From assembly GCF_032444005.1 (NCBI RefSeq), contig NC_091286.1, positions 34,844,001 through 34,908,000 of the forward strand: 64,000 bases of DNA. The letters run 5' to 3'. The DNA is from Ranitomeya imitator (lineage: Eukaryota). Each line of letters opens with the position of its first letter. Within the stretch, counting starts at the first letter, position 1. The notes below the pieces were generated by a model. The model searched no databases. It was given only the letters and a program-made list of their open reading frames with translations, and had not been told where the DNA came from. The position numbers were made by a program, and so were the translations under genes. This document shows positions 1 through 64,000 of this stretch, piece by piece.

Positions 1-73
1 GCAAACTCACAGCACAAAGTGAAAAAATAAAATAAAATGGTGAAAGGTAATGAGCATTGGGACACCATCTTAC

Positions 74-214
74 CATAGCTGATCAGCAGCAGCACGAAGG
101 GGACGTTCTTGAAGAGATTGATTATGGATTTCTTGTAGGAGTAATCCTCGGGAAGACAGCCCCGCACAAGAGCCTGAGACTGACTCGGTGGAAGCTTCGG
201 TTTCTCTTTAAAGA
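74..214 (-). CDS. FLVCR1: FLVCR1 (MFS choline/ethanolamine, heme-related transporter) exon 3
   Basis: tttcag| acceptor and G|gtaaga donor; 141 nt; phase 1 in and out; encodes [47 protein letters not shown], matching human exon 3 (FKEKPRYPPSQAQA...[24 protein letters not shown]). Confidence 0.95.
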
Positions 215-363
215 CTGAAATATAAAATCAGTCATTTGTCACGATATGTACAGAATTTTCACTCGCAGGAGCGACATGCGCCAAATTAAGACTTACTTTT
301 ACATTGCGGCTATATTTCTACACAAAGGTGTGCCTAATAATGCTACGCATGGTTCGGGTTGGT

Positions 364-403
<40 letters not shown>

Positions 404-1531
404 TTGCACGCTATCGGGCTAAAGCATGTCAATCTGTAATACATGAAATATGAATAGCAATACGGCTTTTCAATATTCAGAAATAATGAAGGAGACGCTT
501 TGCACAACTACACAACTTTGCACACTACTCCAAACTACTGCAAACCTGCTTATTATGACCCAAAAAAGCAAATTTGAGTCCCCCCTCCCCCCCCCAAAAA
601 AAAAAAAAAATAAAGAAAGAACAATCTCAGCAAATTCCGGCCAGATAGAAGACCCAGAGCATTTATGCTATCATGCAGGAAAATCTTTACTTTTGGGTGG
701 TCAAAATTGCTATCAGATTCCCTTTAATTTAAGGGAGTTAAAATTTGTTGTAATATAATATTTTTATTATTATTATTTTTATTATTATTAACAAAAAACA
801 AACAACAACAACGACAACACTTCAATAAATTGCAAATGATGAATCGGAGGCCACAGTTTCTTCCTGGCCAGATGTAATGTGAGCGCTGCAGCTGATCAGT
901 GACCGTTGATTGGCTGCAGCGCTTAAGTGCTGCTCCCGCTGGATGTTCATCCCTACAGACTAGCAGGGGATGCAGAACTAAATACGGAGGAGCGGTGTCA
1001 AAAGGAGCGGAGTATTTTCTTTTAATTTTTATTTACCCCCCAAGGCAAGTTTTTAAGTTTTAGTGGACAACCCCTTTAAACTATCATTTTAAAACAGACA
1101 ATCTGGGGGGGAAAAAAAAAAAAAATTTAAGAGATTAAATTATCTTGGCCCCAGGATTGCAACATCCAGATATGAAACTACATCGCCTGCCATGATGAAA
1201 GCCTTCTTCTAAGGTATGGATGAAATATTTCCGATGTCGTCCACTAATAACTTATCAATAGCCATTAAGATCTGAGAAGCAGCACAAAGAGCTATAATCA
1301 CAGATAATGACAGATTAACCCGTACACACTGGATTATTCAACCCTCTGTCTTCCTCCGCCATGTATTCACCATCCAAAAGAAGGTCAGACATTTTTATCT
1401 CTAAAAGTCCAATGTTCCCAAGGAAATGATGAAGTTGGTAATGGGTAAATTACATAACCATTACGACTAGTACAGGGGCTTCACCTAAACTCACTAGGCC
1501 CCAAACACTACAAATCTGACCAGGTTTCCGA

Positions 1532-1896
1532 TAGCAACCAATCACAGCGCAGCTTTCATTGTACCAGAGCACTTCAAGAAATGAAAGCCGTGCTGTGATT
1601 GGTCGCTAACAGCAACAAGTCCAGATTTTCTTCATGAAAAGGAAAAAAGGCCTGGCCTGATTTGTCAAAATTTTCTTTCGCCCATAGGAACCAATAACAA
1701 GGCAGCTTTCATTTCTTGAACTGCGCTGGTATAATGAAAGCGGTGACTGGTTGTTATAGGAAACAAAGCCAGAATTTCTGTCAGTGCTGATGATCGGGGC
1801 CTAAAGTGTCATAGTACCCGTAGCAACCAATCACAGAGCACATTTCATTTTACCAGATGAGTTCAAGAAATGAAAGCTGCGCCGTCATTGGTTGCT
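1532..1896. repeat. Three ~70-77 bp imperfect hairpin units (AGCAACCAATCACAG...CTTTCATT / AATGAAAG...TGATTGGT)
   Basis: Self-complementary units at ~1532-1608, ~1689-1757 and ~1821-1896; probably MITE-derived. Confidence 0.6.
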
Positions 1897-3329
1897 TGGT
1901 TTAAAATAAAAAAAAAATAAAAAAAAAAAAAATAAAAAAAAAAAAAAAAAAAAATTACAACATTACAGGATAAATCCTCCCAAATTACACAAAATTGACC
2001 GCCAATAATCTCATTTTACCACTGTCCCTGAGTTATGGGCAGCTGTTTGTCTCAGTCCGTACATAGAAGAACCACTTCAGCCGTGCCGGTGTGTAGATTA
2101 TACAGAGTGGACTGGCCACTGGTGACATCGGGGGTCATCGTATTCCCGCAATGCCGCAGGGAGCAGCTAAAAGCGCTCTATAGTGCGAGACCCCACCAGA
2201 CAGCACCCTATGGCTCCAACATGGGGACCATATTTGGTATATTGGCAACAGCTGCTGGCTTCAGACTTCCTAGAGAAATGTCCACCCCTTCGTGAGCGCA
2301 CACTAATTAATTCAGACCCTGGAAACCTGTATTATGGGATGTATCATAGGACGGAACGTCTAAAACCTGGGGTAAAACCGTGAACACATTTTTATTCTAA
2401 AACACAATTAGCAAACTAACAACTGCATGGGATAGTCAGCACGTCAATGGAATCCAATATGGTGAAGTCACTTGACGCTCGGTGACTCACGGTTTCGCTT
2501 TCTCGACTTAGTCAGGGGGGCATCCTTTGAAGCAGCTGAAAGGGCAAAACCCTGCACAATGTTCCGACTACTCCGATTTATAGAGAATCATGTCATCCAT
2601 TTGAAGAGGAACATCGTAGCTGTTGGTGTTGAGAACAACTGCCAAGTGTAGAGTCGCAATCCAACATCTATCGTCAAGGACGCTACCCGATTAGAAATAA
2701 CGCTTTAGTACAAAAGCTGGTGGTCTGAGGGGGTCTTTTTTTTTTTTTAAAGCAATTCTAACTGCTAGTGTTGAGGGGTCCCAATTTAATTTCTTGTTTT
2801 ATATTGTATATTGGGGACTTCCTTGTGAACTTTCTGCTCCATCACAGGCCCGGATACACTATAATTTCACAGACTTTTATTGGGACTTTGTTCCCTTTTC
2901 TGCAATGTTCTTTTGCAGCGCTTCTTTATTGTGCTCTAATTATTTTATTATCCAAGTGTGTCCCGATCCAGCAGCATTGCCGATCTCCTCGTGTAGGTGA
3001 GCATTTACCATCGGGTACATAAAACTGATAACATCATGTAGCCAGCTGGCTGAATAGTGGCTTTTGGCCATGAACCAGCTCCATGTGACGTGACCTCTGA
3101 TACCGCACAGTAATCACGCTGCAATACATAACAGTTACAGGGGATCCGGCCTGTAGAGCCGTGTGTACATTGGGTTCGTTACAAGCAGAATTCCAGGACA
3201 AGTTCATGTAACTGAGAAAACTGCTTCACGGCGGCTGCGTGACACTTCAGTAATGTTACCCTGCAGGTCTCATCTTGGATCACTGCCAAGGCGCTCCCAG
3301 ACCTCCATTGATCAAGCCTTCTGACGTGT

Positions 3330-4050
3330 CACACAGGTTCCTAATGTGGGAGGACAATGACGACATTGTGTCCTCTCTATCACAAACTAAAAGTTTCCCC
3401 TCTACCAACTGTCCTAATCCCGATATTCCCTTGTTCGTGTCGGCTGGTCAGCATGCACGCCGTCTTGGGATTACATCACACTCAGCCATTTCCTTTTCCA
3501 ATATCCAATCACTCACTCATGTCTCTGCAAATCCACATCTCCAGAATCTGTTCTTTTAGCATCGAACCTGCAAAAATGCTTACTAACGCTCCGGTTCATT
3601 CTCGCCCAATTACATCACCTTACTAATTGATCTACTGCTCACTAAACTCTCTCCTGTTTAATCCACTCTGAACTTAAGCAGCCACTATCACATTTCTGTC
3701 CAGCGTTCACACAGATGCCTCCACCCTGTGCCAGTCATTACACTGGTTGCCCATCCGCTATAGAGCACAATATAAACTTGTGAACTTCGCAGCCAAAGCT
3801 CTCCACATTACTGCGCTGTCCCATATCTCCGTCTACCACCCTATCCGACCTCTCCAGAGAGCTGCCGGGCCCCACATCTACATGTCTTTCTACCATCACA
3901 GCTGTGCTTTCCGCTCTGCCAGTGATCTAACATTAACATCCTTCGTAATCCTCCATCTCTACTTGCCAAGACGTCTCTTGTGCTGCATTAACTCTGGAAT
4001 GTGCTACCTGGCTATTCATATTAAATACCAATCAGACAAATAAATAAAAC
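3330..4050 (+). mobile_element. Degenerate L2-clade LINE, 3' part of ORF2
   Basis: QHARRLGIT, CQSLHWLPIRYRAQYKL and FRSASDLTLTS remnants of the L2 RT C-terminus, with frameshifts. Confidence 0.75.
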
Positions 4051-5466
4051 AAATAAACTACGTCTAGGCAGGCCCATCACATTTCTTGTCCATTTGTCAT
4101 CATTTTCTTCAGAATCTTATCCTTTCTATCACACACTACCCCATACAGCGCCTGATGAATGAGATTCATTCACACAAATCCAGGGGAGAGGGAAAAAAAG
4201 AAAAAAACAAAAACCTACGTTCTAATATTTCTGCATTGGCTACCTGTTAATCTTTAGTTGGTCTTGGTTAATAATTATTATTTCCTTGGTGACAAAAGTG
4301 TTCTCAATGACTTCTAGCGAGTCAGTGTTTATACACAGCAGGCAAATCGTGAATAAGTAGTAGTGTAAAGAATGGTGGATAGACCGAGCTGTAACGAGAC
4401 AGGAGGCAGATTACAGTCTCCACATGTTTTAAAAGTCAATGCGGCCATTCAGTAGTCAAGGATAACAGCCGTGCTCTGAGGGTCCGGGAGCTAGAAACTC
4501 CAAGGATTGGATATAAAAAATAAATAAATAAAAACACACACACACACACACACACTATAACTCTCCCATAGAAGTGAATAGACAGATGGCTGCTGGAGAG
4601 CCAGTGACGATGGCTGCTATGAGGCTGGCATTATGGACAATCACATCAATAGGAAACTGCAAAGAGCAGTTCTGCATAGAGCTCCATAACCTGGAGTACA
4701 AGACTATAGATCAGGAACAAGAACCTATGACCCTTTCCCCATTTTGGCTCTGCCGGTGACTCAGATTCCAACTTTTATAAGAGTCGGCATGTTCTCTTAA
4801 TTATAAAGCCTTCCCTGGATGGAATCGGCTGATTTGGTGAAAGGAGCGGAGCCGTCACCTACATTACGGCGGTTTATGTGCTTCTAAACCATTATATAGT
4901 TTTCCACCATTACATTGACGCTCTCGTTAAATAAGTCGTGTCGGGTCACATGGCATCAAAGTAATGAATACAATATAATAGGTCACAATGTAATAAAGTA
5001 TAAACCATGAGCTGCCGCACAGAGAATAATGGGGGATAAAAACGGTGCCTGCTGGCATCAAGGAAAGGATTCTTAACCCCAGGGGAAAACAAAACAAAAT
5101 ATAAAAACACATATCATATCCTTTTAGCGAATGAATTAAGGATGTGTTTAATGCGCTGCACATAATCGTTACTGCTTACTAGAGGAAAAGAGGCGTCTGA
5201 TGCTGGAGCCACATAAGCCCACAAAAGCCTCGCTGGGATCTCGTCCAGTTTTCACATCGCATCTTAATGTGGACACGGGTGACATGAAGGTAAGACGTCC
5301 CATCACCCACCCTACACAGAAGCAGCTTAAGTGGAGACAGAATGGATGGGGCTGATCTGGCCAATTTAGGGGGGACCAACTGATCATATAACAGATACAT
5401 GGGGCAGGTGTGCGGGGGAGGGTCACTGACTGCAATAGGAAACAAAAACAGTCCAAGGACTATAAA

Positions 5467-5743
5467 GCAGCACGGTGGTGCAGTGGATAGCACTGCAGCC
5501 TTGCAGCGCTGGGGTCATGGGTTCTAATCCCACTCAGGACAACATCTGCAAAGAGTTTGTATGTTCTCTCCGTGTTTGCGTGGGTTTCCTCCGGGCACTC
5601 CAGTTTCCTCCCACATTCCAAAGACATACTGATAGGGATTCTAGATTGTGAGCCCCATCGGGGACAGTGATGATAATGTGTGCAAACTGTAAAGCGCTGC
5701 GGAATATGTTAGCGCTATATAAAAATAAAGATTATTATTATTA
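5467..5743 (+). mobile_element. tRNA-derived V-SINE-type element
   Basis: A box TGGTGCAGTGG and B box GGTTCTAATCC; V-domain-like core (gagtttgtatgttctctccgtgtttgcgtgggtttcctccggg); L2-like tail ending aataaag(att)n. Confidence 0.85.
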
Positions 5744-6232
5744 TAAAAATGGCAGACAGCAGGGACGAACATAATCTAGAAGTTCCATAGTAAAGGTCCA
5801 AATCATGCGCCCAGGCTACAACAGCCAATCGGATTGCTGTGGGAACCCAATGAGGGTCACATAGGGGGACACTGATGCTGTGATTGTTGTTCACTGCAGC
5901 ATCTAAGGGGTTAAACTGCGATGACCAGAGGCAGCTCCAATTAGCAGATGGGCATCTGCTGTGTAAAACAGCGGCCAGGAATGGAGCGGCCTCAGCACAT
6001 GAGCCCGCTACATACAACTTCTGCCGTACATATATGGCAGTTGTCGGGAGATGCGGGCGGACACTGGCAAAGATCGTTCACCATCCAGTCCCCTATAGCG
6101 GTCGCGTGGTCTGCTGCCACTGACCGGCTTATAGGACTTGGCCAAGATGCTGAAGACGTCAAGAGCTTGGAGAAGACTCAGGAGCACAGTCAGGTCTGGA
6201 GTTTATACTATGGAGGACGCGCTCATACTCAC

Positions 6233-6374
6233 CGGCGATCGTCAGGATGAACAGGAGCGTGGACACCGCAGCAGTGCCGTAGAACATGATGCTGATGTTA
6301 TGTGCCGTCACGTGATAGTCTTCTGACCTCGGAACCAGCACGGGAGGGAGAAGGAACCCGATGGCCACGCCGAA
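6233..6374 (-). CDS. FLVCR1: FLVCR1 exon 2
   Basis: ctccacag| acceptor and G|gtgagt donor; 142 nt; encodes [47 protein letters not shown]; phases fit exons 1 and 3. Confidence 0.95.
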
Positions 6375-7430
6375 CTGTGGAGCAAAGAGAAGAGCCTGTA
6401 ACTGCAGCGCCATTATCCATCCAATGACATTAATGTGCAGTATAATGAGGCAATATCCCCGGAGATTTCACCATCGTATTAGCACCCGCTGATCCTGCAC
6501 TAAGTGCCATCCACAGAACATCCTACAATGAGATTGTGGACGTCACGCGCCCCTCTCCTGAGCCACAAGTATTTATACAGGGAGGAGACGGCTCCTCTGT
6601 TCTCACATCATTAGGCGGCATTTCCACTGAGATGATACTTTATAGTTCATAGAGAATGTAGCAAGAGATCCACATATATCGGCCCCTGGTCACCATCTGG
6701 GTGGTTTATGTTACATTTTTTTTATCAAAATGGCATATGATCAATTTGGTGCAATTACTAAGATGATTTTTCCCCCCCTTTTGCTTTATTTGCATTTTCA
6801 GAGTAAAAAGTAGAAATTTCAAGTGTTAGCCTTCAACTAAGGAAAGAAAAAAATAAATAAAAATTAAGACAGATTTTTGTTTCTACAATTGTGCAAAAAC
6901 TGTGGCGACACATCTCAGTAATGAATTAGTCACCAACATCTGGATAATGAAAACCATAGCGTAAAAGTGTCGCATGAGTCTTGAGTAAATTTGGCAAAAA
7001 AAATAAACAAAAAAAAACAAAAAACAAACTTGCACTACCAAAAATGAAAAAAACAAAACAAAACAGAAAGCATGATAAAATAGGTGCCCCAGAATGTGAG
7101 GTGGGGGGGTGTCACTATCTAGAGCGGGGGGCTCTGGGTATGGAGTTTTTCTCTACGGTCTTCTTTCCCATGCTAAGCTTTCGGCGATTTCTTGATGTTG
7201 CAGATTTCCTGCACCCAATAAGTAAAATCTGTTACTTGATTTTTTTTGCGAACATACGCAGCGTAAAAAAAAGTCACCATAACTTATTGTGGGAACGTAG
7301 CCTTATAGAAATTAGAATGCAGACAAAAAAAAAAAAAACCCAACCAATAAGTAGTTTTTGTCTCTTGAATTCTTTCCTCTCAATGTATTCCTAGGGACTG
7401 TTACACTACACAAGTGTGTGCCAGATGTGA

Positions 7431-7724
7431 AGGGGTTACCCAACTAAGAGCTCGGGGGGGGACTGAGAATCAGTCAGTGAGCTCATTCAGATTCAATTAT
7501 TGGGGTTTATAACCCTTTCCGCTCTCTTTCTGATTTCCTCTCAGTGGATTTATAACAACTGCCCACATCAAAGTTGGATGTGCAAGAACTTAAACTTATA
7601 AAAAGGCAAAACTTTTTTTTTAACAAAACCCAAGTTACAGAACTGACATTTAAAGTCCCAAATACATGCATCAGTATTAAAGAAAAAAAAAGTTATTGTT
7701 GTCCCCAAAAGTTGGGAAACCCCT
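7431..7724. mobile_element. TTAA-type (T2/Kolobok-like) MITE
   Basis: Termini AGGGGTTACCCAACT ... AGTTGGGAAACCCCT|TTAA; left TSD degenerate. Confidence 0.55.
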
Positions 7725-8780
7725 TTAAGGAGATTTTATCACAAACAATGAATATAAATGTAGGATTTACGGGGTTCCAATAGCTGGGATCGAAGGATGG
7801 GGGTCCTTCTAGTCCTGAGGGAATGGCAGGTACAGAACTTATATCAGACAGGACAAAAGTCAAGTTCAGCGCCTTCACACTTGCACTTTTGTTACATTTG
7901 TTATTGTAACAAATACAATGAACCAATTCTGGAAATGTTTCCAGATCTTCTATTGAAGCCTATGGCAAAACCACAGGGGAACTTGACTCAACGCACGCAC
8001 TGTTACCCCAGTCACACACGCCAGGATCTAGGGTCCTGGAAGTGGAGATAACGAGCGCTGTCTGAAGAGGTTCTTACAGGAAGGAAGTCTCCAGGGTGTA
8101 TAATGGGACACATGTAATTAGAGCACTGTGTGCCACAAGGGGCCACATCCAGCCAAACTCCAGAAATTGGAGGTCAAAAACTTTACAACTTTCTTAAAAA
8201 TACTAAATTTTTGTAGAATTTTTACAGCCACTTATTTTTTTTTTGTGAACTGTGGGCTCTCGGGCTAACAACATTTTTTTTCCATGGGCGCATTTGCAAG
8301 ATGTGAAAAGAAATGCATCAAAAACATATTACTACATGTTAAACACAATCATTATGAGTATGACTAAACAACAACAAAAATAAATAAGAAAACACAGAAG
8401 CTATTGGTGGACTCCAATGATCCACAGCGAGAATACCTGACCGTACTATAATGATCCCCGGCTCAGAGGGACCCGCAGCCGAGAACATAAATGAAGGACC
8501 CATTTCTATATCCATGCGGAAGGATGGGGGGGGGGGGGGGGGGGTCACACTGTAAAACAGGTAGTTGACCGCTAAAACTTTAGTATAGATCTAGAATTTA
8601 CGCCTCTCCGACTGTGGTTACACTACAACTCCCAGCATGCTGAGCAGTGTAGTCTCGCAACAGCTGGAGTCATAGGTCGTGTGAAGATGTGATATTTGGG
8701 GAGCAGAAGCTGGGACCCTATTTATTCTGTTAGCAGTCCTGCTGGGGGTCTGCAGTTGTATTTCACCCTGGAGCTGACCT

Positions 8781-8898
8781 GGGGGCCACAAGTGACGGCA
8801 CGACCCGGGGGGAAATTGGGCGCAGGTTGAGGGGGCCACAAGTGACGGCACGACCCGGGGGGAAATTGGGCGCAGGTTGAGGGGGCCACAAGTGACGG
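8781..8898. repeat. 50-bp tandem repeat, ~2.4 copies
   Basis: gggggccacaagtgacgg recurs at 8781, 8831 and 8881. Confidence 0.9.
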
Positions 8899-10887
8899 GT
8901 ACCACCAGTAGTATCAGCACCCGGCTGCCCCCCACCCCCCCCCCGCAGTAGTATCAGCCCCCGGCTGCCCCCCACCCGCCCCCCGCAGTAGTATCAGCCC
9001 CCGGCTGCCCCCCACCCGCCCCCCGCAGTAGTATCAGCCCCCGGCTGCCCCCCACCCGCCCCCCGCAGTAGTATCAGCCCCCGGCTGCCCCCCACCCGCC
9101 CCCCGCAGTAGTATCAGCCCCCGGCTGCCCTCTGCCCCCCGCAGTAGTATCAGCCCCCGGCTGCCCTCTGCCCCCCGCAGTAGTATCAGCCCCCGGCTGC
9201 CCTCTGCCCCCCGCAGTAGTATCAGCCCCCGGCTGCCCTCTGCCCCCCGCAGTAGTATCAGCCCCCGGCTGCCCTCTGCCCCCCGCAGTAGTATCAGCCC
9301 CCGGCTGCCCTCTGCCCCCCGCAGTAGTATCAGCCCCCGGCTGCCCTCTGCCCCCCGCAGTAGTATCAGCCCCCGGCTGCCCTCTGCCCCCCGCAGTAGT
9401 ATCAGCCCCCGGCTGCCCTCTGCCCCCCGCAGTAGTATCAGCCCCCGGCTGCCCTCTGCCCCCCGCAGTAGTATCAGCCCCCGGCTGCCCTCTGCCCCCC
9501 GCAGTAGTATCAGCCCCCGGCTGCCCTCTGCCCCCCGCAGTAGTATCAGCACCCGGCTGCCCTCTGCCCCCCGCAGTAGTATCAGCACCCGGCTGCCCTC
9601 TGCCCCCCGCAGTAGTATCAGCACCCGGCTGCCCTCTGCCCCCCGCAGTATCAGTACCCGGTTGCCCTCTGCCCCCCGCAGTATCAGTACCCGGCTGCCC
9701 TCTGCCCCCCGCAGTATCAGTACCCGGCTGCCCTCTGCCCCCCGCAGTAGTATCAGTACCCGGCTGCCCTCTGCCCCCCCGCAGTAGTATCAGTACCCGG
9801 CTGCCCTCTGCCCCCCGCAGTAGTATCAGTACCCGGTTGCCCTCTGCCCCCCGCAGTAGTATCAGTACCCGGTTGCCCTCTGCCCCCCGCAGTATCAGTA
9901 ACCGGCTGCCCTCTGCCCCCCGCAGTATCAGTACCCGGCTGCCCTCTGCCCCCCGCAGTAGTATCAGTACCCGGCTGCCCTCTGCCCCCCGCAGTAGTAT
10001 CAGTACCCGGCTGCCCTCTGCCCCCCGCAGTAGTATCAGTACCCGGTTGCCCTCTGCCCCCCGCAGTATCAGTACCCGGCTGCCCTCTGCCCCCCGCAGT
10101 ATCAGTACCCGGCTGCCCTCTGCCCCCCGCAGTAGTATCAGTACCCGGTTGCCCTCTGCCCCCCGCAGTATCAGTACCCGGCTGCCCTCTGCCCCCCGCA
10201 GTATCAGTACCCGGTTGCCCTCTGCCCCCCGCAGTATCAGTACCCGGCTGCCCTCTGCCCCCCGCAGTATCAGTACCCGGCTGCCCTCTGCCCCCCGCAG
10301 TAGTATCAGTACCCGGCTGCCCTCTGCCCCCCCGCAGTAGTATCAGTACCCGGCTGCCCTCTGCCCCCCGCAGTAGTATCAGTACCCGGTTGCCCTCTGC
10401 CCCCCGCAGTAGTATCAGTACCCGGTTGCCCTCTGCCCCCCGCAGTAGTATCAGTACCCGGTTGCCCTCTGCCCCCCGCAGTATCAGTAACCGGCTGCCC
10501 TCTGCCCCCCGCAGTATCAGTACCCGGCTGCCCTCTGCCCCCCGCAGTAGTATCAGTACCCGGCTGCCCTCTGCCCCCCGCAGTAGTATCAGTACCCGGT
10601 TGCCCTCTGCCCCCCGCAGTAGTATCAGTACCCGGTTGCCCTCTGCCCCCCGCAGTAGTATCAGTACCCGGTTGCCCTCTGCCCCCCGCAGTAGTATCAG
10701 TACCCGGTTGCCCTCTGCCCCCCGCAGTATCAGTACCCGGCTGCCCTCTGCCCCCCGCAGTATCAGTACCCGGCTGCCCTCTGCCCCCCGCAGTAGTATC
10801 AGTACCCGGCTGCCCTCTGCCCCCCGCAGTAGTATCAGTACCCGGCTGCCCTCTGCCCCCCGCAGTAGTATCAGTACCTGGTTGCCC
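8899..10887 (-). repeat. 33/36-bp minisatellite spanning the FLVCR1 exon1/intron1 junction (~55 units)
   Basis: Unit (minus strand) GTACTGATACTACTGCGGGGGGCAGAGGGCAGCCGG; distal units change to GTGC and then GGGC. Confidence 0.97.
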
Positions 10888-11507
10888 AGCACGGCGGTGG
10901 CACACGCAGTGGACACTTCCTTGGGACCGAACCACACGGACGCCACCTGGGAGGGCAGCCCGAGGATGAAGACCTGCGCCACCGAGCACACCACCTGGCC
11001 CAGCATGGTGACCGGGAAGAGGTCGGGCCGGGCGCTCGTGCACTTCACCCACGCCCCGAGGCAGTTGAGGCCGGAGCCCAGCAGCGCGGTGAGCCGCAGC
11101 CCCCGGGTGTCCAGCAGCCAGGTGGCCGGGAAGATGAGCGGGATGTAGGCCAGCATGTAGACCACGGACAGCCAGTCGATGTCCTGGTTGGAGACGCCGT
11201 AGAAGCCGGTGAAGATGGAGGCGAGGATGCTGTACTGGATCCACTGGAAGGCGTTCACCAGCGAGTAGAGCGAGAACACGGCCAGCACCAGGAAGCGCCG
11301 CCCGTACAGCCGGGTGTCCGGCACCGCCGCCGCCGCCGCCCCGGGGAGCATGGCTTGTGTCTCCTCCCGCACCGCCGGCTCCGTGCCGGGGCTCGCACAC
11401 ACCGTCACCACGGCGTCCCCGTCACTGCTCGGGCTGGCCAGGCCGTCCCCGCCGACCTCCTTCCCCAGTGGCAGCCCATTGTGGTGGGTCAGCTCTGTGG
11501 ACACCAT
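10878..11507 (-). CDS. FLVCR1: FLVCR1 exon 1 coding part (210 codons)
   Basis: ATG at 11507 in gcatcATGg context; encodes [29 protein letters not shown]...[15 protein letters not shown]; ends CAG|GTACTG at the same junction as human exon 1; CpG-rich. Confidence 0.95.
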
Positions 11508-11579
11508 GATGCCGGCTGTACAGAGAACCAGCGGGAAGTGTGCGCCTCCCGGGGCCCGGCCGGCGCAATGAGCGCAGAA

Positions 11580-11870
11580 CACTGACAGCTAGCACTAGTC
11601 ATCCCCACACGAATGAGCCGGCACCGAGCCGCCAATCAGGGAACAACGTGTCAACACTTCAGCCAATCAGATATTGACTTCGAGATGTTATGGCCACGCC
11701 CAGTTACCTGACTAGTATGACAGCTGATAAAGGACGCATAAAAGGGCGGGAAATAAAGGGACACGTGACATTTGGGTGGACAATTCTTGGAAGCAACCAC
11801 CAATCAAGTAACTGCTTTCATTTTTAAACCATCTGGCTTGAATGTGATTGGACAAATACGTCATCATTTA
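11580..11870 (-). promoter_or_regulatory. FLVCR1 proximal promoter
   Basis: Two CCAAT boxes 31 bp apart (11632, 11663), GC box GGGCGGG (11744), E-box CACGTGAC (11762), directly upstream of the CpG-rich exon 1. Confidence 0.6.
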
Positions 11871-12130
11871 TGCAAAAATGAAAAATATGAAAGCCAATCA
11901 AGTGACTGCTTTAATTTTTCAACCATTCTAATGGAAAAGATAGCTGAAATGTGATTGGTTGAGATATATATCTATCTATATCTATATATTATATATATAA
12001 TCGTTAATAGTGTTGAGCATTCCGATACTGCAAATATTCGCTGTATCGGAATTCCGATACCGAGTTCCGATACTTTTGCGATATCGGATACCGGAAACGG
12101 AAGTTCCCATAGTGCAATGATGCATTATAA

Positions 12131-12957
12131 GGTCGGCTTCACACGTCAGTGGCTCCGGTACGGGAGGTGACAGTTTCCTCACGTACCGGAGCCACTGACA
12201 CACGTAGACACATTAAAATCAATGCATCTGTGCAGATGTCATTGATTTTTTGCGGACCGTGTCTCCGTGTGCCAAACACGGAGACATGTCCGTGTTCGTG
12301 GGAGCGCACGGATTACACGGACCTATTAAAGTCAATGGGTCCGTGTAAAACACGTACCGCACACGGACGTCGTCCATGTGCAGTCCGTGTGCCGTGCAGG
12401 AGACAGCGCTACTGTAAGCGCTGTCCCCCCCACTGGTGCTGAATCCGCCATTCATATCTTCCCTGCAGCAGCGTTTGCTGTAGAGAAGATATGAATAATA
12501 GTGTGTAAAATCCAGATCCAGATTCCCCCCCCCCCCCCCCCCGCCCGCTGTGATTAAAATACTCACCCAGCTCCCGACTCCCTCGCTGCTTCCTGTCCTG
12601 GCCGCACCTTGTACTGTATGAGCAGTCACGTGGGGCCGCTCATTTACAGTAATGAATATGCGGCTCCACCTCTCACCTGGATCTGGATTTTACACACTAT
12701 TATTCATATCTTCTCTACAGCAAACGCTGCTGCAGGGAAGATATGAATGGGGCTTCAGCACGATGCAGGGGACAGCGCTAAACTTTAGCGCTGTCTCCGG
12801 CACGGTGCGTGTGGTACCCAGTGGGCACACGGGCGGAACACGTGTGCCGCACGTGTGCCACACTGATGTGCCACAGAAACGCACCGGCACACGGACACAG
12901 ATAATTCCGGTACCGATTTTTCTGGTACCGGAATTATTTGGACGTGTGAGACTGCCC
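12131..12957. mobile_element. PIF/Harbinger-like palindromic MITE nested in the hAT element
   Basis: TIRs GGTCGGCTTCACACGTC / GACGTGTGAGACTGCCC; TAA TSD on both sides; long internal inverted repeats (~12400-12520 versus ~12670-12800). Confidence 0.85.
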
Positions 12958-13039
12958 TAATGGAGTGTGGGCGGTGCGTGGGTGGAGAGTGCGTGTCTGT
13001 GTGCGCGGGCAGGGTCTGTGCGTGACCGTTGGGGTATGT

Positions 13040-14100
13040 GTGGGCCTGCCGGGGGCTCTGTGCGGGCTGCCGGGGGCTCTGTGCGGGCTGCCGGGGGCTC
13101 TGTGCAAGCTGCCGGGGCTCTGTGCGGGCTGCCGGAGCTCTGTGCGGGCTGCCGGGGGCTCTGTGCGGGCTGCCGGGGCTCTGTGCGGGCTGCCGGAGCT
13201 CTGTGTGGGCTGCCGAGCGCTCTGTGCGGGCTGCCGGGGGCTCTGTGTGGGCTGCCGGGGCTCTGTGCGGGCTGCCGGAGCTCTGTGTGGGCTGCCGAGG
13301 GCTCTGTACGGGCTGCCGGGGGCTCTGTGCGGGCTGCCGGGGCTCTGTGCGGGCTGCCGGAGCTCTGTGCGGGCTGCCGGGGCTCTGTTCGTGCCTGCCG
13401 GGGGCTCTGTGCGGGCTGCCATGGGCTCTGTGCGGGCTGCCGGGGCTCTGTGCAGGCTGCCGGGGCTCTGTGTCGGCTGCCGGGGGTCTTTTCGTGCCTG
13501 CCGGGGGCTCTGTGCCGGCTGCCGGGGCTCTGTGCCGGCTGCCGGGGGTCTTTTCGTGCCTGCCGGGGGCTCTGTCAGGGCTGCCGGGGGCTCTGTGCGG
13601 GCTATACATATAGACATACAGTACATTAAACAAAGAGTACATACGGGCTGCCGGAGCTCTGTGCGGGCTGCCGGGGGCTCTGTGCGGGCTGCCGGGGCTC
13701 TGTGCGGGCTGCCGGAGCTCTGTGTGGGCTGCCGAGGGCTCTGTGCGGGCTGCCGGGGGCTCTGTGCGGGCTGCCGGAGCTCTGTGCGGGCTGCCGGGGC
13801 TCTGTGCGGGCTGCCGGGGCCCTGTTCTGGCTGCCGGGGGTCTGTTCCGGCTGCCGGGGGTCTGTTCGTGCCTGCCAGGGGCTCTGTGCGGGCTGCCATG
13901 GGCTCTGTGCGGGCTGCCGGGGCTCTGTGCAGGCTGCCGGGGCTCTGTGCCGGCTGCCGGGGGTCTTTTCGTGCCTGCCGGGGGCTCTGTGCCGGCTGCC
14001 GGGGCTCTGTGCCGGCTGCCGGGGGTCTTTTCGTGCCTGCCGGGGGCTCTGTGCGGGCTGCCGGGGGCTCTGTGCGGGCTGCCGGGGGCTCTGTGCGGGC
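13040..14100 (-). repeat. 20-21 bp GC-rich minisatellite, left arm
   Basis: (GGGCTCTGTGCGGGCTGCCG)n; includes a 498-bp internal duplication. Confidence 0.95.
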
Positions 14101-14599
14101 TATACATATAGACATACAGTACATTAAACAAAGAGTACATACTCACCATTACTTGTCACTTTGTTCCCCGAAGCCAGTGTCACCTATAAAAAAGATTAAA
14201 ATAACAAACAACCAATATACTCCCTGTCCGCAGAAATCCACGAGTGTCCCACGACGATTTCCCGTGCAGAACGGCAGCATCAGCTGATGCGACCGCTCTC
14301 CAGGGGCTCCAGGAACCTAATGACCGGCGAAGGTATCCTTCCGCACTGTATTCCTCCACCGCTATAAAAAATTAGTCCCTAGTCTCACTTTTGGCATTGC
14401 TGTGTGAGAAATTTTCCCACGCAGCAATTGCCATAAAGTGAGACTTTGAACTATAGTAACCTCAGTGATGCACTGCAGGAGCCATTGTCTCCTGTCAGTG
14501 TGTCACTGAGGGTCCTGTAGAGCAGTTACATCACCCGATGTCACTGTTCTATAGGGGAGATCATCGTGAGACACTCGTTATTAATTGGACTACGGCAGA

Positions 14600-17500
14600 C
14601 AGAGCCCCCGGCAGCCCGTACAGAGCTCCGGCAACCCGCACAGAGCCCCGGCAGCCCGCACAGAGCCCGGGCAGCCCGCACAAAGCCCCCGGCAGCCCAC
14701 ACAGAGCCCCCGGCTGGCACGCACAGACCCCCGGCAGCCCGCACAGAGCCCCGGCAGCCCGCACAGAGCCCCGGCAGCCCACACAGAGCCCCCGGCAGTC
14801 ATGCACAGACCCCCGGCAGCCTGCACAGAGCCCCCGGCAGGCACGCACAGACCCCCGGCAGGCACACACAGAGATCCGGCAGGCCGCACAGAGCCCCCGC
14901 AGCCCGCACAGAGCCCCCAGCAGTCACGCACAGAGCCCCGGCAGCCCGCACAGAGCCCCCAGCAGGCAGGCACAGACCCCCGGCAGCCCGCACAGAGCCC
15001 CAGCAGCCCCCACAGAGCCACCGGCAGGCACGCACAGACCCCCGGCAGTCCGCACAGAGCCCCAGCAGCCCCCACAGAGCCACCGGCAGGCATGCACAGA
15101 CCCCCGGCAGCCCGCACAGAGCCCCGGCAGCCCGCACAGAGCCCCGGCAGGCACGCACAGAGCTCCGGCAGGCACGCACAGAGCCCCGGCAGGCACGCAC
15201 AGACCCCCGGCAGCCCGCACAGAGCCCCGGCAGGCACGCACAGAGCTCCGGCAGGCACGCACAGAGCCCCGGCAGGCACGCACAGACCCCCGGCAGCCCG
15301 CACAGAGCCCCGGCAGCCCGCACAGAGCCCCGGTAGGCACGCACAGACCCCCGGCAACCCACACAGAGCCCCGGCAGCCCACACAGAGCCCCCGGCAGCC
15401 CACACAGAGCCCCCGGCAGTCACGCACAGACCCCCGGCAGCCTGCACAGACCCCTGGCAGCTTGCACAGAGCCCCGGCAGGCCCGCACAGACCTTTGGCA
15501 GCCGGCACAGAGCCCCGGCAGCCCGCACAGAGCCCCGGTAGGCCTGCATACAGCCCCGGCAGGCCCGCACAGAGCCCCTGCAAGCCCGCACAGAGCCCTG
15601 GCATCCCGCACAGAGCCCCAACAGACCCGTACAGACCCCCGGCAGCCCGCACAGAGCCCCGGTAGCCCGCACAGAGCCCCGGCAGCTTGCACAGAGCCCC
15701 GGCAGCCTGCACAGAGCCCCAGCAGCCCGCACAGAGCCCCAGCAGCCCGCACAGAGCCCCGGCAGCTTGCACAGAGCCCCGGCAGCCTGCACAGAGCCCC
15801 AGCAGCCCGCACAGAGCCCCGGTAGCCCGCACAGAGCCCCGGCAGCCTGCACAGAGCCCCGGCAGCCCGCACAGAGCCCCCGGCAGGCACGCACAGACCC
15901 CCGGCAGCCCGGACAGACCCCCGGCAGTCCGCACAGAGCCCCGGCAGCCCCCACAGAGCCACCGGCAGGCACGCACAGACCCCCGGCAGTCCGCACAGAG
16001 CCCCAGCAGCCCCCACAGAGCCACCGGCAGGCACGCACAGACCCCCGGCAGCCCGCACAGAGCCCCGGCAGCCCGCACAGAGCCCCGGCAGGCACGCACA
16101 GAGCTCCGGCAGGCACGCACAGAGCCCCGGCAGGCACGCACAGACCCCCGGCAGCCCGCACAGAGCCCCGGCAGGCACGCAGAGCCCCGGCAGGCACGCA
16201 CAGAGCTCCGGCAGGCACGCACAGAGCCCCGGCAGGCACGCACAGACCCTCGGCAGCCCGCACAGAGCCCCGGCAGCCCGCACAGAGCCCCGGCAGGCAC
16301 GCACAGAGCCCCCGGTAGGCACGCACAGACCCCCGGCAACCCACACAGAGCCCCGGCAGCCCACACAGAGCCCCCGGCAGCCCACACAGAGCCCCCGGCA
16401 GTCACGCACAGACCCCCGGCAGCCTGCACAGACCCCTGGCAGCTTGCACAGAGCCCCGGCAGGCCCGCACAGACCTTCGGCAGCCGGCACAGAGCCCCGG
16501 CAGCCCGCACAGAGCCCCGGTAGGCCTGCACACAGCCCCGGCAGGCCCGCACAGAGCCCCTGCAAGCCCGCACAGAGCCCTGGCAGCCCGCACAGAGCCC
16601 CAACAGACCCGTACAGACCCCCGGCAGCCCGCACAGAGCCCCGGTAGCCCGCACAGAGCCCCGGCAGCTTGCACAGATCCCCGGCAGCCTGCACAGAGCC
16701 CCAGCAGCCCGCACAGAGCCCCGGTAGCCCGCACAGAGCCCCGGCAGCCTGCACAGAGCCCCAGAAGCCCGCACAGAGCCCCCGGCAGGCACGCACAGAC
16801 CCCCGGCAGCCCGGACAGAGCCCCGGCAGCCCGAACAGAGCCCCGGCAGCCCGCACAGAGCCCCGGCAGCCCGCACAGAGCCACCGGCAGGCACGCACAG
16901 ACCCCCGGCAGGCACGCACAGACCCCCGGCAGGCACGCACAGACACCGGCAGCACGCACAGACCCCGGCAGCCCGCACAGAGCCCCCGGCAGGCACGCAC
17001 AGATCCCCGGCAGCCCACACAGAGCCCCGGCAGCCGGCACAGAGCCCCCGCAGCCCGCACAGAGCCCCCGGCAGTCACGCACAGACCCCCGGCAGCCCGC
17101 ACAGAGCCCCGGGCAGGCAGGCACAGACCCCCGGCAGCCCGCACAGAGCCCTGGCAGCCCGCACAGAGCCACCGGCAGGCACGCACAGACCCCCGGCAAC
17201 CCACACAGAGCCCCGGCAGCCCGCACAGAGCTCCGGTAGGCACGCACAGAGCCCCGGTAGCCCGCACAGAGCCCCCAGTAGGCACGCACAGACCCCCGCC
17301 AACCCACACAGAGCCCCGGCAGCCCGCACAGAGCCCCGGCAGCCCACACAGAGCCCCTGCAGACCGCACAGAGCCCCCGGCAGTCACGCACAGACCCCCG
17401 GCAGCCTGCACAGACCCCCGGGCAGCTTGCACAGAGCCCTGGCAGGCCCGCACAGACCTTCGGCAGCCGGTACAGAGCCCCGGCAGCTCGCACAGAGCCC

Positions 17501-17725
17501 CGGCAGGCACGCACAGACCCCCGGCAGCCCGCACAGAGCCCCGGCAGCCCCGCACAGAGCCCCGGCAAGCCCGCACAGAGCCCTGGCAGCCCGCACAGAG
17601 CCCCAACAGACCCGTAGAGACCCCCGGCAGCCCGCACAGAGCCCCGGTAGCCAGCACAGAGCCCCGGCAGCCCGCACAGAGCCCCGGCAGCCCGCACAGA
17701 GCCCCGGCAGGCCAGCACAGACCCC
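14600..17725 (+). repeat. 20-21 bp GC-rich minisatellite, right arm (inverted relative to the left arm)
   Basis: (CGGCAGCCCGCACAGAGCCC)n with variant units. Confidence 0.95.
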
Positions 17726-19534
17726 GCCCGCACACAGAGATATGCACAGTGTCCGCCCATGCACCACCCACACTCTTCCCCCCTTCGGAACAGAATGTAG
17801 AAGGACAGAAAGGGCTTATTTATATTCCGATATTTGTGTCCCATTGACTTGCATTGGTACCGGGTATCGGCGATATCCGATATTGTTTGGATATCGGCCG
17901 ATCCAATCTGATACCGATACTTTTGGATATCGGAAGGTATCGCTCAACACTAATCGTTAAATATGATTGGCTAGTGCAACATCTTCAGGCTATAATGTAT
18001 GCAAATGAGTGATGAAGGATAGCCAGTCAGGTGGCTGCTTTGATTCTGTGACCTTTATTGATACAAATGAGAGCTGTAATGTGATTGGTTGCAATTATCA
18101 TCCCCTTTGTAGAGTTTTTTTTTCTTTTATTATTTATTATATTGTTTCCGTATTAATCAAGAAATTCATTTCGTGCATATTAGAACTGAGCAAAAAGATC
18201 TGTAGGTTCCCTATCCCTAGTCTGTGACCACAGGACCAGACTCCTGCCAGTCTCCTCCTACCTGCCGAAATCCGTGCTACCTTTTGTGCAGCAGTGGTCG
18301 GTCTCCAAGGCAACAAGTTGGACGTAAACTTTTAATATCCAAAAAACGGCTGGAAATGTTAATAAACAGTAAATTGCAAAGTTGCTCGTGTGACGATATC
18401 CATTAGAAAGGAAAAACCCTGACTGTGATCCAAGATATCGTGTCATTGTGTCCGCTCCCCACTCAGGAATAACACACTGTTGTCATTTTTCTATCACTTT
18501 GTATTTTTATGATATAAAATGGTATAGTATTTATTTATTTGCATGAGGGGGAACACAATTTATACGTGCATTTTTTTCAGTGTTGATCGACTACCGTACC
18601 AGTCAGTGGCCATTCATTCACTACCCATGGGCCGCCAGAAACAGTAAGAACGATCATTAATAGCGGGCCAGGCTTCAGCATTATCTGGGCCTTTGGGCTA
18701 TAGAGACGCCGTGGGCTTCTCCTCGCTGTCAGTTTTTTCTCATCACGTTCCAAATGCCTTTTTTTTTTTTTGCAAGACGAATTGGAATATCAGGATACAT
18801 CATTCAGTCCCACAGATACGCACAAGGCAATATCAAATATTTCATTTTTTTTAACGTTTTTATTTACATTACTGAAAAAAAGGGTATTTTAATTTTTATA
18901 GATGTATTTTTCTTATTATTTTTTTTAAATATTTTACAATTGTTTTATTAGCCTTTTTTACCTAACGATGCCATCGGCAACAAGGGTGGGAGGGCAGGTG
19001 GGATAAATTCAAACTTTTTAAATGCCGCTGGCATGACTAACGGTGGCAAGTAAGGGGTTAAATTGCTATGACCGGATCTAGTTTTATCACCAATGGTAAT
19101 CTGGACCAAGTGGGATCCCCAGATGCATTGGACTCCGACATTTCCCAGGTTCGCCAGGTGTCGTCGCCCCTCATTAATAATATGATCTGTCCTTAGTCAC
19201 CATCACGTTGCCATGGCGATACGCTGCCGACCATAATGATTTTTATGCCGAAATAAAGGATCCAGTCGCCTGATGAGTGGCGGCTCCCAGTGAAAATAAT
19301 CAGGACCGATTCTGCCCGTATGAAAGGGTCTGTAGTGAATATCGTCACCATTTCGATTCTATATGTGGGTGCAAAATTCTGTTGCTAATTAATTTCTTAA
19401 TATTCCTTTACAAAGGTTAAAATTGTCCAATTTATTTAGAAAAATTGCAATTTTTTTTCCTTTGGGTGGAGGATGGAGGCAAATTTTCTAGTAGGAAAAG
19501 GGTTACAGTCCTGCACTAGTTGATATGGGAAAAG

Positions 19535-19537
<3 letters not shown>

Positions 19538-19583
<46 letters not shown>
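19538..19583. repeat. (TA)n microsatellite
   Basis: Direct reading. Confidence 0.95.
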
Positions 19584-19586
<3 letters not shown>

Positions 19587-19873
19587 AAAAAAGAAGAAAT
19601 ACAGTAATAATTTATAGAATAAGATTTCCATATTTTATGTGATTACAGAGATGCCCTGACAATACTTAGATACGGAGATGCCCAAACAATATGTAGACAT
19701 TCTAAAAATGGTGAGAAGTTCTAGGTTGCCATGGAGAGGCTTATGTTTCACTACCATGGCAACAGGACTCATTGTCTGCTTCGCCTGGTAACACTAGACA
19801 GATTATCTAAAGATCATCTCGGTGACAAGCAAACTGGTCCACATGTCTGAGGAAGAAGAAAGAAGATTGCAAG

Positions 19874-20069
19874 ATGTCTATGAGGAATGAGAGCTGGTGT
19901 TTGGTGGACAGACATCCCACCCAGTACTGGTGCCGACGAGAGAGGAGACACTTCCCCCAACACTTGCAGAGTGTCCTCAGTACGAGTATGGTGCCAACCA
20001 TGGAGTCTAGAAGCACGTGGACCAATATAACGCCAAGACACCGGGAGAAAAGGCATTATACCAATGCCG
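19874..20069 (+). CDS. SPATA45: SPATA45 main coding exon (N-terminus possibly frameshifted; see findings)
   Basis: RNESWCLVDR...RERRHFPQ...SRSTW...HREKRHY resembles human KRESNCLVER...VQKRHFP...RSSW...HMERKHFPP; donor G|gtaagt at 20070; syntenic position and orientation between FLVCR1 and TATDN3. Confidence 0.8.
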
Positions 20070-20781
20070 GTAAGTAGATGTTGGCCTCATGGTGGACCAT
20101 AGATGGAGAATAGATTATACGCAATCAGTGGTGGACGTAGTAGGCGGCTGCCTAGGGCACGACTGGTGAAAGGGGAGTAAATGTATGGAGTAAGAGAGGT
20201 GATCGTGTGATATAAGAGCACAGGCGTACATATATAATATATACAATAGCAATAGTCGAGGGTTGGAGACAGCAGAAATGGTGGCCAACATGGCAGTGAA
20301 CAGCCTTTATGCGGACTCCCTTGCACAACATGGATCAATAGTGCAGTAAATTCGGTTGTGCGGTAATTGTGTTCAGAGGTTGGATGAGATGTGTGTGAAT
20401 TGCCCGGGCGTGGTGCCATGATTGCGCACCATATACCGCCTAGAATATACATTATCTACAACGCATGCTGATGGATTACGGATTCGTTTTTCAGGTGCTG
20501 GACATTTGGTATAAGCTCCCGAATGTGAAAAATAAGAATCAACCACTGCCACCAGCGACTCTGAAAATGGGAAGAAAGATCTAGAGATAGTGTACTAGAT
20601 GATACTGTGCTGCCTCCACCGCAAATAAACAACATCTGATTCTAGATTTGCTTTTCTGATGTGCACAATTCTTATTAAAGCCCAATTTGCCCCGGTTTCG
20701 TGTATGCGATGGCTGATGTAGGAGCGACGGGATCTGGTACTCGACAATGGAGCGTCACCACAAAGAGCGATTCATCCTCTA

Positions 20782-21177
20782 AGGCTATGTGCACACGTTG
20801 CGGATTCTCTGCGGATCCGCAGCGTTTTTTGCGGTGCAGAAACGCTGCAGATCCGCAATTGATTTACAGTACAATGTAAATCAATGAGAAAAAAAAAAAT
20901 GCTGTGCACACTTTGCGGAAAATCCGCTGCGGAAACGCTGCGGTTTAAAAGAAGTAGCATGTCACTTCTTTTTTGCGAATCTGCAGCGTTTTTGTACCCA
21001 TTCCATTATAGAAAACCGCAGGGGTAAAAAACGCAGCAAATCCGCAAAAAAACGCACACAAAACGCTGCGGAACCGCACAAAAAATGCGACAAATCCGCA
21101 GGTGCGTTTTCTGCCAGGAGAGGCAAAATCCACACCAGAAATTCCTAAGGCTAATCCGCAACGTGTGCACATAGCCT
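20782..21177. mobile_element. Harbinger-like MITE
   Basis: TIR AGGCTATGTGCACACGTTGCGGA ... TCCGCAACGTGTGCACATAGCCT; TA-containing flanks. Confidence 0.8.
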
Positions 21178-21290
21178 TAGGTTCCATTGCTGTCAGGATT
21201 GGAGAAAAGTGGCCACAACCATCATAAAGTCGCCCTCGTATCTTTGTGTATAATTAGAGTATTGCACCAGTATTTTACTTGTTTACACAG

Positions 21291-21361
21291 AAACGCCCCC
21301 GAGCACTTCCCCCGAGCACTTCCAGGCTAATTCGCATTTGGCTGTGAATCTCGATTTCTGA
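21291..21361 (+). CDS. SPATA45: Candidate terminal exon of SPATA45
   Basis: Strong acceptor tattttacttgtttacacag|, phase-1 compatible, reads ETPPSTSPEHFQANSHLAVNLDF*; no recognisable homology; an alternative acceptor exists at ~20494 (tttttcag|). Confidence 0.25.
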
Positions 21362-23297
21362 GTCCTGACACATCGGATTAGTAGAAAACAGGGACTACTG
21401 ACCGGGGCTGCTTAATTAAAGGTCCTGCAATTCTTTTTGATCATCTTTACAAAACAGGCATTATTTTTACTGTTGTGCTTGGTCCTATACCGCCAAACCG
21501 ATGGTTTCAATAGTTGAAAACTTAGGATAAACACGTCATGACCCAGTGAGCTCTAAATGGGGGTCATGGCCTCATTTCCATCCGCTATAGTGATTGGATG
21601 CGTCTGGGAAACCCATACCGATCAGACACTTGGGGCACATTCTAGAGATATACCCTTAAGGTATAGAGTTGGAGTTCAACTTTTAGGAGAGCTTTGGATA
21701 GGGAGCTACTGGTGCCCCCCCTAAGGTAAATGCACCTATGTCGGGAGATGCTACAGGTGAAAATCAGTGAGCTCAGACTCTTCCCTAAAATAAAGGTGCA
21801 GTTGTCTCCTCAGCCCCTTACTAAAAACATGTCTCCAGCATAATTTCTGCTTAACTCGTCCTCATAAAGTAACCCTAAAGAGATTTCCATTCATGCTGCC
21901 TTTATGGCTGTAGGGGCTTAGACCCTGAATGAATATCAAAAGACTGACTGTCACTTCTAAACAGAAAACTGGTGTGTACAGGTGCTTACTAAGAGTAGCC
22001 ATCTCTATATACTATACCGTGAAAATATGAACTATATGAAATTGGCATTGCATTACTGCTCCAGAAAATAGGAAAAAAAATACTTAGCCCAAAAAATTGG
22101 CCAATTCATGTGTGCCCAGCAGCCACGACAAGGCGATCTTCTGTGCCTGGAACCCAATCTAATGTGACTCCTCTCACAAGCTATAGCGGTTTTAATCACA
22201 GCAGGTTCCTATCTACCCATACAAATGTACCATATAAATGTAGGTTATCAGCCCATGAGAGGAGTCATGTTAAGTTAGGTTCCCAGCAAAGAAGATTGTC
22301 TTGTCATGTCTGCTGGGCACACATGGATTGGCCACTTTATGTGCTAAGTAACTTAGTTTTTTCCAATTTTCTAGAGCCGTAATGCAATTCCAATTTCATG
22401 TTTGCATGTGTGCTCACTCGGCTGCACATGGAGGTAGTCACAGGAACACTGCGGCTTTAAGGATACACTTGGTTTATGCTGCATATAATAAACCAAGTTT
22501 TAAGCACAAAATAAACATGGCCCTCTGGGCAAAACAGCAATTCAAAGCGGTAGCACTATGTGCAGTCCTTGCATTAGTGGGGATCAGCCCACTCAGGGTT
22601 AGCAATGTCATTTAATAAACACCATGTCACGAAGCAAGGTTTAGGAAGACAGGAGATTAGGAATCTGGGCCCCTGAACTGCCCCTCAGGCTGGGGGTAGC
22701 CCTGTCTTTCCTTAACTTGGGGGTGCCCTTGAAGCTAGGGAGGCCCAAGTCACCGACCTGTCCCTGTCTCCTGTTAAACCCTGAACTAAACCCCCAACCC
22801 CCACCCCGGGAGGTGAACAGTGTAAACAGCACCACAAAGCAAATACACAGGAATAAACAATATGAGAGAGAAGGGAACACGATACCAAAAGGTGAATGCA
22901 CAAACTACAAAGAAACAAAACTCAGAACGTAGCTTGTGCACGTCGCTGCAGACTCCACAACACAGATAGTACAGCAACAGAGCTCCAAACACCAGACTTG
23001 GCTGACACCAAGGAGCTGCTACTGCGAGGTTGGTCTCCTAAAAGGACCTGTATAACCAACAGTCAGCTGATGCACCAGAGGTCACAAACATCATCTGACC
23101 CAGCAGCAATGCAATGCAATAACACCAGCAGCCACTGGGGGGGGGGGAGGAAGCTGCATTAACCCCCAATGTCCAGAAAGGAAAAAAGGTTTAAATCAGA
23201 GGGAAACCAGATCTGCCACAGATCCAAACATGGATTGTGACAGTATCCCCCTTTCAATGAGTGGCCTCTGGACACTCAACATCAGACCTCACCAGAC

Positions 23298-24300
23298 CTA
23301 CCTACGGTGAGGATGCCTCGATCCACCAGAGTTCACCTCGTCAGGCACCTGACTCTCAGGTTTATGGCAAACGCGACCTGATGAAAATGCCAGCAACGTA
23401 GGCTCCGGAGGAGCCACAAATCTCCAGAGCGCTGACCTGGGGAATGAGTTGTGTACATGCATAACTGGGGGTAACTCCAACTGAAAAGTCCCAGGGCTGA
23501 GAATGGCCGACACCCGATATGGCCCAATCACCCTGGAACTCCAGGTCCCAGTTGCATACTTCCACCTGATGTTTTTGGTGGACACCCATACGTACTCATT
23601 CACACACAGGTCCGGACGACCTGAACGTTTATTTCCATGCAAACGTTTGCCACAGGACGGAGAATTCTTTGAGGAATTGACAACAGAGGCGTCCCCCTGT
23701 GTCACTACACTCACACCCCCACAATGCTCCGAGGGAATCACCACCCTCTTCTGACCCCTCCTCCTAAGAGGTCTCTGACCCACCGGGTTAACCTGTAGTG
23801 AGGGTAAAGTCTTGCCCCTAGTCCCTGGCAGCACCTCTGCTAACCCCACCGAAGGGGAAGGGGTAGGTTTTAGAGGAACGGCAGAGATCGTAGCTCCTGA
23901 GCAGCAGTCCTTACACGACTGACCCCAGCTGACTACTTCCCTGGACCGCCAGTCTATGACCGGGTTATGTTTTTTCAACCAAGGGAGTCCTAAAACCATG
24001 GGAGTTGGTATGCCCGCCAAGACGTAGCATGATAAAGACTCTTCATGACAAGCCCCTATACGCAGATGTACATTGTCTACGACTTGTGTAATGCTCCCCT
24101 GGCTGAGCGGAGCAGAGTCAATGGCCTGGACGCTTAAGGGTTTCGCTAGCGTCCTACTCATCAGGCCATGGGTCTGGACAAAATGAGCATCCACCAAACT
24201 GACTCCTGCTCCACTGTCCACAAGCACCGGAATATTCTCAGTTACCCCACCAATAACCACCTCAGCAGGTAAGGTACACTGAGACGAAAAAAATTGAGGA
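23298..24300 (-). pseudogene. Gypsy aspartic protease fused in frame to an integrase C-terminal (GPY/F) remnant
   Basis: VLVDSGAG (Asp at 24216-18), MVLGLPWLKKHNPVIDW, then VWVSTKNI...IGPYRV...FQLELP. Confidence 0.8.
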
Positions 24301-25155
24301 AATAAACACACCCTGGTCACCTCCTTCCACACGACCAGGGGGAAGCGGCTCTTTAGATGGAACAGGTACTTTGGCACGCGCTGGGCAGACATTGATAAAA
24401 TGACCGGTCTGCCCACAGTAGAAACATGCCCCCACTCCACGGTGAACCACAGGCAACCCAGTCTGGGAACCAACTCCTCCCACCAGCATGGGTTCGTCCA
24501 CCTGCCCAGGTGTGTCCTCCTCCCTAGCAAGGACTATAGGGGGCACATTTGGTGTATGCCTCTCCCTCAAGCGTCTATCCACCCGGATGGCAAGGGACAT
24601 GGCGGCCTCCAACCACCTGGGGGCTGCGTACTGCACCAGAGTATCTTGTAACCTAGGGGACCAACCCTGCACAAAATGGCTCCTAAGGGTAGGGTCATTC
24701 CACTGTGTGTCAGTGGCCCACCTCCTGAACTCTGAACAGTACTCCTCTGCCGACCGAGCCCCCTGCTTGATCTTACGGAGTCAGGATTCCGACCAGGGAA
24801 ACGCCATCTGGATCACCATACACGTAAAAAACTCATCCTCCGACCGTAGGGATGGTGAACCGGTCGGCAGGGAGAAGGCCCAGGACTGGGGATCACCCTT
24901 AAGAAGGGAAACGATGATTCCCACCCGTTGTTCCTCACTCCCTGATGAACGAGGGCGGAGCCTGAAGTACAACTTGCAGGTCTCCTTAAAAACCAAAAAT
25001 GTATCTCTCCCTCCAGAGAACCTGTCTGGGAGAGATATCTTGCATTCAGGTTGAGCCTGTACCTGAGCCGAGGCCCAAAACCCCAACATTTGCTGCAGCT
25101 GCTGCACCACCTCACTACGCAGCACCTTACACTCCTCGGTGAGAGTCTGTAGCAA
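24262..25155 (-). pseudogene. Gypsy gag with an internal stop (24781-83)
   Basis: ISLPDRFSGG...QRVGIIVSLLKGDPQSWA, AEEYCSEFRRWATDTQWND and CFYCGQTGHFINVC. Confidence 0.85.
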
Positions 25156-26693
25156 TTGGGCAAAGGCTCACCAGAAAAAACAGAACGGTTGGTTATAATG
25201 TCACGAAGCAAGGTTTAGGAAGACAGGAGATTAGGAATCTGGGCCCCTGGACTGCCCCTCAGACTAGGGGTAGCCCTGGCAGAAACTGCATTAACCCCCA
25301 ATGACCAGAAAGGAAAAAAGGTTTAAATCAGAGGGAAACCAGATCTGCCACAGATCCAAACATGGATCGTGACACACCATGTGCACAAACACTTTCCTGG
25401 AGTCCTTCCTCTCCAGACTCTCAGCACTGCTGCCTATGGAGGTCAGCTACTTAAGCTCCAGACCATGTGACCGAGCACATCACTGTGACATCACACAGGT
25501 CCTGTCAGCACACGGTGGTGCCGGCTCTGCAGGTGGAGATAAGGTGGACACCCTCCCACCCACTCTCTCCACATAAACCAGCCCATTTATGGAACTTTAA
25601 CTTAAGCCTCACAACACTTTAGTGTGCTGGAGGAAAATACTCTGGCTTTATATCACTGACGCCATTAAGTGTAGTGACACATATCTCCAGTACTTTACCA
25701 GTTACAGAGTGCTACTTTATTTGTTAGCTAGACCCTGAATGAATCTCAGCCAGAAATCCATTAACATACCAACACATTATTCCGATAATTTCAGGGTGGA
25801 CTTCCCCTTTAAATATCACATGGACAATTAACGGTGGAAAGTTTACAAGTTGTAATTCGCAGACAAAAATCACATATTTGCAGAATAATTCTCTCCCTAC
25901 ACATCTATTTCCACCTGTTTTACTTGGGAAGCCTTCAGGCGGCTCGTTCTTGGATTTTTCCTGCTCCCGCTGTTAACGCCGCGATCAGAGAGAAACTTTC
26001 AGAGTCACATTAAGAATGAAACGCTGCAAATATTCCGGTGAAGGTTATCACAACAAGGACGGCAGATGGGAACATCGAGATGTTTGTTTTCTCAGTAGAC
26101 GCCAAAGTCACAACAAGAGGAAATCAGGACGACGAAAAGGCCCCAGGTGGAGGACGGCGCACACATCTGTGCTGTGCATATCGGCGGTATGGCATCCACG
26201 GAAATATATGGGCCTACACGAAAACTCTGCTGGGGAGATATTCATGGGGGTAAAGTCTACTTAGACCAGGCAATGATCCCTGGGAAAAGGCTATGCTAAG
26301 AGACTCTTCAAAGAGGCAGAGACCCGGCTCTCTAGTGCCACCTATAGGGCATAGCAATCCTAAATGTCAGTATTGACCATGTGCCCCCATGGTGATGCTC
26401 ACCCTACTGTGAGAGTGCACCATCGCTACATGGAGCGGGCTCAGCACCTGAGCATAGTCTGTACAGTGCATGTGCCAGCCGTGTTCTACAGATGGCACCT
26501 GAGTAGGTGGCTCATCCCTCGCGGCTGTTCGACAGCCGCAACACATGCAGGGATTTCCTGATTGTTAGCCAGTCCCTGCATGTGTTGCAGCTGTCGAACA
26601 GCCACGATACATGCAGCCGCGTGGACTCGAACACATTATTCAATCACTCAAGCATGCTTAGATAACACCTTATCCGAGCACATTCGCTCATCA

Positions 26694-28824
26694 CATAGTA
26701 ACATAGTTACATAGTAACATAGTTAGTAAGGCCGAAAAAAGACATTTGTCCATCCAGTTCAGCCTATATTCCATCATAATAAATCCCCAGATCTACGTCC
26801 TTCTACAGAACCTAATAATTGTATGATACAATATTGTTCTGCTCCAGGAAGACATCCAGGCCTCTCTTGAACCCCTCGACTGAGTTCGCCATCACCACCT
26901 CCTCAGGCAAGCAATTCCAGATTCTCACTGCCCTAACAGTAAAGAATCCTCTTCTATGTTGGTGGAAAAACCTTCTCTCCTCCAGACGCAAAGAATGCCC
27001 TCTTGTGCCCGTCACCTTCCTTGGTATAAACAGATCCTCGGTGAGATATTTGTATTGTCCCCTTATATACTTATACATGGTTATTAGATCGCCCCTCAGT
27101 TGTCTTTTTTCTAGACTAAATAATCCTAATTTCGCTAATCTATCTGGGTATTGTAGTTCTCCCATCCCCTTTATTAATTTTGTTGCCCTCCTTTGTACTC
27201 TCTCTAGTTCCATTATATCATTCCTGAGCACCGGTGCCCAAAACTGGACACAGTACTCCATGTGCGGTCTAACTAGGGATTTGTACAGAGGCAGTATAAT
27301 GCTCTCATCATGTGTATCCAGACCTCTTTTAATGCACCCCATGATCCTGTTTGCCTTGGCAGCTGCTGCCTGGCACTGGCTGCTCCAGGTAAGTTTATCA
27401 TTAACTAGGATCCCCAAGTCCTTCTCCCTGTCAGATTTACCCAGTGGTTTCCCGTTCAGTGTGTAATGGTGATATTGATTCCTTCTTCCCATGTGTATAA
27501 CCTTACATTTATCATTGTTAAACCTCATCTACCACCTTTCAGCCCAAGTTTCCAACTTATCCAGATCCATCTGTAGCAGAATACTATCTTCTCTTGTATT
27601 AACTGCTTTACATAGTTTTGTATCATCTGCAAATATCGATATTTTACTGTGTAAACCTTCTACCAGATCATTAATGAATATGTTGAAGAGAACAGGTCCC
27701 AATACTGACCCCTGCGGTACCCCACTGGTCACAGCGACCCAGTTAGAGACTATACCATTTATAACCACCCTCTGCTTTCTATCACTAAGCCAGTTACTAA
27801 CCCATTTACACACAATTTCCCCCAGACCAAGCATTCTCATTTTGTGTACCAACCTCTTGTGCGGCACGGTATCAAACGCTTTGGAAAAATCGAGATATAC
27901 CACGTCCAATGACTCACCGTGGTCCAGCCTATAGCTTACCTCTTCATAAAAACTGATTAGATTGGTTTGACAGGAGCGATTTCTCATAAACCCATGCTGA
28001 TATGGAGTTAAACAGTTATTCTCATTGAGATAATCCAGAATAACATCCCTCAGAAACCCTTCAAATATTTTACCAACAATAGAGGTTAGACTTACTGGCC
28101 TATAATTTCCAGGTTCACTTTTAGAGCCCTTTTTGAATATTGGCACCACATTTGCTATGCGCCAGTCCTGCGGAACAGACCCTGTCGCTATAGAGTCCCT
28201 AAAAATAAGAAATAATGGTTTATCTATTACATTACTTAGTTCTCTTAGTACTCGTGGGTGTATGCCATCCGGACCTGGAGATTTATCTATTTTAATCTTA
28301 TTTAGCCGGTTTCGCACCTCTTCTTGGGTTAGATTGGTGACCCTTAATATAGGGTTTTCATTGTTTCTTGGGATTTCACCTAGCATTTCATTTTCCACCG
28401 TGAATACCGTGGAGAAGAAGGTGTTTAATATGTTAGCTTTTTCCTCGTCATCTGCAACCATTCTTTCCTCACTATTTTTTAAGGGGCCTACATTTTCAGT
28501 TTTTATTCTTTTACTATTGATCTAGTTGAAGAACAGTTTGGGATTAGTTTTACTCTCCTTAGCAATGTGCTTCTCTGTTTCCTTTTTGGCAGCTTTAATT
28601 AGTTTTTTAGACAAAGTATTTTTCTCCCTATAGTTTTTTAGAGCTTCAATGGTGCCATCCTGCTTTAGTAGTGCAAATGCTTTCTTTTTACTGTTAATTG
28701 CCTGTCTTACTTCTTTGTTTAGCCACATTGGGTTTTTCCTATTTCTAGTCCTTTTATTCCCACAAGGTATAAACCGCTTACACTGCCTATTTAGGATGTT
28801 CTTAAACATTTTCCATTTTCCATT
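26694..28824 (-). mobile_element. 5'-truncated CR1-clade LINE (RT domain plus C-terminus)
   Basis: [65 protein letters not shown]; one reading frame with two TAG stops (28522-24, 27529-31); 3' tail of 8-nt units (+ strand catagtaa/catagtta). Confidence 0.96.
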
Positions 28825-28904
28825 TCACTATTATTGAAATATTGAGGGTATAAACCCAAAACGGATAGAGACAAATAAAATAGATAATATAAGTGTCAAA
28901 TAAA

Positions 28905-28910
28905 TTTATT
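28905..28910 (-). terminator. Candidate TATDN3 polyadenylation signal AATAAA
   Basis: tttatt on the + strand ~550 bp downstream of the stop, followed by a T-rich tract on the minus strand. Confidence 0.5.
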
Positions 28911-29459
28911 AAAAAAAACAGATCACAGAACCTGACATTACACAGCTCACACTGACGTCCTTTCGTTTCATTACACACAATCATAGACATAAATAACCAA
29001 ATACACTTTTTAAAGAGGGGGTCCAAAACTGCAAAATTAATAGCTAATCAATATCAGATTGGTGGGGGTCCGATAGCCGGTAGTACCGGTACAGCACCGA
29101 TGAGCTGATTGCAGCTTAGAGTTGCAATACCAGACACAGCCACTACAAAGTACATGGCGCTGTGTCAAGAAAACAATGACGCTAACGCGGCCTCCTCGAT
29201 CAGCTGATCGTCTGATTCCAATCACTCTGATATTGGTGGCCTGTTATATTCCTGGAAAAGTCAGGCGGCTGTATAAATTGGAAATGGATTGGACCGTAGT
29301 GCTTGGACTGGCCGGTGGCTCTCCCGACCCAAGAGTGAGAGCGGCATAGAAATACATGAAGCTGTCAGTCTTGGGTGATGAGAGCCGCCGGCCAGTCCGT
29401 GCACAATGTTATAATCTCGTTCCGATTTTTACGACCGTCTGATTGTGCCCTTATACATA

Positions 29460-29603
29460 TCATTCATTCAGCTTGAAACGAATCTTTGGGAAAAGCCGGA
29501 AAGCATTATGGGCAGTCGCCTCGCAGACTGTGTCGGATGAAAGGCCCTTCACGCGAGCAATGTATTCGCAGGGGATGAAGATGTTGGATGGTGTATTCCT
29601 TTC
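29460..29603 (-). CDS. TATDN3: TATDN3 exon 10 (terminal, includes stop)
   Basis: ttttag| acceptor; ERNTPSNIFIPCEYIARVKGLSSDTVCEATAHNAFRLFPKIRFKLNE*, versus human VRNEPWNISISAEYIAQVKG...ALKLFPKL. Confidence 0.93.
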   Translation of the reverse strand, partial: ERNTPSNIFIPCEYIARVKGLSSDTVCEATAHNAFRLFPKIRFKLNE

Positions 29604-30624
29604 CTAAAATGTAGAGCATGATGGCATTAGGAATAAATGTATCACTAAAGGCTCATAATAACCGACAAATGAGCAATCAAAAGAAAGAGATCAAACAAGC
29701 TTCATTTACAGAAAAATAAAAAAGTTTCAGGACCGAGAAAATGAAGACACAATTTTTTTTTTTTAATTTAGCGATTTTGTAGCAACTAAAAAACTAAATA
29801 AAAAATAAATACATTGGGTATCACTGTTATCCTACTGACCTGGAGAACCATTAGGTCAATGAACGCCATAAAAACACAATCCCCAAAAATCAATGGTGGA
29901 ATTGCGATGTTTTTTTTCACCATTTTTTTTTCAGTATATTACAACCAAAATTATTATTATTAGCGACTTGAATAATAAAGAAAATTTTACAATACATTGG
30001 TTTTGCTGCAATCATTCTGACTTGGAGAATTCTGTTACCATTTTTAATTTTTTTTTACATCACCAATGAACGCCTTAAAAACAAATAATAAAAATAAATG
30101 AATAATAGCGGAACTGCGGAAACTTTGAATTTTTTTGCTGTTTTCCATACATTATATAGTTAAATTCATGGTGTCAATCAAAACTGCAACTCGTCCCCTC
30201 CCCTCCCACCCCAGCCCCCCAAAAGCCTTTAAATGGCGACCTCAATGGAAAAATAAAGTTATGGCTTTTGGAAGTAGGGGAAGAAAAAAAAAAGAAAAAT
30301 GTCCGGATTATGAAAGAATTAAACGAGCATCAATCTACAAGTGTATAGCTTATCGAAGCTCGTTTATAAGCAGAAATCGGACACTTTAAGTGAGTATTAT
30401 GTGTGAGAGAACTGGTCAAGTAGCAATCCCTGAATATAATGGTACTTTTCTAATTTCTCCTGGCACCATATAATACTCCAAGACGTCCAGGGAAGACTTA
30501 AGGTTTCCTTCCATTGCCTGTCACATATACATCCTCTATACCTCCACTCATGGTCGATGTATCCTCCGCTCTGTAGTGTCACTTCTGCATCTATGTACAC
30601 AGCAGCTACGGTCTTCTTCATACC

Positions 30625-31260
30625 TATCACGACACAGCTGTCGGGTGACCTGGGACCAGGGGCTCCTTCCCTGTCTCTAACACAAGGGGGCGCCCTAGCT
30701 TGCCCTATTTCCTGGGTTACTTCTGAAGGTGAAGATGCCGGCGCCTCCACCCTTGCCTTATCTCCTGAGTTAGCCCTCTGTCTGTTCTCTTCCCCCATCC
30801 AGGGAAGAGAAGCACTACTGTGCACAAAAAAAGGTTAACAGAAAACTCCAGACATACAAACTATTCACTCACATATAACAGAGGAATGCATCGGGGCGTG
30901 GAGGTAGGGGTATAAACCAAAATAGAGGAGGATAGGAAATTACCAAACATACAAACCAAGCAACAGTCACAGATAACTCCTCCAACTCTCCTCATATATG
31001 CTTCTCTCCCACCATTAGCCATGGAGCAAATGCTAGCTCTGACAAGGATTTGTACCAGAGCCCAGATTATAAAGGGGAAAGGAGTGGATCTCTGAGCTCA
31101 GCAGTGAGCACAGGGATTTCCAACATGGTCAATTAACTCCTGTTCTGCCAGAAGGAATAAACACATTTTAAAGGAGAAGTGCTTCTTCTCAGCACCGGAA
31201 TAGGAGCAATCAGACGCTGCGATCTTCTGGCTCCACACTGTCGCGGTAACCCCCGTGACA
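30625..31260 (-). mobile_element. Solo LTR (636 bp), Gypsy-type
   Basis: Termini TA(G)TCACG ... CGTGACA; 5-bp TSD ATACC (30620-24) / GTACC (31261-65); orientation inferred from base-composition similarity to the 22.6-kb element's LTR. Confidence 0.8.
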
Positions 31261-31264
31261 GTAC

Positions 31265-31345
31265 CTGTTTGTCTGGTCCGAGAGCCGGTGAATCGGTCTC
31301 CAGGCAGATGTTCTCCATTCGGATCCGTTTTATCAGCTTCTCTCT
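31265..31345 (-). CDS. TATDN3: TATDN3 exon 9
   Basis: 81 nt; [27 protein letters not shown] (TatD CLETDSP motif); ttccag| acceptor; donor CAG|GTACTG abuts a solo LTR. Confidence 0.95.
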
Positions 31346-31949
31346 CTGGAATTTGTGCAAATTCAGAATAAAATCAATTCATTATAATAAAATAATAACA
31401 GAATATTACACATCACAAAGGGTGTCTGAAAACGTATTCACACAGCCAAAACCAAGAGGAGATCCCAGCCCAAAATAGGAAAACGTTTAGGATCTACACC
31501 AGTTTTGGGTAGAAAATACACAACTGGAATACAGATCAGAAACACGATCATCAGTAATTATGGACTCCTGTTATAGTATCCTGCCCCACCATCCCTGAAC
31601 CAATTTCTTCTCATCTTGGAGACCACCTTTAATTAATCTGGAATAATTTGAGTTACCTGATCATTATTTGCAACTGCAGGGGGAAAGGAGAAGAAGTATC
31701 CGGCCTGCACTCCTTCCAACGCAACGGAGGGGCGACCAGCAAAATTGTGCAGTAATACTTTCTCAGCACCTAGAAATCAACAATCAGCACCAAAAATTAA
31801 GTTCAACTTCTTGATAAGGAGACCAAAATGAAAATGCAGGAAATATATAAAGCAGAAGTTTAAAGGGGTAGTCCACTACTGGCCAGCCCCTTCTAAAAAT
31901 GTCAGCAATTAAGAACATTACACCTTATGGACCAGCACCATTCCTGAAA

Positions 31950-33453
31950 TGACGGCACTGTGTTTCCAGAACGGTACCCGAACCCCATTCGAATGGGGGA
32001 CCCGAATATTCGGTGTTTCCCATGCTGTCGTCTGTGTGACAGCGCGAGAAATACCGACTCTGATCAGCGTAAGGTCGTTGCTGCCAGTCAGAGTGCTGCG
32101 GTTCCCACGCTGTCACCTAAGTGCCGGTCACAGGTGTCGGCTGATAAGAGCACTACTTCCATGGATTGCATGATGCGACTGCTCAGCCGTGAATCCAGGA
32201 GACACTGAGCTGAGCGTGAGAACGCAGCTTCAGTGACCAGCGGTGATGTCATTGAGGTTACCGCCGGTCAGAGGCAGCGGATCTCAGGCTCAGCTCAGTG
32301 TCTCCTGGATTCACAGGTGAGCGGTCACATCATGCCACCGCTCAGCCATGCAATCCACATACAGCCTCTTCATGGGACATATTGATTATTGGCAGACAGG
32401 TGAGGAATATGGTGTTTTATTATTTTTAATTTTACTTTTATGAATGGATGAAAGAGGGTGGGGAGTATTTATTTCAATTAAATGACTTTTTTCTGTGTGT
32501 ATCTGTATTTCATTTTCACTATGGGGTTAGTAATGGGGGCGTCTTATAGATGCCTCTCCATTACTAACCCATGGGCTTGATGACAGCTGACAATACAAAT
32601 CGTACATCAACCCCATAAATATTACCCCACTTGCCACCGCACCAGGGCAAGTGGGAAGAGGGGTTGCCAAGCTCCAGAATTGGCGCATCTTATGGAAAGC
32701 TGATGTTCTTAGTCTGTGAGTGTGCCAATATCCATGGCCTTTTCCTAGGCTATTAATATCAGCCCCCAGCTGTCTGTTTAGCCTTTGCTGGTTACTGAAT
32801 ATAGGGTAGGGGGGACCCCACGACAATATTTTTTTGGGGGGTCTCCCCTATAATAACCTGTAAAGGTTAACCAAACAGCTATGAGCTAACATTAATAGCC
32901 TGGGAACCTTTATGAATATTGGCCTGTTTCCAGAACATTAACATCAGCTCTCGGCTGTTGGCTTTCCCTCAGCTGGTTATGAAAATTATGGGGGACCCCA
33001 CACCGTTTTTTTTTCATTTATTTTTTATTTATTAACAAGAACAGTAAGGTCACCTGACTTCATAGTAGTTATTTCTCTAGCTTTGCAAGTGCCAATGCCA
33101 GATTGATGAACGGTCGCGAGTCCGGCACTTGGCATTCCAACATTCATTAGTCCAGCACTCCAGATACCGTGAGACCCGGTGGCTGTGAGTTCAGGTAACA
33201 GAGTTCGTAGCCTCCGGGTCTTCTGGCAGCTGCGAGGCTCAGAAACCTCATGGGAACAAGTGACATTTTAAGGTTACTGGAGTTTAAAGCAGCTGGAATA
33301 CCTGTAGGCTGTGAACTAAGGTTACCTAGGGTGTGTATTTTACTGTAACAGTAGCATGGACTTTAGGAAGAAGTCAGTGTTCGGGGTCCGTGAACAGACA
33401 CGAGGTGTTCGGTATAGACCCTGAACTTCACCATTTGGGTTCGCCAATCACTA
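31950..33453. mobile_element. Degenerate non-autonomous hAT-type element
   Basis: Right TIR GGTTCGCCAATCACTA; internal inverted repeats (~32200 versus ~32290); left end not resolved. Confidence 0.5.
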
Positions 33454-34178
33454 AAGAAGAATTTAGACATCTCGTCTAATTCAATATTGTAATTCAATAG
33501 TTTTTTGCTATGTTCCTACCTTGTTCTTTAAGAAAACTTATAGTTTGCCTTCCTGCGGATCGAGAGTGGACATTTCTGTAAAAAAAAAAATATATATATA
33601 CTTTGAGAAATTGATGGCAATGTTCTTTGAGTTCAACACCTTCCTAAATGCCAGATTCCCTGGCGTTCAGACGATTGAGGAAAAGGCCCCTGTAGAATGC
33701 CATCTATAAGAAGTAAGGTGGCTTATCCCCTTTATCCGCTTTATGGTTCCAGAGATACGGACCTTTTTATTTAGTGCTACGTGTGCTATTCTTTACCATG
33801 GGGGTGTGGCTCAGGATCCTCTGGGGCGTGTCTTCAGGTTGCTCTGCATAATTATCTTGTTAGACACGCCCCCTTCTAAAGACCATAAAATTAGAACTAA
33901 ATAAATAAGTCCGACATCTTTGGAACCTTATGGAGGATATAAGAACAACATCAAAAAGCACAAAACACTCAGGGGAGCAGTGGGAATAGAAGAGGGGCAA
34001 AAACTGTTAACCGGTCTCCTTTAAGTGACCTTACGCAGAGATAGAGCAGATCTTCATTTACCTTTACGGGGGTCACAGAAGCAGCCTAGCACACTTGGAT
34101 GGCTGTTTTGTAACTCCTATAGAAGCGAATTGAGAGACATTTCTTTCAGGGTTGGGGACGCTTGACAGGGCTCACGAC

Positions 34179-34649
34179 TAGGGTTGAGCGACCTTGACTT
34201 TTTTAGGGTCGAGCCGGGTTTCGCGAAACCCGACTATCTCAAAAGTCGAGTCGAGTGAAATCGGCCGATTATGGCGAAAAGTCGAGGATCGACCGAAACA
34301 CGAAACCCAATGCAAAGCCAATGGGAATTTTTTTTTTTTTTTTTTTTTTCCTCTCTCTCTCTCTCTCAAAAGAAAAGCTGGTGTTACACAGTGCAAATAG
34401 CTACAGCGCACAAGCGACAACATGGCGATAGGCGTCCACGCCCCTAAGACCTATGTCATCACTCTGCCCACGCTCCTTCATTGGCTGAAAAAAATGGCGC
34501 CAAGCGCGTCATGCGAAACGCGACTTTGGCGCGAAAGTCGCGTACCGCATGGCCGACCCCACACAGGGATCGGGTCAGGTTTCATGAAACCCGACTTTGC
34601 CAAAAGTCGGCGACTTTTGAAAATGAACGATCCGTTTCGCTCAACCCTA
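34179..34649. mobile_element. hAT MITE
   Basis: TIR TAGGGTTGAGCG ... CGCTCAACCCTA; perfect 8-bp TSD CTCACGAC. Confidence 0.92.
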
Positions 34650-35430
34650 CTCACGACCCCCATTCTGGAGATAAGCAGTGGTCCTAGAGGTGGGGTCTGC
34701 ATTTATGTTGTGGATATGCCATAAATATCTGAGAAGGGGAAAGAAACGCTGTAAAAAGGCAAACTATTAGTACTGGCCCTGCCGTATACTGACACTGGTA
34801 GGTCCAATCGTTTCGCAATGTCCAGTTGTATCTGAAAGACCTTCAGCTGCTCTTCTCGCTCCTTAGAGGTGGGAGTGAGCCAGGGGGTGAAGTCCAGCCC
34901 AATCTGTACAGAAGGAAAACGTCCGGAAATTTGTTAGTGGCACAGATAGTAAATAAATGTGCCTATTTTCCTATTATTTGATATTTGTGGACACTAAGCC
35001 CCCCATTTCAGGCTGGAATGAGGGGGCTGTGGTGCTCTCCTAATCAGTTTACCTATATATCTTCTGCTGACTCTGATCTGTAGAGACGCCAGCTCTTTAG
35101 AAAACAGATGGGGTCTTAGCACTTACTTCCTATGACATGCCGGGTGTACATTGATATAATAAAACTCAGAATGGACCAAGCTTCCTGCTGAATATACTAT
35201 ACCTTTCTTAAAGGAAATGTTCATCTTTACTGGAATTTTAATATATCATATTATATTGGAAAGTTTTGTCTTTTTGTCTCGATAAATAATAAAAAAAATT
35301 AGTTACAAGCAGCCACCACTAGGGGGAGCTCACTGTATATAAATGTATACAGCTTTTGAAGGACTCAAATCTGTATCTATTGAGCTCCCCCTGGTGGCGG
35401 CTACAGACAGCGTGAAATCCCTTGCATGTA

Positions 35431-35750
35431 AGGCTACGTTCAGATTAGCGTTGCGCGCCGCTGCGTCGGCGACGCAACGCACGACGCACGAAAAAACGCG
35501 TGCAAACGCACGCAAAAACGCTGCGTTTTGCGACGCGTGCGTCGTTTTTTGACGAAAATCGGACGCAAGAAAAATGCAACTTGTTGCATTTTCTTGCGTC
35601 CGACGCTAGCGTCAAAAACGACGCACGTGTCGGAAAACGCAACAAGAAAAACGCATGCGTCCCCCATGTTAAACATAGGGGCGCATGACGCGTGCGTCGC
35701 CGCTGCGTTTCCCGACGCAGCGTCGGGAAACGCTAATCTGAACGTAGCCT
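35431..35750. mobile_element. Harbinger-like MITE
   Basis: TIR AGGCTACGTTCAGATTAGCG ... CGCTAATCTGAACGTAGCCT. Confidence 0.85.
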
Positions 35751-35816
35751 TAATCAGTGATGCGGGCAATAGTAGGATTTTATAAACGTGAGTACAACTG
35801 ATTATCTCAAAACAAC

Positions 35817-35818
<2 letters not shown>

Positions 35819-35882
<64 letters not shown>
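35819..35882. repeat. (TA)n microsatellite
   Basis: Direct reading. Confidence 0.95.
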
Positions 35883-35884
<2 letters not shown>

Positions 35885-38112
35885 GACTGAATGTGCAAAA
35901 GTGAGTGATTTAACCCTTACTTCTCCGATGCCGACAAGGTGATCCTTGTACTTTTCAAACTGTTCAAGAGCAGGCTCCAGATCCTGCAATCAAAAGAAGA
36001 AAATGAAAGGTATATTCTAAGTATTAGAATATAGAGTTGCAGTAAACAAACAAACAAACATATACGGTAACCTAAGATTGTCTATATAGATGTATTCAAA
36101 CTGTGCAATCAAACTGGAAAATCGTGATAACTGCAAAATGTTTTCCAGTGCAGGGCTTGATAGAGAGATACAAAATCAGGGTGTGATTACCTGCAATGTC
36201 GCACTGCGATACCCGTCTGCTGTACTCTGGATAGGGTGCACGCCAAAACATGGCATCACGTAACTGGGATACCTGGAAAACAGGCACAATGCCTAAATGC
36301 ATCCATTTATGTGCCACTGGGTATGTCATAAATGTGCTACTAAATGGGGGGGCAGCCCGATAGAATTATATGGCGTTGCCACGCTCAGGTTGGCAGTCCC
36401 GCGGCCACTCTGTGCATTGTGGTCTGTGCTTGGACGTCTGCATGAGCCCTTACTGAGCCGCATTCTCGAGGTAAGGTGCCACATCTCTCACATAGTTATA
36501 TATAGGAGATAAGAATATCCCTTTAAGGGCTGGTGCAAACATTTCTGAAATCTCACGCACATTCTGCTGCAGAACAGCAGCGCGTCAATTCGTTCTGCAT
36601 TTTCGCAACGTTTTTCACCCATTCAAGTGAATGATGGGGAAAAAAAAAAAAAACGCATAAAAAACGCCCCTCTTTTAAGCAGCATGCTTTCGGTGCAGAA
36701 ACGTGCGTTGCAAAAACTTAACAAGTGCACGTACTCAAAGCGTTTTTTTTCACATTTGGAGAATGTCAATTTTTTCAGCATTTTTCACCAGTTCAAATAA
36801 ATGGGAAAGAAATGCAAGTGAAAACACATAAAAAGCTGAAAAAATGCACGTATTTTACGCACAAAACAACAGGCGCAAATACTGAACCTAGTCTATGTGT
36901 ATCAGCAGCTACAATGTATCACTGAAGGCAAAATGTATCAGTCTCCATCGCAAATGATTCAATCACTGGAGTTTGTCTCCACCAGATACAATTGTAGCAG
37001 CTGTGACCAGTATTCGGGCATGTTCCCTACTCTGCCGCACTGTTATGTCACGTGAACGCTGCAGCCAATCAGTCGCCAATGGGCTGCAATTCTCACACTT
37101 CCCTTGGACATGCGAGATTGACCAGAAGTAGAACTGCAGCCCATTAGTGACTGATTGGCTGCAGCGCTGATGTGACATAACAATATCACTCAAGTATTGA
37201 TAGAGTGGGGCCAATGCGAGAGGTATAAGCTTTTCTTCTTTTGCTCGAGGGGCTCGGACATTTAAGAAGGGGTTTTCCAAGTAGTGAACAATCCCTTTAA
37301 AGGTTTTTTCCTATCTTTAAAAATATATATTAGTGCAAGTAATGCCTTTTTAAAATTTCCAGCCGTGATTGAGATATTACCGCGTTTCTTTTGTTTACAG
37401 TCCGTTGCCTTAGAGACCGACCGCCGCATCGATGCTAGACAGCAGAACATGCGCAGCGCTTACAAGCTGTTGTCTCTTGATCTTGTAAGTGCTATTTTGA
37501 TACCGGTCAGGATTACAGGAGCGCACTGCTACTTCATAATCCTGGCCAGCTTTAGTACAGAGTTTACAAGACAGACAGTAAGCAGTAAGCAGTGGTCGGT
37601 CTCCTAGGCAACATTCTGTAAACAAAAGAAATGCGTTCATATCTAAAAAAAAAAAGGCTGCAAATTTTAATAAGCGGTAAATTGCAAAAGTGTTTTTACA
37701 AGCCCTGTCCGACACTATCCGTCTATGAAGACGGTGAACGTTATAAAATATAAAGTTTTACTTTCTAATATTAGAAACAAACCTCTCTGATAGATGTAGG
37801 AGACTTTCCAACTCTCCGGCGCGTTCTGTAACCGATACGAGCGCCCGAACTCCTCCCTGGAAAATACAGCAATGCCGTAAAATACAATGGATTTAGGCAT
37901 TTAGAGGGGGTTTCTATAATTAAGTAAACAAATGTCATTTTTTTTTTGTATATTTCAGGAGGTACCGTATATCATTTTTCAGTTTAATTTATATATCAAT
38001 TCCTCGCCATTTTCTCGGTGTGCTGTGACTTAATGGAAACCTATATTCTTTGGAGAAATTCATCGAAACTGTTTTTTCCTGAGTCATGATTAAAGGTCTG
38101 CAGCATTCTTAA

Positions 38113-38531
38113 AGGGAATCTGTCCGCAGATTTTTGCTTCCCCACCTGAGAGCAGCACAATGTAGGGGCTGAGACCCTGATTCCAGTGATATATCACTTG
38201 CTGGTCTGCATGCTATCATTTTGATACAATCACAGTTTTCTCTGCTGCAATTCTAGCAGAGCTCGGAATTCTGAGCCCTGCATAACCCCGCCCACATCAC
38301 TGATTGGCCACTTTCTGTCACTATACAGTGCAGACAGAAAGCGGCCAATCAGTGCTGGGGGCGTGGTTGGACACCTAGTCCTGTAGTGATAATCTCCTGC
38401 TGATAAAACACTGATTTTATTGCAACCGCAACACACAGCCTTGTAAGTGACACATCGCTGGAATCAGGGTCTCAGCCTCCACATCATGCTTCTCTCAGAT
38501 TACAAATCAAAAATCTGCAGACAGATGCCCT
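38113..38531. mobile_element. TTAA-type (T2/Kolobok-like) MITE
   Basis: TTAA|AGGGAATCTGTC ... GACAGATGCCCT|TTAA with long internal inverted repeats. Confidence 0.85.
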
Positions 38532-38789
38532 TTAATGAATCTGGTGCATCTTTCAGGATGTCCATGCGCTGAAATCAGGAGTTGACTCTAGCTATGAGGA
38601 AGAGTACATTTTGCCTATAACTTATGTCACTGTTTGCCATAAATTATAGTGAATCTGTCGTGACGGGACTGATGTAAAGAGTCACAATTTTTTTTTCTAT
38701 AACTGTACATCGAATCAAAATTTTCCAGAAAACTCGAGAGAAATATGCAATTAATTCCCCCTTAGTGCTTCCAACTGGAACACCCCCCA

Positions 38790-38942
38790 AATAATAATAA
38801 AAAAATAAAGAAATAAAATAAATAATAATAATAAGATAATAATAAAATAATAATACAAATAATAATAAAATAAGGAAATAAAATAAATAATAATATAATA
38901 ATAATACAAATAATAATAATACTAATAAGTTAATAATAATAA
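38790..38942. repeat. (AAT)n-rich low-complexity tract
   Basis: Direct reading. Confidence 0.9.
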
Positions 38943-39311
38943 TATGCTCTACCTACATTTCTTGATCTTTCCAGAATTTCCACTATATCCTGCAAAAGCA
39001 AGATATTTGTGTTACCACGACCGTTCTCACGGAGAACCCACACAGCAGGAACTCAAGTCTTCAGTTACTCTTAGGTGTTAAATCTGTTTATTTCACCATT
39101 TTCTGACTTCAAAGAAACATATGTGAATTGTGACTAGGGATGACAGGAGACAATGGATCGCAGTGAGAAGCATTTGTTTGCCTTTTTCTTTTATTTCCTG
39201 ATGAGACACAGAGCTCTTCCCTAGGAAATATATTTGTAAAAAAAGAAGCCTCATGGGAATTGATTGATGGTATACGGTAAGTGCACTGCATGGCGGTATT
39301 CCTGACCTTAA

Positions 39312-39900
39312 CCCTTTCACGTTGCAACCAATTTCCGCTTTTGCAATTCCAATTTTTCCTCCCCGAGCCATAACTCTTTTATTTTTCTGTCCACATAGAC
39401 ATATGAGGGCTTGTTTTTTTGCAGGAGGAGTTGTACTTTTAAATGACGCCATTTATTTTACCACACGGTGTACTTGAAATTTGGGGAAAAAAAAATCCAA
39501 ACGTGGTGAAATTGTGAAAGAAATTGCTTTTTTGGGAATTGTTCTTGCGCTGTATATTTTGCGGTAACAATGATTCTCCTCATCGATACGATTATGGCGA
39601 CACCCAACATGTCCAGTTTTTTTTTCCATTATTTTAGTACTGAGAGAAAAAAATCTGAAGCTTGCAAAAAAAATTTTGGGGGGTTGTTTCGCCATTTTTT
39701 TTTTTCTTTTTTTTAGACCGGCAACATTTTTATTTTTCGGCTGGTGAATCTGTGCGACGGGTTATATTTTTTGCGGAGCGTGACAATGTTTTTATTAGCG
39801 CCATTATGGGATAGATGTGACTGTTTGATCGCTTGTTACAGCATATAACCGGTGCAGTCGCTCTGATTAACGTTACCCACGGTCTGGGCAGCATTAATCA
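39312..39900 (+). mobile_element. piggyBac-like non-autonomous element fragment
   Basis: TTAA|CCCTTTCACG start; related T-rich fragments at ~29650-30330 and ~55560-56130; right end unresolved. Confidence 0.45.
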
Positions 39901-41116
39901 CCCGACAAGCTGACATTTGGGGTCTTTGAGATAAGTCCGCCACCCACCGCTTGTGTATCAGTCCCTGACCGCCTCTCCTGGTTCCCCTCTCTATAAGGCT
40001 GTGTTCACTCTGAGCTTTTTTTTTTACATATCAAAAACATATCAAAAAAATTACCATCCTTCTAATGAAAATGTATTGAAAAAAGTTGGAGAATTTTGTT
40101 TCCCAAAGTGTTTTTTTTTTTTTTTTTTTTTGCAGCCTTGTGATTGGACGGTGCCCGATTTGGAAGTTTTTTTTCTATAATTTCGAGCAAATGCCGAGCG
40201 CTAGCCATTTTTCAACCAGGAAAAGTGATTAAAGCCACTAAAAATGATTGAACAAGTGAACAGCAAAGTGTTTCTACACTATACAGAGGCTTTGGAGAGC
40301 GGTGTAAGCGCCTTTATCTTAGATTTTAGGATCTATAACCAGCATTCCTCATAGTGAGCAGTGTTCTTATAATAAGAGCACCCCCATAACCAGTGTCTGC
40401 CCCCCACTGTCAGTACTGGCTCTGTTCCAGTCCTCTGCCCTTTCAGGGGTCCTGGACAGCGCCACTTATTTGGTGCACATTTCAGGAGGGTTGCCAAACA
40501 GTGAAGCAGAGCAGACCACAATATAATACAGCAGTCCATGTATCACCGTAGGTATGAGGGGAAGCAAGCCACATCCATCACTAGAGGCCCGGGACAGGAT
40601 GTCTCCAGCGCTGGTCTACAACAAAATGGCCGCCGCTGGAGTCCGGTAGTTATCAATGCGTTCTACAGACCAGTGAGGAGGGGACATAACTGCACCTCGG
40701 TGATTATTACCTGGGAGAACTCCTCAGCGGTCATATGGCAGTGACAGTCCACATAGCGACCCGCCTGACCCGCACCCAACATGGCGGCCGCTGCCTTCAG
40801 TCACTCAGGCAGGGGCCGGGACTAGAGGCAGAGATCTGCACCAATCACGTGTTATATCAGGACATCTGCCTGGGTGTAACGTCTCATTGTACTTTAGCCA
40901 ATAGCCAACTCTTGAGGCTACAGATGTCACAAGAGAGTAAAATGTCACACAACATTATTTTTTCTTTTTAACACGCCTCCATCACATCCACAGTGCCCCC
41001 TTAAAGGGATGGTTTAGTACTGGAAACCGACTGTCAATGTCGCTCCTTCACTGAGTGCTGTGTCCCCTGCTATTAGTAGCCCCAAATGATGTTGCTTACA
41101 GTGTACTGGCCAACGT

Positions 41117-41443
41117 GATGCTCCATACAGTATAATGACCGCACACGATGCTGGGTACAGTATAATGGCCCCACACGATGCTGGGTACAGTATAATGGCC
41201 CCACACGATGCTGGGTACAGTATAATGGCCCCACACGATGCTGGGTACAGTATAATGGCCCCACACGATGCTGGGTACAGTATAATGGCCCCACACGATG
41301 CTGGGTACAGTATAATGGCCCCACACGATGCTGGGTACAGTATAATGGCCCCACACGATGCTGGGTACAGTATAATGGCCCCACACGATGCTGGGTACAG
41401 TATAATGGCCCCACACGATGCTGGGTACAATATAATGGCCACA
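41117..41443. repeat. 30-bp tandem repeat, ~10.5 copies
   Basis: (TATAATGGCCCCACACGATGCTGGGTACAG)n, near-identical units. Confidence 0.97.
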
Positions 41444-41687
41444 TATGGTTACCCCACCCCCATCATTGCCTTCTCCATAACTACACACACACACCTTTCA
41501 CCACGCACCCTCGCAGCAGCCGGCAGCTTCCACTCCCACGGCGCTGAATGGTGTCATCCAGCTGCGCCGCTGACTGCTCACGTCGCTGCATCTGTGATAC
41601 GCCACTGATAAAGACCTCCGTGTCTCCTGTGCCAGTCCGTGTCAGAGCGAGGAGCAACATCTGCTCCGATCCGACTCAGCCAGCGTC

Positions 41688-43935
41688 TGCTCCGTACACC
41701 TCGTACACACACAACTCTGCTCCATACACCTTGCACATGCGGCTCCACTCCGTACACCTCGTACACACACGGCTCCTCTCCGTACACCTCGTACGCACAC
41801 GGCTCCTCTCCGTACATCTCGTACGCACACGGCACCGCTCCGTACACCTCGTACACACACGCCTCCTCTCCGTACACCTCGTACACACACGGCTCCGCTC
41901 CGTACACCTCGTACACACACGGCTCCGCTCCGTACACCTCGTACACACACGGCTCCGCTCCGTACACCTCGTACACACACGGCTCCGCTCCGTACACCTC
42001 GTACACACACGGCTCAGCTCCGTACACCTCGTACGCACACGGCTCCTCTCCGTACATCTCGTACGCACACGGCACCGCTCCGTACACCTCGTACACACAC
42101 GCCTCCTCTCCGTACACCTCGTACACACACGGCTCCGCTCCGTACACCTCGTACACACACGGCTCCGCTCCGTACACCTCGTACACACACGGCTCCGCTC
42201 CGTACACCTCGTACACACACGGCTCCGCTCCGTACACCTCGTACACACACGGCTCCGCTCCGTACACACGGCTCCGCTCCGTACACCTCGTACACACACG
42301 GCTCCGCTCCGTACACCTCTTACACACAAGGCTCCGCTCCATACACCCCGTACACACGTCTGCCCTCCATACACCTTGCACATGCGTCTCCTCTCCGTAC
42401 ACCTCGTACACTCGGCTCCGCTCCATACACATTGCACACGCTGCTCCGCTCCGTATACCTTGCACACACACGGCTCCGCTCCGTACACCTCATACACACA
42501 CGGCTCCTCTCCATATATCTCGTACACACATGGCACTACTCCGTACACCTCGTACACACACGGCTCCGCTCCATACACATTGCACACGCTGCTCTGCTCC
42601 GTATACCTTGCACACACACGGCTCCGTACACCTCATACACACACGGATCCTCTCCATACATCTCGTACACACACGGGACCACTCCGTGCACCTCGTACAC
42701 ACATGGCTCCGCTCTATACACATTGCACACGCTGCTCCGCTTCGTATACCTTGTACACACATGGCTCTGCTCCACACACCTCGTACACACGTGGCTCTGC
42801 TCTGTACAACTCGCACACACGTGGCTCTGCTCTGTACAACTCGTACACACGTGGCTCCGCTCCGAACACCTCGTACACACACGACTCTGCTCCATACACC
42901 TTTCACACTCTGCTCCGATCCGCACACCTCTTACACACATGGCTCCGCTCTGTACTCGTCTTACACACACGACTCTGCTCCATACACCTTTCACACGCTG
43001 CTCCGTACACCTCGTACACACAGCTCCGTACACCTCGTACACACGGCTCCGTACACCTCTTACACACACGACTCTGCTCCATACACCTTTCACACTCTGC
43101 TCCGATCCGCACACCTCTTACACACATGGCTCCGCTCCGTACTCGTCTTACACACACGACTCCGCTCCATACACCTTTCACACGCTGCTCCGTACACCTC
43201 GTACACAGGAGGCTGTGCTCCGTACACCTCATGCACACGGCTCCGTACTCATCTTATACACACGACTCCGCTCCATACACCTTTCACACGCTGCTCCGTA
43301 CACCTCGTACACAGGAGGCTGTGCTCCGTACACCTCATACACACACACGACTCCGCTCCATACACCTCTTACACACACACGACTCCGCTCCATACACCTT
43401 TCACACGCTGCTCCGTACACCTCGTACACAGGAGGCTGTGCTCCGTACACCTCATGCACACGGCTCCATACTCGTCTTACACACGCGACTCCGCTCCATA
43501 CACCTTTCACACGCTGCTCCGTACACCTCGTACACAGGAGGCTGTGCTCCGTACACCTCATACACACGGCTCCGTACACCTCTTACACACACACGACTCC
43601 GCTCCATACACCTTTCACACGCTGCTCCGTACACCTCGTATACAGGAGGCTGTGCTCCGTACACCTCATGCACACGGCTCCATACTCGTCTTACACACAC
43701 GACTCCGCTCCATACACCTTTCACACGCTGCTCCGTACACCTCGTACACAGGAGGCTGTGCTCCGTACACCTCATACACACACATGACTCCGCTCCATAC
43801 ACCTTTCACATGCTGCTCCAATCCGTAGAAGTCGTACACACGCGGCTGTACTCTGTACACCTCATGCACACGGCTCCGCTCCATACACCTTTCGCACGCT
43901 GCTCCGATCCATACACCTCGTACACACACGACTCT
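41688..43935. repeat. Complex ~30-bp minisatellite with higher-order blocks
   Basis: (CTCCGTACACCTCGTACACACACGGCTCCG)n diverging into longer composite units. Confidence 0.93.
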
Positions 43936-44574
43936 GCTACATCCACACTGTAAACACCTCCTGTCCTGACCTCACACATACGTTTACCCTCGTCCGGCGC
44001 CATGGCAACGAGCAGAGTCCTGTACAGAGGTCCTCCCGATCATGTGACCCCTGACTCCTCCCATCCTGTGACCTCACCTCATCACAGGTTCTGTGCGCAC
44101 AGATCAGCCAATATGTGGTGTGCTGCTCTGCGGGTGCAGGGACTCAGGGAGCCGACTGGGTGATATACACACCTCCCAACCAGTGCGGGACAACTAATGT
44201 CCCGCCCGGGATCGCGGGGCTGACTGTCAAAATCAGGAGAGTCCCGCTGGATCCGGGACGGTTGGAAGGTATGCAATGGCCGGTGGTGCAGAGCTCACTG
44301 ACACCAGCGCAGTCATGACATTTCTTCCTCTTAAATCGTCCTTCATCTCCTATGACTGATATTATTGAGAAGTGGAAGGAACTGCAGCAACTCAGCCACA
44401 AAGTGGAGTCACCATAACGTTACAGAGCGGGGGGCCAAGTGCTGAGGAGCAGAGGTCAGAAAAGTCACCACCGCTCTGCTGACCCCATATCTGCAGAGTC
44501 CAGACCTCCTCTGGTATAACATCAACACTAACACTGCGCCATAAGCTTCATATCCGAGCAGCTGCATGCAGCCG

Positions 44575-45135
44575 TACATCACCAAGCACAATGCCGAGCG
44601 TCAGGTGGAGTGATATAAGGAGACAACACTCTGGAGGAAACGTGTTCTGTGGAGTGATGTATAACACTTCTGAGTCTGATAGAGGAGTCTGGGTTTGGCA
44701 ACTCCAGGACATTGCCCCCTGACTGCATTGTGCCCACTGTACAGATGGTGGAGGAGGATAATGCTGTTATCAGGGGTCTGCCTTGGCCCTTTCGTTCCAG
44801 TGAAGGGAAATCTTAATGCTCCAACACAAGACATTGAGGACAATTGTAGCTTCCATCTTTGTGGGAACGGTTGGGGAAGACTCTTCTCTGTTCCCCATGA
44901 CTGTGTCCAGCACACAGGGTCCATACAGACATGGAGGAGGGAACAGGAGCAGCCGCCCTCAGCCCCATCCAACAAATAGGTTGGAGATTACGAGCCCGGC
45001 CTCTCTCCAACATCAGGGTCTGACTTCACAAATGCTCTTCTGGATGACGGGGCAAAAATTCCCACAAACACCTCCAAAATCTTGTAGAAATCCTTCTCAT
45101 AGGAGTGGGAGCCATTACGGTTCCATATTAATGTC
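44575..45135 (+). mobile_element. Degenerate Tc1-like transposase fragment
   Basis: Remnants WRKRVLWSD, DCIVPTV, LGPFVPVKGNLNA and LQNLVE of the DD34E domain, with many deletions. Confidence 0.75.
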
Positions 45136-45284
45136 TATAGATGTAGAACGGAAGCTCCTGTAGGTGTAATGTGGAGGGGGCACACAGCTTCACCATGTAG
45201 TGTGTCCAGTTTACATTACAGCAGAAAATGTGATAAAAAACATAAAATTCACTACTTCAGGAGCATCCGCACACAGTTATGCTT

Positions 45285-45596
45285 AGGCTATGTGCACACG
45301 TTCAGGATTTCTCGCAGAAAATCCGCAAGAAATCTGCATGCATTTTTGCCGCGTTTTTGGTGCTTTTTTCCGGACATTTCCCAATGCATTTGTAGTGGGA
45401 AACCCGCAAAAAACCCGCAAAATTAATGAACATGCTGCGTTTTTTACTGCGATGCTTTTTTTTGCGGAAAAAAACGCATCATGTGCACAAAACATGCAGA
45501 ATTCATTCTAAATGATGGGATGCTTATTGTATGCGTTTTTTTGTGGTTTTATAGCGTTTTTATCGGGGAAAAAACAGCAGCGTGTGCACACAGCCT
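45285..45596. mobile_element. Harbinger-like MITE (same family as 20782)
   Basis: AGGCTATGTGCACACG ... CGTGTGCACACAGCCT. Confidence 0.8.
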
Positions 45597-45613
45597 TTAT
45601 CTCATTGGTGTAA

Positions 45614-45774
45614 GGCCTCATTCACACATCAGTATTTCATCAGTGTTTGTATGCCAAGCCGTGTCTCCAAAACACAGAACAGGTATCTTTCAATTCTACC
45701 TTTTTTCTGGGAGTTCCTCTCCTGGCTTTAGCATATAAGCACAAATGCAAAAATACTGCCCTGTGAATGAGGCC
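45614..45774. mobile_element. Short Harbinger-like MITE
   Basis: TAA|GGCCTCATTCACA ... TGTGAATGAGGCC|TA. Confidence 0.7.
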
Positions 45775-46346
45775 TATTTAATCATATACAGGGAAAAACG
45801 GTTCCCTCGTCATCAGTGGCTTACATCGGTGTTTTTACGGATGGATAAAGAAAGAAAAAAAAGGACAAAGCTTCTCCTATACTTTGCAATGTTTCATAAA
45901 ATTTATATCCTTTTTTTTTTAATTCAGATGAGGCAAAAATATAAACAAAATGCAGGTCACACGAGATAAAAACAGTCATTTTTTTTAGTAAATGAAACAA
46001 ATGCTTCTGTTCTAGCTCTGCAAATCCATTAGTCACGTCAGTGGTCGGACAGGAGCAGGAGAGGCGCCATTTATCTGCCAGATTGGCGAGACGTCACATC
46101 TCTAGGGGCTGAAGACCCGCCCTGATCCGATTGTTCTGATAACACGTTTTGGCATTTTAAGGCTATACACACAAAGTTTTCTTTTGCATCAAGTTGCTTC
46201 CAAAAAGCTTGAAAGACTCTTTCTATTAATTTCTATTGTAAAAGTTTTAGATCTTTTTCCACTTAAAGTTTTAATGTGGAATTTGTTTTTTCTTACATGT
46301 ATGTATTTAGGCTGAAAACATTTTTTCAGTTGGCTTTTATTAAAAA

Positions 46347-47881
46347 CTAGATGGTGGCCTGATTCTAACGCATCAGGTATTCTAGAATATGCATGTCCAC
46401 GTAGTATATTGCCCAGCCACGTAGTATATTGCCCAGCCACGTAGTATATTGCCCAGCCACGTAGTGTATTGCCCAGCCACGTAGTATATTGCCCAGCCAC
46501 CTAGTATATTGCCCAGCCACGTAGTGTATTGCCCAGCCACGTAGTATATTGCCCAGCCACGTAGTATATTGCCCAGCCACGTAGTATATTGCCCAGTCAC
46601 GTAGTATATTGCCCAGCCACGTAGTATATTGCCCAGTCACGTAGTATATTGCCCAGCCACGTAGTATATTGCCCAGCCACGTAGTATATTGCCCAGCCAC
46701 CTAGTATATTGCCCAGCCACGTAGTATATTGCCCAGCCACCTAGTATATTGCCCAGCCACGTAGTATATTGCCCAGCCACGTAGTATATTGCCCAGTCAC
46801 GTAGTATATTGCCCAGCCACGTAGTATATTGCCCAGTCACGTAGTATATTGCCCAGCCACGTAGTATATTGCCCAGCTACGTAGTATATTGCACAGCCAC
46901 CTAGTATATTGCCCAGCCACGTAGTATATTGCCCAGCCACGTAGTGTATTGCCCAGCTACGTAGTATATTGCACAGCCACCTAGTATATTGTCCAGCCAC
47001 CTAGTATATTGCCCAGCCACCTAGTATATTGCCCAGCCACCTAGTATATTGCCCAGCCACGTAGTGTATTGCCCAGCTACGTAGTATATTGCACAGCCAC
47101 CTAGTATATTGTCCAGCCACCTAGTATATTGCACAGCCACCTAGTATATTGCCCAGCCACCTAGTATATTGCCCAGCCACCTAGTATATTGCCCAGCCAC
47201 CTAGTATATTGCCCAGCCACCTAGTATATTGCCCAGTCACGTATGTAACAGGTTAAAAAAGACTTAAAATAAAAAAATAAACATATACTCCCCTTCCGAG
47301 GGGCGCCTTGTAGTCCTGGCACCTGTTTGCGGTGCACGCAGCAGCTTCCGGTCCCAGGGTTGGTATGACCGCAGGACCTGTGATGACGTCGCGGTCACAT
47401 GACCGTGACGTCATGGAAGGTCCTTCTCGCATAGCATCCTTGGCACCGGAACCTGCCGCTTGCACAGAGAGGGCACGACAGCGCAGGGTGAGAATAACGT
47501 TTTTTTTATTATTATTATGATTTGTAACATTAGATTTTTTTACTATTGATGCTGCATACGCATCATCAATAGTAAAAAGTTGGGGACACACAGGGTTAAT
47601 AGCTGCGTTAATGGAGTGCGTTACACCGTGGCATAACGCCGTCCATTAACGCTGCCATTAACCCTGTGTGAGCGCTGACTGGAGGGGAGTATGGAGCGGG
47701 CGCTGACTGCGGGGAGTAAGGAGCAGCTATGTTGCCGCCGGACTGTGGCTGTCGCTGATTGGTCGTGGGCGTTTTGCCACAACCAATCAGCGACTTGGAT
47801 TTCCATGACAGACAGAGGCTGCGACCAATGAATATTCGCGACAGACAGACGGAAGTGACCCTTAGACAACTATATAGTACA
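46347..47881 (-). mobile_element. Non-autonomous Helitron
   Basis: Minus strand: A|T(G)TACTATATA ... hairpin CCTGAT-8nt-ATCAGG ... CCACCATCTAG|T; A/T target and no TSD; 5' end reads TG rather than the canonical TC. Confidence 0.75.
46397..47242. repeat. 20-bp tandem repeat inside the Helitron, ~42 copies
   Basis: (GTAGTATATTGCCCAGCCAC)n. Confidence 0.97.
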
Positions 47882-49537
47882 TGTTGCACCGTTTGGCTTT
47901 TACAGGTTCTATGTTTCGCTGCATATATAATTTAGCTGTGGTCCGCTGTCATAAATCAGCTGAGAAGAGCTCGGAAGAAGACAGATAAGGGTTACAAAAT
48001 CTCATCATTGAATCTGAGTGAACTAATTTTGCCAGACTTCATTATAACTCTTATCTGTCTTTTTTTCTGAGCTCGTTTCAACGGATATATGATCGCAGAC
48101 CACATAAAAGCTGAGCAGAACTTTGATACAGTCATAAATAAGCCAAAGAGCTCAGAAAATACAAATAAAACAGTTAGACTTTTCCATCACAACGAGCTCA
48201 CTGATGCATTCTCAGAAAACTCATCCTGCAACCAGTAATATGCAGGGAAACATACGACTTTTAAAAGCCAAACACTGCCACATTGTAAAGTAAATCCAAA
48301 AGCAAAAATTATTTTTTTATCCCGAAATACATGGATTTTTAGTAAACTATGTCCCACAAGCTGTCCACCATATCCTTTAATATTTAGCGACATCTTTGGT
48401 TCCCTGATACAGAATGGATTTTGTGGATGTCTCGGTCACCAGTAACTATCACCTCATAGTTGATGTTGAAGAAAAATCAAAATATTTCTTTAAAAAAGTC
48501 TCTTTATTTCTGTAGGACGTGCAGCAATCTGGGGAACAGTCGTAAGGCGTTCTTAGTAGTGACATTGATAACTTCTTCTAGCGAGATTCCTTTGACCATG
48601 GCGATATATTCCGCAGCATACGTGATGTTTTTCGGTTCATTTCTGATCTAAAAAAGCAAAAGTGAAATTTGTTTTGTTTTTTTTGCCCTGATTTTGTGTA
48701 ACAGGACATTCAAAAGATATCGCATTTACTAATTCCTTGTTAAAAATAAGACATTCCTAAAAAAAAGAAAAAAAAAAAAAAAAAAAGAAGAGGAAACACA
48801 ATGCCAACACATTTCCAATCCATTGCAGAGTCTTAAATCATATGGTTGGAAAAGCATTGGTCAAGCGGTCCCCCTTTAAAAAAAAACAAAAAAACACTAT
48901 TGTGCTATTTTTAAAAAAAAAGGAATTATTAAATGTGATGTTTTATGCATTCCAATGTTTCTATTAGTCAAGCTATGTACAGAAGATATAAGCTTTTTGT
49001 TCAAGTCCATTGGCAAGCACAATGCTGGAAAGTGGAAAAAAAAAAGAAGTCCTAGCTCCTATAGTGCTGGCAGGATGCTGTTGAAAATGTATCACTGATT
49101 GAAAAGGAGTGAATGGCAAGATACAGATCATGGACCATTCCTGCACATATTAGACTGGCATATGCACCAAAAGCAGTTTTTTTATTTTACTGGGGGATAA
49201 GAAAGACGATGCTTTTCTACAGGATTAGCGAGGACATAGCCCAGCGGACATGATCCTGGAAGGGTTAAGCTCTCCAGTCACTAGACAGCATCTCTGTGGT
49301 CACTGCAGTGTTTATATTGTTGATGGAGATAATCCGGACGCTTTATATCATTTTGCAAGTCAAAATAACCACATGGAAATAATAGTTATCTGCAAAACCA
49401 CAGTAATGAAAAGGCCGAGACATGTAAAAAAGCAGACGAAGGTTTATAGAAACAAAACCATCACAACTGCTTGGAAGTAATAGCTACAGCAATATTTTTT
49501 TTGTGAGGGTTGGCAAAGGTCACAGTGAAGGGAAGGC

Positions 49538-49960
49538 AGGAGGTGAGCTGTGATATCACCTATTGTGAATGGTGGATCCTGTGTTATCTACTGTATATAG
49601 AGGTGCTATCAGTCATTTTATAGGAGGAGGAGGTGAGCTGTGACCTCACCTATTGTGAGTGGTGGATCCTGTGTTATCTACTGTATATAGAGGTGCTATC
49701 AGTCATTGTATAGGAGGAGGAGGTGAGCTGTGACCTTACCTATTGTGAGTGGTGGATCGTGTGTTATCTACTGTATATAGAGGTGTTATCGGTCATTGTA
49801 CAGGAGGAGGAGGTGAGCTGTGACATCTTCTATTGTGAATGGCGGATCCTGTGTTATCTACTGTATATAGAGGCGTTATCAGTCATTGTACAGGAGGAGG
49901 AGGTGAGCTGTGATATCACTTATTGTGAATGGTGGATCCTGTGTTACCTACTGTATACAG
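49538..49960. repeat. 90-bp tandem repeat, ~4.7 copies
   Basis: aggtgagctg recurs at 49541, 49631, 49721, 49811 and 49901. Confidence 0.95.
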
Positions 49961-50678
49961 AGTATATATGGCACCAATACCCCCTCCCATACCTGTTTTT
50001 CTGGTCCCAGGGCGGGGGAGTCTGTTTCCAAGCAGATGTTCTCTAGCGGAAGCTGCTTCACAAGTTTCTGCTTCTTAAAGAAATGAGAAATAAATTACAT
50101 ATAATACTGATGGCGGATGTTCTACAAATTATGTTCTTTACAAGTAGTATAAACTAGAGGGACACCAGACTGGCACAAATAGTTTCTGATTTTCATTGCA
50201 TTATTCATTAGTACTGATTCCGTGTTACAGTCTGTGTTAAAATCCAAGGCTGTATTTCCCATACTCCAGGCTTCAGAGCTGAACTCTAGCAGCTGGACTG
50301 CTGTAGCCTAGGAGATGGTGGAGTTATGTTTTCCCGCTAAAGGACTAAGATGCACAGTGTCCTTATCTGAAGAACTTGCACAGGAGCGACGATTTCCTAT
50401 CGCAATGTTGTGGGCAATGCCCTGCTATTAAACCCTGGGTCCTGGCATCATGTGGATAGATAACGTTGCACAAACAAAGTACCAATGCACCTGCTGCACT
50501 ACAATAAATGGCCAAGAATGGGGAGAGGAACAGATGAAGATTTCAAGGTGCTGTTTTGGCAGCAGGAGGAAGACCTACGTAATATTAGGTGCTCATCTGT
50601 GTATATGGGTTGTAGTGTAGTAATGACCAGATGGCAGCCATCCTCACAAATTAAAGAATCGTTCTCTTCTTCCTATAC

Positions 50679-50791
50679 CTGCTTACTCCTGATGATAGAA
50701 GGGGGAATGGAAAAGAAGTATCCAGCTTTAACACCTTCCATAGCCACCGACGGCTTGCCATCAAATGCATGGAGAAGGACACATTCAGCGC
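50679..50791 (-). CDS. TATDN3: TATDN3 exon 8
   Basis: 113 nt; [37 protein letters not shown]; AG/GT sites; phases fit. Confidence 0.96.
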
Positions 50792-50932
50792 CTGGAAAAT
50801 GAAATAGGACAAGTTAGACGTCAACCCTTATAAGACGACCGTAGGAGCCATTGTCTAATCTCCCACTCTTCCCTAAGAAACTGGATTCCAACATTGTGTA
50901 TATTACACAGTTAGTGCCTTTTCCTGCCTTAA

Positions 50933-51405
50933 AGTGGTTGTCCAGGACTATTTTTTTTATACTATTAACCTAAAAACTAACAGGCAGGTACTTGCTAACA
51001 GAGATGACTACCTGCCTGTTCTACCCGGCGCCAGCTCAGCGCAGTCACCGACCACTCCTGTTGTTGATTGATCTCCTCCGCATCTACAGAGCAGCTCTTC
51101 CTCTTCCAGGTTGCTCTGTCGATGGGGGGTGACTGCTGGCGTCATGCTGATTGACAGCTTTTAGGCAGGCAGCAGGCTGTCAATCAGCATGACGTCAGCG
51201 TCAACAGAGCAGAGCGGAAGAGAAGCTGCTGTTCTGTCAACATGATGTCAGCGGAAGCCTCTGAATTGTCAGCAGAAACGATTTGTGACCGCTCGGTACC
51301 GGCAGAGATCGGTGCTAGGCACATCAGGCATGTAGCCATCAACTATCTGCTTTTTAGTCCTTAGGCCCCTAGTAAAAGAAAATTAAATAGTCTTGGATAA
51401 CCCTT
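50933..51405. mobile_element. TTAA-type MITE
   Basis: TTAA|AGTGGTTGTCCA ... TGGATAACCCTT|TTAA; internal inverted repeat around 51140-51200. Confidence 0.7.
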
Positions 51406-51747
51406 TTAAGAGCCATGATCAAAATAAGTATGGCTCATTTCATTTAAGTATCGGAAATTATCTTTTCTCTTCCTAATTTATACTCATTTTGCCCCCCAAC
51501 GTCTTTCTACAGATTTAGGACGGACTACTGCAAATAAAGATAGTGCCGTGTGCACCCCGTGACATAGAAGACGCAGGGGACACATGGTTCACACTTTCCA
51601 CAACACCCCCCGTGCCACTATAGCTGCAATTTGGGAGAAAAAGATGGAGTATTTATCTAAAAAAGGCAGCAGCATAAAGGAGGACATTAGCCATAGTCAC
51701 ATATAACATGGGGAAGGGGTCCCATAAAGATTAGACAATTATATTAC

Positions 51748-51803
51748 CTTGCTCCTTCAGAAGGTTAATAGTTGGTCTTCCTGCTGAACGGGAGTGAACA
51801 TTT
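51748..51803 (-). CDS. TATDN3: TATDN3 exon 7
   Basis: 56 nt; NVHSRSAGRPTINLLKEQG; AG/GT sites. Confidence 0.96.
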
Positions 51804-52410
51804 CTAAAAAGTAATAAAATAAATAATACTTAAAACATCTTAAAAAAAAGTTTAGATTACTATCCTGGGTTAATTTGGATTTATTCTTACTCATATCAGA
51901 CACCATAATGAATCAGTTTCCAGCTGCAAAGTTTATAAAGCGATATCAAAAGCATGAAATAACCCGTAGGAAGTCCAACCCGTGGCCGGGCTTCATAGGG
52001 GCACAGAGATAAGGGCAAAGGGAGGGGGCTATCGTGTGATGGCTTTGTGCTGAGGAAGAAGGGCGCCCGAACAGAGGCATCACCTGGAACGCTCCACTTA
52101 TCGGCCACCATCAGAGATTGCTGGCAGCATGTATGTAAGTGGTCAGACAGCATTGATGGAAAGCAGCTATGGTCGATGTTAGAGGCATGTGCTGGCTGTA
52201 AAACACAGCCGGCACCTGCCCTACGGGAAGCAGACTCGGAATGCACTTATTCTGTCTGGAAGGAGAAATACAGATAGGATTTATAAGAAATCCCATCCAA
52301 ACTTTTATTAAGTATTTTATATTAATATAAAGGGACTTTAATTTTCCTACAGAAAAATAAGAAGCTGTTAATCCCCAGAAATGAATGTCACCATTGAGAT
52401 GGGGTCTCAC

Positions 52411-52520
52411 AGAGGCAGGCCGAGCCGCTTGGCCAGTTGAATCTGTCTGATGAACACTTGACGTTGCTCTTCTTTCTGATTGTCCGTATTTGCTATTCGT
52501 GGTGTGAAATCTAAACCCAC
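52411..52520 (-). CDS. TATDN3: TATDN3 exon 6
   Basis: 110 nt; [36 protein letters not shown]. Confidence 0.96.
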
Positions 52521-53123
52521 CTGTAAAGAAAACAGCACAAAGTATTACTACATATTACTCCATAACCATAACCATAAAAATCACCGAAGTCATATATAAC
52601 CATATAGTTATAGAAATAAGAGATATCCAGAAAACCAACGCATCCGAACTGTCAGCATAGGAGGCATCAACGGAGACGGATCTGGAGTAATAAAACTTTC
52701 CTGATTCAGCTAGATTTCACTTTGACCTCATTAAAAAAAGTTTCTAAGAGCAATGAACAAGGATTCTGATAGAGGCGAAAGCTTTGTGTTTCTGACACAA
52801 AGCTCCAAATCCCCAGCACAGATATAGAATTAACCTGTCCTGTTACCCAAAAGCAGAGTAAAAGCACAAGTTTGCTGCACTCATACCTCACAAAAAAATT
52901 ATAACTGCGTTTGTCCCGATTCTCAAGCTCTGTAACTTGCCATCCACTTTTTTTTAGCGTAGTTCCTCTTAATCAGCATTCTGCCAGCACTAGATGTGCA
53001 AGAACTTACTTTCCTCTACCTCCTAGTATGCAGTGCCCCAGGAATTGTCCAGTGCTTTGCCTGGCCTGAAAACACAACTCTCTGGTATGAGTTAGACAGA
53101 CAGGAAAGCAAAAAGAAGAGAGA

Positions 53124-55242
53124 CAAAGACCCGCCCCCACTTACTGTATGAAGGCAAAGACCCGCCCTCACTTCCTATATGAAGGCAAAGACCCGCCCTC
53201 ACTTCCTATATGAAGGCAAAGACCCGCCCTCACTTCCTATATGAAGGCAAAGACCCGCCCTCACTTCCAATATGAAGGCAAAGACCTGCCTCACTTCCTA
53301 TATGAAGGCAAAGACTCGCCCTCACTTCCTATATGAAGGCAAAGACCCGCCCTCACTTCCTATATGAAGGCAAAGACCCGCCCTCACTTCCTATATGAAG
53401 GCAAAGACTCGCCCTCACTTCCTATATGAAGGCAAAGACCCGCCCTCACTTCCAATATGAAGGCAAAGACCCGCCTCACTTCCTATATGAAGGCAAAGAC
53501 TCGCCCTCACTTCCTATATGAAGGCAAAGACTCGCCCTCACTTCCTATATGAAGGCAAAGACCCGCCCTCACTTCCTATATGAAGGCAAAGACCCGCCCT
53601 CACTTCCTATATGAAGGCAAAGACCCGCCCTCACTTCCTATATGAAGGCAAAGACTCGCCCTCACTTCCTATATGAAGGCAAAGACCCGCCCTCACTTCC
53701 AATATGAAGGCAAAGACCCGCCTCACTTCCTATATGAAGGCAAAGACTCGCCCTCACTTCCTATATGAAGGCAAAGACTCGCCCTCACTTCCTATATGAA
53801 GGCAAAGACCCGCCCTCACTTCCTATATGAAGGCAAAGACCCGCCCTCACTTCCTATATGAAGGCAAAGACCCGCCCTCACTTCCTATATGAAGGCAAAG
53901 ACCCGCCCTCACTTCTTATATGAAGGCAAAGACCCGCCCTCACTTCCTATATGAAGGCAAAGACCCGCCCTCACTTCCTATATGAAGGCAAAGACCCGCC
54001 CTCACTTCCTATATGAAGGCAAAGACCCGCCCTCACTTCCTATATGAAGGCAAAGACCCGCCCTCACTTCCTATATGAAGGCAAAGACCCGCCCTCACTT
54101 CCTATATGAAGGCAAAGACCCGCCCTCACTTCCTATATGAAGGCAAAGACCCGCCCTCACTTCCTATATGAAGGCAAAGACCCGCCCTCACTTCCTATAT
54201 GAAGGCAAAGACCCGCCCTCACTTCCTATATGAAGGCAAAGACCCGCCCTCACTTCCTATATGAAGGCAAAGACCCGCCCTCACTTCCTATATGAAGGCA
54301 AAGACCCGCCTCACTTCCTATATGAAGGCAAAGACCCGCCCTCACTTCCTATATGAAGGCAAAGACCCGCCCTCACTTCCTATATGAGGGCAAATACCCG
54401 CCCTCACTTCCTATATGAAGGCAAAGACCCGCCCTCACTTCCTATATGAAGGCAAAGACCCGCCCTCACTTCCTATATGAAGGCAAAGACCCGCCCTCAC
54501 TTCCTATATGAAGGCAAAGACCCGCCCTCACTTCCTATATGAGGGCAAAGACCCGCCCTCACTTCTTATATGAAGGCAAAGACCCGCCCTCACTTCCTAT
54601 ATGAGGGCAAAGACCCGCCCTCACTTCCTATATGAAGGCAAAGACCCACCCTCACTTCTTATATGAAGGCAAAGACCCGCCCTCACTTCCTATATGAGGG
54701 CAAAGACCCGCCCTCACTTCCTATATGAAGGCAAAGACCCACCCTCACTTCCTATATGAAGGCAAAGACCCACCCTCACTTCCTATATGAGGGCAAATAC
54801 CTGCCCTCACTTCCTATATGAGGGCAAAGACCCACCCTCACTTCCTATATGAAGGCAAAGACCCGCCCTCACTTCCTATATGAGGGCAAATACCTGCCCT
54901 CACTTCCTATATGAGGGCAAAGACCCGCCCTCACTTCCTATATGAAGGCAAAGACCCACCCTCACTTCCTATATGAAGGCAAATACCTGCCCTCACTTCC
55001 TATATGAGGGCAAAGACCCACCCTCACTTCCTATATGAAGGCAAATACCTGCCCTCACTTCCTATATGAGGGCAAAGACCCGCTCTCACTTCCTATATGA
55101 AGGCAAAGACCCACCTCACTTCCTATATGAAGGCAAAGACCCACCCTCACTTCCTATATGAGGGCAAATACCTGCCCTCACTTCCTATATGAGGGCAAAT
55201 ACCTGCCCCCACTTCCTATATGAAGACCTGCCCCCACTTCCT
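53124..55242. repeat. 31-bp minisatellite in TATDN3 intron 5, ~68 copies
   Basis: (AAGGCAAAGACCCGCCCTCACTTCCTATATG)n. Confidence 0.97.
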
Positions 55243-55445
55243 GTAAGTGTTTCTGCTGCTAGAGATGGATTACACTTGACAATCTAGTGGCACTCTGGAG
55301 TAAGTTTTCAGGGATAAGAAATCAATATCAGTTCTAAATAATGTGATTTGCAGATTGTCTGTTTATCACAAGAGATCAAGCACATCATTCACTAATGCTG
55401 TAAGTGCCAAGCACAAGCGTACAATAGTGCGACAATATACATTAC

Positions 55446-55508
55446 CTCGCCGATAGCCACCAACTCATCTCTGTACTGTTCTATCAAAGGCAGAGCATCA
55501 TTCACATC
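55446..55508 (-). CDS. TATDN3: TATDN3 exon 5
   Basis: 63 nt; DVNDALPLIEQYRDELVAIGE. Confidence 0.95.
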
Positions 55509-56571
55509 CTGCAAGGAGTATACAGGGCAAATTAAACACCAGACACATATTTATTTTTCTTATCGATATATTATTTTTAGTGGGACAATTTCTGGTTTTG
55601 AATGACACTACTCATTTTACCATACAATGTACAGTAAAGCAGGAAAAAAAAAATCAAAATGCATGAATTGGTGAAAAAAAGGAATTCCACCATTATTTTG
55701 TAAAAATAACTGGGCAATGCGATTCTATAGGTCATTATGAATAGAGTGGTGCTGAGCTTTGGTAGTTATTTTATTATTTTAGTGGCTTAAAAAAAGTTCT
55801 GAAGTTTAAAATGAAAAAAAAGTTTTAATTTGTGTCCACATTTTCCATTTGCATAGCAAGCTGAAGTTTTTCTATTGATACCATTTTTGGGGGTAGGTAC
55901 GGCGTTTTCTTTACGGCGACAGAAAAAACGCAATTCTGGTGTTTCGATTTTCTCTTTATGGCTTCAATTAATTGTATATGTTTATAGACTCGACTTTTAC
56001 GGGCACAGAGATACCAAATGTGTTTTTACTTTTTCTTATTCTTAATGGAGAGGAAGGTGATTTCAATTATATATATTTTTTAGCTAATATTTAAAAAAAA
56101 AATTTTTTTTTTTACTTTATTTTTTTTAAGGCTCATTGCCTGCCCTCCTGCCTACCCCCCTCCCGCCCCCGCCCACAATCCGACTATGAGCTTTATATTG
56201 TAACTGTCATTTTCTAAAAGTTTTTATATATCATAGGTGCTGCTTAGCATTTCTGTCTGGGTTTTGAGACCCCAACCGAATGGTCAAAATACTACTCTGA
56301 AGTGTGCAGCTCCTGCATGAGCGGTGTATGGGCTCAATAGTAAGTCTATGCATTCACACAGACCCATAGATTTACTATTGAGCCCATACACCACTCATGC
56401 AGGAGCTGCACACTTCAGAGCGGTGTTTTCACCTATCAATGGGGGGTCTCTTAGTGTTTCTGATTGGACCGCCACAGATCAGAAACACTATGCAGCGGCT
56501 ATAATGTATAAAAACTTTTGTAAAATGGTAGCTACACTTTATATGTGGCTGTTAGAGATTGATGGATTTAA

Positions 56572-56899
56572 AGGGAACCTGTCACCTGAATTTGGCGGGA
56601 CTGGTTTTGGGTCATATGGGCGGAGTTTTCGGGCGTTTGATTCACCCTTTCCTTACCCGCTGGCTGCATGCTGGCCGCAATATTGGATTGAAGTTCATTC
56701 TCTGTCCTCCGTAGTAGATGCCTGCGCAAGGCAATCTTGCCTTGCGCAGGCGTGTGCTACGGAGGACAGAGAATGAACTTCAATCCAATATTTCGGCCAA
56801 CATGCAGCCAGCGGGTAAGGAAAGGGTGAATCAAACGCCCGAAAACTCCGCCCATATGACCCAAAACCAGTCCCGCCAAATTCAGGTGACAGGTTCCCT
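56572..56899. mobile_element. TTAA-type (T2/Kolobok-like) MITE, near-perfect palindrome
   Basis: TTAA|AGGGAACCTGTCACCTGAATTTGGCGGG ... CCCGCCAAATTCAGGTGACAGGTTCCCT|TTAA. Confidence 0.92.
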
Positions 56900-57114
56900 T
56901 TAATCTATCTACTTATGTTACAGTCACACACAATGGAGCCACAGAAGCCAAGATATACAATGCATGTAAGTACATAGTGCAGTAGTATTGCAGCACTTTT
57001 GCTGCTACAGAAGAAATCCTCAATGATTTATTTTTTCTTGCAATTTTTGGGGTGAGGAAATGTCATTTTAGTACCAGCCAATAAGAAAGGTTACGTCCTT
57101 TTATTCCATTTTAC

Positions 57115-57199
57115 CTGTAGTGTAGCACTACGTTGCTGTTCTGGATTTGCAGCTTGGACCGGGTGCACTCCGAGACACGGGAAGACCAGCTGTGGATAC
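57115..57199 (-). CDS. TATDN3: TATDN3 exon 4
   Basis: 85 nt; YPQLVFPCLGVHPVQAANPEQQRSATLQ (GVHP motif). Confidence 0.95.
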
Positions 57200-57289
57200 C
57201 TGAGCGTGCCAGATACATGGTGTTATTAGCCATCCCGCACAGCCCATAGACCAGGTCAGGTCACTTTCACGTCATTATCATTTACTCAC

Positions 57290-57363
57290 CGCTTAGAAAG
57301 ATAAATCACTTTTTCAAACTCTGCTGAATGTTCTGCGACGGCGACAATAGCCCGGACACCAAC
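57290..57363 (-). CDS. TATDN3: TATDN3 exon 3
   Basis: 74 nt; VGVRAIVAVAEHSAEFEKVIYLSKR. Confidence 0.95.
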
Positions 57364-57816
57364 CTGAAATGGACACACACAAAAAAAAAAAAAAAGTGAC
57401 GCATAAGGGTAGTATCATAAATTGAAGATCAAGCTACTTATAACAAAACGAAAAGAAAATCCCCTTTCCAAAGAAAAATAAAATTCAGTAAATATTTTTT
57501 AAAAGGGAACCTGTCATCTGATTCATGGTGCCCAAACCAAGGACTGCATGAATCTGAGACTGGCTGCCAGGTATACGCTTCTCGGAAATTCTCTGGAGAG
57601 GCAAGACTAGTCCAGCACTATACCCGGTCGGTTCTTCCTGCTAGAGGTGATTCACAGGTCTCTTCTATAGCGAGAGACATGCGCCTACTTATTTTTCTAC
57701 ACAAAGGACTTTTCAGCAGTCTCATTATCATCACAGAACGGATTTCAATGACTGATAACATCTCTATTTCTAGTTACGGGGAAAAAAAACTGTTTAAAAA
57801 TCAGTTCAATACTCAC

Positions 57817-57849
57817 TGCTCTGGCTTCATCCAAGACATGATCGATGTC
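57817..57849 (-). CDS. TATDN3: TATDN3 exon 2
   Basis: 33 nt; DIDHVLDEARA (human DLDDVLEKAKK); ttgcag| acceptor and |gtgagt donor. Confidence 0.9.
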
Positions 57850-59326
57850 CTGCAAGTGATGAAGAGTGAAATAATACACAATCATCAATACAGGGGGAAA
57901 AGTTGGGAACTACTTCAATTTGTTTTTCAAACTTTATTGGTAATTTTGCTAGATGGCTTTCCGGCAATAAGAGGTAAGTGTTCAATTCCCTTTTTGTTCC
58001 TTTCCTCGTCCCAGCCGTACGGCACTAGCCTCTCTCTGCCCAGCAGTAGAGCACTTCCACCTCTGCCCAGCAGTATAGTGCTTGCCTTGCCTTGCAGTGC
58101 ACATTTGCTCCCTCAGCCCTGCAGTATGGCGCTTGTCTCCTTCTCCTCAACAGGATGTAGTTTTCCTTTGTATCAGGGCATGGATAACATGGAGCTTGCA
58201 CAGTGTCAATACTATGACAACCCTTGCCTGCCAAACTTCACTAGCAAACGACCCTGACAACATCCAAAGACAAAGCACAGAAGTGCTGATTAACAACTCA
58301 ATTACAAAGGAGGAGGACAATGTTTATTTCTTCCTTAAAGGGAACCTGTCAGCAGGATTGTGCACAGTAGCCTACACGCAGTGTCAGGTCAGCGCCGTTA
58401 TACTGAATAAAATGATACCTGGGTGATTAAATCTGTCTTATGGTTGTTGTTTAATCTTTATTTGGAGTTTTCAGTTAATGATATGCCCGTGCTCCGGGGC
58501 CGCCTGTGTGGGGTCTCCATGTGGTTCTCTGCTTAATTATTCATATTTATGGCTTATGACAGGATGCTGATCCCTCACTGACCGGCCCTCTATTTTACAT
58601 ACTGCATATAATATGTATTGTAAAGCAAAAATCACATACAGCGGGCAGGAGATGGCGCCTGAGCTGCAGCATGATCGCATGTATAATATGCATTAAATTA
58701 GTGATATGCATTTATTCTGAAGAAAAAAAAAAGTTCTGTTCACAAAGATGGCACCAGGGCAGTAGTATCTATCGGTAATCTGACAGATGCTACTGCGCAG
58801 GCGGCACCATCTGTGTAGAGACAATTTGCTTCGTTTCTTCCTCTAGCAAAATGGTGCCGTCAGCACCTGCGCTGTAACATTTATCGGATTGCCGATAGAT
58901 GCTACCGTGCCGGCGCCGTCTATTGCGGACTGCAGAAAGTTATGAGGATCTGTCAGCGAGCCCGCCATGACGGTCCGATGGGGAGTCGGTAGCTCTTCTA
59001 GCTTTCTAATTCTGAGCTCCTCAACTCAGGAAAAACAAAGAGCCTGGAGAAGTCAAACGGAGAAAAATTTGTAATGAAACCCAATGACAAAAATGATTTT
59101 TAGCCCCAAATACAACTGGGTAGGTAAAAAAAAATGTCCCCAAAGGTGCAGCACCCCAATGCCACCCCTCTGTATTACAAATGGGCCATTTTACAGACTT
59201 GGAGCCAGTCCTAAGTGTCCCTACTGTGCAAGGACTCCAAGGTGCAAACACCAGCTGGAGTCTGACACACTGCAGAGATTTCACAACTACATAAAACACA
59301 ACAATATTTGGTTGCAATGCTCTTAC

Positions 59327-59389
59327 ATGGCTGAACTCTGCCGCAGACAGGTGACAGTGACAGTCCACAAACCCCCCGCTCCAGTCCAT
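59327..59389 (-). CDS. TATDN3: TATDN3 exon 1 coding part
   Basis: MDWSGGFVDCHCHLSAAEFSH (TatD DxHxH motif); |gtaaga donor; the ten exons sum to 822 nt = 273 aa + stop. Confidence 0.94.
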
Positions 59390-59868
59390 GACTGTCTGTC
59401 TCTCTACATTGCCAGAAGACGCAAGGACCATAACACGCATGCGCAGTTGCACTGTCTGGTAACCGCCGCCATCTTTGTACACCTCGTCCTGCAATAATTA
59501 AAGAAAAAAAAAAGATAATTTAAAAATAATTAATAAAATAAAGACCATATTTGCCTGATATGACCGAATATGAGAAAAACATATACATTTAGGAAATGTA
59601 ACAAGACCGCTGTGAGAGTACTAAGATGGCGTTGACACATCCGTTGTACGGAGCTCGAGACCGTCTGGTTGCATTTTGCTTTTGTGTATAGGGAAACGGT
59701 CGCGTTGATGGTTTCTGAGGAAAAACAGGCCGTCATTAAAACGATAGACATCCTCTCTCCAGGTTTAGTGATGCGGAACTAATGTTAGCACTGCACAGTT
59801 CCCCGTCGGGAAAGGTTTGACCGGAGAACACTTCCGGTGCCCACTTCCGGAATTTTGAAAATGGCGGC
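59390..59868. promoter_or_regulatory. TATDN3/NSL1 bidirectional promoter
   Basis: 471 bp between divergent ATGs; NRF1-type ACGCATGCGCA (59435); YY1-type AAGATGGCG on both strands (59463-76 minus, 59623 plus) and AAAATGGCGGC over the NSL1 ATG; tandem ETS/GABP ACTTCCGG (59830, 59843). Confidence 0.75.
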
Positions 59869-60259
59869 AAATGTTGACAGTCCTACTCGGCGAAGTTTAC
59901 GGCTGCAGAGACTAAGTCATGAGAATGTGACACCTGATTCCCGGGGCCTTGAGGGGCCCAGCAATGGCCTCCGGACATCAAGCGCCAGAACTCGGCTTTC
60001 TGGTGGGAGACTGAATGATTCGGAGTCTTTGAGGAGGTCCAAAGGGCAGAAAGTGGAGGACCCCGCTAATGACAGCAGTGCTGGAGCGAAGGGGAAACCA
60101 TCAGCAGAGAACACTGAGGTCCTGACACCAGGGGAGGACTGTGGACGAGGTTCTGATGACAAACCCCATAAGAAAACCGTAACGACAAGAAGGAGCGGAG
60201 AGGATCGCCCGGACGATGGCCGACCGCAGCGCAAGGACGTCGGAGTGACCCTCACTGGG
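59861..60259 (+). CDS. NSL1: NSL1 (Mis12 complex) exon 1, low-complexity N-terminal extension
   Basis: aaaATGg start; 133 open codons; phase-0 donor GGG|GTGAGT matching the phase-0 acceptor at 61715; no human homology recognised in this exon. Confidence 0.7.
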
Positions 60260-61714
60260 GTGAGTAACGCTCACGTCACATAATAATAACTAGGAGAGAT
60301 GTCTCTCACAATCCTGCATTGTTCTGTTCCTCCTGGAAGTGGATCAGGAGTCGGCAGCCCTCCAGCTATGGTGGAATAACGAACCCCGGACATGCTGGGG
60401 GTTGTAGTTGTGTGGACGGACGCTGTCAGCCCTGATTAGTCACCGACAGACGATCCAGGGACACGCACCAAAGATGAGGGCGATAATAACCTCCGGCAGT
60501 GGATTTATTTTCATATTCTACATATTTCCAGGAGGAATAACTGAGAGACGGCACAATACAGTTATCTAAGACATAGATTGCATGACAGCGCATGTGAGAG
60601 GTGACTTGGAACTATGGCATGGCGGAGACACATCAGAAAGTTGGATGGGTCTGCAGGAGAAGACCCCCTAATTATCGAAAGGCTGAAAAATGATAGGGAT
60701 AACTTACTGGTCGCTGGGACCCCCGGTGATTTCAGGAAGCGGTCTTGAATTTTCAGCCTCCGCTCCATTCATCGTCCATGGGACTGTTGGATATAGAGGA
60801 GCGCTGTGTTCGGCAGTCCCATAGACAATGGATGGAGCGGAGAGCGCACATTCAAGATGAAGCTGCAGAGACCGGTTTCCAAAGGACCACTGAGGGTCTC
60901 GGGCCCTATTTTTTATTTTAATTTGGGGCTAACCCTTTAAATGTTCAGTGCGGTGTACGGACCCCCAGACTTTCCATGAGCTCATACATTTCTCGCCTCC
61001 CTGAGCAGCGTTGGACACAGCTGATCACTTCTGCCCTTTTCAGTGTTCAGTGGTGGTCTCGGCTCCCGGGCCCCACCGATTGAGTTTTATACTTCACTAT
61101 GATGATGTCAATTTTTTTATAAGATGAGTTACACTTGAGTAAAGCCGGGATACAGAACAGGAAGTGTTGGCATGGGGACATAGGAGCAGAGGTGGTGCAG
61201 TCTGTACCTTCAGGCATTAGTAAGGCATAAAATATTATCTGCTTTCATAAACAACTGGGCTAATACTCCTAAAGTTACAGATAATCGTGACTTAAACCGT
61301 GGAAGCCCCTGTTTCTCCAGCATCACCCGTCTGTGGCTCTTTGCTGATTAACTCCAGCTGTAATGTCCTGTCTACAACATGTGACCACCACAACCTATCA
61401 CAGATTATTACTTACCCTTCCTGGATCCAGCGCCGGCTCTCTACCTGACACCACCCAGTCTTTTGTCAGCAGTGTTGACTGCACTGCTGCCATATTTGGT
61501 GAGCTCAGCCGCAGAGATCCGGCATTGGACCTGGGGAGGGTAAGTAATATTTGTTTATAGAAGAAAACCTTTTTTTTTTTTGTTAGATTGGATGAGGGAG
61601 GCTAATCTCTGTGTTTCTGCCTACTATGATTTCTGGGTGAATGACCGATGTATGCCCATACACTGACGTATATTAGGGAATACTAAAAAGAATATTTTAC
61701 CATTGGTTTTACAG

Positions 61715-62203
61715 GCTAAACAAGAAAGAAATGATGCGGCAGAAGCCATGTGCTGCAAGGAGAGCAAAGAAAAAGGTAAAAAACCTGTTGTAAAGACTGA
61801 AGATCTCGCCCATGAAGGAAGAACATCCTCCAGGACAATCAAGATGGCAAAAGAGGAGAAAGCAGCACCCACCTTAGAGAGGACAAGAACTGATGTGGAA
61901 GTGGCCGGGCCCTCGGGTGTGGATTCACTAGCCAGCATTGAGAGTGCCGGCTCTTCACGGGGCAATGATAACGCAAACGCTTCTATGATAAGTCCATTGA
62001 TGCATCCCCTGTGTGCTACTGAGAGCCTTGATCAGGGAACTTCTGCCGATTCTCCTCTGAGGGACAGTAGGGTGCGCTGCACCTCCAAGCATTTGTTACA
62101 GGAGGTGCTGGGGATGTGCACTGAATTCAGCAAAGAAATTCTGCAAAATCAGAATTACCTAAACCCGGAGCAGAGGCAGCAGGAGCAGAGGAACTTTATC
62201 TTG
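61715..62203 (+). CDS. NSL1: NSL1 exon 2
   Basis: ttttacag| acceptor; 163 codons; C-terminal part SRVRCTSKHLLQEVLGMC matches human FRVRCTSKRAVTEMLQLC; donor TTG|gtaagg. Confidence 0.88.
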
Positions 62204-63349
62204 GTAAGGAGAAAACTATTAAGTCTTGTCATTCACATGTAACCTTAAAGATTTTATTTAAAAAAAAAAAACCTCTTCAGCGATTCGATGCTAACGCTCT
62301 GACTGTCCCCCAGTCTTTTGTTTAAGTGACCATCGCCTGTAGCCAATCAATGGTCATGTGTATTATTATGGCATGTAATGGCTTCCGTCTCTGTCTGGTG
62401 ATGCCTGTAGTATGGTATGTGATTTCTGAAGCCGCTGATTGGCTGCAGTGGTCAGTTGCTGGCAGCTTTTGGACAGAGACTATGGGGACTACAGGAACTT
62501 AATAAATGAGTAGTGTTTATTTGGTTATCTTATAACATTCGCAGGGGGCTGCGTATAAAGTTGGGCATCTCTTTATATTGGGCCTACTCCTTAAATGGAG
62601 AATGAAAACTATCGGGAGTAGTGCCAGTTACTAAATGTAGCTACTCTATATAATAATGTCAGACAGTTAACTACAACTATTTTGGGGTGGTTGCGCCCTC
62701 CAAAGTGCAGGGCAGGATTTGGCTAGCTGAATCTACCTCTACTAGCGCTGGCATTGGCATTAAAATATGTAACTGGTCTTAAGAGCTAGCCCCCCATGTC
62801 ACCAAAGCTGCTTGAAGGGCAGCCAAACCCTGCACTGCACTGATGAGGGGCAAGAACCTGTCTGTTGATGGGTAGAAGTCTTGGCTAATGTACCTAGTCT
62901 TGTTGTAATGCTCATGAAAAGATCTCACATTGACATAGAGGGTAGCGTCCTCCGGTAGGTGACAACAGAGATCTCTCTCTTGGAAGGAAAACAAACATAT
63001 ATTTTAGTCTTCTTCTCATGGAGGCACCAAACTCCAGAAACCTGATTATAATGTACGTACATCATTGATTATATACATCTCTTGTCACGGGTTCTTATGT
63101 ATGACGGCATCTGGTGACAGAGAAACATCATGTCCACTTCTGCGGGCTGAGCCTGCGATACATCGTAAAAATGCAGATTTAAGTTGTCCTGTTTCTAAAA
63201 GACTTGACTTGGCCTATCTGTTGCTATGGACAAATAATTACTCACCAGATGTTTGTTTTTTATCTCCTTTATGATTTAATTATTTCATAGTCGTTGAACG
63301 GCTGAATAGACATCAAAATATTAACAAGTGTTCATTTGTTCCATTTCAG

Positions 63350-63425
63350 AACCTTGAAACAACGTTTCAGAATAATGTCAGCATTAATGGACAGTCGTGG
63401 GATGAAGCAGTGGACACCGAAACAG
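63350..63425 (+). CDS. NSL1: NSL1 exon 3
   Basis: tttcag| acceptor; NLETTFQNNVSINGQSWDEAVDTET versus human TFESAVQENISINGQAWQEASD; G|gtaaga donor. Confidence 0.93.
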
Positions 63426-63532
63426 GTAAGAAGGATGTATAGCTCTCAAAAATGTTGCACTTTACTGCACTGTGTCAGGTAAGGGAGATGTCGCCTGTGA
63501 CTCTTTTCAGTCCCCTACGTATTGGTTATGAT

Positions 63533-63835
63533 TAGTGATGAGCGAGTATACTCGGTACTCGAGATTTCCCGAGCACGCTCGGGTGTCCTCCGAGTATTTG
63601 TAAGTACTCAGAGATTTAGTTTTCTGCGCCTCAGCTGAATGATTTACATCTGTTAGCCAGCATAAGTACATGTGGGGATTCCCTAGCAACCCCCACATGT
63701 ACTTATGCTGGCTAACAGATGTAAATCATTCAGCTGAGGCGCAGAAAACTAAATCTCCGAGTACTTACAAATACTCGGAGGACACCTGAGCGTGCTCGGG
63801 AAATCTCGAGTACCGAGTATACTCGCTCATCACTA
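63533..63835. mobile_element. hAT MITE, near-perfect palindrome
   Basis: TAGTGATGAGCGAGTATACTCG ... CGAGTATACTCGCTCATCACTA; flanks GTTATGAT / GTTATATG (imperfect TSD). Confidence 0.88.
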
Positions 63836-64000
63836 GTTATATGTTTAGAAAAGTAGTTCTACAATATCTGCAGTAAGTGGAGTTTTTTTTTTTAACCCTG
63901 CATTACAGTCCCTACAATTGTTCTCAAATCTGTATACCGGTAAGAAGTAATAACGATGGGTAGGGGACTGATGCAGAGAACCCCTCATTATTGCCAGGAC

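What the first reader, a model, noticed from the sequence alone, without database searches (positions are those of the whole stretch)
8899..10890. FLVCR1 intron 1 begins with a minisatellite made from its own splice junction: an array of in-frame alternative donors
Seen: exon 1 ends GGGCAACCAG|GTACTGATACTACTGCGGGGGGCAGA. The repeat unit is this first ~26 nt of intron plus a copy of the last 10 exon bases (GGGCA[A/G]CCGG), so the junction itself was amplified. About 35 proximal units carry CGG|GTACTG. Units are 33 or 36 nt, so every donor is phase 0, and the first 15 are in frame with no stop ([12 protein letters not shown])n until a 7-G run at ~10330. Distal units lose the GT (GTAC to GTGC to GGGC). 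Established: the human junction falls right after N245-Q246 in TM5, near the reported choline-binding site. Inference: slippage to any of the first 15 donors would give NMD-immune isoforms with 11-12 aa x n inserted in TM5, so array length could act as a VNTR tuning functional FLVCR1. Only the authentic site has A at -2, which may be what keeps splicing faithful.
Basis: partly seen in the sequence, partly recalled or inferred. Interest (0 to 1): 0.72.

Follow-up and report, generated by a model that had tools for sequence, protein, structure and literature searches.

The report
Splice-donor minisatellite in frog FLVCR1 intron
A 2-kb tandem repeat that grew out of the exon 1/intron 1 boundary of the mimic poison frog's choline transporter gene FLVCR1 puts 33 look-alike splice-start signals behind the real one; this kind of repeat is already known from human genes, I could not get RNA data to see whether the copies are used, but six other frogs carry a different repeat at the same spot.

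Summary
On the minus strand, FLVCR1 exon 1 (11507-10878) ends with the codons for N-Q, aligned to human N245-Q246. A 36-nt array of 55.7 copies (8906-10887) starts 10 nt inside the exon. It carries 33 copies of CGG|GTACTG behind the single authentic CAG|GTACTG. Fourteen of these are in frame and stop-free.

The window is Ranitomeya imitator: its exon 1 is 100% identical to that species' RefSeq FLVCR1.

It is a new member of a known kind, the junction-spanning splice-donor VNTR (human F7 intron 7, IFI6, ABCA7 intron 18). The scan has already noted at least eight such arrays in other genes of this same genome.

Indirect evidence is against it:
- all 15 frog FLVCR1 protein models checked join NQ to exon 2;
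- in F7 only the first of several identical donors is used;
- unit lengths in other frogs (28 to 82 nt) show no bias to multiples of three.

New here: all six other neobatrachian frogs examined have a tandem array within -12 to +75 nt of this same donor. Other donors of the same genes have one in 3 of 62 cases. Spea has none.

The parts
10878..11507 (-). FLVCR1 exon 1 coding part (210 codons, phase 0 at its end; ends G-N-Q)
   Evidence: Translation; Pfam MFS_1; PDB hits human FLVCR1 263 bits versus FLVCR2 204 bits, ending at Q246; 100% identical to R. imitator RefSeq FLVCR1, P0124. GC 69%, CpG o/e 0.77.
10872..10880 (-). Authentic 5' splice site CAG|GTACTG, a weak site
   Evidence: It is the only 9-mer with A at -2. 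U1 duplex -7.1 kcal/mol against -14.0 for the consensus and -11.3 for the exon 2 donor.
8906..10887 (-). Whole minisatellite, 56 units, first unit spanning the exon/intron boundary
   Evidence: TRF: period 36, 55.7 copies, 96% matches, score 3003. Unit map. Sense strand 47% G, GC skew +0.37.
10350..10877 (-). Units 1-15: in frame with exon 1 and stop-free (11-12 residues per unit); the 14 in-frame GTACTG pseudo-donors lie at 10841 to 10349
   Evidence: phases, read-through translation.
9625..10349 (-). Units 16-36: still GTACTG-bearing but out of frame. The 37-nt units with 7-G runs start at 10349 and 9796.
   Evidence: The block of units 9-20 is repeated as units 26-36 with one unit missing.
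9517..9624 (-). Units 37-39 with GTGCTG
8921..9516 (-). Units 40-55 without GT at the junction position (GGGCTG). Units 51-55 are 40 nt and each holds a canonical G-quadruplex motif.
8906..8920 (-). Terminal partial unit (GTGCTG type) where the array runs out into unique intron
6233..6374 (-). FLVCR1 exon 2 (acceptor ...ccacag| at 6375; donor CCG|GTGAGT)
   Evidence: tblastn of P0124.

Best explanation
This is a junction-spanning intronic minisatellite.

Origin (inferred). A short segment covering the last 10 bases of FLVCR1 exon 1 and the first 15 to 26 bases of intron 1 was duplicated in tandem. It then expanded by unequal exchange or slippage, including duplications of whole 11-12-unit blocks. 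Every unit therefore carries a copy of the 5' splice site.

Splicing (inferred, not shown). The copies are most likely silent or nearly silent decoys. The spliceosome takes the first site, which is also marginally the best, as shown experimentally for the identical arrangement in human F7 intron 7. The in-frame unit length is incidental.

Cross-species pattern (shown). The array is the local form of something older. The 5' end of this intron holds a tandem array in every neobatrachian frog examined, with different units. The site itself is therefore a long-lived tandem-repeat hotspot, or is repeatedly re-seeded.
For: - Array anatomy and junction origin.
- Authentic and copied donors differ by only 0.7 kcal/mol in U1 pairing and about 2.4 bits in a rough position matrix. 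Both are weak.
- All five dendrobatid FLVCR1 models, including two separate R. imitator annotations, and ten other frog models join GNQ to exon 2. The R. imitator RefSeq entry carries no isoform label.
- A 386-residue read-through query found no database protein containing the repeat peptide.
- Precedent, F7 intron 7: a 37-bp VNTR whose first unit spans the junction. Its pseudo-sites are functional, but only the most upstream one is used (PMC1557585).
- Minisatellites cover 19.3% of this window.
- Earlier scan notes list at least 8 other donor-derived arrays in this genome. Where RNA could be seen, only the first donor was used. These are leads I did not check.
- Cross-species: six of six other neobatrachians have an array at -12 to +75 nt from this donor, against 3 of 62 other donors in the same genes.
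- Exact junction copies: Engystomops 4 (plus 2 partial), Mixophyes 4, Mantella 20.
- Unit lengths are 28 to 82 nt and the consensus units are mostly not alignable between species.
Against:
- The authentic site is unusually weak, which should make leakage to the copies easier than in F7.
- In IFI6 and ABCA7, repeat-borne donors are used at a low level.
- Gene models collapse rare isoforms, so annotation is weak evidence of absence.
- The cross-species sample is seven loci. If the array is ancestral, they are not independent.
Confidence: 0.65

Rival explanations
1. One reading: some of the 14 in-frame, stop-free pseudo-donors are used. This gives NMD-immune FLVCR1 isoforms with n x 11-12 residues inserted after the Q246 equivalent in TM5, so array length acts as a VNTR that sets the share of functional transporter.
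For: - The geometry is right: phase 0 and no stop through unit 15.
- The authentic donor is weak and barely better than the copies.
- IFI6 uses two downstream repeat units as in-frame donors (Turri 1995, as cited in PMC4526556).
- ABCA7 retains one VNTR unit in about 2% of transcripts (PMC5954066).
Against: - No isoform with the repeat peptide appears in any annotation or in the protein collection.
- F7 shows strict first-site choice even among identical sites.
- Unit length is not a multiple of three in 5 of the 6 other frog arrays at this junction.
- The insert would break a helix that carries a substrate-pocket residue (inference). It could only lower dosage, not tune function.
Confidence: 0.2
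2. The array acts through its bulk rather than its donors. A 2-kb stretch that is G-rich on the non-template strand, right after a CpG-island first exon, could form R-loops or G-quadruplexes, or bind G-run splicing factors. It would then set transcription or exon 1 splicing efficiency in a length-dependent way, as ABCA7 VNTR length does.
For: - Sense strand 47% G, GC skew +0.37, 7 canonical and 42 long-loop G4 motifs.
- ABCA7 VNTR length correlates with lower expression and exon skipping.
- An array persists at this junction across frogs.
Against: - The Mantella and Mixophyes arrays are AT/TG-rich, not G-rich, so no common composition is conserved.
- Nothing here measures expression.
Confidence: 0.12
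3. The array length or its fine structure is an assembly artefact.
For: - Long tandem arrays and homopolymer runs are error-prone.
- I could not lay DNA reads on it.
Against: - There are no N in the window.
- The array has an ordered variant structure with a duplicated 11-12-unit block that carries the rare variants along.
- Similar arrays stand at the same place in six independently assembled frog genomes.
Confidence: 0.03

Closest known systems
Human F7 intron 7 37-bp VNTR (Borensztajn et al. 2006, PMC1557585)
   Same: The first unit of an intronic minisatellite spans the exon/intron boundary, so the true donor is followed by a row of look-alike donors. Some of the F7 copies would also keep the frame.
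   Different: F7 has 5-9 sites identical to the true one. Here there are 33 copies that differ at -2, the true site is much weaker, and the exon is a first exon. Silence of the copies is shown for F7 and only inferred here.
Human IFI6 (6-16) minisatellite providing multiple splice donors (Turri et al. 1995, cited in PMC4526556)
   Same: A junction-borne repeat with in-frame units.
   Different: In IFI6 two downstream units are really used and give three mRNAs. Use is unknown here. I could not read the original paper.
Human ABCA7 intron 18 25-bp VNTR (De Roeck et al. 2018, PMC5954066)
   Same: The VNTR begins at the donor GT of the upstream exon, and kilobase-long alleles occur. It is a precedent for array length affecting expression and splicing.
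   Different: The ABCA7 unit is out of frame, so retaining one unit gives a premature stop (about 2% of transcripts). The length effect there is on skipping of the next exon. Nothing comparable was measured here.
Other donor-derived minisatellites noted by this scan in the same genome (EMC1, NECAP1, STT3A, PIF1, TBC1D10B, LRRC36, ABCA3)
   Same: Same genome and same architecture.
   Different: Those are internal introns. This one follows a CpG-island first exon. It is also the only one for which other species were compared, as far as the notes say. I did not check those loci.

Membership tests
Junction-spanning splice-donor minisatellite (F7 / IFI6 / ABCA7 type) | Tandem array whose first unit overlaps the exon/intron boundary | tested here: met
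   TRF array 8906-10887 overlaps the last 10 exon bases; 9 of these 10 bases recur in the units.
Junction-spanning splice-donor minisatellite (F7 / IFI6 / ABCA7 type) | Downstream units carry copies of the 5' splice-site sequence | tested here: met
   33 copies of CGG|GTACTG; exact match to the junction extends 11-60 nt on the intron side.
Junction-spanning splice-donor minisatellite (F7 / IFI6 / ABCA7 type) | Known splicing behaviour of the copies (silent as in F7, or used as in IFI6) | not testable with these tools
Only indirect evidence exists: the annotations use the first site.
Junction-spanning splice-donor minisatellite (F7 / IFI6 / ABCA7 type) | Length polymorphism between individuals (VNTR) | not tested
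   DNA of the second R. imitator assembly and of three other dendrobatids could not be fetched because the files were too large.
FLVCR1 (SLC49A1) orthologue | MFS fold and closest similarity to FLVCR1 rather than FLVCR2 | tested here: met
   Pfam MFS_1. PDB: FLVCR1 263 bits, FLVCR2 204 bits. 100% identity to R. imitator RefSeq FLVCR1 over exon 1.
G-quadruplex / R-loop-prone intronic repeat | Runs of G on the non-template strand in canonical G4 spacing | tested here: inconclusive
   Only 7 canonical motifs, 5 of them in the distal 40-nt units. Most units have three G-tracts and need a 16-19-nt loop.

The most novel reading that the evidence does not exclude
The 5' end of FLVCR1 intron 1 is a tandem-repeat hotspot that has stayed occupied through the history of neobatrachian frogs. 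Its units turn over but are repeatedly re-seeded from the splice junction itself.

Two causes are possible. One is a stable recombination hotspot at the CpG-island first exon; amphibians appear to lack PRDM9 (PMC5519329), so hotspots would be expected at promoter-like features. The other is a selected role of an array in defining this exon. If other junction-borne arrays of this genome behave the same way, splice junctions would be preferred and durable nucleation sites for minisatellites in frogs.
Probability: 0.3. Interest if true: 0.7.

Novelty: new member of a known kind. Interest (0 to 1): 0.45.

Why it matters
As a single locus it is one more natural array of competing 5' splice sites. 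It is unusual in three ways: the true site is weak, 14 copies are in frame, and the insertion point sits beside the substrate pocket of an essential choline/ethanolamine transporter. That makes it a good natural test of first-site versus best-site donor choice.

The wider point is the cross-species result. A noncoding minisatellite at the same junction in seven frogs from five families (Dendrobatidae, Strabomantidae or Craugastoridae, Leptodactylidae, Hylidae, Mantellidae) plus the myobatrachoid Mixophyes is not what fast-turnover repeats are expected to do. It could give a handle on what makes a site a lasting repeat hotspot.

Tried and rejected
- **RNA test.** I would not have laid reads on the 2-kb array in any case, because that tool states that it turns long repeats away.
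- **Relatives' DNA.** DNA of R. variabilis, the second R. imitator assembly and D. tinctorius could not be fetched because the files were too large. The Gastrophryne gene range was too long. Xenopus laevis was not on record.
- **Read-through protein search**. It found only ordinary FLVCR1 proteins. The one longer hit, P0059, is a mammalian intron-retention ORF unrelated to the repeat.
- **Homology of units between species**. Mostly not significant (z 0-2.5). The high scores come from TG or TA microsatellite parts, or from a 10-nt motif taken from the intron start. I therefore do not claim that the arrays are one conserved sequence.
- **G-quadruplex as the common theme.** Rejected, because the Mantella and Mixophyes arrays are not G-rich.
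- **Other steps that failed.** Turri 1995 could not be read. The CBS 31-bp VNTR could only be confirmed to exist; its junction-spanning nature rests on my memory.

Full report
**What is there**

Read on the minus strand, the window holds the first three coding exons of FLVCR1:
- exon 1, 11507-10878;
- exon 2, 6374-6233;
- exon 3, near 221-57.

Exon 1 translates to 210 residues with a Pfam MFS_1 match. It matches solved human FLVCR1 better than FLVCR2 (263 against 204 bits) and ends exactly at the residue aligned to human Q246. It is 100% identical to the RefSeq FLVCR1 of Ranitomeya imitator (P0124), so the window comes from the mimic poison frog. Exons were searched one at a time.

Exon 1 ends GGGCAACCAG and the intron opens GTACTG. 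Tandem Repeats Finder reports one array at 8906-10887: period 36, 55.7 copies, 96% matches. It reaches 10 bases into the exon.

I parsed 56 units:
- Units 1-36 are 33 or 36 nt. The difference is one ACT triplet. They keep GTACTG, except units 12 and 29 (GTTACT).
- Units 16 and 32 are 37 nt because of a 7-G run.
- Units 37-39 read GTGCTG.
- Units 40-55 read GGGCTG and so have no GT at the junction position.
- Units 51-55 are 40 nt.
- A 25-nt partial unit ends the array.

There are 33 copies of CGG|GTACTG and one CAG|GTACTG, the true site. Fourteen GTACTG copies (10841 to 10349) are in phase 0 with no stop, adding 11 or 12 residues per unit. After the first 7-G run the copies are in phase 1, and after the second in phase 2. 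The read-through frame stays open to 9755.

Written as unit types, the map shows a 12-unit block (units 9-20) repeated as units 26-36 with one unit missing. This block carries both the 7-G unit and the GTTACT unit. The array therefore grew partly by multi-unit duplication, and the 7-G runs are probably real variants.

**Origin**

Nine of the last ten exon bases recur at the end of every unit. Homology stops beyond that (read by eye). The array runs out after the first 15 intron bases of a unit.

The simplest history is a tandem duplication of a segment spanning the junction, followed by expansion. Q246 is CAG in the exon and CGG in all copies. The A-to-G change therefore predates the expansion, or has swept through the array. 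Both steps are inference.

**Strength of the sites**

| Site | U1 5'-end pairing (kcal/mol) |
|---|---|
| True site, CAG\|GTACTG | -7.1 |
| Copies, CGG\|GTACTG | -6.4 |
| Exon 2 donor | -11.3 |
| Consensus donor | -14.0 |

**Is it used?**

The indirect evidence is as follows:
- Two independent R. imitator annotations, R. variabilis, Dendrobates tinctorius, Phyllobates terribilis and ten further frogs all join GNQ to F/L-G of exon 2.
- The R. imitator RefSeq product carries no isoform label.
- A 386-residue query made of exon 1 plus 15 read-through units found no protein with the repeat peptide.

Gene models hide rare isoforms, so this is weak evidence.

**What is known**

- Human F7 intron 7 has a 37-bp VNTR whose first unit spans the junction. 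The pseudo-sites work when tested, yet only the most upstream site is used, even against stronger copies (PMC1557585).
- IFI6 uses two downstream repeat units as donors and makes three mRNAs (cited in PMC4526556).
- The ABCA7 intron 18 VNTR starts at the donor GT. One-unit retention makes up about 2% of transcripts. VNTR length goes with lower expression and exon 19 skipping (PMC5954066).

The kind is therefore known, including the idea that length matters.

Earlier notes of this scan list at least eight more donor-derived arrays in this same genome. Where RNA was seen, only the first donor was used. These are leads I did not check. Minisatellites fill 19.3% of this window, so the raw material is abundant.

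**Consequence of an insert**

Asn245 is one of six substrate-pocket residues mutated in the FLVCR1 structure paper (PMC10557757).

By the offset seen, FLVCR1 Q246 equals FLVCR2 Q223. That lies between S212 (TM5) and N239 (the TM5-6 loop) named in PMC11168923. The junction is therefore inside TM5.

Each unit would add a hydrophobic stretch followed by two Arg and one Glu. I infer loss of function rather than tuning.

**New: other frogs**

I fetched the FLVCR1 locus of seven other frogs. The exon ends CAG in all of them.

| Species | Array | Start relative to donor | Donor-like copies |
|---|---|---|---|
| Pristimantis euphronides | 40 nt x 96 | +75 | 87 x CAG\|GTGTGT |
| Leptodactylus fuscus | 28 nt x 89.5 | +14 | 17 x CAG\|GTAATG |
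| Dendropsophus ebraccatus | 31-36 nt, about 38 copies | +17 | only weak sites |
| Engystomops pustulosus | 82 nt x 4.4 | -12 | 4 exact copies of 12 exon bases plus the donor, and 2 partial |
| Mixophyes fleayi | 57 nt x 2.8 | 0 | 4 copies of the first 25-47 intron bases |
| Mantella aurantiaca | 41 nt x 17.8 | +17 | 20 copies of the first 9-13 intron bases |
| Spea bombifrons | none | - | - |

The table rests.

- Spea keeps the same GTACTG hexamer as R. imitator and Dendropsophus, which is therefore probably ancestral.
- As a control, only 3 of 62 other exon ends in these loci have an array within 120 nt. All three are in the Engystomops locus, which has extra exon-like matches.
- Consensus units are mostly not alignable between species. 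They share only a roughly 10-nt motif from the intron start, or microsatellite parts.

Position is conserved and sequence is not. Either one old array has turned over in place, or arrays keep being born here. I cannot tell which. If the array is ancestral, the seven species are not independent samples.

Unit lengths (28, 31, 36, 40, 41, 57, 82) show no preference for multiples of three. This argues that the in-frame property in R. imitator is chance.

**A possible cause, inferred only**

Exon 1 is a CpG island (GC 69%, CpG o/e 0.77). PRDM9 was not found in amphibians. Species without it direct recombination to promoter-like features (PMC5519329). A stable hotspot there could keep a neighbouring minisatellite active.

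**Verdict**

The structure is a new, large member of a known kind. The proposed isoform tuning is untested and, on balance, unlikely. The conserved position of an array at this junction across neobatrachian frogs is the part worth following up.

Noticed in passing
window 8781-8898: A perfect 50-nt tandem repeat (2.4 copies, 100% matches) lies directly after the end of the FLVCR1 array, inside intron 1.
   Followed up: no
window 13037-14101 and 14599-17726: Two GC-rich 20-nt minisatellites (about 51 and 153 copies) lie upstream of the FLVCR1 promoter. Their units are reverse complements of each other, so they form a large inverted pair about 500 nt apart.
   Followed up: partly
window 41126-43938, 46397-47243, 49538-49962, 53124-55225: Further large minisatellites with 20-, 30-, 31- and 90-nt units. 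Together with the others, arrays make up 19.3% of the 64-kb window.
   Followed up: no
L004 28218-30710 (Engystomops pustulosus): A second called gene of 460 residues with an MFS_1 hit lies as one uninterrupted range inside the FLVCR1 gene. The FLVCR1 protein gives 18 matches instead of about 10 in this locus. This may be a retrocopy or an internal duplication.
   Followed up: no
L006 2779-4843 (Mantella aurantiaca): A second, unrelated 31-nt x 66.5 minisatellite lies deeper in the same intron 1. Arrays make up 20.6% of this 85-kb locus.
   Followed up: no
protein P0059: A 314-residue protein predicted from a Logan run assembly, which I take to be mammalian from its sequence. It reads from FLVCR1 exon 1 straight on after GNQ into non-FLVCR1 sequence. 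This is consistent with intron 1 retention and with the same exon boundary in mammals.
   Followed up: no

What the first reader, a model, noticed from the sequence alone, without database searches (positions are those of the whole stretch)
30616..31270. Solo LTR inserted inside the TATDN3 exon 9 splice donor, duplicating it
Seen (minus strand): exon 9 ...AAACAG|GTAC-[TGTCACGG...636 bp...TCGTGATA]-G|GTATGAAG. The 5-bp TSD (GGTAC/GGTAT) is the last exon base plus intron +1..+4. The exon now uses a chimeric donor whose +5/+6 come from the LTR's TG (CAG|GTACTG), while the original intron continuation forms a second donor (TAG|GTATGA) 641 nt downstream. Inference: the ancestral site was CAG|GTA(C/T)GA, and the one TSD mismatch fits CpG decay. 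Using the distal donor would add VLSRGLPRQ...QNRS and a stop at 31133, well upstream of the last junction, a built-in poison-exon/NMD switch that removes the C-terminal TatD helices. The gene otherwise looks intact, so the LTR terminus appears to have rescued the donor.
Basis: partly seen in the sequence, partly recalled or inferred. Interest (0 to 1): 0.7.

Follow-up and report, generated by a model that had tools for sequence, protein, structure and literature searches.

The report
Old Gypsy LTR beside working donor
An old retrotransposon end-repeat sits four bases into the last intron of a poison frog's tatdn3-A gene and copied the splice signal, but transcript assemblies from three studies join the exons at the original position, so it is likely a tolerated fossil rather than a gene switch.

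Summary
The anatomy is real. 30625-31260 is a 636-bp solo LTR of a Ty3/Gypsy family (76 other copies examined, 77-85% identical), in the same sense as the gene, with a 5-bp target duplication (GGTAC/GGTAT) over the exon 9 donor of tatdn3-A, the divergent one of two tandem TATDN3 genes. The functional story is not supported. Contigs from 3 of 4 runs laid (three studies) join exon 9 to exon 10 at the proximal donor; none shows the distal joint, and one runs through the distal site unspliced. The LTR did not rescue the donor: duplicated host bases keep -3 to +4, and the LTR adds non-consensus +5/+6. One TSD mismatch is common in the family (12 of 46), so CpG decay is unproven. A second species carries the insertion, so it is old and shared; its copy appears to end in CA, giving a stronger distal site than this genome's TAG|GTATGA. 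Contigs drop rare isoforms, so a minor NMD isoform is not excluded. The scan noted a like case before in another genome (e1-9962447). Verdict: tolerated insertion, new member of a known kind.

The parts
29460..40782 (-). tatdn3-A, 10 coding exons, 275 aa, Group II (HxH) TatD nuclease
   Evidence: A GT-AG exon model translates to exactly P0012; names; tree
31265..31345 (-). Exon 9 (81 nt, phase 0 end)
   Evidence: both flanking joints seen in contigs of X3, X5, X11
31259..31267 (-). Proximal donor CAG|GTACTG, in use; +5/+6 are the LTR's first two bases
   Evidence: joint 29602-31264 (ends CT..AC with cut +1) in 3 of 4 runs; U1 duplex -7.1, within the gene's range -4.2 to -9.2
31261..31265 (-). 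Left TSD copy GGTAC (last exon base plus intron +1..+4)
30625..31260 (-). Solo LTR of a Ty3/Gypsy family, likely Tf1/sushi type, sense to the gene
   Evidence: 41 scored matches of 6472 first-look candidates; same LTR flanks gag-RT-RNaseH-integrase remnants in L036 and L031
31133..31135 (-). First in-frame stop on read-through from exon 9
31156..31161 (+). AATAAA, on the strand opposite to the gene and to the element's gag-pol
   Evidence: antisense in 62 of 63 other copies, sense in 0 of 63
31067..31071 (-). TATAA box, predicted LTR promoter facing exon 10
   Evidence: function not tested
31033..31043 (-). 11-nt site 28 nt after the TATA, predicted transcript start and self-priming partner
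   Evidence: 10 of 11 complementary to the 11 nt after the 5' LTR of L008; 8 of 11 for L036
30620..30624 (-). Right TSD copy GGTAT
30618..30626 (-). Distal donor-like site TAG|GTATGA, no use seen
   Evidence: no joint in 4 of 4 runs, X5 contig 30215-30673 passes through unspliced; U1 duplex -5.6, tenth of 100 GT sites ranked
29460..29603 (-). Exon 10 (last coding exon, 47 aa, C-terminal TatD helices)
   Evidence: matches 2y1h residues 227-270, E 8e-10

Best explanation
This is an old solo LTR of a Ty3/Gypsy retrotransposon lying four bases into the last intron of tatdn3-A, and it is likely tolerated because the 5-bp duplication left the first seven bases of the splice donor in place and that donor is still used. 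Shown: family membership, 5-bp duplication, sense orientation, use of the proximal donor, presence in a second species. Inferred: a full element integrated between +4 and +5 and later collapsed to a solo LTR by LTR-LTR recombination; the proximal donor wins because it closes an 81-nt exon while the distal site would need a 722-nt exon (exon definition, established knowledge); the LTR has no AATAAA on the transcribed strand to cut the pre-mRNA short; the distal copy of the donor has since drifted (TAG here, likely CAG in the second species). The LTR slightly weakens rather than rescues the donor.
For: Proximal joint in contigs of X3, X5, X11 = 3 of 4 runs, three studies; distal joint in 0 of 4; X5 contig runs through the distal site unspliced. 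Ten-exon model gives the annotated 275-aa protein with HxH, GEIGLD, NVHSR, LETD intact. Proximal donor is mid-range among the gene's 9 donors; distal is weaker. Family: 34 of 55 solo-like copies 5/5 TSD, 12 of 55 4/5; sense AATAAA in 0 of 63. Old: best other copy 85%; organism B DNA contig 30169-30661 bridges the LTR boundary. PMC3088655 (passages): fixed TEs within 20 bp of exons lie mostly near donors.
Against: Contigs drop rare variants and an NMD target would be rare, so absence of the distal joint is weak; 58 joint rows were hidden. The runs are RNA by guess or unlabelled. Contigs in X3, X5, X11 cover unique parts of intron 9, and X3 and X17 contigs read from exon 9 into the LTR, which fits pre-mRNA or DNA but also retention. 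Sense LTRs this near an exon are the class most depleted in mammals (PMC3088655). In organism B the distal site appears to be CAG|GT, scoring as well as the proximal one (-7.2 or -7.1), and no RNA of organism B was listed. The U1 duplex score is a crude proxy.
Confidence: 0.75

Rival explanations
1. The LTR weakened the donor (loss of +5 G) enough to slow splicing of the last intron, so a fraction of transcripts retain intron 9 and encode a protein cut after residue 228 plus 43 LTR-derived residues; a mild, unregulated cost.
For: Contigs read from exon 9 into the LTR in X3 (31058-31293) and X17 (31205-31293) and cover unique intron 9 sequence in X3, X5, X11. +5/+6 are non-consensus.
Against: Pre-mRNA or DNA in the libraries explains the same contigs; X5 also covers part of intron 7 (31801-32000). 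Contig depth cannot rank forms. The donor scores mid-range for this gene.
Confidence: 0.13
2. Poison switch: the distal donor is used in some conditions, making a 722-nt exon 9 with a stop 509 nt before the last junction, which NMD would degrade, tuning tatdn3-A level.
For: Geometry meets the 50-55 nt rule (rule from established knowledge). The site is a valid GT with +5 G, and appears to be CAG|GT in organism B.
Against: Distal joint in 0 of 4 runs; one contig passes through unspliced. No protein with the extension found (weak). The -3 base differs between species, in the weakening direction here. Eight other unused GT sites of intron 9 score better than the distal one.
Confidence: 0.06
3. 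LTR-promoter exon: the sense LTR starts transcripts near 31043 that splice from the distal donor to exon 10, giving a short chimeric RNA.
For: TATAA at 31071 and a predicted start 28 nt on, facing exon 10; donor at the LTR's end.
Against: Needs the same distal joint, not seen. In exon 10's frame the LTR end reads two stops, so no fusion protein here. Copy is 15-23% diverged from the others examined.
Confidence: 0.04
4. Assembly artefact or allele private to one animal.
For: Very repetitive 5.96-Gb genome.
Against: Boundaries bridged by contigs of X1, X3, X5, X17 and of organism B run X18.
Confidence: 0.02

Closest known systems
Fixed intronic LTR elements within 20 bp of splice donors (Zhang, Romanish, Mager 2011, PMC3088655; passages read)
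   Same: Fixed TE next to an exon on the donor side, gene still spliced
   Different: Frog, Ty3/Gypsy rather than ERV; sense orientation, the depleted class in mammals; the TSD overlaps the donor itself
Tf1/sushi group (V-clade) Ty3/Gypsy chromoviruses (PMC6317226 and PMC3601003; passages read)
   Same: TG..CA LTR family, gag-RT-RNaseH-integrase order, SH3_Tf2-1 domain, purine tract before the 3' LTR, likely self-priming
   Different: Chromodomain and RT tree not tested; conserved AATAAA lies on the strand opposite to gag-pol, whereas PMC3601003 describes a clear AATAAA near the 3' end of Sushi LTRs
Introners and TE-derived introns that co-opt a splice site from the TSD (PMC11282704; passages read)
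   Same: A TSD duplicates splice-site bases and makes the insertion silent at mRNA level
   Different: No new intron is made: the LTR lies inside an existing intron and brings no acceptor; introners are mostly DNA transposons
Poison exons / unproductive splicing with NMD (established knowledge; only a search listing seen)
   Same: An alternative donor would put a stop far upstream of the last junction
   Different: No use of the alternative junction seen, no conservation of its -3 base, no regulation shown
Human TATDN3, Group II TatD (PMC10085689; passages read; PDB 2y1h)
   Same: HxH motif and the Asp of LETD; TIM-barrel nuclease with AP-endonuclease and 3' exonuclease activity in the human enzyme
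   Different: The gene here is tatdn3-A, a long-branch paralogue (58% to tandem tatdn3-B, 56% to tarsier TATDN3); tatdn3-B groups with amniote and fish TATDN3. Its activity is untested

Membership tests
Solo LTR of Ty3/Gypsy retrotransposon | Dispersed copies with the same boundaries | tested here: met
   76 distinct other copies, 63 with both ends recognisable, 77-85% identity
Solo LTR of Ty3/Gypsy retrotransposon | TG...CA termini | tested here: met
   Family: TG 55 of 63, CA 57 of 63. This copy TG...TA (TA in 2 of 63 others); organism B's copy appears to end CA, one contig at depth 4.7
Solo LTR of Ty3/Gypsy retrotransposon | Short TSD of family-fixed length | tested here: met
   5 bp: 34 of 55 perfect, 12 of 55 one mismatch; this copy 4/5
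Solo LTR of Ty3/Gypsy retrotransposon | Same LTR flanks gag, RT, RNase H, integrase in Gypsy order elsewhere | tested here: met
   L036: two LTRs around Retrotrans_gag (E 6e-4), RVT_1 (3e-4), RT_RNaseH (4e-5), SH3_Tf2-1 (8e-8, the only one above Pfam's cut-off); L031: rve (3e-5) about 470 nt before the LTR. All are broken fragments
Solo LTR of Ty3/Gypsy retrotransposon | No internal region at this locus | tested here: met
   Exon on one side, unique intron on the other; one match only in the window
Tf1/sushi (V-clade) chromovirus | Self-priming: 11 nt after the 5' LTR complementary to the transcript start | tested here: inconclusive
   10 of 11 in L008, 28 nt after TATA; 8 of 11 in L036; L054's best match lies elsewhere
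Tf1/sushi (V-clade) chromovirus | Chromodomain after integrase; RT phylogeny | not tested
   Only stop-to-stop fragments of at least 130 codons were scanned; SH3_Tf2-1 found; no RT tree built
Introner / TE-derived intron | Element is removed as a new intron with its own donor and acceptor | tested here: not met
   The observed joint removes the whole 1661-nt intron; tatdn3-B has an intron at the same position
Poison exon / unproductive splicing | Stop more than 50-55 nt upstream of the last junction | tested here: met
   509 nt
Poison exon / unproductive splicing | Alternative junction is used | tested here: inconclusive
   0 of 4 runs against 3 of 4 for the proximal joint; contigs drop rare forms
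Poison exon / unproductive splicing | Isoform rises on NMD inhibition or is regulated | not testable with these tools
   No raw reads or NMD-inhibited runs listed
Group II TatD (TATDN3 family) | N-terminal HxH and metal-site motifs | tested here: met
   HCH at 14, GEIGLD 107, NVHSR 146, LLHNF 169, LETDSP 216 in P0012; group definition from PMC10085689; PF01026 on homologues

The most novel reading that the evidence does not exclude
The LTR's CA end plus the duplicated G rebuilt a full CAG|GTA(C/T)GA donor 641 nt downstream, as good as the chimeric one left at the exon, creating in one step a competing unproductive splice choice for tatdn3-A; it is still live in poison frog species that keep CA and was tuned down in this lineage by a single base change, giving a natural two-species test of how a TE-born NMD switch arises and is silenced.
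Probability: 0.07. Interest if true: 0.55.

Novelty: new member of a known kind. Interest (0 to 1): 0.2.

Why it matters
As it stands, little: a tidy example of how a sense LTR can be fixed four bases from an exon because the TSD keeps the donor and the LTR lacks a sense AATAAA. It would matter if the distal donor were used, because the CA/TA difference between two close species would let one measure the birth and decay of a TE-made unproductive splice site with existing RNA-seq.

Tried and rejected
Empty site: not found; the only second species listed carries the insertion and no relatives' genomes are held, so the ancestral +4 base stays open. tatdn3-B's donor at the same intron is CAG|GTATGG, a faint hint for T, too distant to weigh. 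Idea that the C at +4 came from the element's own purine-tract side (5 of 6 such flanks end TAC before TG, 4 in GTAC): 0 of 12 eligible solo TSDs show that pattern, though L036's TSD (ACAAC/ACAAT) does; not supported. One search counted the window's own copy and missed the purine-tract flanks; its counts were replaced. The RT hit in L033 lies upstream of a 5' LTR and may belong to another element; not used. Protein search with the read-through peptide: no hit, weak. No RNA holder on record was listed; RNA status is a guess. No RNA contig covers 31393-31574 in intron 8 while intron 9 is partly covered: not taken as evidence. X20 showed no joint at either intron, and no piece on exons 8-10 among those listed. 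L015's donor-like TSD GGTAA: no evident exon upstream. Paper searches for a TSD-duplicated donor by an LTR and for LTR poison exons listed no direct precedent; listings and abstracts' openings only, library incomplete, no supplements opened. MaxEnt/SpliceAI and Repbase/Dfam are not available.

Full report
Observation. On the minus strand exon 9 ends at 31265 (AAACAG), followed by GTAC, a 636-bp segment from 31260 (TGTCACGG) to 30625 (TCGTGATA), and GGTATGAAG. GGTAC at 31265-31261 and GGTAT at 30624-30620 match at 4 of 5 positions. Read-through from exon 9 adds 43 codons and stops at 31135-31133.

The element. A search of the own genome gave 41 scored matches out of 6472 first-look candidates. 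Two more searches with other copies brought the set to 76 distinct other copies, 77-85% identical to ours, 63 with both ends recognisable (13 dropped from the terminal counts for that reason, and 8 more set aside from the TSD count because they adjoin internal sequence). Of 55 solo-like copies 34 have a perfect 5-bp duplication and 12 one mismatch; 4-bp and 6-bp registers give no such signal. Ends are TG in 55 and CA in 57 of 63; ours ends TA. Of 12 larger stretches fetched, L036 has two copies of the LTR around fragments of gag, RT, RNase H and an SH3_Tf2-1 domain on the LTR's strand, and L031 has an integrase core just before the LTR (only SH3_Tf2-1 passes Pfam's cut-off among these). Six copies have a purine tract just before the TG. 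So the segment is a solo LTR of a Ty3/Gypsy family, and it lies in the same sense as the gene. In L008 the 11 nt after the 5' LTR are 10/11 complementary to a site 28 nt after the TATA box, as expected for self-priming Tf1/sushi elements (PMC6317226, passages); L036 and L054 fit less well, so that assignment is likely, not shown. AATAAA occurs on the sense strand in 0 of 63 copies and on the antisense strand in 62 of 63, so the gene's pre-mRNA meets no canonical poly(A) word in the LTR.

The gene. A ten-exon GT-AG model (40782-29460) translates to exactly P0012, a 275-aa protein named by its source as Ranitomeya imitator TatD DNase domain containing 3. The window holds a second family member upstream, named tatdn3-B. 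In a tree of 26 of the 73 proteins held, tatdn3-B groups with amniote and fish TATDN3 while the LTR-bearing gene belongs to a long-branch frog clade named tatdn3-A (100/100; midpoint root only). HxH and the other metal-site motifs are intact, and relatives are 86-98% identical. Human TATDN3 is an AP endonuclease and 3' exonuclease (PMC10085689, passages); tatdn3-A activity is untested.

Which donor is used. Four runs were laid. Contigs of X3, X5 and X11 (three studies; RNA by guess or unlabelled) show the joint 29602-31264, that is exon 9 proximal donor to exon 10, and the exon 8-9 joint; X20 shows neither. None shows a joint from 30624. An X5 contig (30215-30673) runs through the distal site unspliced. 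In one search X17 pieces end at 29602 and 31264, fitting the same joint, but 58 joint rows were hidden there. Contigs drop rare variants and an NMD substrate would be rare, so this shows that the proximal donor works and is the form seen, not that the distal one is never used. X3 and X17 contigs also read from exon 9 into the LTR, and X3, X5, X11 cover unique parts of intron 9; pre-mRNA, DNA or retention all fit.

Strength of the sites. By duplex energy with the U1 5' end (motif recalled, crude proxy) the proximal donor scores -7.1 kcal/mol, within the gene's range of -4.2 to -9.2; the distal TAG|GTATGA scores -5.6 and ranks tenth of 100 GT sites (the used donor and intron 9). The LTR supplies T and G at +5 and +6, where the consensus has G and T, so it costs the donor its +5 match; positions -3 to +4 are host or duplicated host bases. 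'Rescue by the LTR' is therefore the wrong description: the duplication left the donor's core in place. Using the distal site would need a 722-nt exon against 81 nt; that short exons and proximal sites are favoured is established knowledge, not tested here.

Age and second species. DNA run X1 (organism A; may be the assembly's source) bridges both LTR boundaries. DNA runs X15 and X18 (organism B, one sample, about 4-6% different in the introns) also carry the insertion: an X18 contig (30169-30661) bridges the distal boundary by 37 letters, and an X15 contig enters the LTR by 10 letters from the exon side (too few to count as bridging). At 30626 all X18 depth (96.7 of 96.7) reads G, so organism B's copy appears to end CA like most of the family, making its distal site CAG|GT, which scores -7.1 to -7.2. 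That rests on one orthologous contig at depth 4.7. It suggests that the distal site began as strong as the proximal one and that the weaker TAG form arose later in this lineage; a single change at a position that differs in 6 of 63 other copies' terminal dinucleotides needs no selection.

Mechanism committed to. A Gypsy element integrated between +4 and +5 of intron 9, duplicated G|GTA(C/T), later collapsed to a solo LTR (inferred), and has been tolerated because the proximal donor still closes the short exon and no sense AATAAA interrupts the transcript (0.75). Rivals: mild retention of the last intron (0.13), poison switch (0.06), LTR-promoter exon (0.04; no fusion frame), artefact (0.02).

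Comparison with what is known. In mammals fixed TEs within 20 bp of exons are rare, mostly near donors, and mostly antisense for LTRs (PMC3088655, passages); this is a frog example of the rarer sense class. Co-option of splice bases from a TSD is described for TE-derived introns (PMC11282704, passages), but no new intron is made here. Searches listed no paper on this locus or on an LTR-duplicated donor acting as an NMD switch; the library is incomplete and no supplements were read. An earlier scan note (e1-9962447) describes a like case in another genome and judged it ordinary; I did not check that locus, only the paper it named. Verdict: real, ordinary, interest 0.2.

Noticed in passing
window about 48504-59389, minus strand: Second TATDN3-family gene (tatdn3-B) in tandem upstream of tatdn3-A, 58% identical, same intron position after exon 9 (donor CAG|GTATGG); it, not the LTR-bearing gene, groups with amniote and fish TATDN3. 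The long-branch tatdn3-A clade is well conserved in frogs and uncharacterised.
   Followed up: partly
LTR family, e.g. window 31156-31161 (+) and 62 of 63 other copies: The family's conserved AATAAA lies on the strand opposite to gag-pol; none of 63 copies has one on the sense strand. How the element polyadenylates its own RNA is unexplained.
   Followed up: partly
window 22625-25374: A second, related-looking LTR element with two LTRs (the right one internally deleted), perfect 5-bp TSD CACCA/CACCA and a short internal region; purine tract on the minus strand, AATAAA on the plus strand.
   Followed up: no
window 31320: The window encodes Arg (IRMEN) where other frogs have Pro; runs X1, X15 and X17 read the Pro codon, so this is a rare allele or assembly error. 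P0012 also has Arg for the His of VTEHAG, not checked in runs.
   Followed up: partly
P0020: Phyllobates terribilis tatdn3-A isoform X3 ends two residues after exon 9 (GPDRQIC), an annotated truncation at the same intron by a different 3' end.
   Followed up: no
window 8900-10500, 12990-17650, 41050-43810, 46257-47300, 49448-49987, 52980-55000: Long tandem arrays with 20, 30, 31, 36, 40 and 90 nt units; the 20/21-nt array at 13-17.6 kb occurs in both orientations.
   Followed up: no
window 56568-56903 and 63527-63841: Two near-perfect palindromes (167-nt and 154-nt arms, 97% complementary, 2 and 7 nt apart), MITE-like.
   Followed up: no
L035:907-5217 (-) and L041:1-3516 (-): Long open frames (1437 and at least 1172 codons, 96% identical DNA) of another Gypsy-like family near copies of this LTR, indicating a much younger family in the genome.
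   Followed up: no
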